Shown here: positions 1 through 64,000 of the stretch, piece by piece | Position numbering within the stretch: position 1 is the first letter of the stretch | Layout of the letters: each line of letters starts with the position of its first letter | NCBI GenBank assembly: GCA_050304755.1 | Contig: JBNLED010000095.1 | Coordinates: 7,635 to 71,634 of the forward strand | Reading direction: 5' to 3' | Origin: Polyangia bacterium | Lineage (GTDB): Bacteria; Myxococcota_A; Polyangia; JAAYKL01 | Length of the DNA stretch: 64,000 nucleotides | Program-made: the position numbers and the translations under genes | Notes under the pieces: model-generated | What the model saw: only the letters and a program-made list of their open reading frames with translations | What the model was told of the DNA's origin: nothing | Database searches by the model: none

Positions 1-376
1 CCGGGAGGCCATCGAGACGATGGTGGCCACCGCCCAGAGCGGCAAGGACCGGACCGAGGAGGGGGTCAACACCATCTCCAACGCCGGCGCCGTGATGAAC
101 GACCTCAGCGAGGCCATCCGGGAGAACTCGGAGTTCGCCAATGTCATCGCCACCAACATCAAGCAGCAGACCGTCGGGCTCACCCAGATCGCCGCGGCCA
201 TCGAGGAGATCAACACGACGGCCCTCGAGAACCAGAGCATCAGCCGGAATATCGTGGACGGCACGAAACAGATGAACCACTCCCTGAGCCAGCTCTCCGA
301 CATGGTGGGGCGGTGGAAGACCCCTGAAACCACCAACAATGATATCACTCAACAGACCGCGGAGAAGGCCGGATGA
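1..376 (+). CDS. Methyl-accepting chemotaxis protein, C-terminal signalling-domain fragment (5' end outside window)
   Basis: Open frame from position 1. The sequence IATNIKQQTVGLTQIAAAIEEINTTALENQS is typical of the distal MCP signalling domain. TGA stop at 374-376 overlaps the next gene's ATG. Confidence 0.6.
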   Translation, partial: REAIETMVATAQSGKDRTEEGVNTISNAGAVMNDLSEAIRENSEFANVIATNIKQQTVGLTQIAAAIEEINTTALENQSISRNIVDGTKQMNHSLSQLSDMVGRWKTPETTNNDITQQTAEKAG

Positions 377-687
377 CCCTGATGGAGTTCACCATCATCC
401 CCCTCGACAAAGGGGACAGCTTCTCCTCCTACGTGGCCAGGATGCTCGACATCGTCGACCAGAGCGGCCTCGAATACCGGCTGACCCCCATGGGGACGGT
501 CGTGGAGGGGGCCTGGCCCGACCTCCTCTCGCTGCTGAACAGCTGCTTCTCCTCCATGCAGGAGGTCTCCGACCGCATCAGCCTGAACGTCAAATTCGAC
601 CACCGGAAGGGACGGGAGGGGCGCCTGACCGGCAAGGTGGAGAGCGTCAAGCAGAAGCTGGGACGGGATCTGAAATCAACCCCCTGA
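373..687 (+). CDS. MTH1187/YkoF-family (DUF77/UPF0045) small thiamine-binding-like protein
   Basis: 104 aa, MTLMEFTIIPLDKGDSFSSYVARMLDIVDQSGLEYRLTPMGTVVEG matches the MTH1187/YkoF ferredoxin-like fold family. GGAGAAGG RBS sits 4 nt upstream. ATGA overlap with the upstream MCP stop. Confidence 0.7.
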   Translation: MTLMEFTIIPLDKGDSFSSYVARMLDIVDQSGLEYRLTPMGTVVEGAWPDLLSLLNSCFSSMQEVSDRISLNVKFDHRKGREGRLTGKVESVKQKLGRDLKSTP

Positions 688-852
688 CCCGTGGGCCTCA
701 CGATAGGCCGTTGTCTCGACGATGGACCGCACAGTGTCATCGGTCAGCGGCGGCGCGGCGCAGAATTTCGGCTCCCCGCCGACATCCCGATACACGCCGT
801 CCAGAGCGACTCAGTCCGCCTCGGTACACCGAGGGTTTATCTCTTATCGCAT

Positions 853-2289
853 ATGGGGTACGCTGCCTCTTCCAAGAACGACAGCGTTACCGGCACCCCA
901 TCAGAAAAGGATTTTGTTGATGACGACGAAACGAAGCAGCGAGCTCACCTTGGCGGATCGATTGTCTCGTTTGGATTTGAAAGCGGCGAAGAAATTCCTC
1001 GGGGACGAGGCGGATCGGCTTCTCGCAAAGGGCGGCGCCGAGGAGATCTGTACTCCATCGTGGAGTTCGTTGACGACCGGCGGCTCGGTCCGGCGTTTCA
1101 GTTTTTCAATCGACACCGGGTGGTGGACGAGAAGGGGAAGGTGTTGGGTTTCGAGCGCCTCGATGAGCTGAGGGAAAAGTTGGCGCCTATATTCCTGCGC
1201 AGGACCCGCGCCTCGGTGTTGCAGGATCTGCCCCCGCGAACAACGAACGTCGTTCGCATCTCACCCACGGCGGAACAGAAGGAGCTCCACGACGGTCACA
1301 GGTTGACCGTTCAAACCATCATCAATAAACCCTATCTCACCGAGATGGATATGCTGCGGCTCCAGAAAGCCCTGCTCATGTGCCGTCTGGTTGCCGACAG
1401 CACGAGTCTCGTGGATGCCAAGGGGAAAAAAGGATACTCCAGCAAGTTGGAGCGACTGGAGGAAATCCTCACGGCGCTCGGCGAAGAGGGAGAGCGGAAG
1501 ATCGTCATCTTCTCGGAGTGGACGAAGATGCTGGATCTCATCGAGCCGCTCTTGGAGCGGGCCGGCATGGGATACGTCCGGCTGGACGGCTCGGTGCCCC
1601 AAAAGAAACGGCAGGTGCTCGTCAATCGATTCCAAAGAGACCCCGACACAAAGGTCTTCATCACGACCAACGCGGGCTCCACCGGGCTCAATCTCCAGGC
1701 CGCGGATACGGTCATCAACGTCGACCTTCCGTGGAACCCGGCGGTCCTGGAGCAGCGCATCGGCCGCGCCCATCGCATGGGCCAGAAGCGGCCGGTGCAG
1801 GTCTACCTGCTCGTCACCGAGGAGACCCTGGAGGAGAACCTGCTCGTCACCCTGTCGGCCAAGCACCAACTGGCGTTGGCCGCGTTGGACATGGAATCCG
1901 ATGTGGACGCTGTGGAGATTCAATCCGGTATGGAGGAGCTGAAGCGCCGGTTGGAGCTCCTTCTCGGCGCCGAACCCGAGGCCCCTTCCGATGAGATAGC
2001 CAGAGAACGGGCCGAAGCCGAGGCGGCCGTCCTGACGGAGAGGAAGGAGCGGGTCTCCAGGGCCGGCGGCGCGCTTCTCCAATCGGCCTTTGCGTTCCTA
2101 GGCGAGCTGCTTCCCGAGGCTCCGGAGACCGACGCGACGAGAGCGATGAAAGCGCAGCTCAAAGCAGGGCTCGAGGCGTGCGTCGAAAAAGATCCACAGG
2201 GCCGTCCGCAGCTCACCGTCACTCTGCCGAGCCCGGATGTGCTGGAAACGTTTGCCGAAGCCTTGTCCCGAATGGTCCCTCATGCGTGA
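853..2289 (+). pseudogene. SNF2-family helicase, C-terminal half only (end of SNF2_N plus Helicase_C); N-terminal DEXH ATPase lobe absent, so a truncated gene or remnant
   Basis: LAPIFLRRTRASVLQDLPP is the SNF2_N C-terminal motif. FSEWTKMLDLIEPLL...TNAGSTGLNLQAADTVINVDLPWNPAVLEQRIGRAHRMGQKRPVQVYLLV is the helicase C domain (motifs IV-VI). Only ~165 nt separate it from the upstream gene, no RBS is evident, and no upstream region encodes motifs I-III. The long ORF begins at 691 in frame and an alternative frame (722-1171) overlaps. Confidence 0.55.
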
Positions 2290-2674
2290 TCATTTCTGTT
2301 TTATCGTGGTGCTACAACCTTGATGCGGGAAAACCATCGGCGTCTGTACTCGAGATTGAGGGGATAGTAGCCAGAGTATTTCGCTCCCGGGCGGTCTGTT
2401 TCGGCTATCATCGCTTCTCTAACGAGGAAGGAGAGTAAGATCCCGGAGGACACCCACAAACGGCTGCAAACGCGAATCCCACGCCAGTACCGGATGTACT
2501 CGATTTTGGCTCCTCGACAGAATGTCCACTCTGACTCCGGGGGCAAAATCTCCGTTCACCCAGTACTGGCGCGGCCTTCGGCATTTTCGCTTCGTTTCTT
2601 CAGGAATTATTCGGTCTTATTCGGTCTAAAGTCGCGAGACCTCGGGATTTCCGATCGCCGATCCCCTTCCAGGG

Positions 2675-3682
2675 TTACCCATCCGGGGCGAGAGCCTCCC
2701 GGAGCCCCTCGCCCACCAGGTTGATGGAGATGAGGGTGAAGAACAGGAGGAGGCCGGGAAAGAGGGCCAGCCAGTACGCCCCCTCATTGTAGAAGGCGTC
2801 GGTGAGGAGCTGCCCCCAGCTGGGCACGGTGTTGGGCACGCCGAAGCCGAGGAAGCTCAGGGTGGACTCGATGAGGATCGCGCCGGCCACGCCGAAGGTG
2901 CCGGCGATGAGGGCCGGTCCGATGGCGGCGGGGAGCACGTGCCGTAAGAGGATGCGCAGGTTGCCAAGCCCCAGCGCCCGGGCCGCGATCACATACTCTT
3001 CGTTGACCACCCGGAGCACCTCCGCCCGGGTGAGGCGGGCCACGTCGGTCCAGCGGGTGAGTCCGATGACGAGGATCAGCTGGAGCACTCCCGTGGCGCC
3101 GATGAGCCCCTGGATGGCCAGGATGAGGAAGAAGGTGGGGAACGAGGTGAGGGTCTCGATGAGCCTGAGGGCCATACGATCGGCGATCCCCCCGAAATAT
3201 CCCGCGACGGCGCCGATAAACACCGCCACCAACAGATAGAGGGCGACGGAGCCGAGCCCCACCATCAATGCAGCCCGGGCGCCGTGGACCATCCGGGCCG
3301 CTACGTCCCTTCCCATATCGTCCGTGCCCAGCAGGTGACGCCGGCTGGGCGGCTCCAGGCGGCTGATCCGCCCCCCGACCTTGGTCTGGTTGGGACTATA
3401 GGGGATGGGCGGAAGGACCGCCCAACCATCGACATCCGTTTTGCGGTGGGTGAGCTTGGGCAGGATGACCACCTCCCCGTCAACAACAGACATCAGCGGT
3501 TTGTCCGACGCGATGATATCGGCGATCAGCGCCGTCACCCCCACCAGCCCGAGGAACACGAAGGCCGCGACGTTCATGGCCCCACCGAAATAACGACGCG
3601 CGAACGCGATGAGCCGCCGGGGACGCTTGGCGGGGATCTGGGGAGGGATCCCCTTCAGCCGCGTGAACAGGTTGCGGATCAT
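2675..3682 (-). CDS. Peptide ABC transporter permease, OppC/DppC family
   Basis: ILAIQGLIGATGVLQLILVIGLTRWTDVARLTRAEVLRVVNEEYVIAARALGLGNLRILLRHVLPAAIGPALIAG is the EAA-loop region of OppC/DppC. Start chosen at MIRNLF (ATGA overlap with the upstream permease stop); the ORF extends to 3799. Confidence 0.85.
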   Translation of the reverse strand: MIRNLFTRLKGIPPQIPAKRPRRLIAFARRYFGGAMNVAAFVFLGLVGVTALIADIIASDKPLMSVVDGEVVILPKLTHRKTDVDGWAVLPPIPYSPNQTKVGGRISRLEPPSRRHLLGTDDMGRDVAARMVHGARAALMVGLGSVALYLLVAVFIGAVAGYFGGIADRMALRLIETLTSFPTFFLILAIQGLIGATGVLQLILVIGLTRWTDVARLTRAEVLRVVNEEYVIAARALGLGNLRILLRHVLPAAIGPALIAGTFGVAGAILIESTLSFLGFGVPNTVPSWGQLLTDAFYNEGAYWLALFPGLLLFFTLISINLVGEGLREALAPDG

Positions 3683-5328
3683 CGCGCCTCCCCTCTCCCT
3701 GGCGTGATGCGCGGATCCAGCAACGCATATATCGCGTCCGCCGCCACCACACCGATCATCGTCATTATCGCGGTGACCGTCACCACCGCCATCAGCCACG
3801 GCTGATCCTGGGATCGGATGGCCTCGATGGTTTCATACCCCATTCCGTGGATACCGAAGATGCGTTCCACGATTACTGATCCGCTCACCAGATACGGAAT
3901 CTGCAACCCGAGCATGGTTACCACCGGGATGACGCCGTTGCGCAGCCCGTGACGCAAGATGGCCTTGCCCCGGCTGAGTCCCTTGGCCTGCGCTGCGCGC
4001 ATGTAGTCCAGGTTGATCACCTGGATCATCCCGAGGCGCTGGTAGCGGGTGAGCATGGCCAGGGAGACGGAGGAGAGGCACGCCACCGGGAGCACGAGAT
4101 GGTGCGCCATGTCGACCATGCGCTTCCAGGCGGACATCTCCCCGGAGAAGGGGCTGACGAGCCCCTGGGCCGGGAACCAATCGAAGTACTCCGCGCTGCT
4201 CAAGAAACGGATGAGCAGCACGGCGAGCCAGAAGGTGGGCAGCGAGTAGAGGACGAACACGATGAGCATCATCGACCGATCGAAGATCCCCCCGCGCCTC
4301 ACCGCCGAGATGATGCCGATGGGGATAGCGAGCAGGTAGGAGAAGGCGAGGCTGAGCACCGACAGCAACAGGGTGATGGGGAGCCGCTCCCCGAGCTTCT
4401 CGAGGATGGGGCGTCCGTCCTGTGTGGAGACGCCGAAATCAAAGGTGACGATGCGGCTGACCCAACGGAAATAACGCGTCTCCGTGACGGCGCCGATGAG
4501 CCGGTCACCGCCGTCGAACACGGTGTACTTGTCATAGCGCTTCGACCACCACCCCCGCCAGCGGTTCAGGACGTTCTCCCATTGCTCCCTCGACGCGCCG
4601 GGATCCAACGGATCATCGATCCCGGTGAGCTCGACGATGGTATCCACCACCCGCAGCTGCGCGTCCCGCGGCAGGTCCTCATCCAGGGCGCCGATCAGCG
4701 GCGGTAGGCAGAAGGTGTCGAGCCGGTAGATCTCCCGGAGCGCCAGCGGATCCTCCCGCCTCGTGATTCGCCTCACCAGGCGCTTGGCGCGGACCGCCTT
4801 GAAATCCTGACGGTGTATCTTCCAGTATCGCACCCAGAACTCCTTCGGACGCGGGGCCGCGGCGAGCTGATCGCCGATGCCGATCTTCCGCGAGATGCCG
4901 CTGAGCGCCGTGAGCAGGTGCTCCTGCTGCCTTCCGGACGCCTTTGTCAGTTGGGGCACCAGGTAGGGAAGCCACGCGCCCCCCTGTCTCTCGATGACCC
5001 GCTTGGCCCGCGCGGCGCGACGCTCATCCTTCAACTTGTCGACCTCTTCCATGGCGTGGGATCGCGCATCCTTGATGGAGAGGTTGAGGAACAGCGGCAG
5101 GTGGCGGTCGGGATAGCGGGAGCGGTCGTCAAACGAGGCGCTGTAGGACAGGGTGCTGGAGCGCCCGATGCGCCCCTCCTCAATGTCCCGGGTCCCCATA
5201 GCGAGGTTGAGCACGACGAAGGTCACCAGGCTAATCCCGAGGAGCGTGGGGATCGTGGCCAGCAGACGGCGGAAGAGATATCGTATCAATTCCGTGCTCC
5301 CTTCGAGAGCTCCCGCTCCTCTATCCAT
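3679..5328 (-). CDS. Peptide ABC transporter permease, OppB/DppB family, with a ~250-aa periplasmic insertion
   Basis: N-terminal LIRYLFRRLLATIPTLLGISLVTFVV and C-terminal MRAAQAKGLSRGKAILRHGLRNGVIPVVTMLGLQIPYLVSGSVIVERIFGIHGMGY are canonical OppB. 549 aa versus ~320 typical. A possible TTG start at 5289 would abut the SBP stop. Confidence 0.8.
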   Translation of the reverse strand: MDRGAGALEGSTELIRYLFRRLLATIPTLLGISLVTFVVLNLAMGTRDIEEGRIGRSSTLSYSASFDDRSRYPDRHLPLFLNLSIKDARSHAMEEVDKLKDERRAARAKRVIERQGGAWLPYLVPQLTKASGRQQEHLLTALSGISRKIGIGDQLAAAPRPKEFWVRYWKIHRQDFKAVRAKRLVRRITRREDPLALREIYRLDTFCLPPLIGALDEDLPRDAQLRVVDTIVELTGIDDPLDPGASREQWENVLNRWRGWWSKRYDKYTVFDGGDRLIGAVTETRYFRWVSRIVTFDFGVSTQDGRPILEKLGERLPITLLLSVLSLAFSYLLAIPIGIISAVRRGGIFDRSMMLIVFVLYSLPTFWLAVLLIRFLSSAEYFDWFPAQGLVSPFSGEMSAWKRMVDMAHHLVLPVACLSSVSLAMLTRYQRLGMIQVINLDYMRAAQAKGLSRGKAILRHGLRNGVIPVVTMLGLQIPYLVSGSVIVERIFGIHGMGYETIEAIRSQDQPWLMAVVTVTAIMTMIGVVAADAIYALLDPRITPGRGEAR

Positions 5329-6932
5329 CCGTCTCTCAGGACGATCCCCTCGAGCGTGTCTCTGACCAGCAGACTCTCGTAGGGCCGGAAGGTGAATGTC
5401 AGCGGTTGCTTGTTCCGAATCCGCCGGCCGATGGCGTCCATTAACACCCGCCGTCGCGAAAGCGCAGCTTCGACCTGTAACGAATCGAGCAGCTCATCCA
5501 TCTTTCGATCCCTGAACCCTCCGAAGTTGTCGAGCACGCCAATCGCCTCTGAATGAAGCAGGGACCAGGCATCGAAAACCGGCCGAACCAGGATGGAGAG
5601 CCCGGCGACATCGAACCGCCCCTCTCTGAGGCGGGAGACGAAGGCGCCCTGGCTCACCTTGACGATCTGCATGTCTATTCCCAGCGCCGAGAGATCCCCT
5701 TGGATGACCGCTGAGGTACGCTCGAGGTCACGCCGCAGGTCGGGGATCAGCAACGAGAAGCGGAAGTCCGTCCCCCGCCGATCGAGGACCCCGTCGTCGT
5801 CCCGATCCCGCCACCCCTCCTCTTTCAAGACCCTCAGCACCCCCTCCCGATCGAACGGCAGGGTCGGGGGCTCGGTGATATCGTCCCCCCGGAGCAACCA
5901 GGGATCCGTGACGAGATCAGCCCGACAGCGCATCATCGAGCAGCGAATGGTGTCGCGATCGATCAGGCTTCCGATGACCAGGCGGGCGGTGACATCCGAG
6001 AAGAGGGTGTGATTCGTGTTGTATAGCCACGACTCCAGGTAGGGTTGAGGACGGGTGAGTCGGTGTCCGCCTGAAACATCTGTCTTCGCGGTCGCGGACA
6101 GCCCGGGGATGATGTCGAGCTCCCCCTGGCGAAACATATCCACGGCGATGTGGTCATCGGGAACGACCCGATAGATGATCCGCGCCACCTTCGGAAGCCG
6201 GCCGCGCCAGTCTTCATTGCGCTCCAGCTCGATGAGACGGGAAGCCTCCCAGCGGACGAAGCGAAACGGTCCCGATCCCACCGGCGCCCGCGAGGCCGGG
6301 TGGAGCGCCAACGGGGTGCGGCCGTAGATGTGCTGCGGGAAGATCGGGACGTTGGAGAGGGCATACAGGAAATCCGGTGTTGGGCGGTCGAGGGCAATGG
6401 AGATGGTCAGGTCATCCGGCGTACTGACTTCACTGATGTGTGAGAATATGGTTGATGTCACCGTTCCGTAGGGGTCCGTAATCTTCGAGAGGACGAACGC
6501 CACATCGAACGATGTCACCGGGATGCCGTCGTGCCATCGGGCGTCCTCCACGAGATAGAAGGTATAGGTCGAGGTTCGGTCGTCGACCCGGAAGTCCTCG
6601 GCGAGCTCGGGCTCGATGGTCCGCCCGTCCTCCGAAACCCTCACCAATGCTTCCAGGATATCGTGATCGGTGATCTCTCTGATAATCGGATCGGAGTCAA
6701 TGAGGGAGAGCAGGCTCGTGGGCTCGCGGGGTATCCTGATGGTCACAGTGCTCAGCTCGGCCTGATGACCACGGCGGACAGGTTCCCTCGGAACCGCCTG
6801 CTCGGGCTTGCACTGGCACGGCGTCGAGGCGGTCGTCGATTCTCCGGTCGGCAGTCCATCGGCCGAGAAACACGATGATGACGCCCCCGCAATGAACAGG
6901 AGCCATGTCAGCTTGATCCGCTTCTTCATCAT
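5286..6932 (-). CDS. ABC transporter substrate-binding protein, family 5 (OppA/DppA-like)
   Basis: 548 aa with signal peptide MMKKRIKLTWLLFIAGASSSC (possible lipobox). Size and operon position upstream of the OppB/OppC genes fit SBP_bac_5. Confidence 0.75.
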   Translation of the reverse strand: MMKKRIKLTWLLFIAGASSSCFSADGLPTGESTTASTPCQCKPEQAVPREPVRRGHQAELSTVTIRIPREPTSLLSLIDSDPIIREITDHDILEALVRVSEDGRTIEPELAEDFRVDDRTSTYTFYLVEDARWHDGIPVTSFDVAFVLSKITDPYGTVTSTIFSHISEVSTPDDLTISIALDRPTPDFLYALSNVPIFPQHIYGRTPLALHPASRAPVGSGPFRFVRWEASRLIELERNEDWRGRLPKVARIIYRVVPDDHIAVDMFRQGELDIIPGLSATAKTDVSGGHRLTRPQPYLESWLYNTNHTLFSDVTARLVIGSLIDRDTIRCSMMRCRADLVTDPWLLRGDDITEPPTLPFDREGVLRVLKEEGWRDRDDDGVLDRRGTDFRFSLLIPDLRRDLERTSAVIQGDLSALGIDMQIVKVSQGAFVSRLREGRFDVAGLSILVRPVFDAWSLLHSEAIGVLDNFGGFRDRKMDELLDSLQVEAALSRRRVLMDAIGRRIRNKQPLTFTFRPYESLLVRDTLEGIVLRDGWIEERELSKGARN

Positions 6933-7136
6933 CTTCGTGGCCGTGGCTCCTCTCTCATCCCGTCGCCTATCGGACGTCCGAATTCTACTGTGATCGGTCC
7001 GGAAAATAAACTCTCCGCCGAAGTTCGGAGTCTTGTAATGTTACGGAAGCACTGTTCAGCCGCTGATTTTTGTGTTAAAACTCTATCGTTTCGGTATCGA
7101 AGAAAATGTTGCCTCACAAGGGGAAAGGAATTTGTG

Positions 7137-7325
7137 ATGGTGGAATATCAAGGGGCCAAGGTTTTTTCAGCCACGAAAGCAAAAGAGAGAGAAGACCTGG
7201 GCGAAAAGGTAACACAATGGTTGAAGGATAATCCCGGCTACAAATTGAAAGACACCGTGGTTCGTCAGAGCTCGGACAATGAGTTTCATTGTCTGACGAT
7301 AGTCGTCTTCTACGATTTCTCCTGA
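7137..7325 (+). CDS. Small hypothetical protein (62 aa)
   Basis: ATG preceded by AAGGGGAAAGGAA RBS. MVEYQGAKVFSATKAKEREDLGEKVTQWLKDNPGYKLKDTVVRQSSDNEFHCLTIVVFYDFS. No family recognised. Confidence 0.4.
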   Translation: MVEYQGAKVFSATKAKEREDLGEKVTQWLKDNPGYKLKDTVVRQSSDNEFHCLTIVVFYDFS

Positions 7326-7519
7326 TCGCCTGAGTCCGAATAAGATCAACTCGCGTATCGGGTATCGTAAAAGGGTCTTCTCACGAGATCCGACTTATTT
7401 TATCTTCTGAGAAAAGGCAGAACAGACCCTCGGAGGCGGCGTTTTGTTTTTGTAGGCGTTGCACGAGAACCTGCGAATACTCCCAAGGGGTCCCCGCCGC
7501 GGTAGGACGGCCTGAATTG

Positions 7520-8593
7520 TCAGCTGTTCTCTTCGGCTTTCAACGCCTCGGCCTGAAAGTTCGCTCTGATCTGGGAGATGAGATCGCCGATGTTCCCTGC
7601 CAGAATATCCGGGAGGCTGTGGAGGGTCAGCCCGAAGCGGTGATCCGTGACCCGCCCCTGTGGGAAGTTGTAGGTCCGGATCCGCTCGGAGCGATCCCCC
7701 GACCCGACCTGATTCTTGCGCGCCGCGGCCCGCTCCGCGTGCTGCTCGGCCTCCATCTTGTCGAGGAGACGCGCCCTCAACACCTTCATGGCCTTGGCGC
7801 GGTTCTTGTGTTGAGATTTCTCGTCCTGGCAGATGACCACCAGCCCCGTCGGGAGGTGGGTAATCCGCACCGCCGAATCCGTGGTGTTGACGCACTGCCC
7901 GCCGGGGCCGCTCGCCCGCATCACATCGATCCGCAGCTCCTTGTCCTCATCGATATCGAGCTCGACATCCTCCGCCTCGGGCAACACAGCGACGGTCACC
8001 GCGGAGGTGTGGATCCGCCCCTGGCTCTCGGTGGTCGGCACCCGTTGGACCCGGTGGACCCCGCTCTCGTACTTGAGGTGAGAGAAGACATCTTTACCGG
8101 AGATGGATGAGATGACCTCCTTGAAGCCCCCGCCGTCCGTCTCAGAGGCGCTCATCATCTCGGTCTTCCACCCCTTGTCCTCCGCGAACCGGCAGTACAT
8201 CCGGAAGAGATCGGCGGCGAACAGCGCTGCCTCCTCTCCCCCGGTTCCCGCGCGCACCTCCAAAATGACGTTCTTCTGGTCGTTGGGATCCTTCGGCAGC
8301 AGCAACAGCTTGATCTGCTCCTCCATCTTTTTTGAAAGGCGCTTCAGCTGGGGCAGCTCCGCCTCCGCGAGCTCGCGGAGATCCGCATCGTCACTGCCCA
8401 GCGCCTCCTCGTACTCCGAGATGTCGTCGAGGACCCCTTTCATCTCGCGATAGACGGCGACCAGCTCGTCCATCTCCGATCGTTCCCGCGACAGCTTGGT
8501 GAACTCTTCCCGGTTCGATATTATCGACGGGTCACACAGCTTCTTCTCGATATCTTCAAAACGGCTTTCAATTCTGGCAAGCTTGTCCAGCAT
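7520..8593 (-). CDS. prfA: Peptide chain release factor 1
   Basis: Full-length RF1: GGQ motif ([25 protein letters not shown]), PxT-type tripeptide motif ([15 protein letters not shown]), and conserved [22 protein letters not shown]. Confidence 0.95.
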
Positions 8594-9671
8594 AGCGTTC
8601 GATCTCCAACTGCTCCTTTGAACGGTTTCCGTTCGGTACCTTCAGGGGGTAGGCGTCTTCAAAGGCCGAGAAATCATCAAACAGCACCGGCTCATCCGAA
8701 GACGGGATGTCGCCCCCCACCTCTTCTCTCCAGAGGACGGCCCGGAGGGAGGCCAACGAAATCTCCAGCTGATCATCACTCGGTCGTTTGGTGGTGAGGA
8801 GCTGCATGCCGAGCCCGGGCCAGAGCAGCGGGCGAAGCAGGGGGTTGTTCGCGTGACGCCCCGCGAACCGGTTGAACTCATAGGCGATCCCCGCGACGGG
8901 GATGAGCAGGGGGAGCTTGACCAGGACTACGAGGAGGTGCCTCGTCCAAGAGGTCCCCTCCTGAGGTTTGACCCACTCCGGTAAAAACGGCATCGCGACC
9001 GCCGCGACCAACATGAAAATGATGATGACCACCATGAGGAAGGCCGTGCCGCAGCGCGGGTGCAGGGTGCTCTTCTTCCGGGCATACTCGACGGTCAGCG
9101 GCTCATCGGCTTCATACGTGTAGATCGCCATGTGCTCGGCCCCGTGATACTGGAAGACACGGGCGATATCCTTCGAGAGGCCGATGACGGCGACGTAGCC
9201 GATGAAGATGGAAAGCTTCACCCCGCCGTCGACGACGTGATACAACACATCGTCAACCGTAAGCGCGCGATCCATGAAGAGCTTCCCGGTGTAGGTGGCG
9301 GCCATGTGGGGGAGGAACTTGAAGAGCCCGATGGCGAAGAGAAGCCCGATGACCAGGGTAAAGGCCATGCCCGTGCTGCTCACCTCCTCGACCTTCTCCC
9401 CCTCCTTGGTCTGTTGCTCCGCCATGGCCTCCCGCGCGGAGAAGTTCAGCGCTTGCATGCCGTTGACCATCGCCTCGACCATGACCACGGTTCCCCTGAA
9501 GAACGGCCATTTGAGAAAGACCAGCCGGTCCCAGATGGATCGCCAGACGCCCTCCTTCAATGCTATCCTTCCGCTCTCTCGTCTCACGGCGATCGACATG
9601 CTCTTGGGGGATCTCATCATCACCCCTTCCAGCACTGCCTGGCCGCCCACATACGGTTTTTTTGGCTTCAT
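8568..9671 (-). CDS. DUF1385 (YqhQ-like) membrane-associated protein
   Basis: N-terminus [22 protein letters not shown] is the DUF1385 hallmark. Conserved position between rpmE and prfA. 3' end overlaps the prfA start by 26 nt. Confidence 0.75.
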
Positions 9672-9767
9672 ATTACTCGCATTCCTCTATCGCACATTCC
9701 GGCATCTCTTCATATGTAACGCATCTGGCAACCGAAAAAAGTATGGGGGTGAGAAAGCTGTGGGTCG

Positions 9768-9989
9768 CTAGGACGAGGTGGTCTTGTTGTTCGCGTATTT
9801 GCGCAGGAACCGCTCGACGCGGCCGGCCGAGTCCACCAGCTTCTGCTTACCGGTGTAGAAGGGATGACACTCGGAACAGATCTCGAGGTTCAGAGAGTCT
9901 CCTTTCACGGTAGAGCGGGTGGTGATTTCATTGCCGCAGACGCAACGTATCGTCACATCATGATAATCAGGGTGAATTTTGTCTTTCAT
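9768..9989 (-). CDS. rpmE: 50S ribosomal protein L31 (zinc-ribbon type)
   Basis: [50 protein letters not shown], CxC...CxxC zinc ribbon, 73 aa. Confidence 0.9.
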
Positions 9990-10000
9990 GACTTCCTCAT

Positions 10001-11251
10001 TTACTGGTTCATCGACTCCAAGAACTCTCGATTCGTCTTGGTCCGACGTAGCTTATCCAACAAGAACTCCATGGAGTCAATAACATTTAGGGGATGCAGG
10101 AGCTGCCGCAGCAGCCATACCCGCTGCAGCACGAAGTCCTCGAGCAGCAGCTCTTCTTTTCGCGTCGCGGAGCGGTTGATATCAAGGCACGGGAAGATGC
10201 GCTTCTCCATCAGCTTGCGATCCAGGTGGATCTCGCTGTTGCCCGTCCCCTTGAACTCCTCAAAGATCACCTCGTCCATCCGGGAGCCCGTGTCCACCAG
10301 GGCCGTGGCGATAATGGTGAGGCTGCCGCCGCCCTCGATGTTGCGGGCCGCGCCGAAGAACCGTTTCGGCTTGTGCAGCGCGTTTGAGTCGACACCACCG
10401 GAGAGGATCTTCCCCGACGGCGGGACGACGGTGTTGTAGGCCCGGGCGAGCCGGGTGATGGAGTCCAGGAGGATGACGACATCGTAGTTGTGCTCCACCA
10501 GGCGCTTGGCCTTCTCGATGACCATCTCCGCGACCTGTACGTGGCGCTGCGCGGGCTCGTCGAAGGTGGAGCTGATCACCTCGCCCTGAACGTTCCGCGC
10601 CATATCGGTGACCTCCTCCGGACGCTCGTCGATGAGCAGCACGTGGAGCTTCACGTCCGGATGGTTGGTCGATATCGAGTTGGCGACATCCTGCAACAGC
10701 ACGGTCTTACCGGCGCGCGGCGGAGAGACGATGATGCACCGCTGGCCCTTGCCGATGGGCGTGAGCAGATCGATGATCCGCGTGGAATCGTTCTGGTTCT
10801 CCGTGGTCTCCAGGTTGAAACGATCGTCCGGGTAGAGCGGGGTCAGATTGTCGAACAATATCTTCAGACGAGCGGCTTCAGGGGACTCGTGGTTGATGGA
10901 CTCCACTTTGAGCAGCGCGAAATATCGCTCCGACTCCTTCGGGGGTCTGATCTGTCCCGCGACGGTGTCTCCGGTGCGGAGGTTGAAACGGCGAATCTGT
11001 GAGGGAGATACATAGATATCATCGGGGCCGGGGAGGTAGTTATAGTCCGGCGCCCGCAGGAAACCGAAACCATCCGGCAGGATCTCGAGCACCCCCTCTC
11101 CGGAGATGACCCCGTTCTGCGCGGCCTGTGCCTGGAGAAGGGCGAAGATGAGCTCCTGTTTGCGCATCCCCGAAGCACCTTCGATGTTGTACTCGCGGGC
11201 CATCGCCGTGAGCTCGGAAATAGGTTTTCTTTTTAGATCTCTTAGATTCAT
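10001..11251 (-). CDS. rho: Transcription termination factor Rho
   Basis: N-terminal RNA-binding domain ([36 protein letters not shown]), Walker A (GKTVLLQD), C-terminal [32 protein letters not shown]. Start chosen at MNLRDLK with GAGGAAA RBS; the ORF extends to 11272. Confidence 0.95.
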
Positions 11252-11575
11252 GTAGTTTTCCTCACCACTCATTTTTTACCTTATTGCAACCTAAACTGGT
11301 TGTCTTTTTGATGGAAGATATTAGGGGTTTCTATACTATCGTCGCTTTGTTTACCGTCCCGTCATTTGAGCGCTTGAACGTCGCGATACCGGTTGGGCTC
11401 CGCGGATTGAACGGTTCGTTCAAGAATTAAGTATTGCCAAGCTCGAGTTTTGTCAAGGTTTTATATAAGAAAAAAAACAAAATAGTGGAGCAATATCGCT
11501 CTATTTGGAGCTTCCGGTGTACAACCCGCTCTTTTTATACAATAATTAAATTTTTGAAAAAGCGAGGGGTCGATA

Positions 11576-12058
11576 ATGATAAAAGAGGCATGCGTTCTCA
11601 CATCTGTATTTATACCCATACTATCCATCACCGCCTGCAAGAATACCGCATCCAATGATTCTCCTGAGAAACGGGACCCGAAGCGCTGCGACTTCGTGGA
11701 TATTGGAGAAGCGGCGGACTTTATAAAAACCAAGATCGTGGATGATCGTCTCGTGGTGGCGCATGGCCTGGCGAATCCCCAGGCGTTGATATGGAAGGAT
11801 GACAGCTCCGGCCGGACCTTCTACCTCGCCCGCGTGCTGGGAACGGAAAAGAAGCTCTACTACCTCAAACCGGTGGCGGACGACGAGACCCCCGGCGTCG
11901 CCTCGGAGTTCAAGGGCCACCTCCTCAAATGGAGCCACCTCGACGCCCGACGCAACGCCCTCCTGACCAACGCGCTGGCCACCCAGTACAACGTCAAGAT
12001 CGACGCTGACAAAACCTACATCATCCTCAGCGGGGATAAACCCGACGGTTGTCCCTGA
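11576..12058 (+). CDS. Hypothetical lipoprotein
   Basis: GAGGGG RBS. Signal peptide with lipobox (LSITAC). No recognised domain. Confidence 0.5.
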   Translation: MIKEACVLTSVFIPILSITACKNTASNDSPEKRDPKRCDFVDIGEAADFIKTKIVDDRLVVAHGLANPQALIWKDDSSGRTFYLARVLGTEKKLYYLKPVADDETPGVASEFKGHLLKWSHLDARRNALLTNALATQYNVKIDADKTYIILSGDKPDGCP

Positions 12059-12059
12059 C

Positions 12060-12205
12060 CCGGGCGAATCGGATAAATTGATGGGCGGAGTAGGAACGGT
12101 CCTTGTGATCGCCCTCTTCCCGGCCCGAGGTCGGGCGAAACAAGATTCGCCCCTACAATCGGGGTCGGGATGGTCGGGCGAAACCAAGATTCGCCCCGGC
12201 GATCG
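12060..12205. repeat. REP-like GC-rich hairpin repeat cluster (locus A), tandem ~50-bp units with core GGGCGAA-loop-TTCGCCC
   Basis: gggcgaaacaagattcgcccctac (12132-12155) and gggcgaaaccaagattcgcccc (12175-12196) form 7-bp stem hairpins. Also gggcgaatcgg (12061) and ccttgtgatcgccc (12101). The same modules occur in inverted orientation at 24815-25025. Confidence 0.6.
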
Positions 12206-12206
12206 G

Positions 12207-15200
12207 CTAGGTCGAGATGGTGATCCCCAAGGTCTCCCGGAGCTTGAAGTACTCCTCTGAGACACTGAAGACTACGAGCTCCTTGATCTTCTCCTTGGGC
12301 GGCATCTCGTCGACTGTAGCGCTCTCCGACTGGACCATCCTGGCGGCGATTTCGAGATCGTTGCACATCAGGAATCCGGCCCGACACCCGGTCAGCTCCA
12401 CGGCGTTGATCCACTTCTTGACGTCGATGTTCTCGCCGGCCTTCAGGAAACGCTTCACGACACTCCCGAGGGCCTCCCGCTCCATGGGCTGCATCCGTCC
12501 CTGGAGCTGCTTGACATACTGGTCCAGGACGCCGGTCCGATCGGCGGGCAGGTTGAAGTCCGGCTTGCCGATCTTGAGCGCCGCGAGGAGCAGCGTCTTG
12601 AGCTCCCCGTGGGTCGGCAGCACCCAGCGGATGTAGTGCTCCGGTCTGTAGTAGTTGAGGTGCTTGGTCACCATGAACAGGAGGTCCTGCGGAGAGTATC
12701 CTGACAACAGGCTCGCACCGCAGACGCTCGCCATCGGTTCCGTGATCGCGAAGTTCAACCCGCCAGCGCTGTCCTCCTGAACGTACAAGTCCGGAGGGAC
12801 TGGGAGGTTCAGGACCTGCGCAGCGTAGAAGAAGGTCTTGGAGAACATCATGGTATCGTTGACCGGTCGCTTCTGCCCCTTCTTCAGACCGAAGGCCTTC
12901 GTGGGCTGCACCTTGTAGGAGCGGACGACATTGGTCACCGCCTCGAGGATCTTCCCGACGAAGATCGACTCGTTCGGATGGAACACATACTTGAACCACT
13001 TCTCATTGTCCAGCCGAGACTGCGCCCGGATCATTCCCTTGGCGCGGTATTGCTCGAAGAACTGCTGCTCGTCGGCGTCCGCCTTTTTGAGGAACGCGAG
13101 GGTCGCGCAGAGACACCACGCTTTGTCATACTGACGGTTGTCGAAGTAGAGCTTGCGCAGCGCCTTGTACGATTCGACCTTGTACGGGTTGTTCTTGATC
13201 ATCCACTGATATTCTTTGACCGCGTCGTCCATGCGGCCCGGCAGCGAGACATAGAGCTCGGCCAGGATCTCGTGCCGTACGACGTTATCGGGATCGAGAT
13301 TGGAGGCCATCTTGAAGGCCTCCGCCGCCGGCTCGAACTGCTGCATGCGCGTCCGATAGATCTCCCCGAGGAAGTGCCACAGGTTGATCTCGAGATCGGG
13401 GCGCCCCGTTCCGGTGATGCGGTGGAGCATCTTCCGGTAGGCCCGCTCCAGGTTCTTCCAGTCCTTGCGCTGCGTGAGGATTCGGTCGATGGCCTCGAAC
13501 GCCTTCAGCTCGGTGATGCTGGCGTCCAGCGAGAGATTGAAGCAGGCCACCGCCTCTTCCGCGTTCTTGATCTCATCGCGATAGATGACCCCCATCGAGT
13601 AGTAGAGCCGTCCGAGCTTCTCCCCGTCCTCCTCCATCTCGGCGACGCGACGGATGATATCCACCACCTTCTGCCACTGTTTGGTGGACTGGTAGAGCGG
13701 GAGCACCTTGTGCAACACCGGCCGGTTGTCCGGATCGATATCGAGGGCTTCGACATAGGCGGAGATGGCCTTCTGCGTGTTGCGGAGCTTCCCCTGCCAG
13801 ATATCCCCTATCTCCACGAGGGTCTCGAACCGCTCCTCTTCGTCGACCGCGTTCAGGAGCTCCTTCTTGAAATGAATCACCTGCTCGAAGTTCTTTCCCG
13901 CGTCATGGAGCTCGATGACCTCCTCGAGGGTCGGCACGTGGCCCGGATCGATCTCCAGCGCCTTGTCGAACATGTTGAGCGCCTTCCGCCGCTCCTTGAC
14001 CTGGGCCTTGATGTGTCCCAACCGATAGAAGATCTCCACGATCTCGGGTTTCCGCTGCTTGTCGCGGTGATGCACCAGCACCATCTGGTAGAACTTGAAC
14101 GCCTTGTCCCAGGTCTCCTTCCTGAAATAGACATCCGCGAGCTTCAGGAGCGTCGGGAGATGCGATGTGTCGGATTCGTATGCCGCCTGATACGCCTTCA
14201 GCGCCTTGTCCAGGTTGCCGACCTTGTCCGCGACGAGCCCGAGCTTGCGTTGCAGAATCTGCGTCTCGCTCGAGGAACGCCGCCCGCCGAGACGCACCAG
14301 CATGTCCAGGAGCGGCTCCGCCTCGGCATACCGCTCTTCCGCGATATAAACATCCACCAGCGGATCCGCAGCGGCCTGGTTGTCGGGATCCGAGGCGAGG
14401 GCCTTCTCGTACCACTCCACCGCGAGCTTCTCCTCACCGAGCTTCCCCGAGTAGAGGGCGCCCAGCTCGTATTGAAGCTTCGAGCGCTTGCGACTGTTAT
14501 CGGTGTACTCCTGTTCCGATTCCAGCGCGCGGGCGCCGGCCACCCAGTCGCCCTCGTCGAGGTATATCTTCCGGAGAGCCTCGAGGGATTGGAGATGCCC
14601 CGGCTCCACGTCCAGCGCGGACCGGAAGTGCTCGACGGCGATCTCCCGGTTCATCAGGTTCTCTTCGTTGATTTTGCCGAGCCGATAGTAGAGGTCGATC
14701 TTTCGGTCGGGATCGTCCACCGTCTGGGCCAGCCGCTCGAGGGTGTCGTGGGCGGCTCCCCAGTCCTCGTTCTGGGCCTGCAGCTGGGCCAGGTTGTCCA
14801 AGGCGTCGATGTGGTCTGGATCGATATCCAGGATCTCCATATACATCTCTATCGCCTTGTCGGCATCCTTGAGCTCGGACGCCCACACGTCACCCATCTG
14901 CTCGTAGAATCCGATCCGATCCATCCGGTCCGGGACGACCTCGATATGGCGCTCGAGGGTCGCGATGAGATCCTGCCATCTCCCGGTCTGTTTATAGATG
15001 CGCTCCAGAGCGTCAAGGGATTCGATCTGCGCGGGGTCAATCTCCAGGATCTCCTCGTAGCGTCCCGCCGCGCGGTCCGGCTTCAGGAACTCCTTCTCGA
15101 GCATCTCCGCGATGCGGCTCAAGAGATCGATCCGCTCCCTTTCGCTGGAGGCGTACTCGAGCTGGATCTCGAGGACATCCATCAGGTCCTGCCAGCGCTC

Positions 15201-18200
15201 GAGCTTATCATACAGGCGCTCCAACCCCTTCAAGGCGGCGACATGGCTCTCCTCGATATCGAGCGCCTTGCGGTATTCGTCGACCGCGGCCTGCGCCTCG
15301 TCAAGGTTGTCCTCGTAAATCTCTCCGATGCGGATGTGGGTGGAGATAATCTCGTCGGGCTCTTCGAGCACCTCGATCTTGCGCCGGAGCACGGTGATGA
15401 GCTCCCGCCAGTTCTCCGACGCGCCGTAGATGCGCTCCAACGCATCGATGGCCTTCTCCAATCCGGGATCCAGCGCGACCGCCTGCTGGAACGCCGTCCG
15501 CGCCTCGGGGATATCCCCCAGGTACTCCTCGTAAACCTCTCCGAGCTCCACCAGCAGGTCTTTTCTCTTCTCGTCTTCCTTCTCGAAGTCGACGGCGCGC
15601 TTCAGCACCTCGACGTACTCGTCCCACTGCTTGTTGGCGCGATAGAGGTGGCCGGTCAGCTGAAGGGCGGTGGCGTTCTCGCTGTCGAGCTGCAACACCC
15701 GCTGATAGCACGCGAGGGCATACTCCGGATTGTCCAGCTTGTCCGCGTACCATTTTCCGATCTTGAGGCAGAGGCTGATCTGGACATCCCGCTTCTCCAC
15801 GGCCGCGAGCACCTGGTTCGCCGCCTGGAGCAGCTCCTCCCACCGCCCGGTAACGGACGCCAGGCGCTCCAGATAGGCGGCGGTATCGTCGTTGACATAG
15901 TCCTCCTGGAAGGCCCGCAGCATGACGACGAACGCGTTGTCCGGCTGCTCCAGCTTCTCTTCGAAGATGTCGGCGACCTTTCTATAGATATCGATCCGTT
16001 GCTCGATATCCTCTATCATTCCCAACCGTCCATAGTAGTACTGATTCAGCTCGTCCCAGTTCTCCTCCTCGGTCTCTATCTCCACGAGCTTCTGGAACGC
16101 GAGGTCGTGGAGCTGATCGACCTCCAGGATACCGATGTACGCCTGCTTGGCCCGCAGCGGCTCGCCGATCTGCTCCTCGAAAACGCTCGCCTGATAGAGG
16201 AGGGTTTCGATGCGTTTCTCCCCTTCCAGGATCTGGGCTTTCTCGCGGAGCAGATCCACCTGATCCTCCCACATCTCCTGGTCCGTGTAGAGCTTCTCCA
16301 GGGCCTCATAGATCTTGAGATCCGAGGGATCGACGTCATAGGCATTCCGCCAGGAGTCGATGGCTTCCAGCGGCTGGTCGAGGATATCGGAGAAGATGGC
16401 GCCCTGTTTGGCGTAGTAGCCCTTGAGCTCTTCTTCTTCGAAGACGCTGGTGCCCACGGTGATGATGGTATCCAAGGTGTTCAGCAGCTGATCCCAGTCC
16501 TTGTTGGCCTCGTGAATCTGGGCGATCGCCTTCAGCGCGGGCATGTTCTCCGGCTCGATGCTGAGCACGTTCTCCCAGTTCTCCAGCGCGTTCTTGTCGC
16601 GCTGCAGGCACTCTCCCCAAACCAGGCCGAGCTGGCTGTAGATCCGCACGCGGGTCTCGTCGTCCTCGGCGACCGTCACCGCCCGATCCAGGATCTCCAC
16701 CAGATCGCTCCAGTTCTCCTGCCGGGCGTGGAGCTCCGCCAGGGATTCGAGCGCGAAGGTGTCCTCCCCCCGAAGCTCCAACACCTTGTTCCAAAGCTCG
16801 GTGGACTGGGGGATGTCGTTCAGGCAGTCCGCCGAGATGGTGGCCAACTTCGAGTAGAGATCCGCGAGCTCCTGCTCGTCATCGGTGCCGTCCTTCATAT
16901 GAGAGTAAATCTCGTAGAGCTCTGACCATGCCTCCTGATCCGCGTAGACGATTTCGAGATGCTCGAGCGCCTCCGAATTGTGAGGATCATATTCATCGAT
17001 GACCCTGTGGAAACACTCCCTGGCCTTCTCGGCATCCCCAATCTCCGTGCTGTAAACGGCCCCCAGCCGGTTGGTGTAGGCGATCTTCTCCTCCACATCC
17101 GGAACAATCTCCGCCAGCTTGAACAGGATACCGGCCAGCCGCTCCCACTCCATGTACTGCGTATAAATCCTGTCGAGCGCCGTGAGCACGTCCAGATCAT
17201 CGCCGCCGTGATCCAGACAGCCGCGATACGCCTGCTCGGCCCGCGCGATATCGCTGAGATGCTCCTCCGCGACAACCGCCAGACGCTTCGCGCAGAGTAT
17301 CTTTATCCCGGGGTCCTCATTCCTGAGGAACAGATCCTGATAGAGATCCGCGAGCTCCACCCACCCGTCGACCGCGCTCGCCAGGCGCTCCACCTCTTCG
17401 CCGGAGCGCTCGTTGAGGGGATCCGCAGAAAAGGCCTTGCAATACCAGTTGAACGCCTCCACCGCGTCCAGCGCGCGCTCCTCCTGGATCTCCGCCATCC
17501 GGTGCATGAGGGACACCATATCGTGGGTGTCCTCGATGTCCTCGAGTTGCGCCTCGTAGAGCCTGACGAGCTTCTCCCATTCTGAGTGCATCCGATAGAT
17601 GGGCTCGAGCACACCAGCAATATCTGTCCGGCGCCCCCCCTCCGCGAAGAGAAACTCCAGCGCGGAAGAGGACGACTCGTGCGCCGGATCCGCGGCGAGG
17701 ATGTCCCGATAGGTCTCGATGGCCTTGTCGATCTGTTGGAGCTCCTGCTGGTAGACCTGCCCCATCCGGAACTGCAGCTCCAGCCCCTCCTCGGGATCCT
17801 CCGCGATGGCGGCCTCCTTCTCGAGGATCTCCGTCAAATCGCCCCAGCGCTCCTGTATATGGAAGAGCCGATCCAGGCACTGCAGGGCCTCGCGGTTCTG
17901 GTCGTCGAACTCCAGCACCTTGCGATAGCGCAGGATCGCCTCGTCCGAGTCGTTCAGCTTCTCTTCATAGATCACACCGGCCTTCAGCCCGATGAGGATC
18001 GCCTGTTCGGCGTCCACGATTTGCTCCAGCTCCTTGTCCATCAGCATCGCCAGATCCTTCCAGCGATCCGTCTGGGAGGCCAGCTCCTCGAGCTTCTCGA
18101 GGGTCCGCTCGTTCGTGCGATCCTCGGCTAGGGCGCGGGCGTAGACGTCGAAGGCTTCTTCGGGGACATCCAGATACAGATCGCTCTCCATCATCTCGGC

Positions 18201-21200
18201 GATCCGGTGGAGGAGCTCCACCTTATCGATCTCGGACTCGGCGTGCCTCAGCTTGACATCGAGGACCTCGATCAGCTTACGCCACTCCCCCATGTCATGG
18301 TAGATGGGCTCGAGCACCTCGGCGGCGAGCATCGCGCCCTCGTCTGTATGGATGAGCTCCTCCAGAATCGCCAGGGAGGGCTCGTGATCCGGCGAGAGCG
18401 TCAGAATCTCCCTGAAATAGTCCACTGCGCGGGAGATGTCGTCGAGGTGTCTTACGTAGAGCTCCCCGACCCTGTACTGGAAGGAGATGGCCTCGTCGGG
18501 ATCTCCCGAGAGCTCTATCCGCCGCTCGAGGATGGAGAGGAGATCGTGCCACTCCTCCTTTTGTGTATAGAGGCAGTCGAGGCGATGCACCGACTGTACA
18601 TCATCCGGATCGAACTCCAACACCCGCTGGTAGGTGGTAATCGCCTTGTCGATGTCCCCCACCTCCTGCTCGTACACCGAGCCGAGGACATAGAGGACCT
18701 CCCGTTTTTCCTCGGAGGTTTCGACGAGATCGACCTTCTTGTTGTAGATTTCTTGCAGATCGTCCCAACGCTCCAGCTTGAGATACAGCGCTTCGATCTG
18801 CGTGATCGCCTGGAGATCGTCCTCGTCTATCTCGAGGATCCGGCGGTAGACCTCTATCGCCTTGTCGATATTCCCCATGTACTCTTCATAGATGCGACTC
18901 GCCTTGAAGAGCATATCCTTCTGTTCTTCAATATCCGCAACTATATCCACCTTCTTCTGATAAATGATCGCGAGATCTTCATAGTTCTCGGTTATCTGGT
19001 AGGCCCCCTCGAGCGCGGTCGCCGCCTCCAGATGCATGGGATCGACCTCGAGCACGGCGCGATAGTGCTTGATTGCGTTGTCCATGTCCTGCAGGTTGTC
19101 CTCGAATACGCGGGCGATCTTGAGATGGTAGTACGCCTTCAAATCGTAGGTGTCGATGGTGTCGACGATCCGAGCGTACAGCGCCGCCAGATCATCATAG
19201 AGGACCAGGATCCGGGCCAGTCGTTCCAGCTCTTCCTGGGTGCTGTCCTCCGCCGGATCAATCGAGAGGGCGCGGCCGAAGGTCGTGAAGGCCCTCTCCG
19301 GATCGTCCCCCTCGGTCTCCCACAGGGCGGCCACCTGATGGAGCAGCTCCACCTTTCGGCCGGCGGAATCCTCGGTGTCCACCATAATCTCGTAGACGTT
19401 GACGAGCTTCTCCCATATCCCCAGCGCTTCATAGATCGGCTGGAGGATATCGGCGACATCGCGACGGAACTCTAGATTCTCGATGATCCCCTCGAGGGCC
19501 TCGATGGCCTTCTCGTTGGAGGCGTCCACGTTGAGCACCTCTCGATAGATCTCTATCGCCGCGCCGATCTGCCCCAGCTGTTTCTCGTTCAGCTCGGCGA
19601 GGCGGAGGTTCAGGGCGATGGTCTCTTCGGCGTCCTCCCCCATGCTGAGCTGGGCCTGCAGGTTGTCGGCGAGATCGGTCCAGCGCTCGAGCTGTCGGAA
19701 GAGCTTGTCCAGCTCCTTCAAGGCCCCCATGTTGGCCGGATCGAACCCCAGGACCTCCTTCAGGCAGGTAATGGCGTCCTCCGGTCGGTCGAGCATCTCC
19801 TCGAAGATCATCGACATCTGGAGATAAATCTGCTCCTTTGCCTCAATATCATCGGTGATCTCCACTTTCGTCTTGTAAATTTCAATCAGTTCATCCCAGC
19901 GCTCGGTGCGATTGTAAATCCCCTCCAGGGCCGCGACCGACTCGCTGTTCTGGGGATCCGCCGCCATCGCCTGGTTGTAGGCGTAGACCGCCTTGTCCAC
20001 ATCGTCCAGCTGTGTCTCGTATATCCGGGCGGCGCGAATCCATAGATCCTTCGCCGTCTGAAGATCGCGGGTCCCCTGCCCTCCTTCCGCCAGCAGATCC
20101 ACCAGCTCGCTCCAGGAATCGAGGATATTCGTAATCTCCTCGAGGCGCTCGAGGGCCTCCGGCTCCGTCGGTCGCTGCTTGAAGGCTCGGGAGTACGCTA
20201 CGAACGCTCTTTCCGGAGACATCAGATTCTCCGAATACAGCGCCCCCTCCCGAATCAGGAGCTCATATCGCTCTAACTCGTCCGTCGCGTGGCGGACCAG
20301 GATCTCCAGAGAACCGACGAGCTTCTCCCACTCCTCGTGTTCCTCGTAGTACAGGGAGAGGACCTTGGCGGCTTCCGCCTGTTGCCCCTCGTCGTCGAGC
20401 ATCGCCTCGAGGGCGCTGACCGCATCGGCGTACTCCGGATCGACCTCCAGGATCTCACGATAGCACTCCATCGCCTTCACGCGGTCATTCAGATGTTGCT
20501 CGGAGACCTGCCCCTGGCGGAACTTGAGCTCGAGCTCGAGCTCCGGTTCGACCATCCCCAGATCCAGCTGTCGCCGGATGACGTCCGACAGATCCGTCCA
20601 CCGCTCCTCGACCAGGTACAGCCGGTCCAGGGAGGACAGCGAGCGGGGGTCATCGCCCGCCATCTCGATGAGCTGATTCAAGACGGTGATGGCCTTCTCG
20701 TTGTCCTTGACCTCTTCTTCCCAGAGCAGCGCCTGATTGTACAGGATCTCCTGCCGCTCGGTGTCATCCTCGGCCATCTCCAACCGACGGGCGTAGATGT
20801 CGAGCAACTCCTCATACCGCCCCATATGGGCGTAGAGCTTCTCGAGCGCAGCCACGGCGCGTTGATTCTTCGGATCCAGGGTCAGGATCTCATCGTAGTA
20901 CTTCAGCGCGTCGTCCCGCTGATTCAGCTCGTCATCGAGAATCCGCGCGATCTTCAGCTTGAGATTGATGCTCGCCGCGTCATCGGCGTCCTCCAGGAGC
21001 GAGCGATAGGTTTCAACGACGGTCTCCCACTCCCCGGTCTTGCCCGCGAGTCGTTCCATGTCCTCACTCGACTGCTCGTCCTCGGGGCTGAGTTCGAACA
21101 CCGAGAGGAACCCCTTGAACGCCCGCCCGGCGTCCCCGATCTCCTCCTCTGCGAGGGTCGCGATGCGCCGGGTCAGCTCTATTTTATCTACGATATCTTC

Positions 21201-22619
21201 GAGGTGATGAAGGCGGACCTCCAGGACATCAGCGAGCTTGGCCGGCTCTTTGCCTTCCTCCAATATGGGGATGTAGAGCTCCGCCGCGTCCAGGTTCTCG
21301 GGATCCAGGGACAGGATGGTCTCGTAGGATGACGCCGCGCGATCGGTGCGGGACTTCTTCTCGCTCCAGAGCTCCGCCACCTTGAAGTACATACTAATTT
21401 TGGTGGCGACCTCCGTGGTGTCCCGATCCGCCTCCCGCTCCAGAATCCGGATGAACTCATCCCACTTTCCGCTAGTGTCGTAGAACGCCTCAAGGTCGTC
21501 CCACGCCTGGGCCGCGAGATAACGCTTCTTGAGCTGCTCCTGCGCCCGTCTGTCGTTCGGGTTCATCTCGAGCAGGGTCTTCCACGCCTCTATCGCCTTG
21601 GCGTTGTCCCCGATGCGGTCACCATAGACCTGCCCCAGCTTCTGGAGCATCTGTGTCTGTTGCGCCGGGTCGACAACGCTCTCCAGCTGCCTGGACAGCA
21701 CCACCGCCAGCTTCTCCCACTCCTTGGCGCGCTCATAGAGGCTGCTCAGCTCGTTCAGGGCACTTTCGTTCTCGGGATCCACATTGAGGACCGCCTCCCA
21801 GCGCTCAATGCAGATATTGGGCCGCTTGAGACGATCGGACGCCAACTGGGCGATCTGCAGATACCCATCAATCCTGGCGGATTCATCATCGAGCTGCTCG
21901 ATCTCTTTCTCCATCACGCCGATGAGCTTCTCCCAATCCCTCCGCTTCTCATACATCCCCTTGAGGAACTCGAGCGCCTCTGAATGATAAGGATCGACCG
22001 CCAACACCTCCTCAAAGGCCTTGATGGTCTCGGCCTGATTCGAGAAACGGTTGAGGAAGAGCTTGGCCACCACCAACCAGACCCCGACCTTCTCCTCAGG
22101 ATCCGTAACCGCCGCCCCCTTGAGCTTCATCATCTTGACGAGATCCGGCCACCGCTCCATCGATTCGTATTTGTCGATTGCGGCGTTGATCGCGGGCAGG
22201 TAGTCCGATTTGAATTTGAGGATGGCCTGATAGGTATTGACCACCATCACATCCTGTTTCATGCGCTCATCATAAAGCGACGCCAGGGTCATCAGCACGT
22301 TGATCTTGCGGGGGCTGTCCTTGAGAGTATTGCCGTTCTTCTTCAGGAAATCCGCGAGCTGCGGCCATTTTCCCGTGTTCTCGAAAAGGCGCATCAGGGC
22401 GTCGACCACCTCCTGATGCCCGGGCGAGACCGACCATGCTTCCTGCCACGCGGCGATCCCCGCGTCGTCCCCCTCCATCTCAGCCGCGGTGGCGTTGTCG
22501 AACGCCTCTTTCATCTCAGGGGTCAACTCTTCCTCTTCCTGGGAAGATGCTGCGGCCAGTTCCTCTTCCTCCGCTATTACTTCTCGTCCATCCTCGCGCG
22601 ATTCGCCGTCAATCGTCAT
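12207..22619 (-). CDS. Giant tetratricopeptide-repeat protein (~3,470 aa; the ORF extends to 22733 = 3,508 aa), TPR array throughout plus a ~330-aa C-terminal non-TPR domain
   Basis: Single uninterrupted ORF of 10.5 kb. Recurrent 34-aa TPR signatures (W-LG-Y-A-F-A-P patterns, e.g. AIEAWKTLLEMNPNDRRAQEQLKKRY, ALKYYDEILTLDPKNQRAVAALEKLY) across >90 repeats. Start preferred at ATG 22619 (GAGGAGA RBS 6 nt upstream) over 22652 or 22733. Confidence 0.85.
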   Translation of the reverse strand: MTIDGESREDGREVIAEEEELAAASSQEEEELTPEMKEAFDNATAAEMEGDDAGIAAWQEAWSVSPGHQEVVDALMRLFENTGKWPQLADFLKKNGNTLKDSPRKINVLMTLASLYDERMKQDVMVVNTYQAILKFKSDYLPAINAAIDKYESMERWPDLVKMMKLKGAAVTDPEEKVGVWLVVAKLFLNRFSNQAETIKAFEEVLAVDPYHSEALEFLKGMYEKRRDWEKLIGVMEKEIEQLDDESARIDGYLQIAQLASDRLKRPNICIERWEAVLNVDPENESALNELSSLYERAKEWEKLAVVLSRQLESVVDPAQQTQMLQKLGQVYGDRIGDNAKAIEAWKTLLEMNPNDRRAQEQLKKRYLAAQAWDDLEAFYDTSGKWDEFIRILEREADRDTTEVATKISMYFKVAELWSEKKSRTDRAASSYETILSLDPENLDAAELYIPILEEGKEPAKLADVLEVRLHHLEDIVDKIELTRRIATLAEEEIGDAGRAFKGFLSVFELSPEDEQSSEDMERLAGKTGEWETVVETYRSLLEDADDAASINLKLKIARILDDELNQRDDALKYYDEILTLDPKNQRAVAALEKLYAHMGRYEELLDIYARRLEMAEDDTERQEILYNQALLWEEEVKDNEKAITVLNQLIEMAGDDPRSLSSLDRLYLVEERWTDLSDVIRRQLDLGMVEPELELELKFRQGQVSEQHLNDRVKAMECYREILEVDPEYADAVSALEAMLDDEGQQAEAAKVLSLYYEEHEEWEKLVGSLEILVRHATDELERYELLIREGALYSENLMSPERAFVAYSRAFKQRPTEPEALERLEEITNILDSWSELVDLLAEGGQGTRDLQTAKDLWIRAARIYETQLDDVDKAVYAYNQAMAADPQNSESVAALEGIYNRTERWDELIEIYKTKVEITDDIEAKEQIYLQMSMIFEEMLDRPEDAITCLKEVLGFDPANMGALKELDKLFRQLERWTDLADNLQAQLSMGEDAEETIALNLRLAELNEKQLGQIGAAIEIYREVLNVDASNEKAIEALEGIIENLEFRRDVADILQPIYEALGIWEKLVNVYEIMVDTEDSAGRKVELLHQVAALWETEGDDPERAFTTFGRALSIDPAEDSTQEELERLARILVLYDDLAALYARIVDTIDTYDLKAYYHLKIARVFEDNLQDMDNAIKHYRAVLEVDPMHLEAATALEGAYQITENYEDLAIIYQKKVDIVADIEEQKDMLFKASRIYEEYMGNIDKAIEVYRRILEIDEDDLQAITQIEALYLKLERWDDLQEIYNKKVDLVETSEEKREVLYVLGSVYEQEVGDIDKAITTYQRVLEFDPDDVQSVHRLDCLYTQKEEWHDLLSILERRIELSGDPDEAISFQYRVGELYVRHLDDISRAVDYFREILTLSPDHEPSLAILEELIHTDEGAMLAAEVLEPIYHDMGEWRKLIEVLDVKLRHAESEIDKVELLHRIAEMMESDLYLDVPEEAFDVYARALAEDRTNERTLEKLEELASQTDRWKDLAMLMDKELEQIVDAEQAILIGLKAGVIYEEKLNDSDEAILRYRKVLEFDDQNREALQCLDRLFHIQERWGDLTEILEKEAAIAEDPEEGLELQFRMGQVYQQELQQIDKAIETYRDILAADPAHESSSSALEFLFAEGGRRTDIAGVLEPIYRMHSEWEKLVRLYEAQLEDIEDTHDMVSLMHRMAEIQEERALDAVEAFNWYCKAFSADPLNERSGEEVERLASAVDGWVELADLYQDLFLRNEDPGIKILCAKRLAVVAEEHLSDIARAEQAYRGCLDHGGDDLDVLTALDRIYTQYMEWERLAGILFKLAEIVPDVEEKIAYTNRLGAVYSTEIGDAEKARECFHRVIDEYDPHNSEALEHLEIVYADQEAWSELYEIYSHMKDGTDDEQELADLYSKLATISADCLNDIPQSTELWNKVLELRGEDTFALESLAELHARQENWSDLVEILDRAVTVAEDDETRVRIYSQLGLVWGECLQRDKNALENWENVLSIEPENMPALKAIAQIHEANKDWDQLLNTLDTIITVGTSVFEEEELKGYYAKQGAIFSDILDQPLEAIDSWRNAYDVDPSDLKIYEALEKLYTDQEMWEDQVDLLREKAQILEGEKRIETLLYQASVFEEQIGEPLRAKQAYIGILEVDQLHDLAFQKLVEIETEEENWDELNQYYYGRLGMIEDIEQRIDIYRKVADIFEEKLEQPDNAFVVMLRAFQEDYVNDDTAAYLERLASVTGRWEELLQAANQVLAAVEKRDVQISLCLKIGKWYADKLDNPEYALACYQRVLQLDSENATALQLTGHLYRANKQWDEYVEVLKRAVDFEKEDEKRKDLLVELGEVYEEYLGDIPEARTAFQQAVALDPGLEKAIDALERIYGASENWRELITVLRRKIEVLEEPDEIISTHIRIGEIYEDNLDEAQAAVDEYRKALDIEESHVAALKGLERLYDKLERWQDLMDVLEIQLEYASSERERIDLLSRIAEMLEKEFLKPDRAAGRYEEILEIDPAQIESLDALERIYKQTGRWQDLIATLERHIEVVPDRMDRIGFYEQMGDVWASELKDADKAIEMYMEILDIDPDHIDALDNLAQLQAQNEDWGAAHDTLERLAQTVDDPDRKIDLYYRLGKINEENLMNREIAVEHFRSALDVEPGHLQSLEALRKIYLDEGDWVAGARALESEQEYTDNSRKRSKLQYELGALYSGKLGEEKLAVEWYEKALASDPDNQAAADPLVDVYIAEERYAEAEPLLDMLVRLGGRRSSSETQILQRKLGLVADKVGNLDKALKAYQAAYESDTSHLPTLLKLADVYFRKETWDKAFKFYQMVLVHHRDKQRKPEIVEIFYRLGHIKAQVKERRKALNMFDKALEIDPGHVPTLEEVIELHDAGKNFEQVIHFKKELLNAVDEEERFETLVEIGDIWQGKLRNTQKAISAYVEALDIDPDNRPVLHKVLPLYQSTKQWQKVVDIIRRVAEMEEDGEKLGRLYYSMGVIYRDEIKNAEEAVACFNLSLDASITELKAFEAIDRILTQRKDWKNLERAYRKMLHRITGTGRPDLEINLWHFLGEIYRTRMQQFEPAAEAFKMASNLDPDNVVRHEILAELYVSLPGRMDDAVKEYQWMIKNNPYKVESYKALRKLYFDNRQYDKAWCLCATLAFLKKADADEQQFFEQYRAKGMIRAQSRLDNEKWFKYVFHPNESIFVGKILEAVTNVVRSYKVQPTKAFGLKKGQKRPVNDTMMFSKTFFYAAQVLNLPVPPDLYVQEDSAGGLNFAITEPMASVCGASLLSGYSPQDLLFMVTKHLNYYRPEHYIRWVLPTHGELKTLLLAALKIGKPDFNLPADRTGVLDQYVKQLQGRMQPMEREALGSVVKRFLKAGENIDVKKWINAVELTGCRAGFLMCNDLEIAARMVQSESATVDEMPPKEKIKELVVFSVSEEYFKLRETLGITIST

Positions 22620-22996
22620 CTCATTCTCCTCGAAGAGTTTCCCCGCCAACATGTCTGTCTGATTTGTTGTGGAGAAGCTGATAATACAAATTGGTATGCC
22701 TGCTTGGCGTGCCAAAGGACAGTTTTGGCTCACCAGTCATCCTGCATTCCCTCGATGGTGCGCCTCCCTGGAAACCGGGGAGATCTCTGGTAATGGATTC
22801 AATCTGCCGACCGTGCTCCCGCTCGCTATACAAATACATCGAAAAAAACGGGCTCAATTCTTTCCAGTATGTAGCTCCTGGATCTCTCATTATCCGGCCT
22901 GTGTTTTCCAAATACTTGAAACCGCTTGAATAAATCGCCTTCCCTACTTGCCTCGGGGTCTACCGAAGCGACGAAGCGATTTCATACCTGATACTA

Positions 22997-23878
22997 TCAT
23001 TTATATGGCGTGCCGTTTTCGATCTCCGCCAAACGGGCCGACGCCGCGGCCAAATAGTCCGGTCTGGTCTTCTGGCTCGCGCTCTGCATGAACTTGTTGA
23101 GCCAGATCTTGGCATTCTCCGGATTGGTGTAGGAGTAGGTCCACCCCAGGCTGAACATGGCGTCTTCCATGTTCGGCTTGATCTCCATGGCCTGCCGGAA
23201 CTCCGCGACCGCCGCCTCGTACTCCTTCTTCTCCGCGAGCACCGTGCCCAGACGGTGGTGCAGCACCGCGAGCTCATCTCCCCTGCCCTCGAGGGCCTTG
23301 ATGCCCTCCCGGAACACCTGCTCCGCCTGCGCCAGGAAATGGAAATCGGCATAGAGGCCGCCGAGCTCCCGATAGGCCTCGAAGAACCGCGGATTCTTCA
23401 TGATTGTGTCGGTGTATTTCTGGAGCGCGTTCTGGGGGTCGTCCATTTTCTCGAAAACGACCCCGAGACGGTAGTGGGCTTTGAAGAGTGTATCGTCGAG
23501 CTCAATGGCCTTCACCAAGGCGCTCGCGGCCTGCTCCGGTTTCCCGGCCCATTGATACACCTCCCCGAGCTGGTAGTGCCAGAGGGCGACGCTGCCGTCC
23601 AGGGAGATGGCCTTGGAAAGATGGCGGGCGGCCTGGTCATACTCCTTGGTCTCGATGTACACCATCGCTAGATTGTGGTGAGCCTTCTCGTTTTCCGGAT
23701 CCAGGCTCACGGCCTTGCTGCAGTCGCGAATGGCCTGAGGATATAGCTGACGCCGATGGTACTCGACGCACTTGTTCATCATCTCCACCGACTGAACATG
23801 CTCGCGGCTGCACTTCGCTCCGGAAAGAATGAGAAGTGTTCCAGCTGCACAAATTGCCAAAATGACTTTCCTGCCCAT
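22997..23878 (-). CDS. TPR-repeat secreted protein or lipoprotein
   Basis: AGGAGA RBS. Signal peptide MGRKVILAICAAGTLLILSGAKC followed by ~7 TPR units (AHHNLAMVYIETKEYDQAARHLSKAISLD...). Confidence 0.7.
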   Translation of the reverse strand: MGRKVILAICAAGTLLILSGAKCSREHVQSVEMMNKCVEYHRRQLYPQAIRDCSKAVSLDPENEKAHHNLAMVYIETKEYDQAARHLSKAISLDGSVALWHYQLGEVYQWAGKPEQAASALVKAIELDDTLFKAHYRLGVVFEKMDDPQNALQKYTDTIMKNPRFFEAYRELGGLYADFHFLAQAEQVFREGIKALEGRGDELAVLHHRLGTVLAEKKEYEAAVAEFRQAMEIKPNMEDAMFSLGWTYSYTNPENAKIWLNKFMQSASQKTRPDYLAAASARLAEIENGTPYK

Positions 23879-24015
23879 CTTTTTTTCTCCTAGTTTGAGT
23901 TCAAAAATCAAAAGATTTTATAAAGACGTATTTAAGATGTAAAGCCCTTAAACGAGATCAATATAGCAAAAACACAGCGTTGACCAAATTTAGTTTTCGA
24001 GGATCGACAAGCCTG

Positions 24016-24753
24016 TCAACTACCCAATTTTATGATTTTTCCCGACTTATCGTGTTTATACCCCTTGGGCAATATCGCATCGACCTTCTTCTTGAAGCCC
24101 GTAGTCGGCCACTCCAGACGAGAAAACGCATCCACCACCTCGTTCCGCACGCGGATACTCTCATCCTCACACATCGTCTTCAGCAGCGGCTCCCTCGCCA
24201 CGTCCATCCCCTGCTTGGTCAGCGCAACCACGGTCTGATATCGCACCGTTTCGTCCACATCCTCCAGGAACCGAAGGAGCGACTTGGCCACATCGATATG
24301 CTCTATTTCTGCGAGCGCCATGACGGTTTGTAGCTTACGATCCGGATTTTTTTCATATTCGGTATCGAAATCTTCCAGAATCTCCAGGAGCTCCGTCTTG
24401 TACTCCTCGTCTGAAACAATGGCTTTCAAGGTGCGTAGAACCCAGCTGACGCTCTCCAGACTTCTCAGAGCGCGCTTGATCTGAGGCAACGCATCCCGGC
24501 CAATATCGATAATGGCGTCGTAAACCCACTCCTTTTCCCGCTCGTCTTCCATGCTCGGCTCGGCCACCACCGTGAACCGCTTGAGCAGACCGGCGATCGC
24601 CGTATCATTCCCCGACTTGGCGGCCTGGATGACATTCTGAAGCGAAATCTGGCGATAGTCTTTGGGTTTGAATTTGTTGTTTGCGCTTCGAATATCGCGG
24701 TCCAAACGATTCCTACGCCGTTTGTCCGCTGATAGAAAATCAAAAAATCCCAT
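24016..24753 (-). CDS. HEAT-repeat (PBS-lyase-like) protein
   Basis: Repeated DxxxxVRxxAxxAL motifs (DVDETVRYQTVVALTK, DESIRVRNEVVDAFSRL), 245 aa, all alpha-helical. Confidence 0.6.
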   Translation of the reverse strand: MGFFDFLSADKRRRNRLDRDIRSANNKFKPKDYRQISLQNVIQAAKSGNDTAIAGLLKRFTVVAEPSMEDEREKEWVYDAIIDIGRDALPQIKRALRSLESVSWVLRTLKAIVSDEEYKTELLEILEDFDTEYEKNPDRKLQTVMALAEIEHIDVAKSLLRFLEDVDETVRYQTVVALTKQGMDVAREPLLKTMCEDESIRVRNEVVDAFSRLEWPTTGFKKKVDAILPKGYKHDKSGKIIKLGS

Positions 24754-24814
24754 TCCGTCTCTATATCGAAATACACAAAGATATTCTACTTATATTTGCT
24801 TATTTTGTCGTAGA

Positions 24815-25025
24815 GGGTCGAATCGCGCATTCGCCTGAATCATTTGTTGTAGGGGGGAAGCTTGGATTCACCCAGAAGTTGCATTCGCCCGAATCGGACC
24901 GTAACCGGGCGATCACGAGGATCGCCTCTAAAGACCATCCGCCCGGTTCACAACCGGGCGATCACGAGGATCGCCCCTACAAACGATGTTGGTTCTGTCC
25001 GTAGGGGCGAATCTTGTTTTCACCC
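24815..25025. repeat. REP-like GC-rich hairpin repeat cluster (locus B), same family as 12060-12205 in inverted orientation
   Basis: Two copies of ccgggcgatcacgaggatcgcc (24905-24926 and 24954-24975, 7-bp stem ggcgatc/gatcgcc) at a 49-nt spacing. gtaggggcgaatcttgttt (25001-25019) is the reverse complement of gggcgaaacaagattcgcccctac at 12132. ttcgcccgaatcgg at 24884. Related gtagagggtcgaatcgcgcattcgcc and gtaggggggaagcttggattcaccc copies at 24820-24874. Confidence 0.6.
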
Positions 25026-25105
25026 TGGTTTTCAAAAGTTAATAATGTTGCATATCTAAGACTTGCGATGAAAACATCATGTTCTGCTTGAGGTGCGCTC
25101 TTCCC

Positions 25106-26335
25106 TTAGACATCAGGGTCTTCGTTTGCGGAGCCCTCTTCTTCGTCCTCTGTCAACGCACCAATCATTTGATTGATACGGAAGCTCAGCCCTCCGACTT
25201 CGGAGGATTTCACGTCAAAACGGTACTGGTATTCACCATTGATGACCTTCAACACCCCCTCCTCAATCTCGATGATGGGCTTCATGAAGTGGTTGGCGAG
25301 GAGCATTCCGCTGACAAAGACAATCAGCAATGTGATGGCCATCGCAACGAGAATACTCTTTATTCCCCGGAGGTTTTGGAAAGATTTGTCGACGGAGGCC
25401 ATCATCAGGGTCGCCACCCTATCCTTGGTCTCGGCGTTGGTCATCGGAACGATCTGGGCCAGGTAGGCCCGATCCTCCACAACAAGATCAAAGACATCGG
25501 ATATCCTTCCCGCTTGGAGCGATTTATCCATTGATTTTATAATGTTCGCTTTGGTGAGGGTTTTCTCCAGACTCTCCCTCGCGGTCTCGGTTCCGAGGGA
25601 TGTGCTGTAGACGGATTCCCCCTTCAGCACCGCGACCTCCATACTGGTCAACTTTGAATGTTTTGTCGCAGTGCCGTCCGAGATATCAAACCCCACCACG
25701 AGCGTCCCAGCGATATCATCTCCGAGCCAGATCGGCGCCGCCGCCAGCTCGAGCAAATCCGTGTTCATCAACTGACAATACTCTGAATTCTTTTTCTTCT
25801 TGCTGAACGGGGAGCTATCGTTGGACCATATCGCATAGGCCGCCTGGCCGTCCAGCGCCCGGGTCACGACGGACATGCCGTCAGCGACATTCTTTTTCAC
25901 CGGACACGCGTTGGGGGTCGTGTTGCGCGCCAAAGCCACGCCCCGCCGGTCGGTAATCAGCACCAAGTCCGGCCGCTTATGATATTTGCTCTGCCATTGA
26001 TCTGCATACTTTTCTATGGCTTGAACACATTTCTTAAACCATATTCTATGAATTTTCGCGTCGACCTGCGCTGAGGTCTGCCCCTCGTCCCGGTCCACCT
26101 CTACCTTTTCGAAAACGGTCACCATATCCCGGGACATGGCCTGGGCTCTGACATTGTTCAACAATTCGAACCCTCGAAGACCTTCAGATCTCGCAAAGAG
26201 CGCGGTGATGACCTGAAGATTCTCCCGGAGATCTTCTTTGGCCTTCTTCTGCAAGCGGTTGTCGAGATAGAAATAGCTCGCCACACCAAATAACAACACC
26301 GCAATAAAGTTGGGTAGGATTATTTTTACACGCAT
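25106..26335 (-). CDS. Membrane sensor protein: TM, ~280-aa periplasmic (Cache-like) domain, TM, HAMP domain, with no output domain
   Basis: AAGGAG RBS. TM1 ILPNFIAVLLFGVASYFYL, TM2 ILVAMAITLLIVFVSGMLLANHF, HAMP (MKPIIEIEEGVLKVINGEYQYRFDVKSSEVGGLSFRINQMIGAL), then an acidic tail and stop. The ORF ends at the edge of repeat locus B. Confidence 0.6.
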   Translation of the reverse strand: MRVKIILPNFIAVLLFGVASYFYLDNRLQKKAKEDLRENLQVITALFARSEGLRGFELLNNVRAQAMSRDMVTVFEKVEVDRDEGQTSAQVDAKIHRIWFKKCVQAIEKYADQWQSKYHKRPDLVLITDRRGVALARNTTPNACPVKKNVADGMSVVTRALDGQAAYAIWSNDSSPFSKKKKNSEYCQLMNTDLLELAAAPIWLGDDIAGTLVVGFDISDGTATKHSKLTSMEVAVLKGESVYSTSLGTETARESLEKTLTKANIIKSMDKSLQAGRISDVFDLVVEDRAYLAQIVPMTNAETKDRVATLMMASVDKSFQNLRGIKSILVAMAITLLIVFVSGMLLANHFMKPIIEIEEGVLKVINGEYQYRFDVKSSEVGGLSFRINQMIGALTEDEEEGSANEDPDV

Positions 26336-26634
26336 GTCGGCTCCTTATCTCTCCATCTCCCTTTCAACTAAAAGATTTAATATCAAAATCATATAGATAG
26401 ATTGGGTCCCATCCCACTGAAGACCTCATTGCACAAAGGTAAATCAAGTATACTTCAAATTCATCTACTCTGCATGGTGAACCGGCGTTTTCCTCCCATA
26501 GAGGCTTTCCTCATGAAGTGCACAATCTATTTTTTCATTGATATTATAGTGTGTTATAAAGTACTTATGATATATCAGGCTGCCGATTCGTGCCGGATTT
26601 GCTATATTGAGTTTGAAAGGATTGGGAGGTTCCC

Positions 26635-27195
26635 ATGTTGAGATTTTTCCTCTCCAAGCTTCGCGAGAGCCCCGGGCCACTAAAAGAGGCCCGGCTCGTC
26701 GCTTGTGATCTAGCAGAAGAAGTATTGGATATCGCCAAATATTACGTCAAACGAATTCGCCAGGGAGAAACAGAACAAGAGGGTTACAGACAGACGGTGG
26801 AAACCCCGCCGGAATCTGTGGGCCCTCCGGTTTCGCCGGCCGCACCTACACAGGAAGTCACTCCCCCCCCCCAGGAACGAACCCTGGAAATTTCCGAAGA
26901 ACTGGCCTCCGTGTTGGATATCCCGACCAATAAGAGAAAACAGGAGTTCAAGGTGTTGGCTATCCTGTGGGATGCCAATAAACGAAATATGGGCGTCCTC
27001 TCCGCGAAAGAGCTGTCTGAGCACGGTGCCAAGCTCGGGATCGTGATTCGCCACGAAAACGTACGCAAAATCATTCGAATGCGGCTGGAAAACTACGTCA
27101 GGACCATTCAGAACAGGGTGGGAAGAATTTCAGTTTACCACTATCATCTCACCCCCTCCGGCGAGCAGTATTTTAAAGATAAATACTTAAAATGA
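26635..27195 (+). CDS. Hypothetical protein with C-terminal winged-helix-like domain
   Basis: GGGAGG RBS 5 nt upstream. Pro-rich linker. The C-terminal KQEFKVLAILWDANKRNMGVLSAKELSEHGAKLGIVIRHENVRKIIRMRLENYVRTIQ resembles a wHTH. Lies directly upstream of the HD-GYP response regulator. Confidence 0.4.
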   Translation: MLRFFLSKLRESPGPLKEARLVACDLAEEVLDIAKYYVKRIRQGETEQEGYRQTVETPPESVGPPVSPAAPTQEVTPPPQERTLEISEELASVLDIPTNKRKQEFKVLAILWDANKRNMGVLSAKELSEHGAKLGIVIRHENVRKIIRMRLENYVRTIQNRVGRISVYHYHLTPSGEQYFKDKYLK

Positions 27196-27317
27196 GAAGT
27201 GTATACGATTTATAAAGCAGTAGTTCATTTGACACTGAGCCAGAAAAAGAAGTAAAAAGCTCTGGATCTGCTTGGCACTCTCGCCACGGCCGACAAGGCA
27301 AGGAGATTTGCTTCCGG

Positions 27318-28811
27318 ATGGCCCGAGACTCATCCCTCACGGAACCTTCCCCCCGTGTTCTCGTCGTCGATGACGAAAAAGTCATCAGAGAAATCCTCGC
27401 TGATTTTCTCTCTCTCGAGGGTTTCACGGTCGCCACCGCGCCGGATGCGAATTCCGCGCTTGAACGGCTGGGGCAGGAGAACTTCGATATGGTGATCTCC
27501 GACCTCAAGATGCCGAACATGAGCGGCCTGGAGCTCCTCGAGCAGATCAAGCTGAACCACGAAAATGTCCTGATTGTCATCATGACCGGGTTCGGAACCG
27601 TAGAGACCGCTATCGAAGCGATGAAGAAGGGAGCGTACGACTATATCCTCAAACCCTTTAACGTCGAGGAGGTCATCCATATCGTCCACCGGGGATTGGA
27701 AACCCAGCGGCTCATCTCCGAGAACATCCGCCTTCGGGAGATTGTATCCCTCCAGGAGCTCTCCCTCGAGCTGCAGGCGACCCTGTCTCTGAAGGAGGTC
27801 ATCGACTCCACGCTGGCCAAGTGTATCTCCAGCGTCGGATGCGCGCTCGCGACCCTGTATCTACTGAATGAGAAGACCAAGAAGTTCGAGGAGGGGGGAT
27901 TTCTGGTACACCCGGATGCGCCCCCCGGCTCCAGCGCGGGTCAGCTCCGTCTGGACAGAGTGCTGGACGAGCTGAAGGCGGGGGCTTTCGTGTTGGTCCA
28001 TGGGGAAATGGCGGCGGCCGAATATTTCATGAAGCCGCCGCAGAACCTGGTCTCTTTGATGTGTATCCCCCTGGTGGTCCGCCAGAACCAGATCGGCATC
28101 TTGACGCTATACTCCTTTATCTACGACATGCGGTTCACCGAGGGGCAGCGAAAGATGTTCTCGATGCTGGCCTCCCGCGCGGCGGCGGCGATCGACAACG
28201 CCCTCCTCTTCAACAACCTTCAGCAGACCTTCAGACAGACCATCCAGGGCTTGGCGCGCGCTATCGAGGCCATGGACAAGTACACCGCCGGTCATTCGGA
28301 TCGGGTGATGGTGTACGCCCGAATCACCGCCGAGCAGCTCGGCGAGCCGGCGGATCAAATCGAGCTGGTGGTCCAGGCAGGGGCTCTTCACGATATCGGA
28401 AAGCTGGGCTGTCACGCCAATTTGAACAAGGCCGGAAAGCTCACCAGCGAGGAGTACGGGATTTTCAAGGAGCATCCGAGCTACGGAAAGGAGATTATCA
28501 AGCCGATTTCCTTCTTGCACGCCATCGTCCCGGGGGTCCAGTTCCACCACGAAAGATGGGACGGCAAGGGGTACCCCCAGGGGCTCGCCGGCAAAGAGAT
28601 CCCCAAGATCGCCCGAATCCTGGCCGTGGCGGATGCCTACGACGCCATGACCTCGAACCGGGCCTATCGACAGGCGCTGACGCACAATGTCGCCATCCAG
28701 GAGATACGGCGCTGCTCCGGGAGCCAGTTCGATCCCGAGGTCGTGGAGGCCTTTGTCCTCGCCATCGAAAAGTATCGCGCCAAGCGGGGACACATCAGCC
28801 CCGAAGACTAA
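27318..28811 (+). CDS. Response regulator with receiver, GAF-like and HD-GYP (c-di-GMP phosphodiesterase) domains, RpfG-like
   Basis: REC: VLVVDDEKVIREILADFL...DMVISDLKMPNMSGLELL...YDYILKPF. HD-GYP: HSDRVMVYA...ALHDIGKL...HHERWDGKGYPQGLAG...AVADAYDAMTSNRAYR. Confidence 0.85.
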   Translation: MARDSSLTEPSPRVLVVDDEKVIREILADFLSLEGFTVATAPDANSALERLGQENFDMVISDLKMPNMSGLELLEQIKLNHENVLIVIMTGFGTVETAIEAMKKGAYDYILKPFNVEEVIHIVHRGLETQRLISENIRLREIVSLQELSLELQATLSLKEVIDSTLAKCISSVGCALATLYLLNEKTKKFEEGGFLVHPDAPPGSSAGQLRLDRVLDELKAGAFVLVHGEMAAAEYFMKPPQNLVSLMCIPLVVRQNQIGILTLYSFIYDMRFTEGQRKMFSMLASRAAAAIDNALLFNNLQQTFRQTIQGLARAIEAMDKYTAGHSDRVMVYARITAEQLGEPADQIELVVQAGALHDIGKLGCHANLNKAGKLTSEEYGIFKEHPSYGKEIIKPISFLHAIVPGVQFHHERWDGKGYPQGLAGKEIPKIARILAVADAYDAMTSNRAYRQALTHNVAIQEIRRCSGSQFDPEVVEAFVLAIEKYRAKRGHISPED

Positions 28812-28820
28812 CGCCGCCTC

Positions 28821-30371
28821 ATGCGATCCGACAAATCAGGCGCCCTCGATTCCGCCGATGTCTCCGTGCGTGTTCGGGTGCTGCTCGGGCTCTTCGCCAC
28901 CATGGCCATCTTCGCCTTCCTCACGATCTACTCCATCATCTCCCACAAGCATACCGTGGAGAAGGTCGGGCTGATCAAGAGCTCCTATCTCCCCCTGATC
29001 CTCGCGACCTCCGAGATCAGCGCCAACCAGGTCGTCTTCAACATCTTCCTGGACCGGCTGGTGGACGATCCCAACCAGTCCGTGACGCGGGAGTGGATCA
29101 ACGCGGCGCGGCGCTACCGGCCCGAGGAGCTCGAACGGTTGCTCAAGGCCATCACCGCCACCCTCGAGTCCCCGATCCCGAGCGAGGAGGAGATGTTCCT
29201 CGAGGAGATGCGCCACCGGCTGAAGGAGGTCGGCCTTCGATATCAGGACAACGAGCGCCGTTTTCAGGGGCTCTATGACCTGATGGACACCGGCCGGCTC
29301 GACGAGGCCCGGGAGCACATCGAGAGCCTCAAGCGGGTGGAGCGGTTTCTGAACCGCGCCCTGTCCGGGATCGGTGATGATATCAAGCGACACATGATGG
29401 GGATTACCGAGGAGGCGGAGTACGACGGGCTGCGGGCCACCTGGGGGCTCGCCCTCTTCACCGCGGTGGGGGTCCTCATCGCCGGGACCCTCATCGTCTC
29501 GACAAACCGCCTCCTCACCCCCCTAAAGACCCTTCAGGCGGCGGTCCGCAAGGTCTCCCTCGGCGACTTCAAGACCCGCATCGATGTTCAGCGGCAGGAT
29601 GAAATCGGCGCCCTCGCGAACGGATTCAACAAGATGTCCGAGGCGCTGGAGGATCGGGATCAGATGCTGATCCGCTCTGAGCGACTCGCCACCGCGGGGA
29701 AGATGGCCGCCCAGGTGACCCATGAGATCCGGAACCCCCTCTCCTCCCTCGGCCTGAACGCGGAGCTCCTGGAAGAGGAGCTCTCGGTGAAGCAGAGCAC
29801 GGATGAGGCCCTCAACCTGCTCAAGGCCATGCAGGACGAGGTCGACCGGCTCACCAAGATCACCGAATCCTACCTCCGCTACTCCCGGCTGCCCTCGCCG
29901 GAGCCGAAGATGGACGATCTCAATGAGTTGGTGACCGCGGTCCTGGAGTTCATGAGAGAGGAGATAAGGGAGAGCGACATCGTCGTGACGATGCACCTGG
30001 AGGACGATCTGGAGCAGGTCTTCTTCGACCGCGCACAGATCCGCCAGGCCCTCTCCAATCTGGTAAGGAATGCCTGCGAGGTCATGCCCGAGGGGGGCGC
30101 GTTGACGGTCCGTACCCGACGTCGGGAGGAGCACATCGAGCTCCATGTTCAAGACACGGGGACGGGGGTTCCGGATGACGCCGCCGGCCACATCTTCGAA
30201 TCTTTTTTCAGTACCAAGAGCAGCGGCACCGGCCTCGGCCTGCCCCTGGTACGTCAGATCTGCGTCGCCCACGGCGGCGATGCCCGCTTGGAGCGAACCG
30301 GCGACGACGGCAGCTGCTTCGTCATCGCGCTGCCCCGGGTCAAATCAACAGACAGGGACAAGGTGGAATGA
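28821..30371 (+). CDS. Sensor histidine kinase (TM-HAMP-HisKA-HATPase_c)
   Basis: TM VLLGLFATMAIFAFLTIYSII. HAMP (LKTLQAAVRKVSLGDFKTRIDVQRQDEIGALANGFNKMSEAL). H-box AAQVTHEIRNPLSSL. N/G boxes LVRNACEVMPEGG...DTGTGVPDD...GTGLGLPLV. Confidence 0.85.
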   Translation: MRSDKSGALDSADVSVRVRVLLGLFATMAIFAFLTIYSIISHKHTVEKVGLIKSSYLPLILATSEISANQVVFNIFLDRLVDDPNQSVTREWINAARRYRPEELERLLKAITATLESPIPSEEEMFLEEMRHRLKEVGLRYQDNERRFQGLYDLMDTGRLDEAREHIESLKRVERFLNRALSGIGDDIKRHMMGITEEAEYDGLRATWGLALFTAVGVLIAGTLIVSTNRLLTPLKTLQAAVRKVSLGDFKTRIDVQRQDEIGALANGFNKMSEALEDRDQMLIRSERLATAGKMAAQVTHEIRNPLSSLGLNAELLEEELSVKQSTDEALNLLKAMQDEVDRLTKITESYLRYSRLPSPEPKMDDLNELVTAVLEFMREEIRESDIVVTMHLEDDLEQVFFDRAQIRQALSNLVRNACEVMPEGGALTVRTRRREEHIELHVQDTGTGVPDDAAGHIFESFFSTKSSGTGLGLPLVRQICVAHGGDARLERTGDDGSCFVIALPRVKSTDRDKVE

Positions 30372-31144
30372 AAATGAGCATCAGAAAGAACCGAAAACCG
30401 AACGAACTGAGAGACGTCACCATCGAAACGGGCTTCACCAAACACCCCGAGGGGTCGGTGCTGATCCGCTGCGGGGACACCGCGGTGATCTGCACGGCGA
30501 CCGTGGACGAGCGGGTCAAGGAGTGGTTGAAGGGCCGAGGGCGGGGGTGGGTCACGGCGGAATACGCCATGCTCCCGCGGGCGAACGCGCAGCGCATCCT
30601 GAGAGAGGGGCAGTTCGGCCGCTGGCCCCAGGGGCGTTCCCAGGAGATCCAGCGTCTCATCGGGCGATGTCTCCGCGGGGCGGTGTGGCCCGCCCGGGTC
30701 GGAGAGCGGACCGTCACCATCGACTGTGACGTCATCCAGGGGGACGGGGGGACGCGGACCGCGTCGGTGACCGGCGGCTTCGTGGCGCTGGCGCTGGCCC
30801 TCGACAAGCTGATGAAGCAGAAGCTCATCACCAAGCCCCCCCTCAAGAACACGCTGGCCGCGGTCAGCGTGGGCATCGTGTCGGGGGAACCGCTCCTCGA
30901 CCTGGAGTATATCGAGGACTCCAACGCGGACGTGGATCTGAACCTCGCCGCGTACGAGACCGGCGAGATCGTAGAGGTGCAGGGGACCGCGGAGGGGAAG
31001 AGCTATTCCCGCGACGATTTGATGCGGCTCACCGATTTGGCCCTCGAGGGGGTGATGTCGCTCACGAGAATACAGCGGCGGGTCCTCTCCGACGCCGGGG
31101 TGGAGCTCGACGCCCTGATCGACCGCAGGGAGGACCTGAAGTGA
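30368..31144 (+). CDS. rph: Ribonuclease PH
   Basis: NELRDVTIETGFTKHPEGSVLIRCGDTAVICTATV...GRWPQGRSQEIQRLIGRCLR...DCDVIQGDGGTRTASVTGGFVAL is full-length RNase PH. ATGA overlap with the kinase stop. Confidence 0.9.
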   Translation: MKMSIRKNRKPNELRDVTIETGFTKHPEGSVLIRCGDTAVICTATVDERVKEWLKGRGRGWVTAEYAMLPRANAQRILREGQFGRWPQGRSQEIQRLIGRCLRGAVWPARVGERTVTIDCDVIQGDGGTRTASVTGGFVALALALDKLMKQKLITKPPLKNTLAAVSVGIVSGEPLLDLEYIEDSNADVDLNLAAYETGEIVEVQGTAEGKSYSRDDLMRLTDLALEGVMSLTRIQRRVLSDAGVELDALIDRREDLK

Positions 31145-31737
31145 AGAGAGTCATCATCGCCACCCGGAACCGCGGCAAGCTCAAGGAGCTGAAGGAGCGG
31201 CTGGAAAGCCTGGACTGCGAGGTGACCTCCCTCGCGGACTTCAATGATCGATTCGAGGTCGAGGAGGACGCCGACACCTTCGAGGGGAACGCGCTGAAGA
31301 AGGCCCGTGCCGTCTTCGAGCTCACCGGTCTCCCGACCCTCGCCGACGACTCCGGGCTCGAGGTGGACGCCCTCGAGCGGAAGCCGGGGGTTCACTCCGC
31401 GAGGTACGGCGGTTCCGGACTCGATGACAGCGGCCGTTGCGAGCTGCTCCTGAACGAGCTCGCCCACGTCCCCCCCCAGAAACGCACCGCCCGCTTCCGA
31501 GCGGCCCTCGTCTATTTGGCGCCGGGGGAGTCTCCGGTGACGTTCCACGGCGACGTCGAGGGGAGGATCGGCCTGGAGCTCTCGGGGGAGCACGGTTTCG
31601 GCTACGATCCAGTGTTCATTCCGGAGGGCTACCGGGACACGATGGCCGCCCTCGGTCCGGAGATCAAGGGTCGCATCAGCCACCGGGCCAAGGCCCTCGA
31701 CGCCTTCGTCGACTATTTCAGAGACCGGATGGCTTAG
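31141..31737 (+). CDS. rdgB: dITP/XTP pyrophosphatase (RdgB/Ham1 family)
   Basis: GTG start overlapping the rph stop. MKRVIIATRNRGKLKELKE...DDSGLEVDAL...FGYDPVFIPEGY...GPEIKGRISHRAKAL. Conserved rph-rdgB pair. Confidence 0.9.
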   Translation: MKRVIIATRNRGKLKELKERLESLDCEVTSLADFNDRFEVEEDADTFEGNALKKARAVFELTGLPTLADDSGLEVDALERKPGVHSARYGGSGLDDSGRCELLLNELAHVPPQKRTARFRAALVYLAPGESPVTFHGDVEGRIGLELSGEHGFGYDPVFIPEGYRDTMAALGPEIKGRISHRAKALDAFVDYFRDRMA

Positions 31738-31795
31738 CCCGGGGGGAGGACCGGCGCGAGATTGGCCCATCGACTCGTCGCGTTTTCACGATATA

Positions 31796-32260
31796 ATGGG
31801 CCTTATGATTCACCATGCAATCCTTTCATTCGTAATCCTGGTCTGTTCCTTTTCTTCCCGGCAGCTCATGGCCGATGACTCGGCGGGGATCGTCGGCACC
31901 TGGCTCTCCGAGGACAAGACGGGGAAGATACAGATATTCAAGTGCGGCGCCAAGTACTGCGGCAAGGTCGTATGGATCAAGCCGTCAAAGGAACATCCGG
32001 ACCCGCAACAGATCCTGGACGTCCACAACCCCGCCCCCGAACGGCGCGCCGACAAGATCATCGGTAAGACGATACTGTGGGGGCTCACCTATGACCGCGA
32101 CGAGCGCGTTTGGGAGGATGGCTCCATCTACGATAACCGCAAGGGAAAGGTCTACAGCTGTGAGGTCTCCCTCCGCGGCGGCGGGAAGGAGCTGCTCCTC
32201 AGAGGGTTCGTGGGGATCTCGCTGCTCGGGAAGACCACCACCTGGACCCGGGTCGGCTGA
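31796..32260 (+). CDS. DUF2147 family periplasmic protein
   Basis: Signal peptide. GTWLSEDKTGKIQIFKCGAKYCGKVVWIKPSKEHPDPQQILDVHNPAPERRADKIIGKTILWGLTYD...GSIYDNRKGKVYSCEVSLRGGGKELLLRGFVGISLLGKTTTWTRV matches the DUF2147 signature. Confidence 0.7.
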   Translation: MGLMIHHAILSFVILVCSFSSRQLMADDSAGIVGTWLSEDKTGKIQIFKCGAKYCGKVVWIKPSKEHPDPQQILDVHNPAPERRADKIIGKTILWGLTYDRDERVWEDGSIYDNRKGKVYSCEVSLRGGGKELLLRGFVGISLLGKTTTWTRVG

Positions 32261-32277
32261 ACGAGCCCCACCCCGAA

Positions 32278-32985
32278 TCAGGACTCTTTCTTGTGCCCGG
32301 CGGTCAGCTGGAGCCCCACCCCTTCGAAGAGGAAGTAGACGGCGAAGCCCCACCAGAGGGTGTAGATGACGTAGAAGATGAGCGCGCCGGTCAGGATGAG
32401 CCAGCGATCCGAGGCCTTCTCGGGGGTGATCGTGTAGTAGTTGTATCCCACCTCGATGCCGCGGGATATCAGCTCGCCGATATAGGAGGACTCGGGAAAG
32501 CGCTTCTTGGAATCCATCTCCTTGGCGATCGCCTTGAAGGTCTTCCACCACGCCAGAAGGACGCGCTTCTCGGGGATGCCGTACCGATCACTCACTGCCT
32601 TCCCCCGGTTCTCGAACATGTCGTCCGAATCCCTGAGGACCGCGTCGTAGAGGGTCCCCATGGCCACCTCGACCTTCAGCGCGTCGTCCCCGGAGGGGGT
32701 CACATCGGCCCCTGCCGCGACCAGCACCTTCCGGGCGTCGTCAAGGATCTCCTTCTCCAGGGTGAGGGTCCCTTCGAGCTCGGCCTTCGCGTGGGGTTTC
32801 GCGTTCTCCCTGAGCAGGGGGATGTAGTAGGTGGACCCCTTGGAGATGGTATTGAAGAGCTTGTCCGTCGCCCGGAACGCATTGCCCCCTTTGAAGATGG
32901 GCATGAACATGACGCAGAGAATTCCGACGAAGACCAGCGCCATCACGCTCCCCCTCAGAAACGCTCTCTTATCCTTGATCAGCAT
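32278..32985 (-). CDS. Hypothetical membrane protein (N- and C-terminal TM helices), adjacent to the TauE/SafE gene
   Basis: 235 aa with TM helices at both ends and a soluble middle. Stop of the upstream gene (32989) lies 4 nt from its start, so likely co-transcribed. Confidence 0.45.
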   Translation of the reverse strand: MLIKDKRAFLRGSVMALVFVGILCVMFMPIFKGGNAFRATDKLFNTISKGSTYYIPLLRENAKPHAKAELEGTLTLEKEILDDARKVLVAAGADVTPSGDDALKVEVAMGTLYDAVLRDSDDMFENRGKAVSDRYGIPEKRVLLAWWKTFKAIAKEMDSKKRFPESSYIGELISRGIEVGYNYYTITPEKASDRWLILTGALIFYVIYTLWWGFAVYFLFEGVGLQLTAGHKKES

Positions 32986-32988
32986 GGC

Positions 32989-34266
32989 TCAGTCCTCCCC
33001 TCGCAGCGTCTTGATGTTGGTGAAGAACTTCGTGATGACCCAGAAGGAGAAAATCCCGATGGCGATAAAGAACGTCAGGTTTCCGATAAAGGCCAGTGTA
33101 TCCGAGGTCCCCTTCGAGATGGAGATCAACTCCAGCTCGTCGAGCTTGGCCGGGAGCGCGAAGAGCCGGTTGGCGAACCCTGCGAGGATGGCGATGGCGT
33201 AGAACGCCCGGATGTATATCCCCTTGATGACCTTGGTGGTCAACGCGCCGAGCTGGATTCCGAGGAGCGATCCGATGAGCATCCCCATGGCGAGGGTGTA
33301 GAAGATGAAGCCGTGGATGGCGTACTGGGAGATGGAGGCGAACCCGGCGGTGAAGATGATCTGCATGATGTCGGTGCCCACGGTCGTAAACGAGGAGACC
33401 CCGAGGATGTAGACGAACATTGGGAACGTGAGGAAGCCGCCCCCCACCCCCATGATGGCGGCCACGAACCCCACCACGGCGCCGCACAGGGCCACGAACA
33501 GCGCGGGGATGCGCTTTCCCCCGGGGACCAGATCCTGATCGAACTTGATGAGGGGGGGGATCTTGGCGGACTGCAACCTGGCGGAGAGGGTCTTCTTGGA
33601 GCCGTCCTGCGCTATGCCACCGCCGTGGGCGTCCACGTCCTCCCCCTTCTTCCGGAGCTTCAGGAAGTCGATGAGGGCGAAGATCCCGAGGAAGCCCAGC
33701 ATCAACACGTACAGGAGGCTGATAAACGTGTCGCTGAGCACCGGGTTGGTCTCGTACAGGGCCCGGTTGACCTGTCCGCCGCCCAGCACACCGACCCCCG
33801 ACCCGACAAGAAACGCGACGGCCAGGGGCACGGAGACATTACCGAGCTTCTTGTGCACCGCCGTCCCCATCATGGCCTTGGCGAAGATGTGGAAGAGGTC
33901 GGTGCCCACCGCGAGGATCCCCTTGATGCCGGCGCTCATCAGGGCCGGTGTAATGATGAAGCCGCCGCCAGCGCCGATGCACCCCGTAATGAGCCCGGCG
34001 CAGAGTCCGATGAGGATGGAGACGAGGAAGATCTCAGGGGTATAGAAGGCCGGGCTGTAGGCCTTCTTCCCCCCCAGGATGGCGGGGAGGGTCTCGGCGT
34101 CGAGCGCCATGGCCCACGACGCCGCGAGTATCGGCGTGGCCAGGGCGATGAGGATCAGGAGCTTCTTGCGGTTCCGGAGGATGGAGAGCGAGGTCTCCAC
34201 CTCCCACTGTGCGTGGGCCCTCGCGGCTGTAAAAAGAAACTCCCCTACGCTGCGAAACCATCTCAT
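32989..34266 (-). CDS. TauE/SafE (TSUP, DUF81) family sulfite/anion exporter-like permease
   Basis: Two repeats with GxGGG motifs (GCIGAGGGFIITPALM; MGVGGGFLTFPMFVYILG), ~8+ TM helices, 425 aa. Confidence 0.8.
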   Translation of the reverse strand: MRWFRSVGEFLFTAARAHAQWEVETSLSILRNRKKLLILIALATPILAASWAMALDAETLPAILGGKKAYSPAFYTPEIFLVSILIGLCAGLITGCIGAGGGFIITPALMSAGIKGILAVGTDLFHIFAKAMMGTAVHKKLGNVSVPLAVAFLVGSGVGVLGGGQVNRALYETNPVLSDTFISLLYVLMLGFLGIFALIDFLKLRKKGEDVDAHGGGIAQDGSKKTLSARLQSAKIPPLIKFDQDLVPGGKRIPALFVALCGAVVGFVAAIMGVGGGFLTFPMFVYILGVSSFTTVGTDIMQIIFTAGFASISQYAIHGFIFYTLAMGMLIGSLLGIQLGALTTKVIKGIYIRAFYAIAILAGFANRLFALPAKLDELELISISKGTSDTLAFIGNLTFFIAIGIFSFWVITKFFTNIKTLRGED

Positions 34267-34539
34267 TCAGTCACCTGCGGTACCTTTCAATATCAGAACG
34301 CGCATTCAGCTTCGACCGACCGTAACACGAGCGGTCAGCCGTGTTATTCCTGTTTTCGTATCCAATAGAGTTGCGGTGCTGGGGTCGGCAAGTCGAAACA
34401 TCAAATTCTAGTTACCTGGCTTGTCGATCGCTCAATAGAGAATCGGTTTTTATATCGCTGATTGCACTTCTAACACTAAAAAGACACCCTTGCCTAGACG
34501 TATTTTCGGTTTATGGAGTAGGAATCGAGACGTAATAAA

Positions 34540-35352
34540 TCAATAGGCGCCCAGGAAGGCGGAGGGCCTGACGTCGACCTTGACCGTTTCGACGCCCTCT
34601 ATTCTCTTCGCGATATCGACGACTTGCCGACAGACAACATTTTCCTGGTGGAGCGGTGCCTCGACATGGACCGTGACCTTCCCCCCCTCCGCCGAGACCT
34701 GGACCTGCGGCCATCCGGCCACCACCGCGGCCTTGACCTTCGCCGCCAGGGCCAAGTTGTCCAGCGCCTGCCGGGATTCCGGCGTGGTCTGAAAATGGGG
34801 AAGCGTGACGGTATGGCAAATGATATCCACCGCGTCATTCACGGAGAGCGTCTTGATATGGAGCACCATATCATAGAGCGAGGAGTCCGAGGTGTCCGCG
34901 CCGTAGAGGGTGAGCGACCACCGGCGACGCTCATCGTCGTCCTTCTTCAACAGGGATCGCGCCTGGTCCGCGGTGATGTTCTCCCGCTCCATCTCGAGCC
35001 GGACCCGATCCTCCAGGTCCGCGATGATCCGCACCTTCAGGGAATGCCGGATCCCCGTCAGGAAGAAGTGCCCGGCGAGACCGTGGTAGACCACATTGTC
35101 CTTCTGGAAGTTTCTGAGGATCGCCTCCTGAATATAGGATACGTAGCGCTCCTTGCCGTGGGTGAACCGATCCAGCACCGAGGGGGCGTCATGGAGCGCC
35201 CGGATCAGCTTGATCTCGGGGGTGTTGAACTGCTCGGAGGCCTCAAGGAGGATATCCCGCGAGAGACATTCGTATCCGAGCCGTTCCGCCACCGTCTCCG
35301 CGATCTCTTTGCCCTTGCTGAAGGAGCCTCTGGATATTGTGATGATTGACAT
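34540..35352 (-). CDS. Cytidylate-kinase-like family protein (PF13189-like) with C-terminal BON domain
   Basis: N-terminus MSIITISRGSFSKGKEIAETVAERLGYECLSRDIL is typical of the Cytidylate_kin2 family. C-terminal LAAKVKAAVVAGWPQVQVSAEGGKVTVHVEAPLHQENVVCRQVVDIAKRIEGVETVKVDV is BON-like. Confidence 0.65.
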   Translation of the reverse strand: MSIITISRGSFSKGKEIAETVAERLGYECLSRDILLEASEQFNTPEIKLIRALHDAPSVLDRFTHGKERYVSYIQEAILRNFQKDNVVYHGLAGHFFLTGIRHSLKVRIIADLEDRVRLEMERENITADQARSLLKKDDDERRRWSLTLYGADTSDSSLYDMVLHIKTLSVNDAVDIICHTVTLPHFQTTPESRQALDNLALAAKVKAAVVAGWPQVQVSAEGGKVTVHVEAPLHQENVVCRQVVDIAKRIEGVETVKVDVRPSAFLGAY

Positions 35353-35492
35353 GGTTCTCCTTGTCTTTACGAATCCGTTGAAATAGTCTCCCGGCTTTCT
35401 ACAAGAGTCAAGCTGTCGCTGGCAATCCCCCCTGTATCCCGTAGTGGTTTGTGATACTCTCCCCGGAACACGGGAGTGATCAGGGAGGACAC

Positions 35493-36794
35493 ATGCTCGG
35501 TATAGACGGCAATCGCTTTACGTTGAACGGCGTCCCCGCCTTGTTGCGGGGGGTGGGACTCGGCAACTGGCTCAACCTGGAGCACTTTCTCATCGGCATC
35601 CCCGGAGCGGAGCAGGAGATCCGGCGCTGCGTGCTCGACCGCTACGGCCCGGAGGCCGCGGAGGCCTTCTGGCGCCGCTACTTCGGGCGCTCGGTCGGCG
35701 AAGCGGACCTCCGATATCTCCGGCGGCTGGGGTTCAACTCGATCCGCGTTCCGGTGAACCACCGCCTGTTTCCGACCACGGGACGTTTCGAGGACGCGCC
35801 GGCGGTCCGTGAGCTGGACCGGGTGATCGAGTTGTGCGGACGCAACGATCTGGTCTGCATCATCGATCTGCACGCCGCCCCCGGCGGACAGAACCCGGAC
35901 TGGCACAGCGACAACATCACCGGTGACTACGAATTCTGGAGGCGTCCGGCGCACCGGGCGCGGGCGGTCTCCCTCTGGGGCGACCTGGCGGCGCGCTACG
36001 CCGCCTGTCCGGCGCTCGGGGGGTACGATCTCGTCAACGAGCCCTGCTACTTCGAGCCGGAGCTGGACGCCGTGCTGACGGCGTTCTCCGAGGAGTGCAC
36101 GCGCGCCATCCGGCGCTTCGACACGGACCACATCATCTTTCTCGAGGGCAACACCTACTCCCGCGACTTCTCCATGTTCACCGAGCCTTCGGACGACCGG
36201 ATCGCCTACACCTTCCACTACTACCCGTTCCTCCAGATCGCCGCCGAGCTCTCGAAGGAGAACATCGGAGAGGTGCTCCGAGAGAGCCTGTTCTCGGATG
36301 TCACCTTGCACCATCTGCAGGACCTGGGGCGCCCCCTCTGGTGCGGCGAGACGGGTCATCCCCATCACCTTCCGGCGAGCCTCCCGGCCCTGAAGACCTA
36401 CCTCGAGCTGCTCGAGTCCCTCGACATCTCCTGGGCCCTCTGGCCCTACAAGGACGCGCGGGCCATGGGGATCGTCAGTCCTCCAAAAGAGGGACGCTGG
36501 ATGCGGCTGGTGAAGCGGCTCTCGGGCTGGTCGTTCTGGGACATCTTCAACGAGGACAGCATCCTCGCGGCGGATAGGGCCGGCGACAAAAAACGCTTCT
36601 ACAAGCGCCTCGCCGAGGAGAGTACGCGGGCGAACCGGCGATTCGGTGAGAACCTGGCGGCCGTGTCGTTCGAGGAGCTGATGGCGGCCGTCGACGACTG
36701 GGGGTTCGAGGTTTGCGAGGAGAACGGTCCCCTCGTCGACCTCATCCGACAGCTCCCGAGGCCAGGGACACCGCTTCGAAAGACAAAGCGATAG
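35493..36794 (+). CDS. Glycoside hydrolase family 5 (cellulase-like)
   Basis: GGGAGGA RBS. FNSIRVPV, acid/base motif YDLVNEPCY (NEP), nucleophile region LWCGETG, HYYP. No signal peptide. Confidence 0.75.
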   Translation: MLGIDGNRFTLNGVPALLRGVGLGNWLNLEHFLIGIPGAEQEIRRCVLDRYGPEAAEAFWRRYFGRSVGEADLRYLRRLGFNSIRVPVNHRLFPTTGRFEDAPAVRELDRVIELCGRNDLVCIIDLHAAPGGQNPDWHSDNITGDYEFWRRPAHRARAVSLWGDLAARYAACPALGGYDLVNEPCYFEPELDAVLTAFSEECTRAIRRFDTDHIIFLEGNTYSRDFSMFTEPSDDRIAYTFHYYPFLQIAAELSKENIGEVLRESLFSDVTLHHLQDLGRPLWCGETGHPHHLPASLPALKTYLELLESLDISWALWPYKDARAMGIVSPPKEGRWMRLVKRLSGWSFWDIFNEDSILAADRAGDKKRFYKRLAEESTRANRRFGENLAAVSFEELMAAVDDWGFEVCEENGPLVDLIRQLPRPGTPLRKTKR

Positions 36795-36887
36795 AGATCC
36801 GAGATACGCCTCCTCTGGTCATGGAGGAAGAGTGAGACGGGGCCGTTAGGGTCTTGTTTTTTGAAACCGGTTTGGTAGCCTCCCGTC

Positions 36888-37676
36888 ATGATGTCGCGAA
36901 TCGGATTATCGTTCTGTTTTTGTTTACTCACAACTTCGTGCGCCAAATCCCGAGAAGAGACGCCCGCCGTTGAGAAACAGGCGCCCTCGACCGAGCAGTC
37001 CGCGCTGCTGAAGGAGGCCAAAACGCTGACCGAGGCGGCGTACGATCTCAAGCTCGAGGGGAGGAATCGAGAGGCCCTCGAGCGGTTCGAGAAGGCCTTC
37101 GCCCTCCTGAATCGCGCGGCGGGACCGGAGAGCGGGGACGTGGCGTCCAACCTGGACGATCAGGCCACCGTACACCTCCGCACCGGTCAGTATCAGAGGG
37201 CCCGGGCGCTCTATCGTCAGGCCCTCGCCATCGAGAAGAGGCGCGCGCCGGAGGGATCCCGCCTGGCATCGGGGGTCGAACGACGCCTGGCCACGCTCGA
37301 CGCGCTGGAGCACCATGAGCACGTCTGCCGGGAACCCCTTACCCCTAGAAGCGAAGGTACAGAGGCGAACAGCAGTCCTCCCCTGCCCTATTTCCCCGAG
37401 AAGCAGGCGCTCTATACCGCCTACGCCAGGATGGCGGATGAGCTGAAGCCCTGTCTGGAGAAGTCCCACTCGTCAAAGCCAATTCCCGTCTGGACCGTGC
37501 TCCTCGGTACCGGCCGGATCGTGCTGGCGCGCACCGAGGGACCGCTGGCAGGAACAGAACCCGCGAAGTGTCTGGAGACAACACTCATCAAGGTCTCTCC
37601 GAAGTATGCCGATGATATGCCCCACTTCAGAGCCTGCTATCGTAATTTCAAATACCCGTTTCTCATTGTCTTGTAG
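36888..37676 (+). CDS. Hypothetical lipoprotein with TPR-like N-terminal region
   Basis: Signal peptide MMSRIGLSFCFCLLTTSCAK (lipobox-like). Helical repeats (EALERFEKAFALL; RARALYRQALAI). Confidence 0.5.
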   Translation: MMSRIGLSFCFCLLTTSCAKSREETPAVEKQAPSTEQSALLKEAKTLTEAAYDLKLEGRNREALERFEKAFALLNRAAGPESGDVASNLDDQATVHLRTGQYQRARALYRQALAIEKRRAPEGSRLASGVERRLATLDALEHHEHVCREPLTPRSEGTEANSSPPLPYFPEKQALYTAYARMADELKPCLEKSHSSKPIPVWTVLLGTGRIVLARTEGPLAGTEPAKCLETTLIKVSPKYADDMPHFRACYRNFKYPFLIVL

Positions 37677-37768
37677 ACAATGGTTACAATCTTGTGGTAT
37701 TTTTATATTTATGATGTATAACACTAACAGGACCATGTATCATTGGCAGCACATTGAACAGGAGCCCC

Positions 37769-38107
37769 ATGGATAACAGAAGACAGAAGCGTCGCTATCG
37801 TGCCCGTCTCAAGGGCCACCTCTGGTTCGAAGGGCAAAAAGTCTCCGTGGAGACCGTCAATCTCAGCGAATCGGGGGTCCGCATCACCCTGGACATGCCG
37901 CTCCTCGAAGGGTCCGATGTCCGGCTGCACCTCGACGTTTCACCGAACGGGGTCATGAAGGTCGAGCCCATCGTCGCCAACGGGGTGGTCGTCTGGTGCC
38001 AGGAGGATATTGAGGTGGGCTACCAGGCGGGGATTCGATTCGTCACCCTCTCGACGGATCATGTGAATTATCTCTCCCACTCCCTCCCCTCCTATCCCCC
38101 GGCGTGA
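37769..38107 (+). CDS. PilZ-domain protein (c-di-GMP receptor)
   Basis: GGAG RBS. RRQKRRYRAR (RxxxR) and NLSESGVRI (D/NxSxxG) motifs. 113 aa. The ORF could also start at TTG 37754. Confidence 0.7.
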   Translation: MDNRRQKRRYRARLKGHLWFEGQKVSVETVNLSESGVRITLDMPLLEGSDVRLHLDVSPNGVMKVEPIVANGVVVWCQEDIEVGYQAGIRFVTLSTDHVNYLSHSLPSYPPA

Positions 38108-38212
38108 TCTCATTGTGGGCCTGGATCATCCAAGCCTTTTTCATTTGTATATTCATTTAGATAGACGCATTATTTCATATTCTTCACAAAGTTCCAAGTT
38201 GTCTTGATGGTA

Positions 38213-38746
38213 TCACTGAGAGACTATGGGATCCGGGCAGTCGCGCTCGAAGGCACAGCCGACACAGTCCTCTCCGATCCAGAAGCGGTCGAAGAGGCCG
38301 GCGAGCTGCTTGACGAAGGGGGGCTCATCGCTGACCAGGCCGAGCTCCAGGTTCCGCCGGGAGGCCTTCTTGACCCCCAGCCCGGCGCCGGTGAAGTTGG
38401 CGGATCCCATGTATCCGTGCCGGTTGTCCACGATCACCATCTTCCAGTGGGATCGGGGGCAGATCTGGAGCTCCAGCCGGCCGCTGGTCAGCCGCGGGAA
38501 GCCCTCCAGGGTCTTCCGGAAGTGGGAGGACGGCAGATCGCTGTGCACGACGCGGAAGGTCACGCCGTGCCGGGCCATCTGATCGAACTGTTCCAGGATC
38601 GGGCGATACCCGCGGGGGGTGCTGATATGCATGTCCTTGAGATTCGCGGTGGCGATCCAGACGGTCCGGCTCGCGCCGAGCACCATCTCATGGATCACCT
38701 TCTGATGGAGCGCCTCGCCGCTGATGATCTCGAGGTCGGACAGCAT
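38213..38746 (-). CDS. Phospholipase D-family single-HKD-domain protein (Nuc-like nuclease/phosphodiesterase fold), cytoplasmic
   Basis: Perfect HKD motif HWKMVIVDNRHGYMGSANFT (HxK-x4-D-x6-GSxN). 177 aa. No signal peptide. Cys-rich C-terminus (CVGCAFERDC). Start is 4 nt after the stop of the upstream PilZ gene. Confidence 0.8.
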   Translation of the reverse strand: MLSDLEIISGEALHQKVIHEMVLGASRTVWIATANLKDMHISTPRGYRPILEQFDQMARHGVTFRVVHSDLPSSHFRKTLEGFPRLTSGRLELQICPRSHWKMVIVDNRHGYMGSANFTGAGLGVKKASRRNLELGLVSDEPPFVKQLAGLFDRFWIGEDCVGCAFERDCPDPIVSQ

Positions 38747-38750
38747 CTAG

Positions 38751-39542
38751 CTAGTGCCTGATGTTGTGAAAAGCGGCCTTCACGCGGGCGGTGATCGGAA
38801 GGAGACGTCGGAGGACGGCGCGGCCCATCGACCGCCCCCTCGCCTTCACGGGCTCGGGCAGATGTCCCGCAGCGTTCGTCGACCACCGCGCGGCCACGGC
38901 GCTCCCCCGCTTCGCCCCTGTCAGCAGGAACCCCAGCACCGGCGCGGCGTAGCGCACGACCGTACGCCACGCGTCCCGGAAGGGATGGGGCGACCAGTCC
39001 TGCTCCTCGGCCGGAGTCTCCTCCCCCTGGGTCTCGGCGGGATCGATGAAGGCGTCATCGGTAATCCGCAGCACCACCTGGACGGTGTGATCCGATTGAA
39101 TCGCGCCGATGTCCGAGACCACCGTCTCGATGGCCACCCCCCCCGTGCTCATCACCACGGGGCGCCCCAGCTCGAGGCAGAAGGTCTCGCCGATCGTCGC
39201 CGGCGGCAACGGCGCCTGGGGCGCGGCGTCGGAAACCGTCTCATTTGTGGCCGGCGCGCCCTCGGACGCCACCTTCAGCCCCACCCGGGCGCCGCCGCTG
39301 TCATCGGCCTCGGACCAGATGACCCGCGCGGACTGTTCGACAGGGGTCCGCCCGGAATCCCAGAAGATACGCAGCAGCACCTCGCTGTCCAGCGCCGGCA
39401 TCCCGTTGAAGTAGGCGCCGATGCCCGCGTCCGAGAGGTTGTCGGTCCGGCCCGAGCAGAACGGCTCGCCGTCGCTCCCGATCACCTCGATGGATTTCTC
39501 AATCGCCATCCGCTTCTCTTCCAAACGTCTCTCTTCGTACAT
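38751..39542 (-). CDS. PilZ-domain protein with ~130-aa C-terminal extension, first gene of the PilZ-PLD operon
   Basis: N-terminal ERRLEEKRMAIEKSIEVIG...GRTDNLSDAGIGAYF (R-rich motif plus NxSxxG) and VEQSARVIWSE...ARVGLKV fit the PilZ beta-barrel. The RxxxR spacing is atypical (RxxxxR). 263 aa. Confidence 0.55.
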   Translation of the reverse strand: MYEERRLEEKRMAIEKSIEVIGSDGEPFCSGRTDNLSDAGIGAYFNGMPALDSEVLLRIFWDSGRTPVEQSARVIWSEADDSGGARVGLKVASEGAPATNETVSDAAPQAPLPPATIGETFCLELGRPVVMSTGGVAIETVVSDIGAIQSDHTVQVVLRITDDAFIDPAETQGEETPAEEQDWSPHPFRDAWRTVVRYAAPVLGFLLTGAKRGSAVAARWSTNAAGHLPEPVKARGRSMGRAVLRRLLPITARVKAAFHNIRH

Positions 39543-39672
39543 ACTCCACCTCCGGTGTCACCGTGACACAGGGCTACTCTATCGTTTCGGGCGGATGGTT
39601 CAAAAAAATCGGCAAAGCCTTTCGACCCCAAAGTAATCCGGGCTGGGGGTGAGGGGCCGGGCAGACAGGGCC

Positions 39673-40437
39673 TCAATCCACCGGGATGAAGTAGGCGAGG
39701 CCGGCGGAGACGGACTGCTGGCCGGCGGGGGAGCCGTCGATGTACAGGGTGATCCCCTTCGGCAGGATGAAGCCCATGCCCATGCCGGCCTGGACAAAGT
39801 AGCGATCCCGCCCCTGGATCCTCTCCGCCGGAGCGTCGATGAAGATCGGACCGCCGAAGACGCGGGGGGCGAGGTAGAGACGCCAGACATCGAAGAGGGT
39901 GTACCCGACAGTGAGGCCGAGCTGAACATCGGTGGCCCAGAGGTGCCCCCTGATTCGGTCGGTGTCCTCGAAGGGGCTCCTCGAGTAGCTCGCGGCAAAT
40001 GAGATAGACAGGAAGGGCCGAGGCCCCTTCTCCTCCAACAGCTGCCATGTGAGCCTGAGGGAGAGGAGGAACCCTGTGCCCACCTCCAGGTCGAGCCCGT
40101 CACCGTACATCTCACCGTTGGTGACCGTCCCGCCCGCCAGAGAGAGGCTGAGCCGGTCGGAGAAGAAGTAGCCGACCTGCGCTACGGCGGTCTGCTGCAC
40201 GAGGGTGGGATCGGCGCCCCCCTCGAAGTGGAGGTGGGACCAGAACCGGCCGTACCCGGCGGACACCTGAACCCCCCGGGAGCCCTCCGTCCCGGGCTCA
40301 TCGGATTTCGGCGCGTTGCAGCCGGTCGGACCGACCGGCGCCCCCACCCCTCAGGAGACCGAGGGGCGCGGGAACAGGAGCATCGCCCCTGTCAGGAGCG
40401 CGCCGCAGAACATTGTTATAGTGTGCTTTCGCATCAT
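39673..40437 (-). pseudogene. Outer-membrane beta-barrel protein gene interrupted by an in-frame TGA (40351-40353) between the signal peptide and the mature domain
   Basis: ATG at 40437 encodes MMRKHTITMFCGALLTGAMLLFPRPSVS, then TGA, then continues in frame as GVGAPVGPTG...AGLAYFIPVD (alternating hydrophobic beta-strands). Without the upstream segment the barrel has no signal peptide. Confidence 0.5.
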
Positions 40438-40601
40438 ACAGGCTATATAAGATCCTGCGGCGGAATTGCCATGATCAAAAAAAAGAAGGGGTCCTTTCAA
40501 ACGACAAACACCGATTGTTATCCCGAGCCCTGAATCAATGTAGAGGTGGATTCACTCGCCGTATTCATGTAGATTGCCTACGAGACGTCAGGAAACAGTC
40601 G

Positions 40602-41846
40602 ATGGTGGAAGAGAACAGACGAAGCTTCAGAGCCTTGGTGGGGGCGCAATTCCTCGGCGCCTTCAACGACAACCTCTTCAAACAGCTGATGCTCTTCCTC
40701 GCGGCCGGCTACCTCTTCCCCGACCGCGACGTGCAGGGGCTCGCCTTCGCGGTCTTCGCCCTCCCCTTCGTGCTGTTCAGCGGCCTGGCCGGCGATCTGA
40801 GCGAGCGTTTCAGCAAGCGGGCCATCGTCTTTCGCATGAAGGTGGCCGAGATCGCGATCATGGGCCTCGGGGTGATCGCCTTCGCCACCCTCAGCTGGAC
40901 CTTCATGCTCGTGGTGCTCTTTTTGATGGGGATGCAGTCCGCCTTCTTCGGCCCCTCGAAGTACGGCGTCATCCCGGAGCTGATGCCGGCGCACCGGCTG
41001 CTGCGGGCCAACGGCATCATCTCGATGACCACGTTCGCGGCCATCCTCTTCGGCCAGGCCCTGGCGGGGCCCCTGCTGGACGGCTTCGGCGACCGGCTCT
41101 ACCTGCCGGCCCTCGCCTGCGTCCTCTTCGCCGTGCTCGGCACCCTTATCGCCGGGCGGATGACGCCCCTCGCCCCCCAGAACCCGGCGCAGCGGATCCC
41201 CCCCCACCCCTTCGGCAACCTCTTCTCCACCATGAAGCACCTCCGCGGCGGGAAGCGGATCCTCCGCTTCGTGCTGCTCAACTCCTTCTTCTGGTTCAAC
41301 GGCGGCGTGATCCAGCAGGCCATCGTGAGCCTGGGCGAGCCCGACTACCTCGACGTCGGCGTCGGCGAGAAGAGCCTCCTCTCCTATGTCCTGGTGACCC
41401 TCTCCATCTCGATCATCACCGGCAGCCTGCTGGTCCCCGTCATCTCCAAGCGGCTCGGTGTGGGGCGCACCATCATCACCGGCACCCTCCTGATGGTCGT
41501 CGGCCAGCTCTCCCTCCTCACCATCGGCCCCCTCTTCGACCGGGCCGGCGGGGGGCTCGTCATCACCCACGGCCTGATGGTGCTCATCGGGGTCTCCGGC
41601 GCCATGTTCGTGGTCCCGGTCCAGACCTACCTGCAGCACGCCCCGGAGCCGGGGAGGAAGGGGCAGACCTTCGCGGTCAACAACTTCATGAACTTCCTGT
41701 TCATCTTCGGGGGCGGCGTCTACTACCTGGCGGCCCGGATGCCCGCCTTCGACATCGGCCCGACGGCCGCCCAGGCCCTCTCCAGCCTGATGGTGCTGGG
41801 GTTCCTGCTTCTCAACCGGCGTCTCGTGATGAAGATGATCATCTAG
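40602..41846 (+). CDS. MFS transporter, LplT-like (lysophospholipid transporter family)
   Basis: AGGAAA RBS. FRALVGAQFLGAFNDNLFKQLMLFLAAGYL N-terminus typical of LplT. 12 TM helices. The ORF extends upstream to 40515. Confidence 0.75.
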   Translation: MVEENRRSFRALVGAQFLGAFNDNLFKQLMLFLAAGYLFPDRDVQGLAFAVFALPFVLFSGLAGDLSERFSKRAIVFRMKVAEIAIMGLGVIAFATLSWTFMLVVLFLMGMQSAFFGPSKYGVIPELMPAHRLLRANGIISMTTFAAILFGQALAGPLLDGFGDRLYLPALACVLFAVLGTLIAGRMTPLAPQNPAQRIPPHPFGNLFSTMKHLRGGKRILRFVLLNSFFWFNGGVIQQAIVSLGEPDYLDVGVGEKSLLSYVLVTLSISIITGSLLVPVISKRLGVGRTIITGTLLMVVGQLSLLTIGPLFDRAGGGLVITHGLMVLIGVSGAMFVVPVQTYLQHAPEPGRKGQTFAVNNFMNFLFIFGGGVYYLAARMPAFDIGPTAAQALSSLMVLGFLLLNRRLVMKMII

Positions 41847-42673
41847 GGTTTTAGGGAGATCACCCGCCCCGCCGTCAGGGTGACGACCGTGGGGACCCCC
41901 GGCTGACGGCGGGAGATCCGGCGGAGCAGGCCGGTGAAGCGGATCTGCCGCCCCCTGACGAGGCGCTCGGCCGCGGCGATGTCGTAGGTGGCCACCACGA
42001 TATTGTACCTCCGGTAGAGCGGCTTTTAAGGGTTGGCGATGTAGATCACCGCCCGGCCCCGCGACGCCCTCACGTCCACCACCTCCCCCTCCCAGACCAC
42101 CGGCATGCCCTTGAGGCCGGCCCAGTTGTGCCGGACGGCGAGCCGGGTGTTCTGCGTCACGTCCACCATGTCGACAAACTGCTCGAAGCTCATCCGAGTT
42201 GAAGTTGCGCTCTGATTCAGAGGCGGGGATGGCGGCGGATTGGCGATGATCCCCTCTATCCGCCCCGCCCCCAGGACGACGACCATCGGACTCCCCCGCC
42301 GGGCCTTGTACCGCTCCAGGGCGCCGGTGAAGCGGACCATCTGCCCCGTCGAGAGATTCGAGACGACATTGTAGTCGGCGGTCGAGAGCACGATGTTGTA
42401 CCCCCGATAGGTGAGCCCGTCCGGGTGGGCCAGGTAGATCTGCTGGCGAGTCCGGCCGAGCCGCACCGCCGTTATGGTGGCGTCCCAGGTCACCCGACGC
42501 CCCCGCCAGCCGTGCCAGAAGCGCTCCGCCGCGAGGGGGGTGTTGTCGAGGGAGCTCAGCCCCGACGCGATCTGGGAGAAGGAGACCGCCTCTGACGCGG
42601 CCGCGGCGCGCGGGGCCGAGGACAAGAGAAAGAATGCGAGTAATAGTGAGAAGTGTTTCAATGAATAGCGCAT
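41843..42673 (-). pseudogene. Secreted protein with two ~110-aa tandem homologous domains, interrupted by an in-frame TAA (42026-42028) inside the second domain
   Basis: Signal peptide MRYSLKHFSLLLAFFLLSSAPRAAAA. Domain 1 contains ...QIYLAHPDGLTYRGYNIVLSTADYNVVSNLSTGQMVRFTGALERYKARRGSPMVVVLGAGRI. Domain 2 reads ...AVIYIANP, then TAA, then KPLYRRYNIVVATYDIAAAERLVRGRQIRFTGLLRRISRRQPGVPTVVTLTAGRVISLKP. Homology continues ~60 codons past the stop to TAG at 41843. Confidence 0.5.
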
Positions 42674-42782
42674 CGTTCGACTCCTTTGTGGGCCTCATTG
42701 ATATCCAACACCGGTGTTGGGAGAAAGGCACACCGGAATCGTCATCCAATGGCGGGTTCGATCGCGGCGGGGTTTGGCTGCT

Positions 42783-42818
42783 TGTCATAAGGACGGAAAG
42801 GACTCAAGGGACTTAAAG
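42783..42818. repeat. Four direct 9-nt repeats with GGACT core (ggacggaaa ggactcaag ggacttaaa ggacttggg), upstream of the 41843-42673 gene
   Basis: Seen directly. ~110 nt upstream of the minus-strand start at 42673. Possible regulator binding array. Confidence 0.35.
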
Positions 42819-43106
42819 GACTTGGGTAAAGTATATCTAAAAAGATACATTACTCCTCGTCCTCGCGTCCTGCGCTTCGAAAGAAACGCTACCTTTAACA
42901 GGAAAAGCGCCGGTTGAAACGAAATCGGCGAAACCTGTAAAGCAACACCCCGCCGTTGAAACAGGACCGACGCAAATCGAGAGCTGCAAGGATCGGACGA
43001 CCCGGGAACGGAGGTCCGGGTCTCCCGACGGACGCTCCACCGGGATCCGATCCGGTAGCTCTCGTTGTGTCTTGGATGAATCTCGCCGACCAATGGAACG
43101 AGTGGC

Positions 43107-45467
43107 TCAGGCCTTCACCGTCCGCTTGGCGACAACGTAGATGAGGGCGACTGAGGCATATCCGACAGCACCAGCGAAGATCATCTTGGAGAAGCCGGTG
43201 TTGGTGATGGCGGTCATGGCGAACGAGGACCCCAGCACCGAGGACAAGGTGGCGATGCCGTAGGTCATGGGCACGGTGGACGCCTTCTTGGCCGCGACCA
43301 GCGAGGCCACCCCGAGGGGGTAGTACATGCCGAGGGCGAGCCCCACGGGACAGACGGCGACCGCCACGAGGAGGAGCTTGACGATGAGGGGCACGGACAG
43401 CAGGTGCATGTTGTAGAGCTGCACGAGGCCGATCGCCCAGACCACCGCGGCCACGGTGATGAGGGCCAGGGTCTTGGGCCCCCGCATGATGCGCCGCTTG
43501 TCCTGGAGCAACGCGCCGATGCCGTTGAACACCAGGAAGGTGGCCAGGATGACCGCCACGGCGTACAGGGGGTTCCCAAGGAAGAGCTCGGTCTTGGCCA
43601 TGAGTCCCACCTCCACGCACATATACGAGATGCCCGAGACGAGGAAGTAGAGCAGCCACGGCAGCGGCACCCGGCTCGCCTTCCCCCCGCGGAACCGGGC
43701 CACCAGCACCACCACCACCGAGACGAAGAAGAAAAGGATGACGGTGAAGATCTTGATCCACCCGGAGGAGTACTCCTGGTTCTTGAGCTGCTTCATGGTG
43801 GGGAATAGAGTGAACCCGGTGAGCTCCACCTTCCGCATGAAGGGGGAGTCGTCGGTGAGCATCTCCAGGGCGTCGACGGGGGCATTGATGACCCTTACCA
43901 GCCGGTCCAGGCCGTGCTCCTCGTCGTAGGGAGAGTAGAGCCTGCGCATCTTCTTGTCGATGGAGCGGGCCTTGGCCTCCATCTTCCCGATGTCCTCTCG
44001 GGTGAGCCCCTGGGGACGCAGCACCAGCGTGTCCATGAGGGGAATGGGCGCCCGCCCCATGATGTGGATGGCCTTCTTGAAGTCCTTCATCCCCCGCTCT
44101 TTAAAGAGCTTCCGGAAGGCGACGATCTTGTACATCACCATCTGGCTGGCGAAGACCATCATCCCATCATCGGTGAGGTGATCCAGGTAGGCGCTCATGG
44201 CCTCGTAGGTGTCGAGGTACTTCCGGGAGTGGCCGGTCCGGTTGGCGTGGATGGAGCCGTTGGTGGCGAGGAAGATGAAGTCGTACTTCTCCTTTGTGGT
44301 GTTGAGGAAGTCCCGGCCCTCCATGGGCACAAGGTTGATCCCCGGCCGTCTCAGGAAGTTGTGCAGGTTCATGCTGTGCAGCACCGGGTGCTGGGCGAGG
44401 CCCGTGACCGCGTCGTTGAGCTCCACCCCAGTGATCCGGGCGTTGCCCTGGGCGAGGCGGTCGATGAACACCATGTCCCGCGCCACCCCGGCGAACATCA
44501 CCAAGACGTTCTTCGGCTCGTGTTCGGTGATAAACGGGAACGAGTGGTGCAGGGTGAAGGGCAGGATGTCCTCGCGGGTCTGATCCGGATCATAGCGGTA
44601 GACGTGGACGTTGCTGATACCGTCGTCCTGGGTCACGGTGAACTTTTCAACCTGGGCCTTGCGGGCGTTGGCCCCCGCGCGGATGAGGGTGGTCCGGGCG
44701 AGGGAGTTCCAGCGGACGTCCACCTCCTTCACCTCTTCCTTAGTCCGCGGCCGGAGCAGGGTCCGGGCCAGCCACTGGACGTCCGGCTTCTCTTTGAAGA
44801 TGGTCTCGTTGACCGAGAGGACGTAGGTAACGCCGAAGATGAGCGCCATGACGGCCACGATCGGCACTTTGCGCTTGACCCGGGTGTTGAGCACCAGCAG
44901 GAAGGCCAGGAAGAACAGGATGATCAGCGTGGGCTGGAGATCCGTGTAGGTGAACATCATGGGCGCGATGATGCAGCCGATGCCCGCCCCGAGGAGGTCG
45001 AAGAAGTAGAGCTGGCCGATGCGGCTCGACCCGATGGTGAAGTAGCTGGAGAGCAGCGCGCCGAACAGGAAATACGGCGGCAGGAACAGGACGGAATAGA
45101 CGATGAGCTTGGCCGAGTCCCGGGCCGGGTTGGAGAGGGCGATGTGGATCTGGCTGAAGAAGGCGTTCGCGATGATGAAGAAGAGGATGAACACCACAAC
45201 CATGGTCGGGAAGGCCGCCACGGAGAAACGGCGGATCAGCTTCTCCCGCGAGCCCTTGTAGAAGAAGTGGCAGTACATGGAGCCGAGGGCGAGGCCGAAG
45301 AGGGCGAGGGGGATGGCGAGGAAGTTGGAGATCCCGCCGAGGAAGAACGCGAGGAGGCGCACCTGGACCAGCTCGTACATGAGGCTGGTGGCGCCGATGA
45401 GGAAAATGCCGGCGTAGATTTCGCGGTTGGTCAGCTTGTTTTCTTCAGACATCAATTCCCCTTTCAA
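43107..45467 (-). CDS. Polytopic membrane protein with embedded spermidine/spermine-synthase-like (PABS methyltransferase-fold) domain
   Basis: ~7 N-terminal TM helices. Central soluble region NVLVMFAGVARDMVFIDRLAQGNARITGVELNDAV...YDFIFLA resembles the Rossmann segment of spermidine synthases. ~5 C-terminal TM helices. 786 aa. Confidence 0.5.
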   Translation of the reverse strand: MKGELMSEENKLTNREIYAGIFLIGATSLMYELVQVRLLAFFLGGISNFLAIPLALFGLALGSMYCHFFYKGSREKLIRRFSVAAFPTMVVVFILFFIIANAFFSQIHIALSNPARDSAKLIVYSVLFLPPYFLFGALLSSYFTIGSSRIGQLYFFDLLGAGIGCIIAPMMFTYTDLQPTLIILFFLAFLLVLNTRVKRKVPIVAVMALIFGVTYVLSVNETIFKEKPDVQWLARTLLRPRTKEEVKEVDVRWNSLARTTLIRAGANARKAQVEKFTVTQDDGISNVHVYRYDPDQTREDILPFTLHHSFPFITEHEPKNVLVMFAGVARDMVFIDRLAQGNARITGVELNDAVTGLAQHPVLHSMNLHNFLRRPGINLVPMEGRDFLNTTKEKYDFIFLATNGSIHANRTGHSRKYLDTYEAMSAYLDHLTDDGMMVFASQMVMYKIVAFRKLFKERGMKDFKKAIHIMGRAPIPLMDTLVLRPQGLTREDIGKMEAKARSIDKKMRRLYSPYDEEHGLDRLVRVINAPVDALEMLTDDSPFMRKVELTGFTLFPTMKQLKNQEYSSGWIKIFTVILFFFVSVVVVLVARFRGGKASRVPLPWLLYFLVSGISYMCVEVGLMAKTELFLGNPLYAVAVILATFLVFNGIGALLQDKRRIMRGPKTLALITVAAVVWAIGLVQLYNMHLLSVPLIVKLLLVAVAVCPVGLALGMYYPLGVASLVAAKKASTVPMTYGIATLSSVLGSSFAMTAITNTGFSKMIFAGAVGYASVALIYVVAKRTVKA

Positions 45468-45553
45468 GACTTAGTCGTCCATAAAGTATGCCAACATAGC
45501 CGGAAGGTGTTTTTTTTCAACCCAAAACGTTAGGGGGGACCGAAGAGGACCGT

Positions 45554-47242
45554 TCAGGGCATGTATCCGCCCTCATTGTCGTTGAAGGTCCACGAAGGTT
45601 TCTCCTGGTCGATGTTATCTTCCCACTTCTCACGCTCTATCGACAGGAAGGATTCCGTCCCTTCGAGATACCCGGCGGGAAACGTGCCCTCCTGAAAGCT
45701 GAGCTCGTAGTCCGGGTTTCCGTACAACCACACCGCCTGTAGATCGGTGCAGCCGGTCAGATTCAGGCGGTGCGACGGATCGCTGCCGTCATACCTCAGA
45801 TCGTTATCGCTGAGGTCCAGATGCTGCAACGACGCGCACTCGTCAAGGAATAGCTCCTGTAGTTCATTGCCGCAGAGCTCCAGGTGCGTCAGCGCGTTCG
45901 CGTTCGGGGCGAGCACGATACGCGGGATGCGGTTGTCGCTGAAGTCGACGTGAGTCAACTCGGGGCTCTCGGAGAGGTCGACGGCATAGTCTATCCGGTT
46001 CCCCCCGGCGGAGATGCTCTCCAGGTCGGGCTTGCCCGAGAAATCGAGATCGGGCCCTTCACCCGAGAAGTTGTCGTTCTCCAGATAGAGGATCTTCAAC
46101 CGGGAGGCGCCGGAAATATCGAGCTCGGAGAGGCTCGTCTCGCTCAGGTGGAGCTCCTCCACGGCGCTGGCGTCATCGGGCATCGCCAAGTCTTCGAGGG
46201 AAGAATTCTCGTAGAGATTGATGTAGTTGAGGCGGTTATTCGATGAGAGATCAATCGACAGAATCTGGTTGTCCGAGGCGGACAGCCACTCCAGGTCCGT
46301 ATTGCCGCTCACGTCGAGCCCGGTGAGGCCATTCCCCCCGACATTCAGGGTGCGGAGCCGGGTGAAGTCGTTCAGTTCGATGCTGACGACCCCCGTCTCG
46401 GTCAGATCCAGGTATTCGAGGGTATCGGTCTCGGGCAGGATGATCTCCCCGATGGGGTTTTCGGCCAGATCCAGGTATTCCAGCCGCTCGCTGGCGTGGA
46501 GGTCGAGGGGGTGGGAGATTCTGTTTCCCGCGAGCTCCACGTTCACGAGCCAGGGCTTGTTCTCGAGATCGATGGTCTCGACGGCGTTCCCCGCGGCGAG
46601 GTGCAGGGACTCCAGGTTCTCCGCGTAGGAGAGATCGATGGAGGAGATGCGGTTGTTGTTCAGGGCGAGCATCCGAACCGACGGGCCGGCCGGAAGGCCC
46701 ACCCACTCGAGCACTTCGTTGTAAGGCAGCCACACCCACTCGACAAATCGGTTGTTCATCAAATCGACGGTCGGGATTCGGTTCCCTTCGAAATAGAAGT
46801 GGGTCATCTTCGTGATACAACGGATGGTGGGGTAGACCGCAATGACGCCCATCTCGCTCGCCTGGACCTCCTCGGTCTCGACTGACGCCATGAGCGGCGA
46901 GCCGTCGTCCAGCCGCCCGATCAGGATCTCCCCCTCCTCGGGGCACCAGTCGTCCGGCGCCTCGTGACAGGTCGGCCGCAGTCTTTCGAAAGCGGCGTCG
47001 TCCTCGGCGTGGACGTCCTCGACATCGTACCAGTACATCCCCCTCGCCCGGCAGACCGCGCGGGGGTCGTCCCGGGTATCCGTCGCCTCCTCTGTCTCTG
47101 TTCCGGTGTCCCGCGCGTCGTCGTTGGAGTTCGCCTTGAGATCATCGTACTCCCCGACGATGGCCTGGCACCCGCTGACGACGAGCAAGAGGAGACCGGC
47201 GCAGATTCGGCCGTCATTCCATCGTGCAATCCCCAATTTCAC
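45554..47242 (-). CDS. Leucine-rich-repeat lipoprotein
   Basis: Signal peptide with lipobox (LLLVVSGC). Many ~22-aa LRR units (LExLxLxxNxIxxIDLSxxxxL), e.g. LEYLDLAENPIGEIILPETDTLEYLDLTETGVVSIELNDFTRLRTLNVGGNGLTGLDVSGNTDLEWLSASDNQILSIDLSSNNRLNYINL. GTG at 47242 or TTG at 47236 (GGAGA RBS). Confidence 0.8.
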   Translation of the reverse strand: MKLGIARWNDGRICAGLLLLVVSGCQAIVGEYDDLKANSNDDARDTGTETEEATDTRDDPRAVCRARGMYWYDVEDVHAEDDAAFERLRPTCHEAPDDWCPEEGEILIGRLDDGSPLMASVETEEVQASEMGVIAVYPTIRCITKMTHFYFEGNRIPTVDLMNNRFVEWVWLPYNEVLEWVGLPAGPSVRMLALNNNRISSIDLSYAENLESLHLAAGNAVETIDLENKPWLVNVELAGNRISHPLDLHASERLEYLDLAENPIGEIILPETDTLEYLDLTETGVVSIELNDFTRLRTLNVGGNGLTGLDVSGNTDLEWLSASDNQILSIDLSSNNRLNYINLYENSSLEDLAMPDDASAVEELHLSETSLSELDISGASRLKILYLENDNFSGEGPDLDFSGKPDLESISAGGNRIDYAVDLSESPELTHVDFSDNRIPRIVLAPNANALTHLELCGNELQELFLDECASLQHLDLSDNDLRYDGSDPSHRLNLTGCTDLQAVWLYGNPDYELSFQEGTFPAGYLEGTESFLSIEREKWEDNIDQEKPSWTFNDNEGGYMP

Positions 47243-47410
47243 TCTCCACCTCGTTTCACTTTAGGGATTCCGGTATACCCTATTTGAAACCAACAGATGA
47301 GGATCGTCAAACTGATTTCATAAAAATCGAATCCCCGATGACCGCGGTTGACAATTATCTTTTACATATTACTCAAAATGATATTAACCTCGAGCATTGC
47401 TGGACGGTGA

Positions 47411-48028
47411 ATGATGAAAAGAAACTCTGAACTCGGCTCAATACTCGCTGGCGCCCTGGCGCTTCTGCTGTGGACGGGCGCCCCCGGAGAGGCGTCCGCC
47501 CAGCATCCGACCGGGAAGAACGCGGTGGACGGCGGCTTCGGTTTTCAGGTGGGGATGGGCCACTGGGCGCCGGGGGGGTTCAAGTGGTTCAACGAGTACA
47601 ACCGGGGGTTGACGGACCTGGTGTGGCTCAACCTGGGGGTCAACGTCACCCTGGGGGACATGGACGACGACCGGTGCTGGTACGACGACCGAAGAAACCG
47701 GTGGGTCTGCGACAACGACGGACACTGGGACGGCAACGCGGTGCAGTTCGTCTTCGGGGTCAAGCTCCGGTTCGAGCTCAAGAAGTTCCCCGTCGTCATC
47801 GACGCCATCCTGGGCGGGGCCACCGATCTATTCTTCTTCGGCGGCGATTACGAGGGGGTTGCCATCGGTTTCAAGGGCGGCCCCGGCTTCCACTATTTCT
47901 TCTTCGACAACCTGGGCGTCGGCGCCAAGTTCACCTTCATGCTCGGACCGGCGTTCACAAAGCAGGAGGGGGCCGAGTTCTACGGCGCCTTCGACTTCCA
48001 ATTGATCGGCGTGGAGTTCCGATTCTAG
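47411..48028 (+). CDS. Small outer-membrane beta-barrel protein (OmpW/OmpA-like 8-strand type)
   Basis: Signal peptide MMKRNSELGSILAGALALLLWTGAPGEASA. Alternating beta-strand pattern. C-terminal aromatic residue (FQLIGVEFRF). Confidence 0.6.
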   Translation: MMKRNSELGSILAGALALLLWTGAPGEASAQHPTGKNAVDGGFGFQVGMGHWAPGGFKWFNEYNRGLTDLVWLNLGVNVTLGDMDDDRCWYDDRRNRWVCDNDGHWDGNAVQFVFGVKLRFELKKFPVVIDAILGGATDLFFFGGDYEGVAIGFKGGPGFHYFFFDNLGVGAKFTFMLGPAFTKQEGAEFYGAFDFQLIGVEFRF

Positions 48029-48047
48029 ACACATCACAGAGGACGAC

Positions 48048-49625
48048 ATGACACAATCCATGGTGGTAGCGCCGCAGAGCGAGGCAGCGGATATCGCGGC
48101 GGAGATTCTGGAGGCCGGGGGCAACGCGTTCGACGCGGCCATCGCCGGCGCCTTTGCGCAGGGGGTCGTGGATCCCCACCGCTCCGGCATCGGCGGGTTC
48201 GGCGCGGCGACCCTCATCGACGGGAAAACCGGCGAGGTGAGGAGCATCACGTATTTCGGCGCCGCCGGGGAGAAGGCGCGGCCGGACATGTGGCGGGACA
48301 TCCACGAGGGGCCCGCGCCGGACGGCTTCGGCTACATCCTCACCGGCAAGCTCAATGACGTGGGGTACAAGAGCGTCACCTTCCCCGGCATGGTCGCCGG
48401 CATGGGGGAGATCCACGCCCGCTACGGGAAGCTCCCCTGGGCAACCCTCCTCGAGTCTCCGGCGGCGCTGGCGAGGCGGGGCTTCCTCGTGGGCCCCCAG
48501 ATGGCGGCCTTCTGGCGGCGGCCCGGGCTCTTCGGGCGGGTCTCCACCCGCGACCGCCTCGGATTCACCGAGGCCGGCCGGGGGATCTGGCTCCGGGAAG
48601 GCGAGCCCCCGGAGGCCGGCGATGTCGTGAGGCTCGCGGATCTCGCGGCCACCTACGACCACCTCGCCCGGACCGGCGCGACAGATTTCTACACGGGCGA
48701 GCTGGGCGACACCATCTCGAGTGACTTCGAGGCCAACGACGCCCTGGTGACCCGGGCGGACATGACCGGCTACCGGTGCTCCTGGCGGGATCCCGTCCGG
48801 GGGACCTTCCTCGATCGGGAGGTCCTCTCGACGCCGCTCCCCGGAGGCGGCCCCGCCCTGCTCCAGGCCCTCAGGCTGGCCGAGACCCGCGGGCTGCTGG
48901 AGCTGCCGCTGAACAGCCCGGCGTATGTCGATCTGTTCGCCCGCATCTTCAGTGTCATCCAGGCCGACAGGGCCGCGAACCACTCGGACCCCGCCTTCGG
49001 CGGTCCGGCCTTCGAGACGCTGCTCACCGATGACTATCTGGATCGCCTCATGTCCGCCGAGGGAACCGCCGCGTCGATGGAGCCCAAGGACACCACGGAG
49101 ATCGCCGTCGCCGACAAGAAGGGCAACGCCATCGTCCTCTGCCACTCCCTGGGCTACGGCTCCGGTGTGTTCACCCCGGGTCTCGGCTTCATGTACAACA
49201 ACTGCATGAGCGGCTTCGACCCCGAGCCGGGCAAGCCGAGCTCCATCGCCCCCGGGAAGGCCCGCTCCACCGCCATCGCCCAGACGGTGCTCACCCGCAA
49301 CGGTACGCCGGAGCTCATCCTCGGCGCCCCCGGAGGCTCCCACATCACGGCGGGGCTGGCCCAGGCCATCGTCAATGTTGTCCACTTCGGCTGCGATCTC
49401 CAGGACGCGGTCTGCCGCCCCCGCCTGGACGCCTACCGCAACACGCTGCTCATGGAGTCCCGCATGCCCTACAACCTGGAGGACTCCCTCGCTGCGACGT
49501 GGCAGATAAAACGGAGCCCCAGCCCCTTCGGCATGGTGGGCAGGGTGTACGCCATCGCCTTCACCGAAAAGGGCCTGCGCCCCGGCTACGATCCCGGAGA
49601 ACCGGCCTCCGTGAGGGAGGTGTAG
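48048..49625 (+). CDS. ggt: Gamma-glutamyltranspeptidase
   Basis: AGAGGA RBS. GGNAFDAAIAGAFAQGVVDPHRSGIGGFG N-terminus. Autoprocessing/nucleophile site TTEIAVADKKGNA. GAPGGSHI. 525 aa. Confidence 0.9.
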   Translation: MTQSMVVAPQSEAADIAAEILEAGGNAFDAAIAGAFAQGVVDPHRSGIGGFGAATLIDGKTGEVRSITYFGAAGEKARPDMWRDIHEGPAPDGFGYILTGKLNDVGYKSVTFPGMVAGMGEIHARYGKLPWATLLESPAALARRGFLVGPQMAAFWRRPGLFGRVSTRDRLGFTEAGRGIWLREGEPPEAGDVVRLADLAATYDHLARTGATDFYTGELGDTISSDFEANDALVTRADMTGYRCSWRDPVRGTFLDREVLSTPLPGGGPALLQALRLAETRGLLELPLNSPAYVDLFARIFSVIQADRAANHSDPAFGGPAFETLLTDDYLDRLMSAEGTAASMEPKDTTEIAVADKKGNAIVLCHSLGYGSGVFTPGLGFMYNNCMSGFDPEPGKPSSIAPGKARSTAIAQTVLTRNGTPELILGAPGGSHITAGLAQAIVNVVHFGCDLQDAVCRPRLDAYRNTLLMESRMPYNLEDSLAATWQIKRSPSPFGMVGRVYAIAFTEKGLRPGYDPGEPASVREV

Positions 49626-49660
49626 CTTTCGGGGAGGAAGAATGGACGGGGTCCCTTCCC

Positions 49661-50299
49661 CTAACGCCCCACAATCCCCAGCCAGTCCCTGAGCAGGAAC
49701 AGCACCCGCTCGATGAGCACGTAGACCCGTGACATGATGGTGTAGCTGAAGGTGGCGCCGAAGCCGATCATCAGGGTCCAGATGCCAACCTTGGCGGTCC
49801 CCCCGACGACCCCCGCGTGGGCCTTGGAGAAGAAGAAATAGATCAGGGCGGCCACGGTACCGATGACGAGGAGGCTGTTCCCGATGATGACGTCCGCGCT
49901 ACCGTTCAGGGGAAGGCCGATGGTGCCGGAGAGCTGGGCGAGGATCTGGGACTCCATCATGGTGGGGATGACCATGCCCATGTCGATGGCGACCCAGAAG
50001 GCGAGGGCCAGCCGGTAGAGGTCCTCGAGCTTCTCGATGTACTTGCAGGTCCAGAAGAAGCAGAGGGCCGCCGCGCCGAACAGGTGCTGCTCCCGATCGA
50101 GGCCATGCTGCCAGAGGGGGGTGATGAGCTCGGGCATCAGCACGTTGTTCCAGTAGGTGCAGACGAGGTAGCCGGTGGAGAGCCCCACCAGGAGGTGCTC
50201 GGCCAGGCAGAAGAGGGGGTTGTCCTTGTAGAGGAACGAGAAGACCGAGAGGGTCAACAGCGCCGCGATCCAGACATAGGGGTCGTGGGAGAGGCTCAT
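49661..50299 (-). CDS. Hypothetical polytopic membrane protein (gene 4 of a four-gene coupled operon)
   Basis: 212 aa, ~6 TM helices. ATGA overlap with the upstream gene's stop. Confidence 0.5.
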   Translation of the reverse strand: MSLSHDPYVWIAALLTLSVFSFLYKDNPLFCLAEHLLVGLSTGYLVCTYWNNVLMPELITPLWQHGLDREQHLFGAAALCFFWTCKYIEKLEDLYRLALAFWVAIDMGMVIPTMMESQILAQLSGTIGLPLNGSADVIIGNSLLVIGTVAALIYFFFSKAHAGVVGGTAKVGIWTLMIGFGATFSYTIMSRVYVLIERVLFLLRDWLGIVGR

Positions 50300-51162
50300 C
50301 CCCGCCTCCTCCGTCCCGACTTCCGCCCGGCGAAGTAGCCGACGTTGCCGAGGATGATGAACCCGAGAATGACGAACAGGGCCAGCGACTGGGAGCCGAG
50401 GTTGCGAGTGGCGTCGCCGGTGCGGGACATGGCCCCCTCTTTGACGAACAGCGTCTCGAGTTCCGCCCCCGCCCTGCCCCCGGCGATGAGCCCCTTGACC
50501 TGTCCGGTCTGGAGGAACGGATAGTAGTCGGTGGCCAGCACCGCGGTGGTTCCCATGATAAAGTCGATGTCCCTTGGAGAGACCACGAAGTTGATCCAGT
50601 GGCGGGGGTTGGCGTTGGAGGCGATATCGATCACCACGCTCGCGTCTTCTAGGCTCTCCACCCCATTCATGATGGGGATCTCCTCGATGGGCGTCCCCCT
50701 GTCGTCCTCGTGATAGACCGACGCGATGGAGGTCCCCATCTTGTACATGGAGATGTGGTAGGCCCCGGCGTACCCCAGAAAGACGTAGTCCTCGCCGTAG
50801 GTGAGACCGTACTCCTTTTCCATGGCCGCCAGGTATCGCCGGGTATACGCGGCGGCGCTCTCATAGGTGGTGAGGAAGATGGTCTCCTTCTTCTCGTGGA
50901 AGAGCTTGTGCATAAGGGCCAGCGCGATGGGCTCCATCTCGGAGACGGACTGGTTGCCGAAGGCGAGCTCCACGACGACGGGCCTGTCTGACCGGATGGC
51001 CGCCTCGAGGGCCTCGACGAACTGGAGGGTCTCTTCACTGGGGGCGGCGTGAAACCGGACCGGTGCGAGGAACGGGACGATCACCGCGACGGCCATCACG
51101 ATATAGATTACCCGACGGTCAATCCGTGAAAGCCGCGCCAGGCGGGTCCGCATCCCAGACAT
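50296..51162 (-). CDS. Hypothetical bitopic membrane protein with soluble middle domain (gene 3 of operon)
   Basis: 288 aa. N-terminal TM (VIYIVMAVAVIVPFLAPV), ~200-aa soluble region, C-terminal TM (SLALFVILGFIILGNVGYFAG), basic tail. Start abuts the stop of the upstream gene. Confidence 0.5.
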   Translation of the reverse strand: MSGMRTRLARLSRIDRRVIYIVMAVAVIVPFLAPVRFHAAPSEETLQFVEALEAAIRSDRPVVVELAFGNQSVSEMEPIALALMHKLFHEKKETIFLTTYESAAAYTRRYLAAMEKEYGLTYGEDYVFLGYAGAYHISMYKMGTSIASVYHEDDRGTPIEEIPIMNGVESLEDASVVIDIASNANPRHWINFVVSPRDIDFIMGTTAVLATDYYPFLQTGQVKGLIAGGRAGAELETLFVKEGAMSRTGDATRNLGSQSLALFVILGFIILGNVGYFAGRKSGRRRRG

Positions 51163-51163
51163 C

Positions 51164-51799
51164 TCACCGGTCCTTTTTCAAGAGGGTCTTGTCGACGCCG
51201 ACGATGGTCTTGACGGCCACCGAGATGGCCCCGAGGGCCACGCCGATGATGATGGCCCGCTTGGCCGCTGTGTTGGGATACTTGAGGAGAAACGCCGCGC
51301 CCTCCCGGATCGCGCCCACGTTGTTCTCCACCACGGGGATGAGCGCCAGGATCACGATGGTCGCCGAGACGAGGAGCACGGTGGCGTTGACGGAGCGGGC
51401 CCGGAACGCGCGGAACGCGGCGGAGGCCACGAAGAAGGCGAGCAGGGAGAACATGGTGGCCTCGAGGGGCATTATCAGGTGCTCGAACCAGGTGGAGAAC
51501 AGGCTCCCCTCCTGCATCCCGTACCGCATCCCCACGAAGATCATGGCGCCGGCGGAGAGGAGGGTGATGACGGAGTAGCCGTACCGCGGCTCCCGTTTCC
51601 GGATCCGCTTCAGGTGCATCCAGAGCAGGCTGAGGCACGCCACCAGCAGCATCGTGGAGCTGAGGGGCTGCTTCCACTGCAGCATGATGGCGCCGGGTTT
51701 CTGCAGGTAGGGGTGGGGGATGTAGTAGTGGGCCACGAAGAAGAGGCCGAGCACGGTCATGAGCACGAACGGCGCGCGATACCCGAGCTTCCCCATCAT
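51164..51799 (-). CDS. Hypothetical polytopic membrane protein (gene 2 of operon)
   Basis: ~211 aa from MMGKLGYRAPFVLMTVLGLFF. ~6 TM helices. ATGA overlap with the upstream gene's stop at 51796. The ORF extends to 51838. Confidence 0.5.
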   Translation of the reverse strand: MMGKLGYRAPFVLMTVLGLFFVAHYYIPHPYLQKPGAIMLQWKQPLSSTMLLVACLSLLWMHLKRIRKREPRYGYSVITLLSAGAMIFVGMRYGMQEGSLFSTWFEHLIMPLEATMFSLLAFFVASAAFRAFRARSVNATVLLVSATIVILALIPVVENNVGAIREGAAFLLKYPNTAAKRAIIIGVALGAISVAVKTIVGVDKTLLKKDR

Positions 51800-52716
51800 T
51801 TTCCCCCCGAGACGAGGTGTTTCAGGCCCGCCGCCCACTCTGCCGCGCCGTCCAGACCGAGGGCGCTGAGCATCATGAGGAGAAATCCGGCGAGGATCAG
51901 CCCCCCGATCCCGACCTTGAACCAGTCGTGGGCCACGATGGTCGCCCGGCTCACCGGATCGCCGCTCACCAGGGCCCCCGCGGCGAACAGCTCCTCGCCG
52001 ATGAGGGTGTAATCACAGGTGGTGATGAAGAAGGGGAGCTGGGAGGTGGAGTCGCAGCCGCCGATCTGTCGGGCGCCCACGGCGTTTCCGGTCTCGGCGA
52101 GGATCAGGGACTCCGAGTAGAAGTGGCCGATGAGGAAGTTGGCGGCCACCCGCTTCCGGGTCATCATCCCCACCACGGCCATCGTGTAAGTCATGTGTCG
52201 CGAGGTGAGGTAGGCCACATCATCGGGGGAGAAGTCCTCCCCCCTCCCGGCTCGGAAGAAGGCGTCCTTCACCACGCTCCGCGCCACCGGAAACGTGAGG
52301 GTGCTGAAGTTGGGGACATTGACCCCGCACCGGAGCTTCGCGGCGCGGTGGGCCACCTCGGAGAGGATGGACATGGAGGCCGCGGTGGCCGGATCGCTCA
52401 CGTCCGTGAGCCCGGGGACATAGGCGATGGGGCGCCCCATCTCGGCGGCGCGACCCACCGCGTCATTGAGGGCCTCGAGCCCGTGAATCGGTCGGATATA
52501 GACGACCTTTCCCCGCCGGCTTCTATACATCAGGATGAAGAAGGCCGCGGAGAAGAGCGCCACCGCGACGAGATTCGCCGCCCGGTCCTCGCGAAACCAC
52601 CGGATCTTTTTTGAAGTATCATTTTCGACGGATGGGGTGTGGGGGGCGGCGGATACCAAGACCGGCACCGCGATAGCGATGAGGAGTATCAACAAGGCTA
52701 CTAGTCGGGGTCGCAT
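51796..52716 (-). CDS. Hypothetical bitopic membrane protein with soluble middle domain (gene 1 of operon)
   Basis: 306 aa. Signal/TM MRPRLVALLILLIAIAVPVLVSAA, second TM, ~200-aa soluble region, C-terminal TM (GIGGLILAGFLLMMLSALG). Same architecture as the gene at 50296-51162. Confidence 0.5.
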   Translation of the reverse strand: MRPRLVALLILLIAIAVPVLVSAAPHTPSVENDTSKKIRWFREDRAANLVAVALFSAAFFILMYRSRRGKVVYIRPIHGLEALNDAVGRAAEMGRPIAYVPGLTDVSDPATAASMSILSEVAHRAAKLRCGVNVPNFSTLTFPVARSVVKDAFFRAGRGEDFSPDDVAYLTSRHMTYTMAVVGMMTRKRVAANFLIGHFYSESLILAETGNAVGARQIGGCDSTSQLPFFITTCDYTLIGEELFAAGALVSGDPVSRATIVAHDWFKVGIGGLILAGFLLMMLSALGLDGAAEWAAGLKHLVSGGK

Positions 52717-52904
52717 TCCACTAGGTTGTAAGCAGTTTTGGGCGTCCAGAGCAAAAAACCGGCGATTTCGATGATACGAACAGGGCAGATTCGGAAATGG
52801 TTTCCTAACCCTCCGGTTCGGTGGTATTTTCGAGAATGTAATCTGATACGGGTATCCGGGGGGACAACAATCGGGACGATGTCTGATTAGTAAGGAGATT
52901 AATA

Positions 52905-54569
52905 ATGAGATACCGAATTTATATGCTGTCGTTCGCGCTGGCGGCCCTTCTCGGCGAGAACGGGTGTCGTACGGTCGACTCCGGCAAAGACGATGATACA
53001 GGGTCAGATGAAATGGAAACGGGCTCCGACGGTGACGCTGACGGCGACGGCGATGCCGACGGGGATGGGGACACGGACGCGGACACCGACGCGGACTCCG
53101 ATAGTGACGGGGATTCCGACGCCGACACTGACAGCGACACTGACAGCGACACTGACAGTGACACTGACAGTGACACTGACGCGGACACCGACGCAGACAC
53201 CGATGCGGATTCCGACGTGGACGCTGACGGTGACGGAGACACCGATATGGATGTGGATATGGACGTAGATATGGACGTGGACATGGATACGGACATGGAT
53301 GTGGATTCGGATACAGATGCGGACACGGACGCGGACTCGGATACCGAAATGGAATGCGGCACCGAAGAGCTCCTCGACAGCCCCTTCGTCATGTACGCCG
53401 AGGATCTCGCGGCGCTCGAAGGGATCACCTGGATCCGGGGAGATCTAACCCTGGTCGGCAGCGAGACCGATGACCTCTCGGCCCCGTCCGCCCTCCAGTG
53501 TGTCGAAGGCGCTATCGATTTCGAACGAACCGGGCTGACGAGCCTCGAGGGGCTGGAAGGGCTGGCGTCGGTCGCGATGGGTTTCGTGATTCGCGACAAC
53601 CTCCTCCTCGAGACCCTCGATCCTTTGAGAGAGGATATCGTCATCGCCACCGGAGGCTCGATCGATATTGAAGACAACGCCTCCCTGCTGTCCATCGAGG
53701 GGTTCACGGCCATCGAGGCTCTCAGCCTGGTTCATATAGAGGGCAACTCCCGCCTCCAGATAGTGTCGGGGCTCTCTTCGCTCGAGAGCAGCGGAGAGTT
53801 ACTTATTGTAGGGAATGACGCATTGGAGAGCCTCATCGGCCTGAATAACTATATCGGGACTGGCCGGCTGGTGATCTCCGACAACGACAGCCTCATGACC
53901 CTCGACGGCTTCAATATACTCTCCTCCGTCGGGGAGGCCGTCATCTCGGACAACGACGCGCTCCTCGATCTGGCGGGGCTGATCAATTTCGTCAGCGGCA
54001 GCCCCCTGACGATACAGGGAAACGCGAGTCTCGTCAGCCTCCAGGGCCTCGAGAGCTATGTCGGCGGTTCCTATCTGACCATCGATGACAACGACAGCCT
54101 CACCAGCCTGGACGGTCTGGAGGTCTTCACCGGGGGCGGCGGGTTCACCCTCTCCAACAACGACAGCCTCGTGGACACGTCAGGGCTGGCGGGCTTCAGG
54201 GGGACCGGTACCATCGAAATCATCAACAACGACAGCCTCGCCGCGATTGGTGGATTCGATCTGATGACAGCGACGGGCAATATCATCATCGAGGACAATG
54301 ATCAGCTCTCGGATCTCGACGGGTTCTCCAACCTTGACAGCACCTCCGGTGTGACCATCAACGACAACGCGATCCTGGCGGATCTGACCCCCTTCCTGTC
54401 GTTGGAGACCATCGGCTCCGCCGAGATCACCGGCAACCCGTCGCTCCCCTACTGCGCGGTGTGTGACGCGTTCGCAGAGAAGCTCGCCGACGGGCTCATC
54501 GCGTTCTGCGATGCCAACCTGGAGGACGACTGCTGGGAGAACGACCAGCTCGTCTGTGACTCGATCTAA
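52905..54569 (+). CDS. Lipoprotein with acidic Asp-Thr/Ser/Met dipeptide-repeat tract, then ~22-aa LRR-like repeats and a Cys-rich C-terminus
   Basis: Signal peptide with lipobox-like LLGENGC. ~120 aa of [41 protein letters not shown]...[15 protein letters not shown]. Then repeats of the form LxSLxGLxxxxGxLxIxDNDSL. C-terminal [36 protein letters not shown]. Confidence 0.7.
53131..53190. repeat. Perfect tandem 12-nt repeat (gacactgacagc/t x5) inside the acidic tract of the 52905-54569 gene
   Basis: gacactgacagcgacactgacagcgacactgacagtgacactgacagtgacactgac read directly. In-frame unit encoding DTDS. Confidence 0.8.
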
Positions 54570-55495
54570 AACCCCACGCCGAGGCCCAGCTGCCCTGAGG
54601 GGGTGTAGAGCCCGCGCTCCCCGAACAGGGGCGAGTCCTGATCCTTGACCTTGAGGAAGGGGATGAACCCGGCGGCGAACAGGTCCAGGTCGAAGTCGTA
54701 GATCCGCAGGAATCTGACCCCCAACCTGAAGAACGCTTGGGGCATGACCTCATTGATGGCCTCGGTGTCGGGCGCGCCGTCGATCATCAGGCGTCCCTCG
54801 TACCGCAGGTAGTGGGCGCCGAGGCCGCCGCCGAAATAGAAGGTGGTGCTGGAGAGCTCGCTCACCTCATAGATGAGGCCGAGATCCAAACCGCTGGAGA
54901 TGCGGAGGCCGCTCTCCCCCACCGCCCACTTCCCGGGCCGCCCGGCGAGGTGAACGCGCGCGAAGATTTGCAGATGATCCGCCCCGCGGGTGGCGGAGAA
55001 GGCCGCGCCGGAGGCATAGGAGAGGCGCCCCTCCCCTCTTCCTAAAATCTCGAAGATCTCCGCCCGCCAGCAGTTGTTGCCCTTCTTGAGCAGCGAGTGG
55101 GAGGCCCGCTCGATCCTGGAGTAGCGGCTGATGTCCTTGGTGAGGTGCACCGGATCGCTGCCGAGCACCAGGGAGAGGGCGCGCTTGAGGACCGCCGCCA
55201 TCTCGTCCGCCTTCTCCAGTCGGTAACGCACCGGCACCTCCCGACCGATCCGAGCGGTCAGGTATCGGTCCCCTTCGGCCAAGAACCGCTTCACCAGGAG
55301 GGTGGTCTCGCAGCCCGCTTCAACGACCCGGTGGCTGGGATGCCGCGCGACCTCCGACAGCACCAGCTCCCGCAACCCCGCTTCGTCGCTGTCGGACGCC
55401 ACCTCGACACACACCCTGACCGGCGCCGCTCTTCCGAAGACCGCGGCGGTTCCGATGCAGAGAAGGACCCAGCAGAAAAGCAACCGGCGCCTCAC
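54566..55495 (-). CDS. Hypothetical secreted or outer-membrane protein (C-terminal beta-barrel-like, terminal Phe)
   Basis: Signal peptide MRRRLLFCWVLLCIGTAAVFGRAAP. C-terminus ...GQLGLGVGF. Confidence 0.5.
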   Translation of the reverse strand: MRRRLLFCWVLLCIGTAAVFGRAAPVRVCVEVASDSDEAGLRELVLSEVARHPSHRVVEAGCETTLLVKRFLAEGDRYLTARIGREVPVRYRLEKADEMAAVLKRALSLVLGSDPVHLTKDISRYSRIERASHSLLKKGNNCWRAEIFEILGRGEGRLSYASGAAFSATRGADHLQIFARVHLAGRPGKWAVGESGLRISSGLDLGLIYEVSELSSTTFYFGGGLGAHYLRYEGRLMIDGAPDTEAINEVMPQAFFRLGVRFLRIYDFDLDLFAAGFIPFLKVKDQDSPLFGERGLYTPSGQLGLGVGF

Positions 55496-55511
55496 GAAGA
55501 CCTCCTCGTCC

Positions 55512-56765
55512 CTAAAAGATGATCCCGAGCTTCACAGAGATTCCGGGAAACCAGGTGTCGACGGTCCCATGGTTGTTCTCGCTCTTCGCCACGTAGGCCG
55601 GCAGGTTGACCTCCCCCTGGAGCAGAAACTGGACCGCGCTGGCCCGCATGAACTCCCAACCGAAGACGAGATCCACATCCAGACCGCCGCTCAGCATGTA
55701 GCTCCGGTCCTTCTTGTCGCGATCCGCCGCCGCCTTGACCGCGGAGAACCAGAGGAGCTCGAAGGTGCTCCCCGCCCCCATGTAGAAGGAGATGAGCCCG
55801 CGGGGATCGAAGTAGCGCAGGAAGTGGATCCCGAACCCCGCGCCCCCGCCGAAGTCGATGTGTCCCCCCGCCGGATTCTTTCGCACGGCGGTCTTGTTGG
55901 TGCCGATACCGAGGATGGCCATGGCCTCGAGCCCCCAGTTCTCGAAGCGCCCCCGGTATCCCAGCGAGGTGGTGAAGGGGGTCACCACGCGGATCCGCTT
56001 CTCCACCTCTCCCACGGTGCCCCGGGCCGAATCTTCGATGGCGGTGCGGAACCTGCCGCCGCGGAGCTGGGTGCCCACGCTGAGCACGAAATGGTTGGTG
56101 CCCCGGATGCGCTGCACCGATCTCATGGAGTCCGCCTTGAGCACGTTCTCCCGGTTGATGGTCTCGCTGATGGAGACGTCGTTCAATACCGCGAGCACCG
56201 CCCGCTCGGCGAACTGGCTGAGCTCGTCGGGGAAGAGCGCGTCCACCCGCTCCTCCCGCCCGGTGCCGGAGTACCGGACGAAGACGGTCCACCCCTGCGT
56301 CAGGGGATAGAGCTCCACCCGGATGGTCTCCTTACACGACGTCTCCACCGCGATGTAGCCGGGTTGATGGGTCACATAGTGCTCCATCAGCCGCTTCAAA
56401 TAGAGGATGGAAGTTTGATCGTGGGGATGCGCGGGGGGCTCGTTTTCATCCGAACCGGGAGGAGGGGCAGGGGTCTCCATCGGCGGAGATGTCGCTTGGC
56501 GCTCTCCATCCATCACTTCCGCCTGCGGCGCTCCGCCATCGTTCACCATACCTTCGACCGTTTCGTTGGGCGTGTCGGAGACGGGGGATGTCTCGGGGTG
56601 TATCTCGGCGGAGACATCGGATGCTCTGCTCTCTGTTGTTTCGTTCTGAAGGTCTTGCAACGCAATATCCACGCAAATAGCGGTATTCTCAGCCCTCGCC
56701 TTCAATGATGTAACCATAAGGATACCGAAAATCAGGACCCTCAACCCCCATTGAAACTGCCCCAT
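55512..56765 (-). CDS. Hypothetical outer-membrane beta-barrel protein with Pro/Glu-rich N-terminal region
   Basis: Start at MGQFQWGLRVLIFGILMVTSLKARA (AAGGAG RBS 8 nt upstream). C-terminal beta-strands ending ...GISVKLGIIF. The ORF extends to 56885. Confidence 0.5.
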   Translation of the reverse strand: MGQFQWGLRVLIFGILMVTSLKARAENTAICVDIALQDLQNETTESRASDVSAEIHPETSPVSDTPNETVEGMVNDGGAPQAEVMDGERQATSPPMETPAPPPGSDENEPPAHPHDQTSILYLKRLMEHYVTHQPGYIAVETSCKETIRVELYPLTQGWTVFVRYSGTGREERVDALFPDELSQFAERAVLAVLNDVSISETINRENVLKADSMRSVQRIRGTNHFVLSVGTQLRGGRFRTAIEDSARGTVGEVEKRIRVVTPFTTSLGYRGRFENWGLEAMAILGIGTNKTAVRKNPAGGHIDFGGGAGFGIHFLRYFDPRGLISFYMGAGSTFELLWFSAVKAAADRDKKDRSYMLSGGLDVDLVFGWEFMRASAVQFLLQGEVNLPAYVAKSENNHGTVDTWFPGISVKLGIIF

Positions 56766-57094
56766 AGTCATCTCCTTCTGCTGGGTGACCAGCACACGTA
56801 TCCCGCTGGATGCAGCGATCCCGAGTGTCGATTCACTCTTTGTTTCCAGCGGTTTACAAACCAGAGCAAGCAAATGGTATGCCAAGGGGGATCATCTCTG
56901 TTTGTCTTAATATAGAGGGTGATAACAGGTATTGATGTGGCTCTGAGGACACTTCGGCGTGTGTTGATTTTTCACAGTTTCGGGAAAGGGGGGCTTTCTT
57001 ACGGATGAACACAGACGAACACGGAGTTCCAAGAGCGGTCCATGCCGTCCGTGCTCATCCAGGTTGTTGGTGTAATCCAAGGAAGGGATCTCGG

Positions 57095-57166
57095 AGCGGG
57101 ACACGGGAGTCGAACCCGCGACTTCCAGCTTGGGAAGCTAGCACTCTACCACTGAGTTAGTCCCGC
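57095..57166 (-). tRNA. tRNA-Gly (anticodon CCC)
   Basis: Minus-strand sequence GCGGGACTAACTCAGTGGTAGAGTGCTAGCTTCCCAAGCTGGAAGTCGCGGGTTCGACTCCCGTGTCCCGCT folds as a cloverleaf. 7-bp acceptor stem GCGGGAC/GTCCCGC, anticodon stem CUAGC/GCUGG with loop UUCCCAA, T-loop TTCGACT, discriminator U. CCA not fully encoded (CC only). Confidence 0.85.
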
Positions 57167-57238
57167 GTGATACAGTGCGTTCTTGATAATCAACCTTGAG
57201 GCCGGAGTCAACCTTAAAATACTGCCCTTCGCGCACAA

Positions 57239-57997
57239 TCAGGAATGACGTCTGCTGAAATCGAGGAGCCCCTTCTCCTCCCCCAGGATGTACACCGTAT
57301 AGGTGATGGCCCAGGCGCCGACCACGTCGATGGTGTAGTGGATGTGGCTCAGGAAGACAATGACAACGACGATAATATGAGCGATGAGAGAGACCGTCGA
57401 GATTCGGGGATACCGCCTGCAGTACAACCACAGGAGGAAGGTGCTGGCGGTGTGCCCGGAGAAGAAGAGGTCCTTGGTCAGATAGAGGTTGGGCACCGCG
57501 TCCATCAGGGCGGAGACCGGATTGATGATGCCGATCCAGGTGGGCAGGACCTGGTCGAGGGGAAGCCCGGCGTTGACATCCGGTCCCCGCACCGGCCCCA
57601 GGCTGGTGGCCACCACCGTGAGCCCGCGGAGCAGGCTGAGGATCCCCCCCAGATACAGAAAGTTGACGAACCGGTCCCGATCCACCCGCCAGAGCCAGAT
57701 GCCGACGGGGAAGTAGAACAGGAGCCAGAGGTGGAAATTATACCGGGACACGGTCGGCAGGTAGGGGACCACCTCGAGAATGCGGTCACTGAGGGAGGGG
57801 GCGGGGATCCGTTCGGAGAGCAGCGTCATGAGCACCATGAGCGAGTGGGTGGCGTAGCGCCAGAAAAGGGCGAGCCAGATACGGTCCCAGAAGCCACGGA
57901 GCATTTGGTTCGACTTGAGCCAGGGCAACAGGAGCTCCTTTCTATCAACGGCGGTGGAGCGCTCCCCGTGTGTTACACAATACATCGGGAAAATCAT
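57239..57997 (-). CDS. PAP2_C / sphingomyelin-synthase-like phosphatase-superfamily membrane protein
   Basis: Motifs FFSGHTAST and SHIHYTIDVVGAW (PAP2 C2/C3 as in SMS/IPC-synthase-like proteins). ~6 TM helices. Start uncertain (MIFPMYC chosen; the ORF extends to 58078). Confidence 0.55.
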   Translation of the reverse strand: MIFPMYCVTHGERSTAVDRKELLLPWLKSNQMLRGFWDRIWLALFWRYATHSLMVLMTLLSERIPAPSLSDRILEVVPYLPTVSRYNFHLWLLFYFPVGIWLWRVDRDRFVNFLYLGGILSLLRGLTVVATSLGPVRGPDVNAGLPLDQVLPTWIGIINPVSALMDAVPNLYLTKDLFFSGHTASTFLLWLYCRRYPRISTVSLIAHIIVVVIVFLSHIHYTIDVVGAWAITYTVYILGEEKGLLDFSRRHS

Positions 57998-58065
57998 GGT
58001 TTTTTTTAGAGGGGGGTGAACTATACTAATTGTGGTTCCCCCATTCCGACACCAAGAGAGGACAA

Positions 58066-61000
58066 ATGGCGCGCACATCCCGCTACGACATAGTCCCGGA
58101 CAAGCTCCTCGCCGCCAGGGAGGCGCTCTCCCGGATCCGCAACGGACAGACGATCTTCCTCGGCTCCGGGGTCGGCGAGCCCACCCTGCTCACAGACGCC
58201 CTCGCGGAGATGGCCGACGAGTTCAGGGATCTGGAGGTGATCCACCTCGCCGCCAATCTCCGGGAGTCCAAGCTGGCGCACCCCGACCTCGCCAGGAGCT
58301 TCCGCTTCAACACGTACTTCCTCGGCCAGGGCCTGTCGGACTTTTCGGAGGAGGGGGTGGTGGACTACACCCCGATGGATATCCTGGAGATGCCGTCAGC
58401 CCTCGCGAACGGCATCATCCACATAGACGTGGCCCTGGTGCATGTGTCACCGCCGGACTCCTTCGGGCTCTGCAGCCTCGGGGTCTCCGTGGACGCCACC
58501 CGGGCCGCGGTGATGCACGCCGACGTGGTCATCGCGCAGGTGAACGAGGAGATGCCGGTCACCCTGGGGGACTCCATGGTGCCGGTAGAGGACATCGATG
58601 TCTTCGTCCGGGGGGACCAGCCGCTGATGGAGATCCCATCGGCGGAGATCGATCCGGTGTCGCTCACGATAGGACGCCACATCGCCCGGCTCATCGAGGA
58701 CGGAATGACCCTCCACTTCGATCGGGGGCCCATCGGCTCTGCCACCATGCGCTACCTCGACACCCGTCGGGATCTCGGCATCCACACCGATGTGATGACC
58801 GATGAGATCCTAAGGCTCGTCAAGACCAAGGCGGTCTCCAACCGGGTGAAGAAGATCAACAAGGGGAAGTCCGTCGCCACCATGGTGGTGGGGAGCCGGG
58901 ATCTCTACAAGGCGGTGCACCGCAACCCCTACATCGAGATCCACCCCATTGACTATACCAACGACCCGTTCGTCATCGCTCAGCACGACAATATGGTGGC
59001 CGTCCATGCGGTGCAGGAGATGGAGCTCACCGGGATGGCCCGGGTGGATCAGGAGCGCCTCACGCCCTCCCATCTGCCGAGCAGCATGAGCTTCATCGAG
59101 GGCGCCCGCCGCTCCGAGAACGGCTTCACTATCCTCGCCCTCCCCTCCACCACGCCGAACGGGGAGCAGTCCCGCATCGTCCCCATCAGCAGCGGGAGGG
59201 GCTACTTCTACGCCCGGTCCAAAGTCGACTACGTGGTCACGGAGTACGGCGTGGTCCACCTGTTCGGCCTCAGCATCCGGGAGCGGGCCATCGCCCTCAT
59301 CCACATCGCGCACCCCAAGTTCCGCCCGCAGCTCCTCGAGGAGGCAAAGAAGCTCAAGTACGTGGGCCCGGAGCACGAGGTCATCCCGGAGTCCGGCGGG
59401 GTCTACCCGGACCGGTACGAGTTCACCCACACGTTCAAGGACAACACCGAGGTCTTCTTCCGCCCGGTCCGGCCGAGCGACGCCCGCCGCCTCCAGCGCC
59501 TCTTCTACTCCCTCTCCCCCAAGGACCGCCGGCTCCGGTACCACGGCACCATCAAGGCCCTCACCAATGAGGCGGCCCAGCGGATGGCCAACGTGGATTA
59601 CAGCCAGGACATGGCCCTCCTCGGGCTCGTGGGACCGAAGCGGAACCGGCGGGCCATCGCAGAGGGGCGCTACCTCTACAACCCGGCCAATAATATGGGC
59701 GAATTCGATATTGTGGTCCACGAGGCGTACCAGGGACGGGGCATCGCCACCTTCCTCGCCAACTACCTGAACAAGGCCGCCTACACCCGGGGGCTCGCCG
59801 GCGTCTATGCCTACATCATCACCCAGAACGAGGCCACCGTCGCCCTCCTCGCCAAGGCGTGGCCCACCGCGTGGAAGCACTGGGAGGACGGGGCCTGCAA
59901 CTTCGTCCTCAAGTTCCCGAAGGAGGATATCAGCCGCCCCAAGGACGCGATCATCCTCGATACGGTGAGCTCCGCCGAGTACTCTTATGGAGAGGATCAC
60001 CCCTTCGACCCCTCCCGGGCCAAGTTCGCCCTCCAGCTGATTCAGGATCAGGAGTGTTTGAACGAACCCTGGATGCGGGTGGAGAGCCCGGAGATCGTCC
60101 CGAAGCACCGCCTCTTCGAGTCCCACGACCCCGACTTCATCGAGGCCCTCGAGAAGGCGGGCACCGGCACATGGCGAAAAGAGTTCATCCGCTACGGTAT
60201 CGGCACCGAGGAGTGCCCCGTCTTTCCCGGGCTCTTCAACTACGTGCTGCTCTACTGCTCCGCCACCATCGCCGGCGTCAATCTCATCATCGAGGATCGG
60301 GCCAACGTGGTCTTCAACCCCCTCGGGGGGTTCCACCACTCCGGCCGGGATCACGCCGAGGGGTTCTGCTACGCCAATGACATCATCCTGGCCACGGACC
60401 TGTTCCTGGCGCGGGGCCATCGGGTGGCCTACATCGACATCGACGCCCACCACGGCAACGGCGTGCAGGACGCCTACTACCAGGACGACCGGGTGCTCAC
60501 CATCTCCCTCCACGAGAGCGGCCGCACCCTCTACCCCTGGGGCGGGTTCGAGGATGAAATCGGCGAGGGCATCGGCACCGGCTACACCATCAACGTACCA
60601 CTCCCCGAGGACACCGACGATGACGCCTACACCCAGGTGTTCGACCGGGTAGTGGTGCCGGCGGTGGAGCGGTTCAGCCCCACGGTGGTGGTGGTGGTGG
60701 TGGGCGCGGACACCCACAAGACGGATCCCCTCACCCACCTGAGTCTGAGCAACAACGGGATGGTGGCGGTGATGAAGAAGATCCGCGACTTCAGCCATCA
60801 TATGCTGCTCCTGGGGGGCGGCGGATACGATATGCAAGCCACCACCAGGGCCTGGTGCCGCATCTGGGCCGCGGCCAACCGCATCGACTCCCTGCCCGAC
60901 TACCTCCTGGTGTTGGGGGGAGCCTTCCTGGGGGACGGCGGGCTCCAGGGGGCCGACATCATCGACATGCCGTTCCTGATTACCGGAGAGAAGAAAGCGG

Positions 61001-61077
61001 CGATACTGGAGGAGCTGGACCGCATCGCGCGGTTCCATGAGGAGAAGACCATCCCGTTGATCCGGAAGAGCCGGTAG
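58066..61077 (+). CDS. Tri-domain fusion protein: acetyl-CoA hydrolase/transferase (family I CoA-transferase, 4-hydroxybutyrate-CoA-transferase-like), GNAT N-acetyltransferase, and histone-deacetylase-family (AcuC-like) deacetylase
   Basis: GAGAGG RBS before ATG 58066. aa 1-~440: IFLGSGVGEPT...YVVTEYGVVHLFGLSIRERAIALIHIAHPKFRPQLLEEAKKL (CoA-transferase N and C lobes). aa ~465-620: GNAT with motif A QGRGIATFL. aa ~640-1003: HDAC with GFCYANDIILA, DIDAHHGNGVQDAYY, LLLGGGGYD. Confidence 0.8.
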   Translation: MARTSRYDIVPDKLLAAREALSRIRNGQTIFLGSGVGEPTLLTDALAEMADEFRDLEVIHLAANLRESKLAHPDLARSFRFNTYFLGQGLSDFSEEGVVDYTPMDILEMPSALANGIIHIDVALVHVSPPDSFGLCSLGVSVDATRAAVMHADVVIAQVNEEMPVTLGDSMVPVEDIDVFVRGDQPLMEIPSAEIDPVSLTIGRHIARLIEDGMTLHFDRGPIGSATMRYLDTRRDLGIHTDVMTDEILRLVKTKAVSNRVKKINKGKSVATMVVGSRDLYKAVHRNPYIEIHPIDYTNDPFVIAQHDNMVAVHAVQEMELTGMARVDQERLTPSHLPSSMSFIEGARRSENGFTILALPSTTPNGEQSRIVPISSGRGYFYARSKVDYVVTEYGVVHLFGLSIRERAIALIHIAHPKFRPQLLEEAKKLKYVGPEHEVIPESGGVYPDRYEFTHTFKDNTEVFFRPVRPSDARRLQRLFYSLSPKDRRLRYHGTIKALTNEAAQRMANVDYSQDMALLGLVGPKRNRRAIAEGRYLYNPANNMGEFDIVVHEAYQGRGIATFLANYLNKAAYTRGLAGVYAYIITQNEATVALLAKAWPTAWKHWEDGACNFVLKFPKEDISRPKDAIILDTVSSAEYSYGEDHPFDPSRAKFALQLIQDQECLNEPWMRVESPEIVPKHRLFESHDPDFIEALEKAGTGTWRKEFIRYGIGTEECPVFPGLFNYVLLYCSATIAGVNLIIEDRANVVFNPLGGFHHSGRDHAEGFCYANDIILATDLFLARGHRVAYIDIDAHHGNGVQDAYYQDDRVLTISLHESGRTLYPWGGFEDEIGEGIGTGYTINVPLPEDTDDDAYTQVFDRVVVPAVERFSPTVVVVVVGADTHKTDPLTHLSLSNNGMVAVMKKIRDFSHHMLLLGGGGYDMQATTRAWCRIWAAANRIDSLPDYLLVLGGAFLGDGGLQGADIIDMPFLITGEKKAAILEELDRIARFHEEKTIPLIRKSR

Positions 61078-61251
61078 TTCCGAAACCCCTCCCCCGGCCC
61101 CTCCCCTATGCTATGAGGAGAGGGGGGTAAGACAGGAAGAAACCGAGGACTTCTCTTTTTTCTGACTCCCCCTTCCCTCTCAGGGAAGGGGGCTGGGGGG
61201 TTAGGTCTCTTTACGCTTACGGAATTAGGTCTTCTTACCGGAAAGGTCGAC

Positions 61252-61614
61252 CTATATCTGTTTGGGTATCGGCGGCGGGTGGACCGAACGCTCCCGGGCG
61301 AACTCCACCAGGTCCTCCAGGGCCGCCCGGGACTCATCGCTCATCTCGGTGAAGGCTATTCCGTAGCCCCCCTCTACATGCTCCCGGACGATCTCCCCCT
61401 GAATGCGGACGTTCTCCAGATCCGCCAGCGAGAAGATGTCGAGCTCCACCCGCCGGCCCACGCAGAGATGCTCCCGTCCCTCGGGCTCGCCGGAGAGGAG
61501 AAGACCGCTCATGCTGATGTTGCGGACATATAGGACATAGTTTATGCTTTCGCTATCCACGCGAACCTGAGCCATGAGATTGTACCGCGGGTGGCTGCGC
61601 CGTTCCTCTGCCAT
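61252..61614 (-). CDS. PilZ-domain protein (120 aa)
   Basis: GGAGGTGAGG RBS. MAEERRSHPRYN (RxxxR) and RNISMSGLLL (NxSxxG). Only this C-terminal part of the long 61252-62205 ORF is considered real; the upstream part overlaps the MATE gene in another frame. Confidence 0.65.
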   Translation of the reverse strand: MAEERRSHPRYNLMAQVRVDSESINYVLYVRNISMSGLLLSGEPEGREHLCVGRRVELDIFSLADLENVRIQGEIVREHVEGGYGIAFTEMSDESRAALEDLVEFARERSVHPPPIPKQI

Positions 61615-61643
61615 CCTCACCTCCACAGAGAACCATAGCCATT

Positions 61644-63002
61644 TCAGGCCGCTTCCACAAGTCGTAGGCGCTTCCACCTTCCGCTCTCGAAGCGGTAGAA
61701 GATGAAGGCGGCCTGCACCAGCATCATGACGCACATGCCCATCCAGGTGCCGACAACCCCGAGCCCCATGGAGATGGTCAGGGTGTAGACCAGCGGGATG
61801 CCCAGTCCCCAGTGCACCGCGATGACCACCCATAGGGTCCACCGGGTGTCCCCCGCCCCCCTCAACGCGCCGTATCCCACCATATTGATCCCGTCGAACA
61901 CCTGGAAGAGGGCCGCCGCATAGAGCAAGGTCGCGGTGGTCTCCATCACCTCCTCGGCCGTCGTGAACATCCCCGCGATGAGGTGGGGGGCCACCACGAA
62001 CAGGACGCCGCAGACCAGGGAGTAGCCGAACATCAGGAACACCGATCGGCGCCCCATCGCCATGGCCAGCTCGGCGCGCCGCTCCCCCTGATGGCGCCCC
62101 ACCAAAGTGGTGGCCGCCACCCCGATGCCGAACGCGACCATGAAGCTGACGCTCGTGATCCGCATGGCGACCTGGTTGGCCGCGAGGGCCGTATCCCCCA
62201 CCCATCCGACCACCACGGCGAACACCAGGTAGGCGCCCACCTCCATGAAGAACTGGACCCCCATGGGCAGCCCGATGGCGATCATCTTCCGGAGCAGCCG
62301 CCGCTCCCCGATGAAGGGCGAGCGACCGGCGCCGACGGGGATGCGGTGGGTCCCCCCGGGCCGGTGGATCACCACGACGAAGCAGAGGAACATGAACAGG
62401 TTGCTGAGGGCGGTGGCGAGGCCGGCCCCGGAGACCCCCATCGCCGGGAGGGGCCCCGCCCCGAAGATGAGCCCGTAGTCCGCCGCGATGTTGACGGCGT
62501 TGGCCGCGAGGCTAATCACCATGGGCGTCCGGGTGTCGCCCTTCCCTTCCAGGTAGGCATTGTAGGTCCAGTACCAGAACACCGGGAACAGGCCGATGAT
62601 GCGGAACAGCAGGTAGTCATACCCGAACCGGCACACCGGCGCGCTCAGGCCCGCGGCGGCGAACAGGGGCTCCGAGAGGTAGAGGGCCAGCCAGGTCGCG
62701 GCAGCCAGTATCGTGGCCAGCGTCATCCCGTGGCCGAGCACCGCCCGGCACATCCGCGGTCGCCCGGCGCCGTGGTACTGAGCGACAAGGGTATTGACCA
62801 CCCCGATGAGCCCCAGGCTGAACACGTAGAGCGTAAACATGAACGTGGTCGCGATCCCCACCGCCGCCTGCTCGGAGGCGCCGAGCCGCCCCACCATGGC
62901 CGTGTCCACGATCCCCATCGCGGTAAACGACAGCTTGGAGATGACCACCGGCGTGGCCAACTTCACGATCTCCTTCCATCTGCGCTTCTCGAACATCATC
63001 AT
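61644..63002 (-). CDS. MATE-family multidrug/toxin efflux transporter (NorM-like)
   Basis: MMMFEKRRWKEIVKLATPVVISKLSFTAMGIVDTAMVGRLGASEQAAVGIAT... with 12 TM helices, typical MATE. GGAGG RBS 13 nt upstream of ATG 63002. The ORF extends to 63116. Confidence 0.85.
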   Translation of the reverse strand: MMMFEKRRWKEIVKLATPVVISKLSFTAMGIVDTAMVGRLGASEQAAVGIATTFMFTLYVFSLGLIGVVNTLVAQYHGAGRPRMCRAVLGHGMTLATILAAATWLALYLSEPLFAAAGLSAPVCRFGYDYLLFRIIGLFPVFWYWTYNAYLEGKGDTRTPMVISLAANAVNIAADYGLIFGAGPLPAMGVSGAGLATALSNLFMFLCFVVVIHRPGGTHRIPVGAGRSPFIGERRLLRKMIAIGLPMGVQFFMEVGAYLVFAVVVGWVGDTALAANQVAMRITSVSFMVAFGIGVAATTLVGRHQGERRAELAMAMGRRSVFLMFGYSLVCGVLFVVAPHLIAGMFTTAEEVMETTATLLYAAALFQVFDGINMVGYGALRGAGDTRWTLWVVIAVHWGLGIPLVYTLTISMGLGVVGTWMGMCVMMLVQAAFIFYRFESGRWKRLRLVEAA

Positions 63003-63040
63003 CACCCTAAGCAAGCCTCCAAATACAAGCCCGATAAACG

Positions 63041-63076
63041 AAAAAACCCCGCGACCTCGAGAGGTGGCGGGGTTTG
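63041..63076 (-). terminator. Rho-independent terminator-like hairpin with U6 tract, between a 23-codon leader ORF and the MATE start (attenuator)
   Basis: Minus strand: AACCCCGCCACCTC-TCGA-GGTCGCGGGG-TTTTTT (10-bp GC-rich stem with one mismatch, tetraloop, six Ts). Confidence 0.55.
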
Positions 63077-63105
63077 CGTCCAATCGCACCGAATGTGCTA
63101 CGCGC

Positions 63106-63177
63106 TCATCCGCCACCTCCCGGGCGCACCGCCGCCCAGTCCTTCCGGGTGTCGATAATCTGATGAGTCGTGACCAT
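63106..63177 (-). CDS. Putative leader peptide (23 aa, MVTTHQIIDTRKDWAAVRPGGGG) upstream of the MATE gene
   Basis: ATG at 63177 with strong AGGAGAT SD 7 nt upstream. Its last 4 codons (GGGAGGTGGCGG) are perfectly complementary to the 5' arm (CCGCCACCTC) of the downstream terminator hairpin. Confidence 0.4.
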   Translation of the reverse strand: MVTTHQIIDTRKDWAAVRPGGGG

Positions 63178-63243
63178 TCGTATATCTCCTAACGGTTTTC
63201 AGCCTAAGCAGAGTTACCTCGAGAATGCAAGCCTATTTTTTTA

Positions 63244-64000
63244 TTATTGCCGGCGACGTTTGATCAGGCGACCGCCGGTGTGCCCCCAGATCCACACGAG
63301 GGTGACGCCGGTGTAGGGCATCAGCAGCGGCAGCACCGGAAACATATACCGGGAGTGGCACACCGTGGGGAGGTGCACCGCGATGAGACACCCCACCGGG
63401 ACGAGCCAGAGGTACCGCGCCCATCGGTTCCGCCAGCCGAGGACGAGACCGAACAGCGAGAGGCCCCAGAGGCTCCGTGAGAGCCAGCGCATCTTCTCCC
63501 GCATGGCCTGGTCTTCCTGCAGAGGCCAGGGAGGGAAGATGGAGTTCCGAAAGAAGCTGAAGAGCCCGAGGAGCCTGGCGGGCATCGAGGTGAAGATCCT
63601 GTCGCCGTGCTCCGCCCGCCACGTCTCGAACCACTCCCGGTTCTTCTCGTTCAGCTCGATGAGCTGGTCCGGACCGTAGTGTCGCTTCCAGTGGAGGAAG
63701 TAGAGCTTGTTGACCCGCGGCAGTCGCTGGCCCGGATCGAGGAGGTGCTCCCGGTAGCGCTTCATGTCGAAGACCCGGCTCGCATAGAGCCCCACCGGCG
63801 TCGGCGAGAAGGAGAGGCCGAGGGAGGCGTTCCGGGCGGACCAGGCGAGCACCGGCGCCCCCAGGAGCGCGCTGAACACCGCCACCGTCATCCAGGCGGA
63901 AACAGCGCGCCACCGCCCCCACAGGGCGACCCCCGCGATATACCCGCCGGCGATGAGCGCCATGGGGGCCATGGCCGAACGGTTGAGGGTAAGCGACGCG
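63244..64000 (-). CDS. Polytopic membrane protein, C-terminal part (possibly ArnT/PMT-like GT39-family glycosyltransferase); 5' end beyond window
   Basis: Open to the window end. TM-rich sequence with a loop region ...RVFDMKRYREHLLDPGQRLPRVNKLYFLHWKRHYGPDQLIELNEKNREWFETWR. Family assignment tentative. Confidence 0.35.
   Translation of the reverse strand, partial: ASLTLNRSAMAPMALIAGGYIAGVALWGRWRAVSAWMTVAVFSALLGAPVLAWSARNASLGLSFSPTPVGLYASRVFDMKRYREHLLDPGQRLPRVNKLYFLHWKRHYGPDQLIELNEKNREWFETWRAEHGDRIFTSMPARLLGLFSFFRNSIFPPWPLQEDQAMREKMRWLSRSLWGLSLFGLVLGWRNRWARYLWLVPVGCLIAVHLPTVCHSRYMFPVLPLLMPYTGVTLVWIWGHTGGRLIKRRRQ

Follow-up and report, generated by a model that had tools for sequence, protein, structure and literature searches.

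Two short non-coding stretches in the window (the whole 64,000-nucleotide stretch of DNA analysed here, of which 14.8 kb of sequence is identical in a second assembly) carry related hairpin motifs and lie at the two ends of a 12.7-kb block of genes, and this raises the question of whether they are the borders of a segment that moved or repeats of a more ordinary kind. The genes concerned are these:

10001-11272, minus strand: Rho gene, adjoining the 160-aa gene.
11576-12058, plus strand: 160-aa gene, family unassigned, convergent with the giant gene and with the same neighbours in L127 and L128.
12207-24753, minus strand: three-gene block with a HEAT gene (24016-24753), a TPR protein gene (22997-23911) and a giant TPR protein gene (12207-22733), recognised by Pfam and by synteny in L123-L126.
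25106-26335, minus strand: sensor-like gene of 409 aa with a weak C-terminal HAMP match (residues 345-395, E 0.034).

We found that locus A fills the 148-nt convergent spacer from the stop of the 160-aa gene (12058) to the stop of the giant gene (12207), and that locus B lies in a unidirectional spacer 3' of the sensor gene, between the sensor stop (25106) and the HEAT start (24753). These positions bear out a preliminary description of the locus, which had also placed the end of the sensor gene right at the edge of locus B; the last unit is in fact 80 nt from the sensor stop.

We scanned the 64-kb window with a covariance model, R1, that was trained on 25 unit variants, all from other genomes. 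R1 matched seven units with E values from 3.6e-11 to 1.2e-4 and one marginal unit at 0.09. All eight matches are confined to 12090-12200 (locus A) and 24810-25025 (locus B), and there was no further match at E < 1 outside the two loci. The sequence GTAGGGGCGA, with at most one mismatch, occurs four times in the 64 kb, in loci A and B only. In the same window the pattern GGGCGAA-N7-TTCGCCC has 7 matches as compared to 0.7 expected and the pattern GGGCGATC has 5 as compared to 0.33, and the counts for both were higher than in 100 of 100 shuffles. When we compared approximately 27 intergenic spacers, similarity was significant for the A-B pair only. The earlier claim that the motifs form a repeat family is therefore confirmed, far above chance, by R1, the pattern counts and the spacer comparison. 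The load in the window is eight units at two loci, occupying 2 of the approximately 27 spacers, and this is far fewer than the hundreds that genomes rich in repetitive extragenic palindromes (REPs) typically hold. A scan of the window with Rfam 15 gave no match at gathering score for the repeats, and the sole hit was a tRNA (57095-57166). Only eight short units are present, four of them poor hairpins, and Tandem Repeats Finder detected no array at locus A or locus B, but a chance resemblance between GC-rich hairpins such as ordinary terminators, with no family behind it, is vanishingly unlikely and is contradicted by foreign-trained R1 matches down to E 3.6e-11 at loci A and B with the rest of the 64 kb empty at E < 1, by pattern counts above those of every shuffle, and by identical 25-mers elsewhere.

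In each unit an 8-bp stem (GGGCGA-NN / N'N'-TCGCCC) closes a 5-nt CTTGT-like loop, with GTAG left unpaired as a tail. Two sub-types are present in the window, with the stem ending in GATC or in AAT. In the R1 alignment, stem positions 7-8 covary (AU/UA/UG and CG/UA/GC); 97% of cells are paired in the unit alignment as compared to 27-52% in slid controls, and the observed covariation score was reached by 0 of 500 shuffles. The GTAG tail is kept in A1, A3, B1, B2, B4 and B5 and is mutated in A2 (GCCG) and B3 (TTAG). Because GTAG was fixed by the search pattern that gave the foreign units used for R1, its invariance in those units is not independent evidence. In locus A the parts are as follows:

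12060-12072, plus strand: half-unit remnant CCGGGCGAATCGG, which follows the TGA of the 160-aa gene without a gap and corresponds to the 5' arm of an AAT-type stem; R1 does not detect it, and in predicted folds it pairs with an arm of A2.
12090-12114, plus strand: unit A3, GTAGGAACGGTCCTTGTGATCGCCC, GATC-type and decayed, joined as left arm to A1 in a head-to-head (HH) dimer; R1 21.8 bits, E 1.2e-4; DNA fold only -1.8 kcal/mol.
12133-12156, minus strand: unit A1, GTAGGGGCGAATCTTGTTTCGCCC, AAT-type with one base deleted, so built that a stem of 7 bp closes a loop of 6 nt; R1 33.0 bits, E 3.4e-8; DNA hairpin -7.3 kcal/mol, z -4.3.
12176-12200, minus strand: unit A2, GCCGGGGCGAATCTTGGTTTCGCCC, a tandem copy of A1 (25/26 in alignment) with tail GCCG, ending 6 nt from the giant-gene stop codon; R1 23.2 bits, E 4.4e-5; -7.3 kcal/mol.

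In locus B the parts are as follows:

24783-24811, minus strand: promoter-like site ACGACA-17-TAGAAT in the AT-rich stretch from the REP cluster to the HEAT start codon, found by consensus scan only.
24810-24836, plus strand: unit B1, GTAGAGGGTCGAATCGCGCATTCGCCT, a strongly decayed, marginal member; R1 12.8 bits, E 0.09; its fold (-4.1 kcal/mol) is no better than shuffles.
24849-24873, plus strand: unit B2, GTAGGGGGGAAGCTTGGATTCACCC, decayed, in an HH pair with B3; R1 25.2 bits, E 1e-5; -4.0 kcal/mol.
24884-24897, plus strand: half-unit remnant TTCGCCCGAATCGG, by sequence a 3' stem arm; not detected by R1.
24907-24931, minus strand: unit B3, TTAGAGGCGATCCTCGTGATCGCCC, GATC-type with a mutated tail; R1 24.7 bits, E 1.5e-5; -7.7 kcal/mol, z -4.6.
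24956-24980, minus strand: unit B4, GTAGGGGCGATCCTCGTGATCGCCC, the sole canonical unit (stem 8 bp, loop CTCGT) and a tandem copy of B3; R1 42.4 bits, E 3.6e-11; DNA hairpin -9.5 kcal/mol, z -5.0; its 25-mer is identical in L100.
25001-25025, plus strand: unit B5, GTAGGGGCGAATCTTGTTTTCACCC, AAT-type with a decayed stem, in a tail-to-tail (TT) pair with B4; R1 35.4 bits, E 5.8e-9; alone it folds at -1.7 kcal/mol, and in the RNA fold it pairs with B4 via CCCCUAC/GUAGGGG.

Units are oriented +,-,- along locus A and +,+,-,-,+ along locus B, with irregular spacing in both. They form the dimers A3/A1 (HH, 18 nt), B2/B3 (HH, 33 nt) and B4/B5 (TT, 20 nt), and the tandem copies described as lying about 50 nt apart are indeed separated by 44 nt (A1/A2) and 49 nt (B3/B4). 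The two loci had been described as inverted copies of each other: they do share units, but each holds both orientations, alignments between A and B cover single units of 19-31 nt, direct and inverted alike, and there is no long terminal inverted repeat. Only half of the units are hairpins of the kind that had been described. Stable single-stranded DNA hairpins (7-8 bp, -7.3 to -9.5 kcal/mol) are formed by A1, A2, B3 and B4 only, and the decayed A3, B1, B2 and B5 fold at -1.7 to -4.1 kcal/mol. The third module described, GGGCGAATCGG, is only a half-unit remnant that R1 does not detect. Folded as RNA, cluster B is more stable than shuffles (z = -3.5), and the locus B dimer is predicted to be able to form one long hairpin.

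Could the repeats mark the edges of an insertion or rearrangement by which the 12.7-kb block came in and the sensor lost its output domain? Both ends of the block carry units of one family, and the sensor has only the weak HAMP match and no output domain. Against this, approximately 60 sensor homologues, with identity down to ~40%, are equally long (400-410 aa, 93-99% coverage), which shows the sensor gene to be complete, with no truncation. Among relatives at 64-76% HEAT identity, the order and strand of the sensor, HEAT, TPR and giant TPR genes are unchanged, and adjacent locus tags suggest the same four-gene adjacency in many more relatives; judged by this gene order, the four form a conserved cluster in a Myxococcota-like MAG clade. 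On the other side, the giant gene, the 160-aa gene and Rho are syntenic in the close relatives L127 and L128, and the GC content of the block (~0.60) is the same as in its flanks. Block and both flanks are syntenic among relatives. We found no long inverted repeat and no target duplication, nor any transposase or integrase by Pfam on eight ORFs (10001-28811) and by searches specific for REP-associated tyrosine transposases (RAYTs) on all ORFs of the window. The spacers themselves differ: the sensor-HEAT spacer is 352 nt in the window as compared to 140 nt in L123, 35 nt in L124 and 42 nt in L125, where no units of the family are found, and the giant-gene spacer is 9 nt and free of the family in L128, the one relative compared there. 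Homologue lengths, synteny and these unit-free spacers refute the idea of an insertion footprint, to which we give almost no weight. A mobile module bounded by inverted repeats was also considered and rejected, given short matches in both orientations, conserved synteny and no mobility gene among the ORFs searched.

Because the spacers of relatives are short (9-140 nt) and lack the family, the repeat clusters are lineage-specific arrivals in existing spacers. By a rough estimate, the odds of two clusters falling within three spacers of each other by chance are only ~0.2, so coincidence is plausible, and coincidence together with a preference of REPs for transcript ends is the simplest, and a plausible, explanation of why the clusters flank the 12.7-kb block. 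It is highly probable that both loci are small clusters of GTAG-tagged REP units, decayed in part and arranged as BIME-like groups, which arrived in pre-existing spacers and were presumably spread by a RAYT. A RAYT (Y1/HUH) transposase is presumed to move REP units as hairpins of single-stranded DNA, with intergenic spacers as targets and a preference for sites downstream of genes. In this lineage only, units arrived in the sensor-HEAT spacer and in the convergent spacer of the giant TPR and 160-aa genes, both of them already there and short, and the depositing RAYT would be encoded elsewhere in the source genome or would formerly have been present. The sensor, giant-TPR and 160-aa transcripts would each carry intact hairpins at the 3' end, and such stem-loops would hinder exonucleases or give the sensor partial insulation from the HEAT and TPR genes; any RNA-level role of the hairpins is one that we only infer.

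In a different reading, the hairpins are locus-specific regulatory elements recruited by the operon (partial terminators, attenuators, 3' stabilisers or protein-binding sites) instead of passive selfish DNA, and how much sensor is made relative to the HEAT/TPR products would depend on them. Cluster B splits neighbouring genes whose gap in relatives is only 35-42 nt, and because of that short gap it now separates a probable operon; its fold is better than that of shuffles, the promoter-like site then follows, and REPs between cistrons modulate mRNA decay (PMC3733652). The promoter-like site, as a match to a consensus, is no evidence of function. Relatives manage without the hairpin units, 4 of the 8 units are decayed, and the same units are scattered over unrelated contexts in many phyla. 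In locus A, our scan found no T-tract after the hairpins and no terminator-like site, and in locus B one such site was found, between units, so a terminator role is unsupported by sequence. We therefore consider a locus-specific regulatory function improbable.

The placement of the repeats as REP units agrees with the survey of GTAG REPs, which include the REPs of E. coli, those of Pseudomonas and the SMAGs of Stenotrophomonas (Di Nocera, De Gregorio and Rocco, 2013; PMC3733652). GTAG REPs, sorted into 24 numbered families from 8 phyla surveyed, have an unpaired GTAG at one end, a 6-9 bp GC-rich stem and a short loop. Their sub-families differ by complementary stem changes, HH dimers 20-100 bp apart predominate beside grouped elements, and they lie between unidirectional or convergent genes, downstream of coding regions (PMC3733652). 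The units of the window and those of other genomes match this description in tail, stem-loop, sub-types, dimers and gene context. A single G. uraniireducens GTAG-11 peptide in the supplement of that survey (PMC3733652) implies a stem unlike that of the window family. The HH dimers of GATC-type and AAT-type units in the window are as in Geobacter-type genomes, and the unit sequences are unrelated to the REPs of E. coli or Pseudomonas.

E. coli BIMEs consist of Y and Z REPs in regular alternation, with defined linkers, and their function is defined by the binding of IHF, gyrase and Pol I; the REPINs of Pseudomonas fluorescens were reportedly described by Bertels and Rainey in 2011. As in BIMEs and REPINs, the units alternate in orientation, two unit types (GATC with AAT) meet in one dimer, and the dimer can form a long hairpin; unlike in E. 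coli BIMEs, spacing and composition are irregular in the window. Short repeats flank a DNA segment at both ends as in MITEs and composite transposons, but there is no extended TIR, target-site duplication or transposase and the enclosed genes are syntenic. Like intrinsic terminators, the units are GC-rich stem-loops downstream of stop codons, but their hairpins lack a U-tract. The REPtron or RAYT (TnpA-REP) system is said to have been treated by Ton-Hoang in 2012. As in that system, units in other genomes flank HUH/Y1 genes (Nunvar, 2010, PMC2817692; Messing, 2012, PMC3479197); unlike in it, the window lacks a RAYT gene (none among all window ORFs by phmmer with E. coli RayT or by a clade-specific HMM at E <= 10) and the foreign RAYT clade carries a dimer inside the ORF.

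When we searched 596 Gb of sequence with a strict unit pattern, matches were found in at least 120 genome blocks from many phyla; a back-of-envelope estimate of the chance expectation is a handful of matches. Among the matches listed, more than 20 phylum-level groups share the core GTAG-GGGCGA-NN-CTTGT-N'N'-TCGCCC almost without variation, a spread far beyond the 8 phyla of the 2013 survey (PMC3733652), and the commonest 25-mers are GTAGGGGCGAACCTTGTGTTCGCCC (76 copies), ...GATCCTTGTGATC... (20) and ...AATCTTGTATT... (18). An identical 25-mer is present in Geobacter, Chloroflexota, Armatimonadota, Bacteroidota, Deinococcota, Planctomycetota and others. Again among the matches listed, greedy ORF calls cover 87.5% of bases and leave 66% of units outside. 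Unidirectional contexts number 54, convergent ones 24 and divergent ones 11, and the dimers are HH (52), TT (6) or HT (9).

One foreign locus, L052, holds an HUH/Y1 ORF with RAYT-like motifs, a unit 52 nt upstream of it and a dimer inside it. At the loci of 80 relatives of this RAYT we found 185 R1 hits in 198 kb, as compared to 2 R1 hits in 76 kb in the syntenic relatives of the window; units are present at 68 of the 80 RAYT-relative loci and also at L052 and L081. The family is thus strongly enriched around one RAYT (Y1/HUH) clade. In 48 of 74 intact RAYT ORFs, an HH REP dimer lies in frame inside the ORF, just after the HUH motif; we found no description of such a dimer in the RAYT literature searched. 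The REP/BIME reading of the preliminary description is thus supported by the GTAG tail, the GC-rich stem-loop, the extragenic site, the mixed-orientation groups and a family associated with RAYTs elsewhere. A more specific proposal is tentative and on the whole doubtful: the units in the window may be stray, decaying copies of an unusually conserved REP lineage tied to the RAYT clade with the in-ORF dimer. In a weaker variant, cluster B would have been co-opted in this lineage to uncouple the sensor from the giant-TPR operon.

Taken together, the result for this locus is mainly a corrective one. The 12.7-kb block is no recent insertion and the sensor is no truncated gene; the repeats are ordinary REP-type elements of a known kind, which in annotation should be labelled as REP units and not as island borders. 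The conservation of the four-gene cluster may help the study of the giant, 3,500-aa TPR protein. As a by-product, the analysis yields a covariance model of a REP lineage nearly unchanged across many phyla, and this model and the in-frame dimer of the RAYT genes bear on how REPs are matched to their transposases and how they move between genomes. If it is true that the RAYT gene holds a master copy of the REP, then REP and RAYT would travel as one self-contained unit, and the same 25-mer would therefore be found in many phyla.

All repeat copies at locus A (12060–12205) and locus B (24815–25025) follow a common plan when read in one orientation: a GTAG tail, a stem that starts from GGGCGA, a short loop and a complementary arm that runs to TCGCCC. 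Locus A is the entire 148-nt spacer between the convergent stops of a 160-aa gene and the giant TPR gene, and locus B lies within the 352-nt spacer from the sensor stop to the HEAT start.

Genes and repeat units at the two loci
10001–11272, minus strand, Rho
11576–12058, plus strand, 160-aa gene without a Pfam match
12060–12072, surviving half-unit
12090–12114, plus strand, unit A3, locus A
12133–12156, minus strand, unit A1, locus A
12176–12200, minus strand, unit A2, locus A
12207–22733, minus strand, giant TPR protein, 3,508 aa
22997–23911, minus strand, TPR protein, 304 aa
24016–24753, minus strand, HEAT-repeat protein, 245 aa
24810–24836, plus strand, unit B1, locus B
24849–24873, plus strand, unit B2, locus B
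24884–24897, surviving half-unit
24907–24931, minus strand, unit B3, locus B
24956–24980, minus strand, unit B4, locus B
25001–25025, plus strand, unit B5, locus B
25106–26335, minus strand, sensor, 409 aa; single domain signal a weak C-terminal HAMP (residues 345–395, E 0.034)

We found two sub-types of unit, in which the inner stem end reads GATC or AAT. A3 and A1, and likewise B2 and B3, form head-to-head pairs with GTAG outside, B4 and B5 form a tail-to-tail pair, and tandem copies are 44 nt apart (A1/A2) and 49 nt apart (B3/B4). As single-stranded DNA, A1, A2, B3 and B4 fold into hairpins of –7.3 to –9.5 kcal/mol (z –2.6 to –5.0); in A3, B1, B2 and B5, the stem is mostly lost. For RNA folding, z is –3.5 for spacer B and, for spacer A, –2.6 (minus strand) and –1.6 (plus strand). 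Units are present in both orientations within each locus, and the best alignments of A to B span only 19–31 nt and are found in direct as well as inverted sense. Thus, the preliminary description of the loci as inverted copies is only partly right: they share a repeat family, but neither locus as a whole is the inverse of the other.

To search the window, we used a covariance model of the repeat unit (R1) that was trained on 25 unit variants, all from other genomes, with filters off. R1 recovered seven units at E values of 3.6e-11 to 1.2e-4 and B1 at E 0.09; matches at E 0.09–0.65 are palindromic units seen on the opposite strand, and there was no independent match at E ≤ 1 in the rest of the 64-kb window. 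With at most one mismatch, GTAGGGGCGA occurs four times in 64 kb, always at loci A and B, and the window counts of both hairpin patterns were above those of every shuffle. When the ~27 intergenic spacers that are 60 nt or longer were compared, loci A and B were the sole pair with significant similarity. The R1 scores and pattern counts indicate that the hairpin repeat family is real, but its geometry had been over-read. A candidate third site (38911–38993) is coding sequence with chance GGGGCGA strings.

Di Nocera et al. (2013; PMC3733652) describe a super-family of GTAG-tagged REPs with a GTAG tail and stems of 6–9 bp, divided into sub-families by complementary stem changes. As described there, head-to-head dimers predominate (20–100 bp apart), the elements are found downstream of coding regions, where neighbouring ORFs are unidirectional or convergent, and they are associated with genes for RAYTs (REP-associated tyrosine (Y1/HUH) transposases) in an arrangement called a REPtron. 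Our unit family coincides with this description. The GGGCGA stem is absent from the supplement to that work, so the units are not assigned to any of its 24 numbered families, and a literature text search for the DNA 25-mers and their encoded peptides found no paper. The earlier suggestion that the repeats are REP/BIME elements holds, since their unit plan, dimers and extragenic contexts match those of GTAG REPs.

When we scanned GTDB species genomes (596 Gb) with the strict pattern GTAGGGGCGAWYCTYGN{1,4}TCRCCC, we found at least 120 blocks, where chance would give a handful of matches by our own rough estimate. By record title, the blocks listed come from Desulfuromonadales/Geobacter, other Thermodesulfobacteriota, Armatimonadota, Chloroflexota, Deinococcales, Acidobacteriota, Aminicenantes, Planctomycetota, Nitrospirota, Bacteroidota, Ignavibacteria, Gammaproteobacteria, one cyanobacterium, Gemmatimonadales, Latescibacterota and several candidate phyla; isolates among them are Tannerella forsythia ATCC 43037, Geobacter sp. 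AOG1 and Microbulbifer zhoushanensis. These foreign units have an 8-bp stem, in which two inner pairs carry compensatory substitutions, and a constant CTTGT loop. In the stem test, which is informative for the inner pairs only (the collecting pattern fixes the outer stem), 97% of cells are paired as compared to 27–52% with a slid partner, and none of 500 shuffles reached the covariation score. Among the blocks listed, 66% of foreign units lie outside greedy ORF calls that span 87.5% of bases. Their gene neighbours run in one direction in 54 cases, converge in 24 and diverge in 11. Most dimers are head-to-head (52, with a median spacer of 22.5 nt), as compared to 6 tail-to-tail and 9 tandem pairs. 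Geobacter-type dimers join a GATC-type and an AAT-type unit (e.g. in blocks L068 and L046), the same combination as in the window.

Three 25-mers dominate the 163 pattern matches listed: GTAGGGGCGAACCTTGTGTTCGCCC (76 copies), GTAGGGGCGATCCTTGTGATCGCCC (20) and GTAGGGGCGAATCTTGTATTCGCCC (18). Among these matches, GTAGGGGCGAACCTTGTGTTCGCCC is identical across genomes labelled as many phyla, the three isolates named above included, and it is also present on two contigs of a Promethearchaeota MAG, which are of very low coverage and possibly mis-binned. REP families are usually regarded as species- or genus-specific, and the phylum breadth of GTAGGGGCGAACCTTGTGTTCGCCC is unusual for such a family. 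In four blocks from chromosome 2 of a Phototrophicaceae MAG (OZ243934.1; L017, L021, L035 and L075), REP dimers that each join a GATCCTTGGATC-type and a GACACTTGTGTC-type unit are embedded in a longer repeat that is conserved on both flanks, over ~40 nt upstream (AGTGGTGAATTA..GCTGAGT) and ~25 nt downstream, and that looks like a larger MITE-like element with the dimer at its core. Four other blocks (L107, L099, L109 and L097) hold tandem arrays of whole units or half-units, for instance with GGTATTCGCC repeated in L109 and modules of unit plus spacer repeated in L107 and L097; these arrays resemble the grouped elements described for REP-rich genomes.

There is no RAYT-like ORF in the window by phmmer with E. 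coli RayT or by a clade-specific HMM (E ≤ 10). When 3,767 ORFs of the 120 blocks listed were clustered all against all to look for proteins that accompany the units, only housekeeping families emerged, e.g. ABC transporters and response regulators; RAYTs went unseen there because they are too rare per block. Block L052 carries an HUH/Y1 ORF (581–1231) with the motif NHFHAIV, which matches E. coli RayT at E 2.4e-4 and Pfam Y1_Tnp at 20.6 bits, slightly below the 23-bit cut-off. A canonical unit lies 52 nt upstream of this ORF, a head-to-head dimer lies within it and another GTAG hairpin lies downstream. In L081, the same RAYT clade is represented by a partial copy that contains a unit. L106 has another, different RAYT-like ORF, but its REP dimer is 3.5 kb away and was not counted as an association. 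A scan of metagenome contigs with the L052 protein minus its REP-encoded stretch gave 559 confirmed relatives, of which we kept 80 (36–64% identity). At E ≤ 0.01, R1 found 185 units in 198 kb of these 80 loci as compared to 2 in 76 kb of the window's syntenic relatives, which ties the unit family to the L052 RAYT clade. The window units are members of this RAYT-associated GTAG REP lineage, extragenic and partly decayed.

In L052 and the 80 metagenome loci (L131–L210), we also observed that one RAYT clade carries a head-to-head REP dimer in its own ORF, at a fixed place right after the HUH motif. At 52 of the 80 loci, the RAYT match contains units, and in 48 of 74 intact RAYT ORFs units are located between the HUH motif and the catalytic Tyr. 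In the 38 ORFs with a plus-strand unit between HUH and Tyr, the unit is in frame 0 in 33 (peptides like VGATLVVAP...GQPQGIAPT) and in frame 1 in five (RRGESCIRP...GEHKVRPY). The stem sequences of these internal dimers vary among loci, GTAG, GGGC and the loop are constant, and the insert is entirely absent from some members of the clade. The literature examined, including by string search, gave no description of such an in-ORF dimer. Incidental to loci A and B, and of more interest, are the constancy of the unit across phyla and the presence of REP dimers within RAYT genes.

The repeats bracket a 12.7-kb block and the sensor ends beside locus B with a HAMP-like signal, which had raised the alternative that the block is an insertion or rearrangement that truncated the sensor gene. 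About 60 of 73 sensor homologues are 400–410 aa long (coverage 93–99%, identity down to ~40%), so this HAMP-like-ended architecture is the normal form of the family and the sensor is not truncated. HEAT and sensor homologues are found on common contigs, with consecutive locus tags in two cases. Three sensor-side relatives (HEAT identity 76%, 68% and 64%) and a second copy of the third share the gene order response regulator-GAF-HD, ~200-aa gene, sensor (403–407 aa), HEAT (246–247 aa), TPR (293 aa) and giant TPR (3,477–3,481 aa where the contig permits), with a histone-deacetylase-family gene just before the sensor in two of them. On the other side, a 78%-identical relative (L127) has the giant gene, a 102-aa ORF, a 161-aa gene and Rho, and a 75% relative (L128) has a convergent 178-aa gene 9 nt from the giant stop and then Rho. 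More distant relatives have other neighbours at the giant gene, and a search of metagenomes with the C-terminal 300 aa of the giant protein gave no confirmed relative. The sensor–HEAT spacer is 140, 35 and 42 nt long in L123, L124 and L125 as compared to 352 nt in the window, and these three spacers hold no unit of the family. With the same gene order on both sides and short spacers in relatives, the block is not an insertion; rather, the REP clusters are lineage-specific additions to pre-existing short spacers between genes that were already neighbours. By our own rough estimate, two clusters placed at random among ~25 spacers fall at most three spacers apart about 1 time in 5, so the bracketing needs no special explanation. 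Irregular spacing, mixed orientation and the absence of an Rfam match at loci A and B (gathering thresholds) led us to reject a CRISPR-like or small-RNA element, Tandem Repeats Finder reports no arrays there, and the hairpins are without T-tracts and so are not classical intrinsic terminators.

The four-gene cluster itself (window 12207–26335; L123–L126) is conserved in a clade of Myxococcota-like MAGs (sensor ~405 aa, HEAT 246 aa, TPR 293–304 aa, giant TPR ~3,480–3,510 aa) and has as its neighbours a response regulator-GAF-HD gene and a HAMP histidine kinase. The L127 spacer that follows the giant gene (710–1524) contains an extra 102-aa ORF and several different GC-rich, GTAG-tailed hairpins (e.g. 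CCCGCGCGTGAAATCGCGCGGGTAG and GGCGGCAGGTGAACTGCCGCCCTAC), indicating that another REP-like family has collected there. In L125, a Myxococcota relative, two GTAG units whose stems are of other sequence (GGGCGCATCGGGATGCGCCC and GGGCGGTTCGCGAACCGCCC; 1968–1991 plus, 2091–2114 minus; R1 E ~3e-4) lie elsewhere than in these spacers and form a head-to-head pair that overlaps a called 68-aa ORF. The window's clade thus gathers REP-like elements of more than one type, which is common for REPs. Elsewhere in the window, 53016–53354 is a coding-type, GAC/GAT-rich tandem repeat with 12- and 18-nt periods (18 overlapping copies of a 75-nt reference) that would encode a long Asp-rich D-x stretch, and GC content dips to 0.47 at 26001–27000, as compared to ~0.60–0.65 elsewhere, in the region of the divergent spacer that precedes the sensor gene and a 186-aa ORF without a Pfam match. 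An assembly at NCBI, GCA_050303475.1, contains the window's Rho protein without change and, except at a contig end, the same DNA; the HEAT and sensor proteins also lie on a 73,455-nt NCBI contig.

Taken together, loci A and B are REP/BIME-type clusters, not traces of insertion or truncation, and add a further member to a known class of element; in the relatives compared, the corresponding spacers lack the clusters. In the general model for REPs, a RAYT acts on single-stranded hairpin DNA (PMC2817692, PMC3479197, PMC8266576), and we infer that the window units would have been laid down by a RAYT working in this way. Given that both spacers are at the 3' ends of transcripts, transcription of the intact hairpins (A1, A2, B3 and B4) and of the long B4/B5 hairpin is probable; a promoter-like hexamer pair is predicted on the minus strand (24811–24783), between cluster B and the HEAT start. 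Once transcribed, the hairpins may protect upstream mRNA, or may partly insulate the sensor from the HEAT and TPR genes.

Follow-up and report, generated by a model that had tools for sequence, protein, structure and literature searches.

A giant TPR protein of a Polyangia bacterium as a probable orthologue of the gliding motility protein GltI (AgmK)

[quoted passage not shown] In Myxococcus xanthus, nearly all of the protein consists of TPR, and a large helical domain forms its C-terminus (PMC11761067, PMC4508894). Focal adhesions contain GltI-YFP, and the gltI mutant is non-motile, as known for M. xanthus only (PMC4508894). The published M. xanthus gene order is gltD-E-F-G-(H)-I; in the G1 cluster, gltH (MXAN_4866) and two doubtful ORFs (MXAN_4864/4865) lie before gltI, and the glt genes are split over several loci, namely the G1, G2, and M1 clusters (PMC3169522). 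In Sorangium, the genes sce2915-2918 are followed by sce2920 and sce2921 (1,774 and 2,081 aa), both listed as homologues of MXAN_4863, i.e., of M. xanthus GltI (PMC3169522, Table S3).

Here, we analysed a stretch of 64,000 nucleotides from an uncultured Polyangia bacterium (hereafter, the window). The minus strand of the window contains an uninterrupted ORF at positions 12207-22733, with 3,508 codons counted from the GTG at 22733, exactly where a previous sequence-only reading of this DNA had placed a 10.5-kb single frame. The likely start of the gene is the ATG at 22619, giving a protein of 3,470 aa: this codon stands behind a GAGGAG motif, and the orthologues begin at an equivalent "M-T-x-x-x". 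Among the 80 best loci of a genome scan, all of them from Polyangia, nearly all have an intact ORF of 3,346-3,512 aa or of more than 3,696 aa with the same C-terminal domain; Labilithrix luteola DSM 27648 is one of the genomes with such a locus. The features of the window are listed in Table 1.

Table 1. Features of the giant gene and of the genes upstream of it (positions of the window)
Feature	Position	Strand	Details
gltI/agmK-like CDS	12207..22619	(-)	3,470 aa and a stop codon; the open frame extends upstream to GTG 22733
Shine-Dalgarno-like GAGGAG	22626-22631	(-)	6 nt before ATG 22619; seen by inspection of the sequence
Acidic low-complexity N-terminal leader, ~46 aa	22482..22619	(-)	Sequence and orthologue comparison
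~42 tandem 72-residue double-hairpin TPR-like units	13083..22481	(-)	Pfam/NCBIfam TPR matches, autocorrelation, HMM
Region with the three clearest 89-residue variant units	17568..19448	(-)	"LEPIY....W.KL" motifs
"LEPIY....W.KL" motifs	19404-19448, 18273-18317, 17568-17612	(-)	Same alignment positions kept in 19 orthologues
Non-TPR C-terminal domain, 291 aa	12210..13082	(-)	AF2 models and profile search; no library family
Exported TPR protein, ~293 aa	22997..23878 (ORF 22997-23911)	(-)	TPR matches; directly upstream of the giant gene
HEAT-repeat protein, 245 aa	24016..24753	(-)	HEAT_2 match; clade-specific neighbour
Two-TM membrane protein, 409 aa	25106..26335	(-)	HAMP-like C-terminus, no output domain; clade-specific neighbour

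Pfam and NCBIfam TPR families match along the whole giant protein. The BLOSUM autocorrelation of the sequence shows a sharp peak at lag 72, with more peaks at 144 and 216, and side peaks at 89, 161, 233, 305, and 377. A repeat HMM made from twelve 72-aa units of the protein gave 43 matches, ~41 of them full length, tiling residues ~85-3200, and a few 89-residue variant units are interspersed in the array. The sequence-only reading had counted more than 90 TPR-like units: TPR do run through the whole length of the protein, but the hairpins number ~85-87 with the repeat HMM, slightly fewer than claimed. When the array was compared with 19 orthologues, the mean identity per 72-aa block ranged from 0.27 to 0.57. 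The "LEPIY" variant units may represent repeated docking sites.

At the N-terminus, conservation across the first 144 residues is only 0.15-0.16. Most orthologues have here an additional TPR-like head of 400-700 aa and an acidic linker, which the window protein does not have; the head is also missing in a second locus (L001), while it is present in the orthologue P0117, which is 62% identical to the window protein and lies in the same gene context. A protein search with a profile of the head, in which the listed proteins were of 681 aa or less, gave four listed matches, irrelevant or fragmentary. The giant protein is extremely acidic (net charge near −324), no TM segment was found (the maximum Kyte-Doolittle 19-residue mean is 1.32), and its N-terminus shows the acidic low-complexity leader instead of a hydrophobic signal sequence. 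The protein is predicted to be soluble and cytoplasmic.

Then, we compared the window protein with other giant proteins. With giants of 3,329-4,166 aa it forms one HSP from end to end, at 31-62% identity, whereas out-of-register HSPs between giants reach only 22-24%. Among these, P0144, P0266, and P0256 give a collinear single HSP with 33-39% identity over 3,355-3,505 aa, and their genes are preceded by genes for proteins of ~1,300 aa (TPR), 456-493 aa (TPR), 87-114 aa, 684-771 aa (FHA), and by the gene for a ~300-aa TPR protein. In a fourth orthologue (P0188), an FHA protein is encoded directly before the giant gene. Furthermore, in the only two clusters that were scanned (L081 and L083), the best NCBIfam matches of the neighbours are GltE, CglF/GltF, and GltG, and the GltG-like protein of L083 aligns over its full length (E 2e-111). 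Orthologues of the window protein thus hold the position of gltI after gltD-E-F-G-like genes.

Sorangium cellulosum So ce56 belongs to the same class (Polyangia), and its sce2920 and sce2921, annotated as two genes but probably one gene split, adjoin sce2914-2918 (gltC, D, E, F, G). Their combined size is similar to that of the 3,810-3,939-aa orthologues, and the gene order matches that of L081, L083, and L087. Taxonomy, size, and synteny suggest that sce2920/2921 are in the same family as the window protein. The window protein is linked to M. xanthus GltI by synteny and by the published homologue table (PMC3169522), the orthology alignments being those with the Polyangia giants. [quoted passage not shown] An orphan novelty does not agree with this assignment to a known gliding motility protein (PMC3169522, PMC11761067): the window gene is best taken as one more ordinary orthologue rather than as a new system.

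We also considered the genes upstream of the giant gene. On the same strand lie a TPR protein and a HEAT protein, as the sequence-only reading had described them. Wherever that flank is visible, the giant gene is immediately preceded by the ~300-aa TPR gene, with the exception of L086. The product of this small gene has a signal peptide, and the orthologues carry a canonical lipobox (here the sequence is "LSGAKC", non-canonical), so we regard the protein as exported. Only the closest clade (L084/L085) has the HEAT gene next to the giant gene, and the six other neighbourhoods examined lack it. The 409-aa membrane protein has no Pfam match, and NCBIfam models of histidine kinases match it weakly in their HAMP region; an orthologue of 408 aa is found in L084/L085. 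Searching ~40 ORFs of the 64-kb window against NCBIfam or Pfam gave no match to GltD, E, G, J or to AglR, Q, S, and the conserved neighbour of the giant gene in the window is the ~300-aa TPR partner only. The neighbour proteins of the distant loci L081 and L083 score below the NCBI equivalog cut-offs.

The last 364 aa of the giant protein have no Pfam or NCBIfam match. In the AlphaFold2 model of this region (pLDDT 95), the first ~70 aa, including KVESYKALRKLYFDNRQYDKAWCLCATLAFLKK, still form TPR-like hairpins, and thus the non-TPR domain measures ~291 aa. The models of the domain (AF2 pLDDT 95 and 91) are mostly helical, with one three-stranded sheet followed by a long helix. No PDB sequence-family match was found for the domain, and its HMM gave only spurious matches to designed TIM barrels among the PDB sequences. 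Of the sequence-only claim that the last ~330 aa are non-TPR and belong to no recognised family, the second part still stands after the Pfam, NCBIfam, and PDB searches, while the stretch of TPR-like hairpins corrects the first. The more general description is borne out: a TPR scaffold protein of giant size, ending in a distinct domain that no domain library recognises. At the level of the domain no well-known family is matched, whereas the whole protein falls in a known and experimentally studied one.

The same domain had been called "unique", and if this is meant as rare, it is wrong: the profile search found it in at least 3,574 protein clusters. In every one of the full-length giants listed (3,329-4,166 aa), it occupies the extreme C-terminus. 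The cluster members are named "TPR repeat protein" or "hypothetical protein" and come from Polyangia MAGs, with no Myxococcus-labelled member among those listed. The ~290-aa domain is shared by proteins of other architectures, much shorter than the giants: Ser/Thr-kinase plus TPR proteins (1,772-1,780 aa) and TPR proteins (~1,330-1,390 aa), both with the domain at the C-terminus, and tandem two-domain proteins (~700-740 aa). The neighbourhoods of two shorter carriers (L091 and L092) are not in Glt clusters. Judging from these sequences, the C-terminal domain is a module that serves outside GltI as well. Since it is also found in non-GltI architectures, the domain alone does not define GltI.

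Several other explanations of the giant gene can be weighed against orthology to GltI. A very long and repetitive ORF, likely from a metagenomic assembly, could be an artefact of collapsed or chimeric repeats, or a pseudogene, and the ORF is interrupted in a few related long-read MAG loci (L049, L058, L059, L062, and L073). However, no tandem DNA repeats were found in the giant gene, where dispersed copies do not exceed 57 nt or 85% identity, the repeat units within the protein are just ~22-24% identical out of register, and, taken unit by unit, the protein is collinear with dozens of orthologues from separate assemblies; the chance of an artefact is practically negligible. It can also be asked if the C-terminal domain works as a zinc metalloprotease of the M48 type, which would make the giant a BepA-like TPR-protease. 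With the trimmed model, Foldseek ranks Ste24p and ZMPSTE24 first (E 0.07-0.2, probability 0.69-0.85) and MATCAP and BlaR1 next, the longer C-terminal model also matches BepA and ZMPSTE24, and the sheet-then-helix topology together with a "VELTGCRAG" motif resembles the M48 "E..ADR.G". Nevertheless, all these structural matches are non-significant (TM-scores 0.28-0.35), and HExxH is missing, the equivalent helix reading "KHLNYY" (family consensus "HL.YYR.EH"). The comparison of the domain HMM with the PDB was negative, as was that by hhalign with an M48 profile (E 0.35, not significant); the profile was built from the E. coli BepA M48 sequence, itself verified against PDB 6sar. P0270, named "predicted Zn-dependent protease", was rejected as an M48 seed, being pure TPR. 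An active protease is highly improbable; the domain is possibly a non-catalytic docking or capping module, perhaps with a degenerate zincin fold.

Two further explanations concern the neighbouring genes. The sequence-only reading had proposed a three-gene solenoid module, made of the giant and of the TPR lipoprotein and HEAT protein encoded upstream, that may form a very large scaffold. The three genes are close together on the same strand, and in nearly all lineages examined the ~300-aa TPR gene has the giant gene beside it; yet the small TPR protein is exported while the giant, having no signal peptide or TM segment, is on the cytoplasmic side, and the HEAT gene is a neighbour in one clade only. 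The proposed three-gene module does not fit these data and we regard it as very unlikely. A less remote alternative is that the giant derives from GltI but was re-purposed in this clade, uncoupled from glt, for a non-gliding function such as envelope signalling or polarity, its partners being the HEAT protein encoded next to it and the HAMP-only membrane sensor. Coherently with this, no other glt or agl genes were found among the window ORFs scanned, the set formed by the 408/409-aa membrane protein, the HEAT protein, the ~300-aa TPR protein, and the giant is kept in the closest clade, this conserved set adjoins rho, rpmE, DUF1385, and prfA, and the N-terminal head is lost in the window protein and in L001. 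Conversely, every repeat position and the C-terminal domain are still conserved with the Glt-linked orthologues, and P0117 retains the head in the same gene context. Moreover, the missing linkage to glt is weak evidence, because M. xanthus itself carries its glt genes at several separate loci. We consider a re-purposed scaffold unlikely, and the reading as a GltI orthologue is preferred.

If the window protein is a GltI, work on M. xanthus suggests how it could act. The TPR superhelix, ~1,000 Å long, would lie under the inner membrane as a multivalent platform, gathering several motor/transducer units through their cytoplasmic domains, e.g., the FHA domain of GltG. By analogy, such a platform may couple these units to AglZ, MglA-GTP, and MreB. 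In this lineage, the giant gene has lost the N-terminal head of most orthologues and is separated from the other glt genes. As a speculation that we hold to be rather unlikely, the C-terminal domain could be an undescribed, Myxococcota-wide "TPR-array cap", a catalytically dead descendant of the M48/gluzincin fold turned into a clamp that docks peptides or proteins and, in GltI, anchors the whole focal-adhesion platform; the "LEPIY" units would dock the FHA domain of GltG, and the head-less window version would be a natural minimal GltI.

Across Polyangia, the GltI-type family is widely distributed. Its ~42 repeat units are each conserved in a way specific to their position, and its conserved C-terminal domain has no library description and no significant solved structural neighbour. 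The comparison provides a map for mutagenesis, with three targets: the domain at the C-terminus, the variant units with "LEPIY", and the N-terminal head, which is dispensable. Furthermore, it allows the "hypothetical protein" and "TPR repeat protein" annotations of thousands of metagenomic fragments to be replaced by a named family.

Among known systems, the M48 zincins (Ste24p/ZMPSTE24, HtpX, and BepA) are the best structural neighbours of the C-terminal domain, at non-significant scores. BepA (YfgC) also pairs a TPR region with a ~230-aa domain of a sheet plus helices. However, BepA is periplasmic and catalytic, with an N-terminal M48 domain and an intact HExxH, whereas in the window protein the domain is C-terminal, the protein is cytoplasmic, HExxH is missing, and no sequence-profile similarity was detected between the two. 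Some differences from M. xanthus GltI also exist. Unlike gltI in M. xanthus, the window gene is not beside gltG, gltH, or gltJ, the exported ~300-aa TPR gene upstream of it does not appear in the published G1 cluster of M. xanthus (PMC3169522), and the protein is without the N-terminal head of most Polyangia orthologues. M. xanthus GltI (MXAN_4863) has 3,822 aa and the window protein 3,470 aa, both without a signal peptide, and the two proteins, likened by description, resemble each other in having TPR nearly throughout followed by a mainly helical C-terminal domain.

The sequence-only reading had described an uninterrupted giant ORF made of TPRs; both the frame and its exact coordinates were confirmed (see the table), on the minus strand. 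The first 38 codons are probably left untranslated. A GAGGAG sequence (22626-22631) lies 6 nt ahead of the ATG at 22619 on that strand, and close orthologues have an equivalent 'MT...' start preceded by an in-frame stop, which suggests a product of 3,470 aa. The concern about repeat collapse was checked at the DNA level: we found no tandem repeats in the giant gene and only dispersed copies no longer than 57 nt and no more than 85% identical, and mis-assembly of this kind appears implausible. Among the related loci, the ORF is broken up in five MAGs (L049, L058, L059, L062, and L073), leaving a last segment of 408-2,270 aa. All but L073, a short-read-style assembly, have 'MFD' isolate labels and are presumed long-read MAGs. 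These interruptions are probably frameshift errors or, possibly, real pseudogenes.

Features of the giant gene and of other genes in the window
Position	Strand	Feature	Remarks
691-2289	plus	Snf2-type helicase, C-terminal part	
11576-12058	plus	160-aa ORF, no family match	between rho and giant gene, opposite strand
12207-22733	minus	giant ORF	uninterrupted; 3,508 codons counted from GTG
12210-13082	minus	C-terminal non-TPR domain	last ~291 aa, AlphaFold2 model
17568-17612, 18273-18317, 19404-19448	minus	'LEPIY....W.KL' motif copies	three clear 89-residue variant units
24016-24753	minus	HEAT protein, 245 aa	beside giant gene only in closest clade (L084/L085)
25106-26335	minus	409-aa two-TM protein	beside giant gene only in closest clade (L084/L085)
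26635-27195	plus	186-aa protein, no family match	divergent from giant-gene block
27318-28811	plus	response regulator-GAF-HD (GYP-type) protein	divergent from giant-gene block
28821-30371	plus	HAMP histidine kinase	divergent from giant-gene block
45554-47242	minus	leucine-rich-repeat protein	
52905-54569	plus	Ser-Asp-repeat-like N-terminal region protein	matches to MSCRAMM Sdr repeats
58030-61077	plus	CoA-transferase fused to Pat-like acetyltransferase	

TPR-type families were the sole Pfam and NCBIfam matches, scattered along the entire protein. BLOSUM autocorrelation of its body was dominated by a single 72-residue period, whose harmonics appeared at 144 and 216. A repeat HMM, built from twelve units with tryptophans exactly 72 residues apart, found 43 back-to-back matches between residues ~85 and ~3200, of which ~41 were full length. 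The array consists of ~42 double-hairpin units, roughly 85-87 TPR-like hairpins; the earlier estimate of more than 90 units was slightly too high against these ~85 hairpins. Side peaks of the autocorrelation at 89, 161, 233, 305, and 377 are due to a few 89-residue variant units, which contain an additional helix along with the motif 'ALE..L ... LEPIY....W.KL'. The three clear copies are kept at the same positions in 19/19 aligned orthologues; weaker copies occur near residues ~455 and ~757. The protein is highly acidic: the full ORF encodes 734 D+E and 408 K+R, the net charge of the 3,470-aa product is about -324, and orthologues are similar. With no hydrophobic segment (maximum Kyte-Doolittle 19-residue mean 1.32) and an acidic, low-complexity leader at its N-terminus, the protein is predicted to be cytoplasmic.

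We compared the protein with 22 giants. For 20 of them one HSP covered 3,337-3,508 residues at 31-62% identity, and for the most distant two (P0149 and P0162) the top HSP covered 2,981 and 2,532 residues at 29-32%. Between these protein pairs, HSPs that were out of register reached only 22-24% identity. Since in-register identity lies above this value, each repeat unit appears to have its own conserved identity, which marks out a long-standing family of orthologues under constraint over its full extent. Mean identity to 19 orthologues was fairly even per 72-residue block (0.27-0.46), peaked in the last canonical TPRs ahead of the C-terminal domain (0.44-0.57), and was 0.39-0.53 within this domain.

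Gene order around distant orthologues suggests which family this is. Upstream of the giants P0144 (L081), P0266 (L083), and P0256 (L087/L088) lie five same-strand genes in a common order. Their products are, in turn, two TPR proteins, the first of ~1,300 aa and the second of 456-493 aa, then a protein with 87-114 aa, an FHA protein with 684-771 aa, and a further TPR protein of ~300 aa. The first measures 1,307 aa in L081 and 1,283 aa in L083; in L087 its gene begins right at the edge of the fetched contig, giving a minimum of 1,034 aa. The order of the five genes matches that of the Myxococcus xanthus G1 cluster, gltD-gltE-gltF-gltG-(gltH)-gltI (PMC3169522), in which gltI (= agmK, MXAN_4863) encodes a cytoplasmic TPR protein of 3,822 aa (PMC3169522). 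The Sorangium cellulosum genes sce2915-2918 precede sce2920/2921 (1,774 + 2,081 aa), which are given as homologues of MXAN_4863 (PMC3169522). The best NCBIfam matches of the L081 and L083 neighbours were GltE, CglF (GltF), and GltG; none reached the equivalog cut-offs, which is expected in a different class. The GltG-like protein of L083 matched GltG over its full length (E 2e-111, below the equivalog cut-off). The FHA proteins of L081/L083 also have an AgmX/PglI C-terminal domain, and a gene for an FHA protein lies directly upstream of P0188. From this glt-like order we consider it quite probable that the window ORF is the GltI/AgmK orthologue, linked to MXAN_4863 via synteny and the published homologue table. 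The gene would then belong to an already known family, its main interest lying in a C-terminal domain that is conserved and unclassified, and in the position-specific architecture of its repeats.

A minority view, which we regard as unlikely, is that this clade has put a GltI-type scaffold to a different use. The 64-kb window holds no other glt or agl gene, although glt genes are dispersed in M. xanthus too. The HEAT gene and the gene of the 409-aa membrane protein, which has a ~300-aa periplasmic part and a cytoplasmic tail that is only HAMP-like and without an output domain, would also fit this view in being restricted to the closest clade, as would the N-terminus. A 400-700-aa TPR-like head at the N-terminus, together with an acidic Ala/Pro/Glu-rich linker, is present in most orthologues (P0117, P0118, P0123, P0139, P0160, P0256, and P0266, compared with window 22482-22996); both are missing from the window and L001 proteins. 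P0117, 62% identical to the window protein, retains the head, and the non-coding gap between the giant gene and the upstream TPR gene is only ~380 bp.

The giant scaffold of the sequence-only reading stands; its three-gene solenoid scaffold, joining TPR, HEAT, and giant proteins, was rejected. The ~300-aa TPR gene lies directly upstream of the giant in every locus with a visible flank except L086, where an FHA gene takes its place, and is conserved down to 36% identity. Orthologues of this TPR protein carry both a signal peptide and a canonical lipobox (AFGC, LAGC), where the window copy has 'LSGAKC'; this argues that the protein is exported. With the giant cytoplasmic, no continuous joint scaffold would form, and the HEAT neighbour is confined to L084/L085. 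The window also has the downstream rho-rpmE-DUF1385-prfA block in common with these two loci, and the divergent trio at 26635-30371 is also found in L084. The 160-aa ORF shows 30-42% identity across L001-L013, and therefore is probably a real small gene.

Neither Pfam nor NCBIfam matched the last 364 aa, which AlphaFold2 modelled from a 59-sequence alignment with pLDDT 95.2 and pTM 0.92. The first ~70 of these residues are still helical hairpins, including the 'KVESYKAL...FLKK' stretch from which a ~330-aa tail had been drawn; the true tail has ~290 aa. Modelled alone (pLDDT 91.3), it is largely helical, with a three-stranded sheet and then a long helix. Searching PDB sequences with a profile built from 26 trimmed members of the family yielded nothing real, and Foldseek found no significant PDB neighbour of the C-terminal models. 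For the trimmed model, two M48 zincins ranked first without reaching significance, Ste24p and ZMPSTE24 (E 0.07-0.2, probability 0.69-0.85, TM-score 0.28-0.35), followed by MATCAP and BlaR1, equally non-significant; BepA and ZMPSTE24 were among the matches of the longer model, again without significance. The sheet-then-helix arrangement resembles that of M48 zincins. HExxH is absent from the helix after the sheet, which reads 'KHLNYYRPEH' (family consensus 'HL.YYR.EH'). Further on, 'VELTGCRAG' is reminiscent of the M48 'E..ADR.G' motif. A BepA-type M48 alignment (seed validated against PDB 6sar) gave no significant profile-profile match (E 0.35), and only the 'KHLNYYRPEH' helix was aligned.

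This domain, previously called unique, is encoded by at least 421 loci in a genome scan, the best 80 of which all belong to Polyangia: MAGs for the most part, and Labilithrix luteola DSM 27648. At nearly all loci with enough flank it terminates an intact ORF of 3,346-3,512 aa or, where the ORF runs past the end of the fetched DNA, of >3,696 aa. An exhaustive profile search found at least 3,574 cluster representatives, of which 1,049 had E <= 1e-30. Complete giants (3,329-4,166 aa) have the domain at the extreme C-terminus, and many shorter matches are probably gene fragments off short contigs. Source annotation of the carriers is only 'TPR repeat protein' or 'hypothetical'. The domain also ends Ser/Thr kinase-TPR proteins of 1,772-1,780 aa and TPR proteins of ~1,330-1,390 aa, and is present as a tandem pair in TPR-less proteins of ~700-740 aa. 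Examples of these architectures are P0392 / L091:10001-15340 (the kinase form, 1,779 aa), P0175 / L092:10001-14137 (the TPR form, 1,378 aa), P0161, P0199, and P0210. A Glt cluster was absent around the shorter forms at both neighbourhoods examined (L091 and L092). Given these shorter non-Glt architectures, the domain is not exclusive to GltI; it is an undescribed Myxococcota module of wider use.

In M. xanthus, motility is lost in gltI mutants, GltI-YFP forms focal-adhesion clusters that are fixed and require MglA, and AglZ and MglA clusters require GltI (PMC4508894). Our analysis points to a soluble, acidic protein whose ~42 TPR double units are each conserved and are followed by a conserved cap domain. 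By analogy with M. xanthus, it would form a long superhelical platform under the inner membrane, gathering several Agl-Glt units via their cytoplasmic domains, e.g., the FHA domain of GltG, and connecting them to AglZ, MglA-GTP, and MreB. The C-terminal domain may act as a non-catalytic docking or capping module. The periodic 'LEPIY' variant units are candidate repeated docking sites, and could be recurrent counterparts of the six GltG-FHA sites predicted on M. xanthus GltI.

Follow-up and report, generated by a model that had tools for sequence, protein, structure and literature searches.

A lineage-restricted operon joining a PilZ-domain gene to a gene of a widespread single-HKD enzyme family

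Does a gene for a PilZ-domain protein, placed immediately ahead of a gene for a phospholipase-D-family enzyme with a single HKD motif, mark a unit in which c-di-GMP governs phosphodiester cleavage? The question is raised by a gene pair in a 64,000-nucleotide stretch of DNA from a Polyangia bacterium (hereafter the window, meaning the whole of that stretch), for which an initial annotation proposed a c-di-GMP-gated nuclease or phosphodiesterase and hinted at a relationship to anti-phage systems.

A translationally coupled gene pair and its surroundings

As established by the open reading frame listing and the sequence, the minus-strand pair consists of a 263-aa PilZ gene (PilZ-263) followed back to back by a 177-aa single-HKD gene (HKD-177). 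Specifically, the first cistron (38751-39542, minus strand) runs from an ATG start to a TAG stop at 38751-38753, and a spacer of 4 nt ('ctag'; 38747-38750, minus strand) separates this stop from the ATG at 38744-38746 that opens the second cistron (38213-38746, minus strand), just as was first annotated. A strong Shine-Dalgarno sequence, GGAGG (39549-39553, minus strand), lies 6 nt upstream of the PilZ-263 ATG while the HKD ATG has a weak AGG alone, 10 nt before it, so that translation of HKD-177 likely depends upon coupling to that of PilZ-263. The tight coupling perceived initially is real, and it recurs as an ATGA overlap, in place of the 4-nt gap of the window, at the PilZ/HKD junction of the two closest relatives (loci L087 and L089/L090). 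Gene calls made on the source contig by NCBI and by Logan give the same three genes, namely PilZ-263, HKD-177 and the neighboring PilZ-112, and GC3 is 0.88 in the PilZ frame versus 0.66 in the antisense open reading frame. The pair is a genuine two-gene operon located in an ordinary chromosomal region, and it is lineage-restricted. The names attached to its relatives, together with weak TIGR02266 and CglE matches, point to a probable Myxococcota-like ('Deltaproteobacteria') host.

The neighbors of the pair encode GH5, TPR, OMP-like, MFS and cytidylate-kinase-like proteins, and genes for RF1, Rho and RNase PH are found elsewhere in the window. Convergent on the pair is the stand-alone PilZ-112 gene (37769-38107, plus strand; 112 aa), the stop codon of which is separated by 105 nt from that of HKD-177. 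Its earlier designation as a PilZ gene is confirmed by Pfam (PilZ, E=2e-13), and its RRxxxR and NxSxxG motifs are canonical. A word-indexed search of 5.8e9 proteins, a method that understated the PilZ-263 family, returned only three clusters for PilZ-112. PilZ-112 also flanks the HKD gene in L087, for a total of two lineages, and there it belongs to a syntenic block that includes the GH5 gene and a gene encoding a 262-aa TPR protein (36888-37676, plus strand; Pfam TPR_12) with 56% identity between the two loci. The nearby response regulator (27318-28811) was likewise correctly described as an HD-GYP protein: it comprises Response_reg, GAF and HD_5 domains, with the HD residues at position 358 and GYP at 418. 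According to Pfam, three PilZ genes are present in the 64-kb window, which renders a chance adjacency of PilZ and HKD genes less unlikely in the source genome. No c-di-GMP riboswitch was detected by Rfam within the window, the sole Rfam match being a tRNA.

The PilZ-263 protein as a member of an adaptor-like family

Residues 8-91 of PilZ-263 (39270-39521, minus strand; Pfam envelope) pass the Pfam PilZ profile (PF07238) with 32.7 bits against a gathering cutoff of 22.5 (E=1e-7), and the precomputed Pfam annotation of PilZ-263 homologues agrees with this assignment. The (D/N)xSxxG motif is present as N35-L-S37-D-A-G40, and in the family alignment all 28 members carry D or N at position 35, S37 is nearly invariant and G40 is invariant. 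The first motif departs from the canonical form, as the N-terminus reads E-R5-R6-L-E-E-K10-R11, giving R-x4-R and not RxxxR; alignments reveal R6 and R11, located just upstream of the PilZ domain (39510-39527, minus strand), to be conserved throughout the family, while R6-x3-K10 occurs in some members only. Binding of c-di-GMP by the family is not assured, given that the arginine pair is R-x4-R instead of RxxxR. An AF2 model built from a 4-sequence alignment places six strands in residues 17-91 and predicts helices at 187-226 and 230-262, all at low confidence (whole-model mean pLDDT 51).

Downstream of the PilZ domain, family alignments delineate a beta-rich conserved middle region (residues 124-165, including GGVAIETVV; 39048-39173, minus strand) and the signature motif DWSPHPFRDAW (residues 182-192; 38967-38999, minus strand). 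These are followed by a C-terminal helical tail (residues 193-263; 38754-38966, minus strand) in which Y.GP and a hydrophobic stretch precede a strongly basic portion, the last 63 residues of the protein containing 12 K/R versus 1 D/E. C-terminal hydropathy reaches the transmembrane level in approximately 10 of 28 family members, and the window protein falls below it. Neither the middle region nor the module formed by DWxPHPFRDAW and the tail matched any Pfam family. The full architecture, in which PilZ is followed by the conserved middle region, then by DWxPHPFRDAW and finally by a tail of hydrophobic or basic character, characterizes a family of about 45 clusters. An exhaustive HMM search with a threshold of E<=1e-10 identified 45 representatives, most of them full length; the word-indexed search had recovered 4 clusters.

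Among eight loci of this family that were examined, an HKD gene follows the PilZ gene in three, that of the window and those of the two lineages closest to it, and all three fall within one 50%-identity PilZ cluster. No HKD gene is found near the PilZ gene in the remaining five, in two of which (L093 and L095) the PilZ gene is situated 5' of T2SSE and T2SSF secretion-ATPase genes. In this respect the PilZ-263 family resembles an adaptor whose partners vary. Like the PilZ adaptors that control partner enzymes, represented by the PilZ-FimX-PilB axis, YcgR and MrkH-type/DgrA-type receptors, PilZ-263 possesses an N-terminal PilZ domain with [DN]xSxxG and is encoded directly 5' of its candidate target. 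It differs from these proteins in its R-x4-R pair, its extra middle region, its DWxPHPFRDAW and tail module, and its HKD partner. In keeping with the initial annotation, which was aware of no described pairing of this kind, the literature searched contained no link between PilZ and an HKD enzyme.

The HKD-177 protein and its closest known relatives

The product of the second cistron passes two Pfam models, PLDc_2 (PF13091; 48.5 bits versus 27, E=1e-12) and PLDc (PF00614; 26.3 bits versus 21.9, E=6.7e-6), and both domain assignments made initially for the pair are thus above gathering thresholds. The quoted catalytic motif, HWKMVIVDNRHGYMGSANFT, is indeed present at residues 100-119 (H100-W-K102-x4-D107-x6-G114-S115-A-N117-F-T; 38390-38449, minus strand), and H100, K102, G114, S115, A116 and N117 are invariant in all 82 HKD orthologues, with D107 retained in 81 of them. 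Equally conserved, in 82 of 82 family sequences, are C96 (38459-38461) and the three residues of a C-terminal cysteine cluster, C161-x2-C164-x5-C170 (38237-38266, minus strand); judging from sequence conservation, these four cysteines probably constitute a structural metal (Zn) site. K37, R65, H68, R98 and R131 are also invariant in the family and are probable contacts for an anionic substrate, of which nucleic acid is the likeliest. The protein lacks a hydrophobic segment (maximum 19-residue Kyte-Doolittle mean of 0.85), which fits the cytoplasmic location first ascribed to it.

The AF2 model of HKD-177 (mean pLDDT 85.9, pTM 0.84) adopts the PLD alpha/beta fold, and Foldseek returned 114 PDB matches to it at E<=1e-3, the top listed of which are all PLD-fold proteins (TM 0.55-0.66, probability 1.0). 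Profile matches among solved structures comprise the phospholipase D 7e0m (E=2.7e-9, the best), PLD3 (1.6e-7), F13 (5e-5) and K4, the vaccinia nicking-joining enzyme (9e-3). Considering sequence and fold together, the nearest relatives of HKD-177 are PLD3/4, vaccinia F13/K4, Zucchini and Nuc/NucT, and not cardiolipin synthases or DrmC. The choice initially posed between a Nuc-type and a cardiolipin-synthase-like enzyme is in this respect answered in favor of a group that includes nucleases and no lipid synthases, but the scores of NucT equivalog models were not reached.

Each of these relatives resembles HKD-177 in some respects and departs from it in others. Nuc (Salmonella pKM101) and NucT (Helicobacter pylori) share with it a length of 155-180 aa, a single HxK(x)4D(x)6GSxN motif and the PLD fold (Foldseek E ~1e-7 and TM 0.57-0.58 against structures 1byr and 6ehi), and they are expected homodimers, as HKD-177 would be by analogy. 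They differ in being exported, HKD-177 having neither a signal-like segment nor a hydrophobic N-terminus, and in lacking the invariant Cys4, WIATANLKDM and RRNLE motifs of its family; the NCBIfam NucT models, which have cutoffs of 297 and 211 bits, give HKD-177 only 14.7 and 13.1, placing it outside that group. Zucchini/PLD6 (MitoPLD), the single-stranded RNA endonuclease of the piRNA pathway, is also a dimerizing single-HKD protein with a cysteine-based metal (zinc-finger) element, and its structure 4ggk matches HKD-177 at a Foldseek E of 2e-8, with negligible likeness in sequence (profile E 0.3-0.8). The zinc finger of Zucchini is an internal CCCH insertion and its membrane anchor is N-terminal; unlike Zucchini, HKD-177 has no anchor, and its cysteines are C96 and a C-terminal CxxCx5C. 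PLD3 and PLD4, 5'-3' single-stranded DNA exonucleases, together with F13, K4 and 7e0m provide the best sequence matches in the structure database, but PLD3/PLD4, F13 and K4 are eukaryotic or viral proteins with two HKD-type halves per 380-490-aa chain, whereas HKD-177 represents a single half.

The phospholipase D structure at the head of this list, the additional match to F13, and the automatic JGI name 'phosphatidylserine/phosphatidylglycerophosphate/cardiolipin synthase-like enzyme' could be taken to indicate that HKD-177 is a membrane-lipid enzyme, a phospholipase or transphosphatidylase recruited to the membrane by the hydrophobic or basic tail of its PilZ partner, the more so as many PilZ-263 family members have a transmembrane-grade C-terminal segment. 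We consider this quite improbable. Cardiolipin synthases and PssA-type enzymes are membrane-associated and carry two HKD motifs per chain, while HKD-177 has one motif and no hydrophobic segment, and the cardiolipin-synthase model TIGR04265 matches it only around the HKD motif, at 16.6 bits against a cutoff of 290. Moreover, the tail of the window PilZ-263 is basic and not transmembrane-grade. Characterized single-HKD proteins of about this size (Nuc, NucT, BfiI and Zucchini) are nucleases, and the fold matches obtained here are in line with such proteins.

A second alternative, in which HKD-177 is the nuclease effector of an anti-phage system (compare DISARM DrmC and Mokosh) operating under a nucleotide sensor, draws on the best family-level matches of the protein. 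In NCBIfam and PADLOC these are to DrmC, a small PLD-like protein (38 bits in NCBIfam; PADLOC DrmC models with E down to 3e-7, and MkoB at 1e-7), and a distant homologue (38%) lies on a Segatella replicon near WYL, AAA-ATPase and helicase genes. Yet these scores are far below the respective cutoffs (DrmC 38 versus 133 bits, DpdK 16.9 versus 100, NucT 14.7 versus 297), no drmA, drmB or methyltransferase gene neighbors HKD-177, which is accordingly not a DrmC, and PADLOC yielded no match with the PilZ proteins of the window. The gene neighborhood of the pair, described above, is of a housekeeping kind; the HKD-177 family, in contrast to DISARM drmC, is encoded by a stand-alone gene in 80 species; and identities of 40-79% across phyla, combined with invariant residues and unrelated neighbors, are atypical of defense genes. 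Searches for the family gave no match in phages and two only in plasmids. The defense reading, which we regard as extremely improbable, was rejected on the basis of sub-threshold profile scores and genomic context, and the anti-phage hint of the initial annotation is likewise unsupported.

Restriction of the pairing and its possible meaning

A homologue search detected 393 matches to HKD-177 at 60-79% identity, all of approximately 175-190 aa, and this uncharacterized, stand-alone family (~178 aa) has members in 283 species genomes belonging to many phyla. At none of 80 HKD loci examined in other species does a PilZ gene adjoin the HKD gene, and at only one (L067) is a PilZ gene found within 5 kb, at a distance of 3.8 kb. 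Neither tblastn with both window PilZ proteins, which gave no match at these loci, nor PilZ-263 family HMMs and an iterated mixed PilZ HMM with a widened seed set revealed any PilZ gene adjoining HKD, and of 117 matches to the regular expression RxxxR...[DN]xSxxG, mostly spurious, Pfam confirmed as PilZ only those at 6631-7275 in L067 and at 61252-62205 in the window. Likewise, a metagenome scan with the PilZ-263 family profile uncovered no PilZ-HKD contig beyond one already known. The neighbors of the 80 loci are highly diverse, spanning 141 different Pfam families upstream and 108 downstream. In most bacteria, then, the HKD-177 enzyme works without a PilZ partner, and the notion of PilZ-HKD as a conserved module finds no support, every instance of the pairing lying within a single 50%-identity cluster of PilZ proteins. 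None of the outcomes that the initial annotation had listed as refuting its proposal, namely failure of the PilZ profile, lack of the pair as conserved neighbors in any related genome and membership in a lipid-synthase subfamily, was encountered outright.

The explanation that we tentatively place first is that of a restricted operon in which a PilZ adaptor conveys c-di-GMP status to a member of an otherwise autonomous HKD family. According to this explanation, translation of the HKD gene would have come to be coupled to that of the PilZ gene in one small clade, such that PilZ-263 and HKD-177 are made together, and the enzyme may be tethered through the basic or hydrophobic tail of PilZ-263 or gated by PilZ itself. 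If HKD-177 behaves like Nuc, BfiI and Zucchini, it should form a homodimer whose two chains contribute to a single H-K-D active site, and the dimer would cleave phosphodiester bonds via a phospho-histidine intermediate. Control of the HKD enzyme by PilZ, taken by itself, is plausible while still short of probable. The more specific proposition that in this clade the PilZ adaptor directly binds the Cys4 single-HKD nuclease/phosphodiesterase, gating or localizing it on c-di-GMP, is in our estimation unlikely. As the pairing is seen in three close lineages and each family otherwise occurs without the other, a nuclease gated by c-di-GMP can be proposed as a possibility only.

A serious contender, if itself a doubtful one, is that the two genes are co-transcribed yet functionally unrelated, a new operon having put an autonomous, housekeeping-type HKD gene behind a PilZ gene whose product acts elsewhere, for example upon a secretion ATPase. 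The T2SSE/T2SSF genes downstream of distant PilZ-263 family members, the occurrence of each family without the other outside one narrow clade, and the PilZ-rich nature of the window are all in accord with this possibility. In addition, the synteny with L087 extends to the unrelated TPR and GH5 genes as well as PilZ-112, and the pairing could therefore simply reflect inherited local gene order. Set against this are the tendency of PilZ-263-family adaptors to lie directly 5' of a candidate target and the presence of a second PilZ gene beside HKD in two lineages. The gene upstream of the pair differs in all three lineages, encoding an OMP-like protein, a divergent acidic protein or a polytopic membrane protein; retention of the tight stop/start junction despite this changing flank counts for a functional unit.

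The general importance of the pairing is limited, since it is known from no more than three sequences, all of them short, closely related and from uncultured bacteria. Should PilZ nonetheless control the HKD enzyme, phosphodiester cleavage by a PLD-superfamily enzyme would represent a new class of c-di-GMP output, and direct gating or localization would provide the first link of c-di-GMP signaling to an enzyme of this superfamily. Such control would also offer a route to the substrate of a widespread, invariant and uncharacterized HKD family. Two families are in any case defined by this work. One comprises stand-alone Cys4 single-HKD enzymes whose active site is invariant and which occur in at least 283 species of many phyla; the other is a group of adaptors composed of PilZ, DWxPHPFRDAW and a tail, which elsewhere are encoded ahead of secretion-type ATPase genes.

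The PilZ-HKD gene pair and its surroundings

The gene for PilZ-263, a 263-aa PilZ protein (38751-39542, - strand; Pfam PilZ 32.7 bits against a cutoff of 22.5, residues 8-91), is separated by a 4-nt gap from that of a 177-aa single-HKD protein (38213-38746, - strand; PLDc_2 48.5 bits and PLDc 26.3 bits, both above cutoff), as the initial annotation had described, and the HKD motif quoted there occupies residues 100-119. The same genes appear in the public calls for the source contig (NCBI GCA_050303475.1, JBNLBU010000020.1). A strong Shine-Dalgarno sequence, GGAGG, is present at the PilZ-263 gene while that at the HKD gene is weak, a difference consistent with translation of the HKD cistron by coupling. 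The stand-alone PilZ gene noted beside the pair is likewise present: PilZ-112, encoding 112 aa (37769-38107, + strand; Pfam PilZ E=2e-13), is convergent with the HKD gene, their stop codons lying 105 nt apart. On the other side, 130 nt upstream of the PilZ-263 gene and on the same strand, a 224-aa gene (39673-40347, - strand) has weak matches to CglE gliding-motility and myxobacterial OMP beta-barrel models (NCBIfam E=1.4e-5); at L087 and L089, two other loci of PilZ-263 family members, a different gene precedes the pair.

The window is ordinary chromosome, containing RF-1, Rho, RNase PH, an Opp-type ABC transporter, gamma-glutamyltranspeptidase, GH5, MFS and TPR proteins. Its repeat proteins include a giant 3508-aa ORF (12207-22733, - strand), composed for the most part of TPR repeats (matches to 22 TPR/ARM-type Pfam families), followed by a TPR protein (22997-23911) and a HEAT-repeat protein (24016-24753); further along are two leucine-rich-repeat proteins (45554-47242, - strand; 52905-54569, + strand), one DUF6754 protein (51796-52716, - strand), and large ORFs matching no Pfam family (43107-45467, 55512-56885 and 58810-61038). 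The annotated HD-GYP response regulator (27318-28811, + strand) was recovered with Response_reg, GAF and HD_5 domains and with both motifs (HD at residue 358, GYP at 418), and a HAMP-HisKA-HATPase histidine kinase lies immediately 3' (28821-30371, + strand), the two genes likely forming a two-component c-di-GMP-degrading pair. A third PilZ protein, of 317 aa (61252-62205, - strand), carries a C-terminal PilZ domain (E=3e-14) with canonical RxxxR and NxSxxG motifs, its N-terminal 200 residues matching no Pfam family; given this third protein, the genome appears rich in PilZ genes. Rfam detected no c-di-GMP riboswitch in the window. The flanks of the pair hold no defence genes and PADLOC returned no match to the PilZ proteins, both of which argue against a defence role for the pair, a reading that is highly improbable.

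The HKD family and its neighbourhoods

The AF2 model of the HKD protein is good (pLDDT 85.9), and in a Foldseek search of the PDB its top listed matches were all PLD-fold proteins (E about 1e-8 to 1e-7, TM 0.55-0.66), namely the TrmBL2 C-terminal domain, Zucchini/PLD6, bacterial PLD, vaccinia F13, NucT, PLD3 and Nuc. Against PDB sequences, the family profile ranked phospholipase D 7e0m first (2.7e-9), followed by PLD3 (1.6e-7), F13 (5e-5), the K4 nicking-joining enzyme (9e-3) and PLD4, with Nuc, Zucchini and NucT as marginal matches. The protein fell far below the cutoffs of the equivalog models for DrmC (38 against 133 bits), DpdK (16.9 against 100), NucT (14.7 against 297) and cardiolipin synthase (16.6 against 290). 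Together, these relatives and failed models mark the family as a distinct, uncharacterised PLD-superfamily branch with nucleases among its relatives, and it does not belong to a lipid-synthase subfamily; a lipid-enzyme role is less well supported and seems unlikely. The enzyme would work in the manner of the single-HKD nucleases of the Nuc, NucT and Zucchini types, although it fails the membership tests for each named family.

Word-indexed searching of 5.8 billion proteins yielded 393 matches (60-79% identity and nearly all 173-196 aa among the best 120), and when each species was represented by a single genome, relatives were present in 283 species. Hosts include Myxococcota, Desulfobacterota, Gammaproteobacteria, Actinomycetota (Micropruina, Aestuariimicrobium), Verrucomicrobiota (including Akkermansia), Acidobacteriota, Armatimonadota, Fibrobacterota, Lentisphaerae and Leptospirales; over these species, which span at least 10 phyla, the family (window and loci L007-L086) is stand-alone, of about 178 aa, and retains 40-79% identity. 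Among 82 sequences with identity down to 39%, H100, K102, G114, S115, A116 and N117 are invariant (D107 in 81), as are K37, R65, H68, R98, R131, N132 and E134 outside the motif and four cysteines, C96, C161, C164 and C170. Judging by this pattern of invariant residues, the protein would have its HKD active site intact, bind a metal through the four cysteines (Cys4) and receive its substrate in a basic pocket. Assigned to no curated family and lacking conserved neighbours, the HKD family is of interest apart from the pairing with PilZ.

Upstream genes at 79 species loci matched 141 Pfam families, each in at most 4 loci, with PilZ absent among those listed for the best upstream gene; downstream genes at 76 loci matched 108, the commonest being HATPase_c (5 loci). 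At the same species loci, no adjoining PilZ gene was found by tblastn with both window PilZ proteins, by PilZ-263-family HMMs, or by an iterated PilZ HMM made broad enough to detect all five available PilZ types, and neighbourhoods on complete or long contigs likewise contain none. Only at L067, from a Myxococcales MAG, does a PilZ gene occur, at a distance of 3.8 kb. Conservation of the PilZ-HKD neighbourhood does not extend to these loci. Family members occur in 0 of 50,697 phage and 2 of 72,556 plasmid records. The varied neighbours, the lack of adjoining PilZ genes and the near absence from phages and plasmids indicate that the HKD gene stands alone and that its enzyme ordinarily functions with no PilZ partner.

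In Segatella hominis (L098, 4980-6107; NZ_CP137560.1), a 38%-identical homologue on a 317-kb replicon lies directly upstream of a metallophosphoesterase gene, with AAA-ATPase, WYL, S8 peptidase and helicase genes near; of the contexts seen, this alone bears any resemblance to a defence locus.

The PilZ-263 family and its candidate partners

Word-indexed searching recovered only four clusters of PilZ-263, while searching 1.84 billion representatives exhaustively with an HMM gave 58 matches (45 at E<=1e-10), mostly full-length at 240-300 aa; a metagenome scan added no members. In a 28-sequence alignment, R6 and R11 are nearly invariant, with R-x4-R spacing as opposed to the canonical RxxxR, and a [DN]xSxxG motif, a middle region around GG(V/I)A(I/V)E and the signature DWxPHPFRDAW followed by Y.GP are conserved. 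A hydrophobic stretch and then a basic tail follow at the C-terminus; about 10 of the 28 proteins, the window protein not among them, have a stretch of transmembrane-grade hydropathy, and the last 63 residues of the window protein hold 12 K/R against 1 D/E. Pfam covers the PilZ part only, and a poor AF2 model (pLDDT 51, four-sequence alignment) points to beta structure at the N-terminus and a pair of long helices at the C-terminus. PilZ-263 resembles stand-alone PilZ adaptors but differs in its variant arginine motif and undescribed C-terminal module. At L089 (708-776), the public call of P0122, the family member there, starts at an internal Met; its true start is probably further 5', since the upstream open frame encodes the conserved EERRLEPKR motif.

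Among the closest relatives of the window pair, the adjacency of PilZ and HKD genes is conserved. At L087 (PilZ 50% and HKD 67% identical) the order is PilZ-268, HKD-175 with an ATGA overlap, convergent PilZ-112, TPR-262 and then an inverted GH5 gene. L089 and L090 encode PilZ proteins 55% identical to PilZ-263 and end 40-50 nt past an ATGA overlap; this short end encodes MSADFELVHGEALHHQVI, a match to the HKD N-terminus. The PilZ proteins of these loci and the window fall within one 50%-identity cluster, and the upstream neighbour differs among the window, L087 and L089, so that the pair moves as a unit including its own upstream region. Beyond these loci the adjacency was not upheld: tblastn found no HKD gene on the contigs of five further family members (L088, L092-L095). 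Here the PilZ gene is followed by a convergent HMG-CoA synthase (L088), a 129-aa protein without a Pfam family (L092), a convergent GGGtGRT protein (L094), a T2SSE ATPase with two T2SSF platform genes (L093, 4001-8131), or an FHA-fused T2SSE ATPase with at least one T2SSF gene, the third downstream gene running to the locus end (L095, 4001-8116). The position of the last two members directly upstream of T2SSE/T2SSF genes suggests that a Tad/T2SS-like secretion ATPase is the commoner partner of the family.

Possible function of the pair

The PilZ-HKD pair is bicistronic and translationally coupled, and a single narrow clade, of which sampling is poor, keeps it as a unit; outside this clade the two families are independent of each other. 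The evidence that the two genes are functionally coupled is thin and comes from a narrow taxonomic range, and an operon peculiar to this lineage, in which genes unrelated in function have come together in a genome rich in PilZ, is almost as likely as control of the enzyme by a PilZ adaptor. The latter is tentatively favoured because the overlap is preserved though flanks change, because genes of the PilZ-263 family habitually precede those of candidate targets (elsewhere, T2SSE ATPases), and because a second PilZ gene flanks the HKD gene. Consistent with the initial annotation, which knew of no described PilZ-HKD module, no paper linking PilZ to an HKD enzyme was found in the searchable literature library. 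In its most likely, if still doubtful, working, a Cys4 single-HKD phosphodiesterase able to act on its own, and probably a homodimeric nuclease, would in this clade have been put under a PilZ adaptor that relays c-di-GMP status by binding or tethering it.

Follow-up and report, generated by a model that had tools for sequence, protein, structure and literature searches.

Does the short open reading frame in front of the MATE efflux gene of this Polyangia bacterium form, together with the GC-rich hairpin that follows it, a translation-dependent switch for the pump, or does the hairpin simply end the transcript of the preceding membrane-protein gene? Ribosome-stalling attenuators are a main bacterial route to the induction of resistance genes only under translation attack. 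The original prediction, made from the window (the whole 64,000-nt stretch of DNA that was analysed), favoured such an attenuator and mentioned the simple terminator as the other possibility. We estimate at about three in four the probability that the MATE gene is gated by a ribosome-dependent (leader-peptide) transcription attenuator like those of trp, PA5471.1, BmrB and vmlR. The leader most likely turns on the pump in response to slowed ribosomes.

Direct reading of the minus strand confirmed, at their coordinates, all elements that had been described: the Shine-Dalgarno (SD) sequence, the 23-codon ORF, the hairpin with its T6 run, the GGAGG sequence and the ATG codon of the MATE gene (Table 1). 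The whole leader module is about 190 nt long. A MATE protein of 452 aa identical to that of the window is present in the database (P0001).

Table 1. Features of the MATE leader region in the window
Feature	Positions	Strand	Details
Promoter-like site	63201..63230	-	-35 TTGCAT 63230-63225, 18-nt spacer, -10 TAGGCT 63206-63201; prediction only
Leader-ORF Shine-Dalgarno	63186..63190	-	AGGAG, 8 nt 5' of ATG; read directly
Leader ORF	63106..63177	-	MVTTHQIIDTRKDWAAVRPGGGG; 23 codons and TGA; ATG 63177, stop 63108-63106
Candidate region 1	63153..63167	-	CTCATC and weak wobble pairs; could pair with GATGAG, the 3' part of region 2
Small intra-ORF hairpin	63120..63139	-	CTGGGCG-GCGGTG-CGCCCGG, immediately 5' of region 2
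Region 2, antiterminator strand	63106..63119	-	GAGGTGGCGG (63119-63110, Gly codons) into TGA; pairs with 63070-63061
Mini-ORF	63098..63109	-	ATG AGC GCG TAG; overlaps leader stop (ATGA); region 2 is its SD, 6 nt upstream
Post-stop hairpin	63076..63105	-	GCGC..GCAC-ATTCG-GTGC..G.CGC; apex of antiterminator helix, candidate RNA polymerase pause hairpin
Intrinsic terminator	63041..63075	-	A-tract; stem CCCCGCCACCTC 63072-63061 (region 3) / GAGGTCGCGGGG 63058-63047 (region 4); T6 63046-63041
MATE-gene Shine-Dalgarno	63016..63020	-	GGAGG; read directly
MATE efflux transporter gene, the regulated gene	61644..63002	-	452 aa, ATG 63002; Pfam MatE PF01554, E 4.2e-58

The leader ORF ends with the sense codons GGA GGT GGC GGA followed by TGA, and a 33-nt spacer separates this stop codon from the terminator stem, which contains one C-C mismatch. 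The strand GAGGTGGCGG is complementary to CCGCCACCTC, in the 5' arm of the terminator, over 10 nt without a mismatch. A complement to the arm of at least 10 nt arises with P = 0.001 by chance, as estimated by shuffling the upstream leader 20,000 times with dinucleotides preserved. The complementarity claimed by the original prediction is therefore real; the 12-mer quoted for it, GGGAGGTGGCGG, sits one base off the last four sense codons. The same stretch, region 2, is also a perfect SD-like sequence, GGAGGTG. Thus, the elements found include a leader ORF with its SD, an intrinsic terminator before the structural gene, and an antiterminator that uses the 5' arm of the terminator.

Only 38 nt lie between the T-run and the MATE start codon, so there is no space for a separate promoter and untranslated region. 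Control at the level of translation, as in leaders of the erm and cat type, was rejected: the MATE SD lies about 20 nt past the U-tract, outside the switch helices, and the hairpin leads into a T-run, like a transcription terminator. Two further candidates were dismissed on conservation. A +1-frame fusion of the leader with MATE (61644..63116, 490 aa) is not conserved in the other loci and hence is accidental, and a -1 slippery heptamer in the window, C CCG GGA, is not conserved either.

To follow the leader beyond the window, we read the upstream regions of MATE orthologues with 50-72% protein identity from uncultured Myxococcota and 'Deltaproteobacteria'. The window comes from a bacterium of the same uncultured type, as its Rho protein shares 88-95% identity with MAG proteins under these names. 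The leader arrangement was found in 14 of the 18 assessable loci, namely the window, L004, L036, L061, L125-L128, L130-L132 and L134-L136, so that the small ORF and the hairpin hold up in the conservation check suggested with the original prediction. A motif scan supplied two of these loci, L036 and L061; the loci retrieved by protein alone give an unbiased count of 12/16. One more locus (L002) was left out, being cut off at a contig end. Four orthologue loci lack the leader: another conserved promoter-like element takes its place in L001, L129 and L133, and L003 has almost no intergenic space.

The common plan consists of a promoter-like site, an SD followed by an ORF of 20-29 codons, a G-rich stretch before the stop codon (usually three or four Gly codons), a post-stop hairpin and, some 34 nt further on, an intrinsic terminator. 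The distance between the stop codon and the terminator arm is 26-34 nt. The ORF ends at the same aligned position in 12 of the 14 leaders, and TGA is the stop codon in 12/14. All leaders start with ATG except one with TTG (L127), and the second codon is frequently Lys. In about 9 of 13 loci, an SD-like purine run precedes the leader start by 4-10 nt; start codon and SD-like run are kept although the ORF sequence is unconserved.

These loci bear directly on the reading in which the hairpin is merely the terminator or insulator of the upstream membrane-protein gene, with the complementarity and the ORF as coincidences. In the window this reading is suggested by the position of the hairpin, 170 nt past the stop codon of an upstream gene on the same strand. 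The upstream genes are unrelated between loci, and in L130, L131, L135 and L136 they lie on the opposite strand, yet leader, hairpin and spacing accompany the MATE gene whatever its neighbour. The hairpin therefore belongs to the MATE gene, which contradicts this side possibility of the original prediction; given also the low chance of the complementarity, we regard it as highly improbable.

A covariance model (R1) built from 13 leader sequences recovered these with scores of 64-86 bits; L136, which was fetched independently, scored 53.5 bits. Searches with R1 detected no second copy of the leader, either in the window or among the loci that lack it. When metagenome DNA was scanned with GGAGGTGGCGGATGAGYGC, the only real relatives among the matches listed were L036, L061 and L104, the last being the same as L004; 68 of about 120 listed matches fell into an unrelated coding gene of gut bacteria, and scattered chance matches were also seen. 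A motif scan of viral contigs gave 0 matches. At the gathering score, Rfam reported a tRNA alone in the whole window, and at E <= 10 the segment 62900-63400 gave only three spurious matches to Rfam 15 (E 0.85-1.3), which fall on the terminator hairpin or its flank. The leader family had no Rfam match, and no description of it was found in the literature searched.

The absence of an Rfam family match even at this permissive threshold counts against a switch that operates independently of ribosomes, that is, a riboswitch or an RNA recognised by an antiterminator protein, in which the ORF would be incidental. Such a switch would fit the observation that conservation is strongest at the RNA level (GGAGGYGGYGGNTGAGYG, the hairpins and the spacing), and open frames are common in GC-rich DNA. 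However, the part 5' of region 2 shows neither a conserved sequence nor a conserved fold from which a ligand pocket could be built, and a start codon with an SD-like run occurs in every locus, with the stop codon at the same aligned position in 12/14. We consider a ribosome-independent switch quite unlikely.

Support for two alternative conformations came from the 3' parts of 13 loci (alignment A1). RNAalifold returned the terminator as the consensus structure. In this stem, 92.9% of cells are paired over the 13 loci, six pairs show compensatory changes, and none of 500 shuffles matches the score. In the 10-pair antiterminator helix, formed by A1 columns 14-23 with columns 64-73, 84.5% of cells are paired, and the core of 8 bp reaches about 95%; sliding the partner by 1-3 columns reduces pairing to 42-69%. 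Two antiterminator pairs carry compensatory changes (U-A to A-U and G-C to A-U), and 1/500 shuffles reaches the value observed for the helix. Examples of the co-variation are GGAGGCGGG:CCCGCCTCC in L130, GGTGGCGA:TCGCCACC in L131 and GGAGGCGG:CCGCTTCC in L127 and L136. This covariation, limited to two pairs, is modest. The sequences are related and G/C-rich, so that cross-locus duplexes of regions 2 and 3 are also stable; own-locus duplexes are more stable than these (p ~0.03). The weak 2:3 duplexes of L128, L125 and L132 have energies of -8.6 to -13.7 kcal/mol. Mismatches occur at terminator columns 68/84 and 69/83 in 5-6 of 13 loci, yet in 10-12 of 13 the 5'-arm bases concerned are paired with region 2, which argues that the complementarity of the arm to region 2 is kept independently of its partner in the terminator.

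The post-stop hairpin begins 2-4 nt after the stop codon in nearly all loci and differs in sequence between them (GTGC-GTAA-GCAC; GCGT..ACGC; GGCGC-TTGA-GCGCC; CAGTA..TGCTG). By analogy with SL-2 of vmlR (PMC9226507), it could serve as a polymerase pause site. At the position of the small intra-ORF hairpin, L004, L036 and L061 form one with a different sequence, GTCGGC-NTCGT-GCCGNC.

Folding was also proposed as a check in the original prediction, and alternative structures were indeed predicted. Unconstrained folds of the window switch between both states with the chosen ends, and the two states are near iso-energetic. We then placed a ribosome on the RNA by masking either the first 27 nt (a ribosome held on the first codons) or the segment from stop-15 to stop+12 (a ribosome at the stop codon). 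With the stop codon masked, the terminator forms in 13/13 loci. When nascent RNA stops at region 3 and its first 27 nt are masked, 12 of 13 loci form the antiterminator. The same nascent RNA free of ribosomes forms the antiterminator in 9/13 loci, and region 1 sequesters region 2 in the other 4/13. These folds support the mutually exclusive terminator and antiterminator that had been proposed. Equilibrium favours the terminator; the margin is 5.6 kcal/mol for constrained folds of the window and 11-30 kcal/mol for the other loci. Since the terminator is the more stable state, the choice between the two would be kinetic, made co-transcriptionally, as in trp and PA5471.1. Attenuation thus withstood the conservation and the folding tests alike.

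Region 1 is consistently located at +5 to +25 of the ORF, near codons 3-8. Its candidate pairings with region 2 are CTCATC:GATGAG in the window, ATCCACC:GGTGGAT in L125 and CATCTGCC:GGCAGATG in L132. The pairing is present and strong in L132, L125, L126 and L128, though over the 13 loci it is no better than in shuffles (mean z -0.7); only L132 is clearly significant (z = -4, co-varying). Because this anti-antiterminator lacks statistical support, the state of the leader without translation varies by locus.

The peptides encoded by the 14 leaders are given in Table 2. The C-terminal end often reads W/F-x-x-V-P-x-G-G-G-G before UGA: Gly occupies position -1 in 11/14 leaders, GGG occurs among the last four to five residues in 13/14, and 'VP' (GTGCCN) recurs in 9/14. 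Proline and the aromatic residue are not universal (the exceptions are L136, L134 and L130), and the N-terminal halves are unconserved, even between the close relatives L004, L036 and L061. In L132 the 3' end is read in another frame (ending RARRQMRT), and the RNA GGAGGCAG and its pairings are retained. As evidence of coding, the frames should be read with the caveat that open frames of 20-25 codons are common in GC-rich DNA and that the -1 frame is open too in most loci.

Table 2. Leader peptides by locus; each is followed by a stop codon
Locus	Leader peptide
Window	MVTTHQIIDTRKDWAAVRPGGGG
L128	MKTIHQIIANKDGAFVPTRGGG
L125	MKNIHRNLISRTAWIGVPFRGGG
L127 (TTG start)	MRRPTHLNRIAQKDYWTFVPIGGGG
L126	MKTCRITTFKTHDAWVPVPLGGGG
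L130	MIDFTTCSIFIVLGIDLPNAEGGG
L131	MTADVPIETVVSGAQTPTGGGE
L134	MISSADRTVIKTTGGVNPLNGGGG
L135	MLMITTICMNLFGVDAPVGGGG
L004	MKSAQFIIMPVGIVPTGGGG
L036	MKFVPTTNPIPVGVVPAGGGG
L061	MKFATLPILNPVGVVPTGGGG
L136	MTKRTYNTPAPCFWTIIVLTGGGV
L132	MKHLPTAMNRTATDITGKVPFRARRQMRT

Three or four consecutive Gly codons are present in 13/14 leaders, and L132 has none. A literature search for leaders with Gly codons gave nothing relevant. The run could be taken as the sensor of an attenuator of the amino-acid-operon type that responds to the charging of Gly-tRNA. However, the antiterminator strand consists of these very Gly codons, at the far end of the ORF, and in our folds a ribosome stalled there masks region 2 and favours termination, the opposite of the his, trp and leu attenuators. 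Moreover, a MATE transporter is not a gene of a glycine pathway, and L132 manages with no Gly codon, so that sensing of glycine starvation appears very improbable. The Gly run is mainly an RNA requirement: being G-rich, it complements the C-rich 5' arm of the terminator, its third codon positions co-vary with the arm, and L132 keeps the RNA in another frame.

Other features of the peptide end, namely UGA in 12/14 leaders, Gly at -1 and 'VP', may be selected at the peptide level. They invite a reading in which the C-terminal end makes the ribosome dwell at the stop codon, either intrinsically or through a small molecule in the exit tunnel, like TnaC or SecM, and the dwell sets the choice between terminator and antiterminator; GGAGGTG as an internal SD and the overlapping mini-ORF would contribute to keeping the ribosome on region 2. 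TnaC is characterised by conserved residues of the nascent peptide, dependence on RF2 and UGA, and downstream Rho-dependent termination; here the downstream terminator is intrinsic. Glycine at -1 is the residue with the slowest peptide release according to a passage of PMC10802582 that cites Pierson 2016. The variation at third positions of the Gly codons and the recurrence of 'VP' agree with an arrest peptide, as does the second stop codon in the frame of the mini-ORF, kept in all 14 loci, even across the deletion in L136. On the other hand, this third-position variation follows the terminator arm, L132 alters the peptide end and keeps the RNA, which points to a constraint at the RNA level, the Pro and aromatic residues are not universal, and the N-terminal halves are unconserved. 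A ligand-induced stall at the stop codon would also switch the pump off, which is odd for an exporter. An arrest-peptide sensor is therefore unlikely in our estimate.

The leader stop codon overlaps a potential start codon of the mini-ORF (ATG in nine loci, TTG in two, and GTG, CTG and ATA in one each). The mini-ORF consists of this NTG, two codons and a stop in 13/13 loci, and is one codon shorter in L136 through an in-frame 3-nt deletion. Its stop codon (TAG, TAA or TGA) is kept in 14/14 loci with an invariant T, yet TRR is a stop in three of four cases, and the absence of TGG at this second stop is not significant, about 0.9 being expected in 14 (an estimate from counts). A ribosome on the mini-ORF masks region 2, so the mini-ORF cannot be the inducing sensor. 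Its candidacy as the true sensor (M-S-A-stop), in the style of vmlR or lmo0919, was rejected on the same ground, as it predicts repression and not induction, and because two loci have CTG or ATA as its start. The mini-ORF may instead reinforce the off state by termination-reinitiation or by direct loading of 30S subunits.

We also speculate that the end of the leader as a whole is a device for parking ribosomes, composed of the SD-like GGAGGYGG that encodes Gly-Gly-Gly(-Gly), the UGA overlapped by NUG, and the mini-ORF. Slow release by RF2 after Gly, anchoring by the anti-SD and termination-reinitiation would then hold the ribosome on the antiterminator strand, and the leader would read the capacity for termination and recycling, or, as with TnaC, a small molecule bound in the tunnel. 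This proposal is unlikely; if it were true, it would represent a new sensing principle for an attenuator of an efflux pump, distinct from elongation stalling.

Transcription of the leader would start at a promoter predicted directly upstream of it. A scan with the E. coli consensus found no promoter on the minus strand, and a crude best-score scan was not significant. A looser pattern, TTG[AC][AC]N-16..19-TANNN[ATC] ending 18-45 nt before the leader start, was found in 9/13 loci against 1.2 expected (at most 5 in 500 shuffles). L126 shares the boxes of the window, TTGCAT...TTAGGCTGA.

Under ribosome-dependent attenuation, the reading we prefer, transcription would begin at this predicted promoter, just 5' of the leader, and a ribosome would translate the 23-codon leader as RNA polymerase proceeds, which presupposes coupling of the two; the post-stop hairpin may briefly hold the polymerase. 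If translation is unimpeded, the ribosome would reach the Gly codons and UGA and cover region 2, region 3 would pair with region 4 to form the terminator followed by the U-tract, and transcription would stop about 40 nt before the MATE start, leaving the pump off. Slow termination at the leader stop might prolong the masking of region 2 through the 1-2 s (an estimate) that the polymerase needs to complete the terminator. A ribosome held up or stalled within the first two thirds of the leader would leave region 2 naked as region 3 emerges, and with no ribosome at all region 2 would likewise be free in most loci. The 10-bp antiterminator could then close around the post-stop hairpin ahead of the synthesis of region 4, giving read-through and expression of the pump. 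Such an attenuator predicts, from the sequence, that the leader is translated, that transcripts terminate at the U-tract and that the pump is inducible. We infer that the inducing signal is most likely a ribosome-targeting antibiotic or some other cause that slows translation generally; with a MATE exporter as the output, compounds that target the ribosome are the most plausible candidates.

In uncultured Myxococcota-like bacteria of soil and sediment, the leader family stands directly before the MATE transporter. This suggests that the MATE orthogroup exports something tied to translation stress, for example ribosome-targeting natural products. The Gly run, UGA and overlapping mini-ORF could reveal a tuning of ribosome dwell time at the stop codon. 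To our knowledge, nearly all characterised attenuators of this kind come from Firmicutes or Pseudomonas, and the genes under their control are of the ABC-F, Erm, ABC or RND-linked types. As a mechanism, attenuation of this kind is well known; the leader family appears to be undescribed and occurs in a new gene family and lineage.

Among known systems, the MATE leader shares with trp-type attenuators the mutually exclusive 2:3 and 3:4 pairings, the masking of region 2 by a ribosome at the leader stop codon and the kinetic choice. In contrast to them, it has no tandem regulatory codons in region 1, the 1:2 pairing is weak or variable, and the gene is not biosynthetic. The same attenuation logic has been described for PA5471.1-armZ, which controls MexXY in Pseudomonas aeruginosa (PMC13041342). 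The two systems are alike in the Gram-negative host, in the short leader ORF read from a constitutive promoter (here a predicted one) and in the drug-efflux output; in both, full translation leads to the 3:4 terminator and an early ribosome stall to read-through, as proposed here for the MATE leader. They differ in that PA5471.1 acts on the anti-repressor ArmZ, whereas the MATE leader gates the pump gene itself. No sequence similarity was seen between them, and neither a poly-Gly/UGA ending nor an overlapping mini-ORF is described for PA5471.1.

In Bacillus subtilis, bmrB-bmrCD is controlled by ribosome-mediated transcriptional attenuation, and its induction by protein-synthesis inhibitors needs translation of the leader (PMC4191407). 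It resembles the MATE leader in having a leader ORF, alternative stem-loops and an intrinsic terminator directly before a multidrug transporter. It differs in the type of transporter (ABC), in a longer leader with the terminator inside the ORF, and in its Firmicute host, and the sequences are unrelated.

The vmlR leader of B. subtilis contains a 3-codon uORF with its own SD and the pause hairpin SL-2 at the apex of the antiterminator (PMC9226507). The succession of an anti-antiterminator (here only a candidate), a hairpin at the antiterminator apex and an intrinsic terminator is similar in the MATE leader. In vmlR the 3-codon uORF is the sensor and lies within the anti-antiterminator, whereas the mini-ORF of the MATE leader is situated on the antiterminator strand, where a ribosome should favour termination, and is preceded by a separate leader of 20-29 codons. 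The unusual points of the MATE leader are the direct gating of a MATE gene in Myxococcota-like bacteria and the construction of the 3' end of the leader.

The predicted attenuator leader upstream of the MATE efflux gene contains a second, very short reading frame. This mini-ORF overlaps the leader stop codon as ATGA, and at the same aligned position the window and the 13 other loci with this leader (L004, L036, L061, L125-L128, L130-L132 and L134-L136) have a frame of two to three codons of the form NTG NNN NNN stop. Its Shine-Dalgarno sequence is the GGAGGTG of the antiterminator strand, the stretch of Gly codons complementary to the 5' arm of the terminator. The stop codon is conserved in all 14 loci; in L136 one codon is deleted in frame.

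In the +1 frame, a reading frame that starts from GTG 63116, within the Gly codons, runs across the terminator without a stop and continues in phase into the MATE gene. This leader-MATE fusion is not conserved as a frame in the other loci, and is therefore probably accidental. Such an open frame could mislead gene callers.

The start of the PilZ-domain ORF overlaps the end of the MATE gene by some 18 nt, and the two may be co-transcribed. The genes downstream of MATE in other loci are not the same as in the window. Judged by its sequence, the convergent 1015-aa ORF is a candidate fusion of acyl-CoA synthetase-like, acetyltransferase-like and histone-deacetylase-like parts.

Coordinates of features in the window and at three MATE orthologue loci
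Feature	Sequence	Position	Strand	Remark
Mini-ORF ATG AGC GCG TAG	window	63098-63109	-	overlaps leader stop
490-aa ORF	window	61644-63116	-	from the ORF listing
PilZ-domain ORF	window	61252-61662	-	Pfam E 5e-15
1015-aa ORF	window	58030-61077	+	convergent with MATE/PilZ pair
Giant ORF, 3508 aa	window	12207-22733	-	
Rho gene	window	10001-11272	-	same window as 3508-aa ORF
CGGTTGACAGG-N3-CGAAAGAGGGCTA element	L001	2925-2955		
CGGTTGACAGG-N3-CGAAAGAGGGCTA element	L129	1940-1975		
CGGTTGACAGG-N3-CGAAAGAGGGCTA element	L133	1920-1960		

In the metagenome scan (L005-L124), at least 68 near-identical matches to the 19-mer GGAGGTGGCGGATGAGTGC lay within one conserved coding gene, from a bacterium common in the human gut. 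They are not related to the leader.

Three leaderless MATE orthologues, L001, L129 and L133, have another conserved element in common in their upstream regions, CGGTTGACAGG-N3-CGAAAGAGGGCTA. It comprises a -35 box TTGACA and a spacer that is likewise conserved, and may be an operator. Since these orthologues have a conserved element of their own, sequence comparison argues for two different modes of regulation within one MATE orthogroup, by the leader and by the CGGTTGACAGG-N3-CGAAAGAGGGCTA element, respectively.
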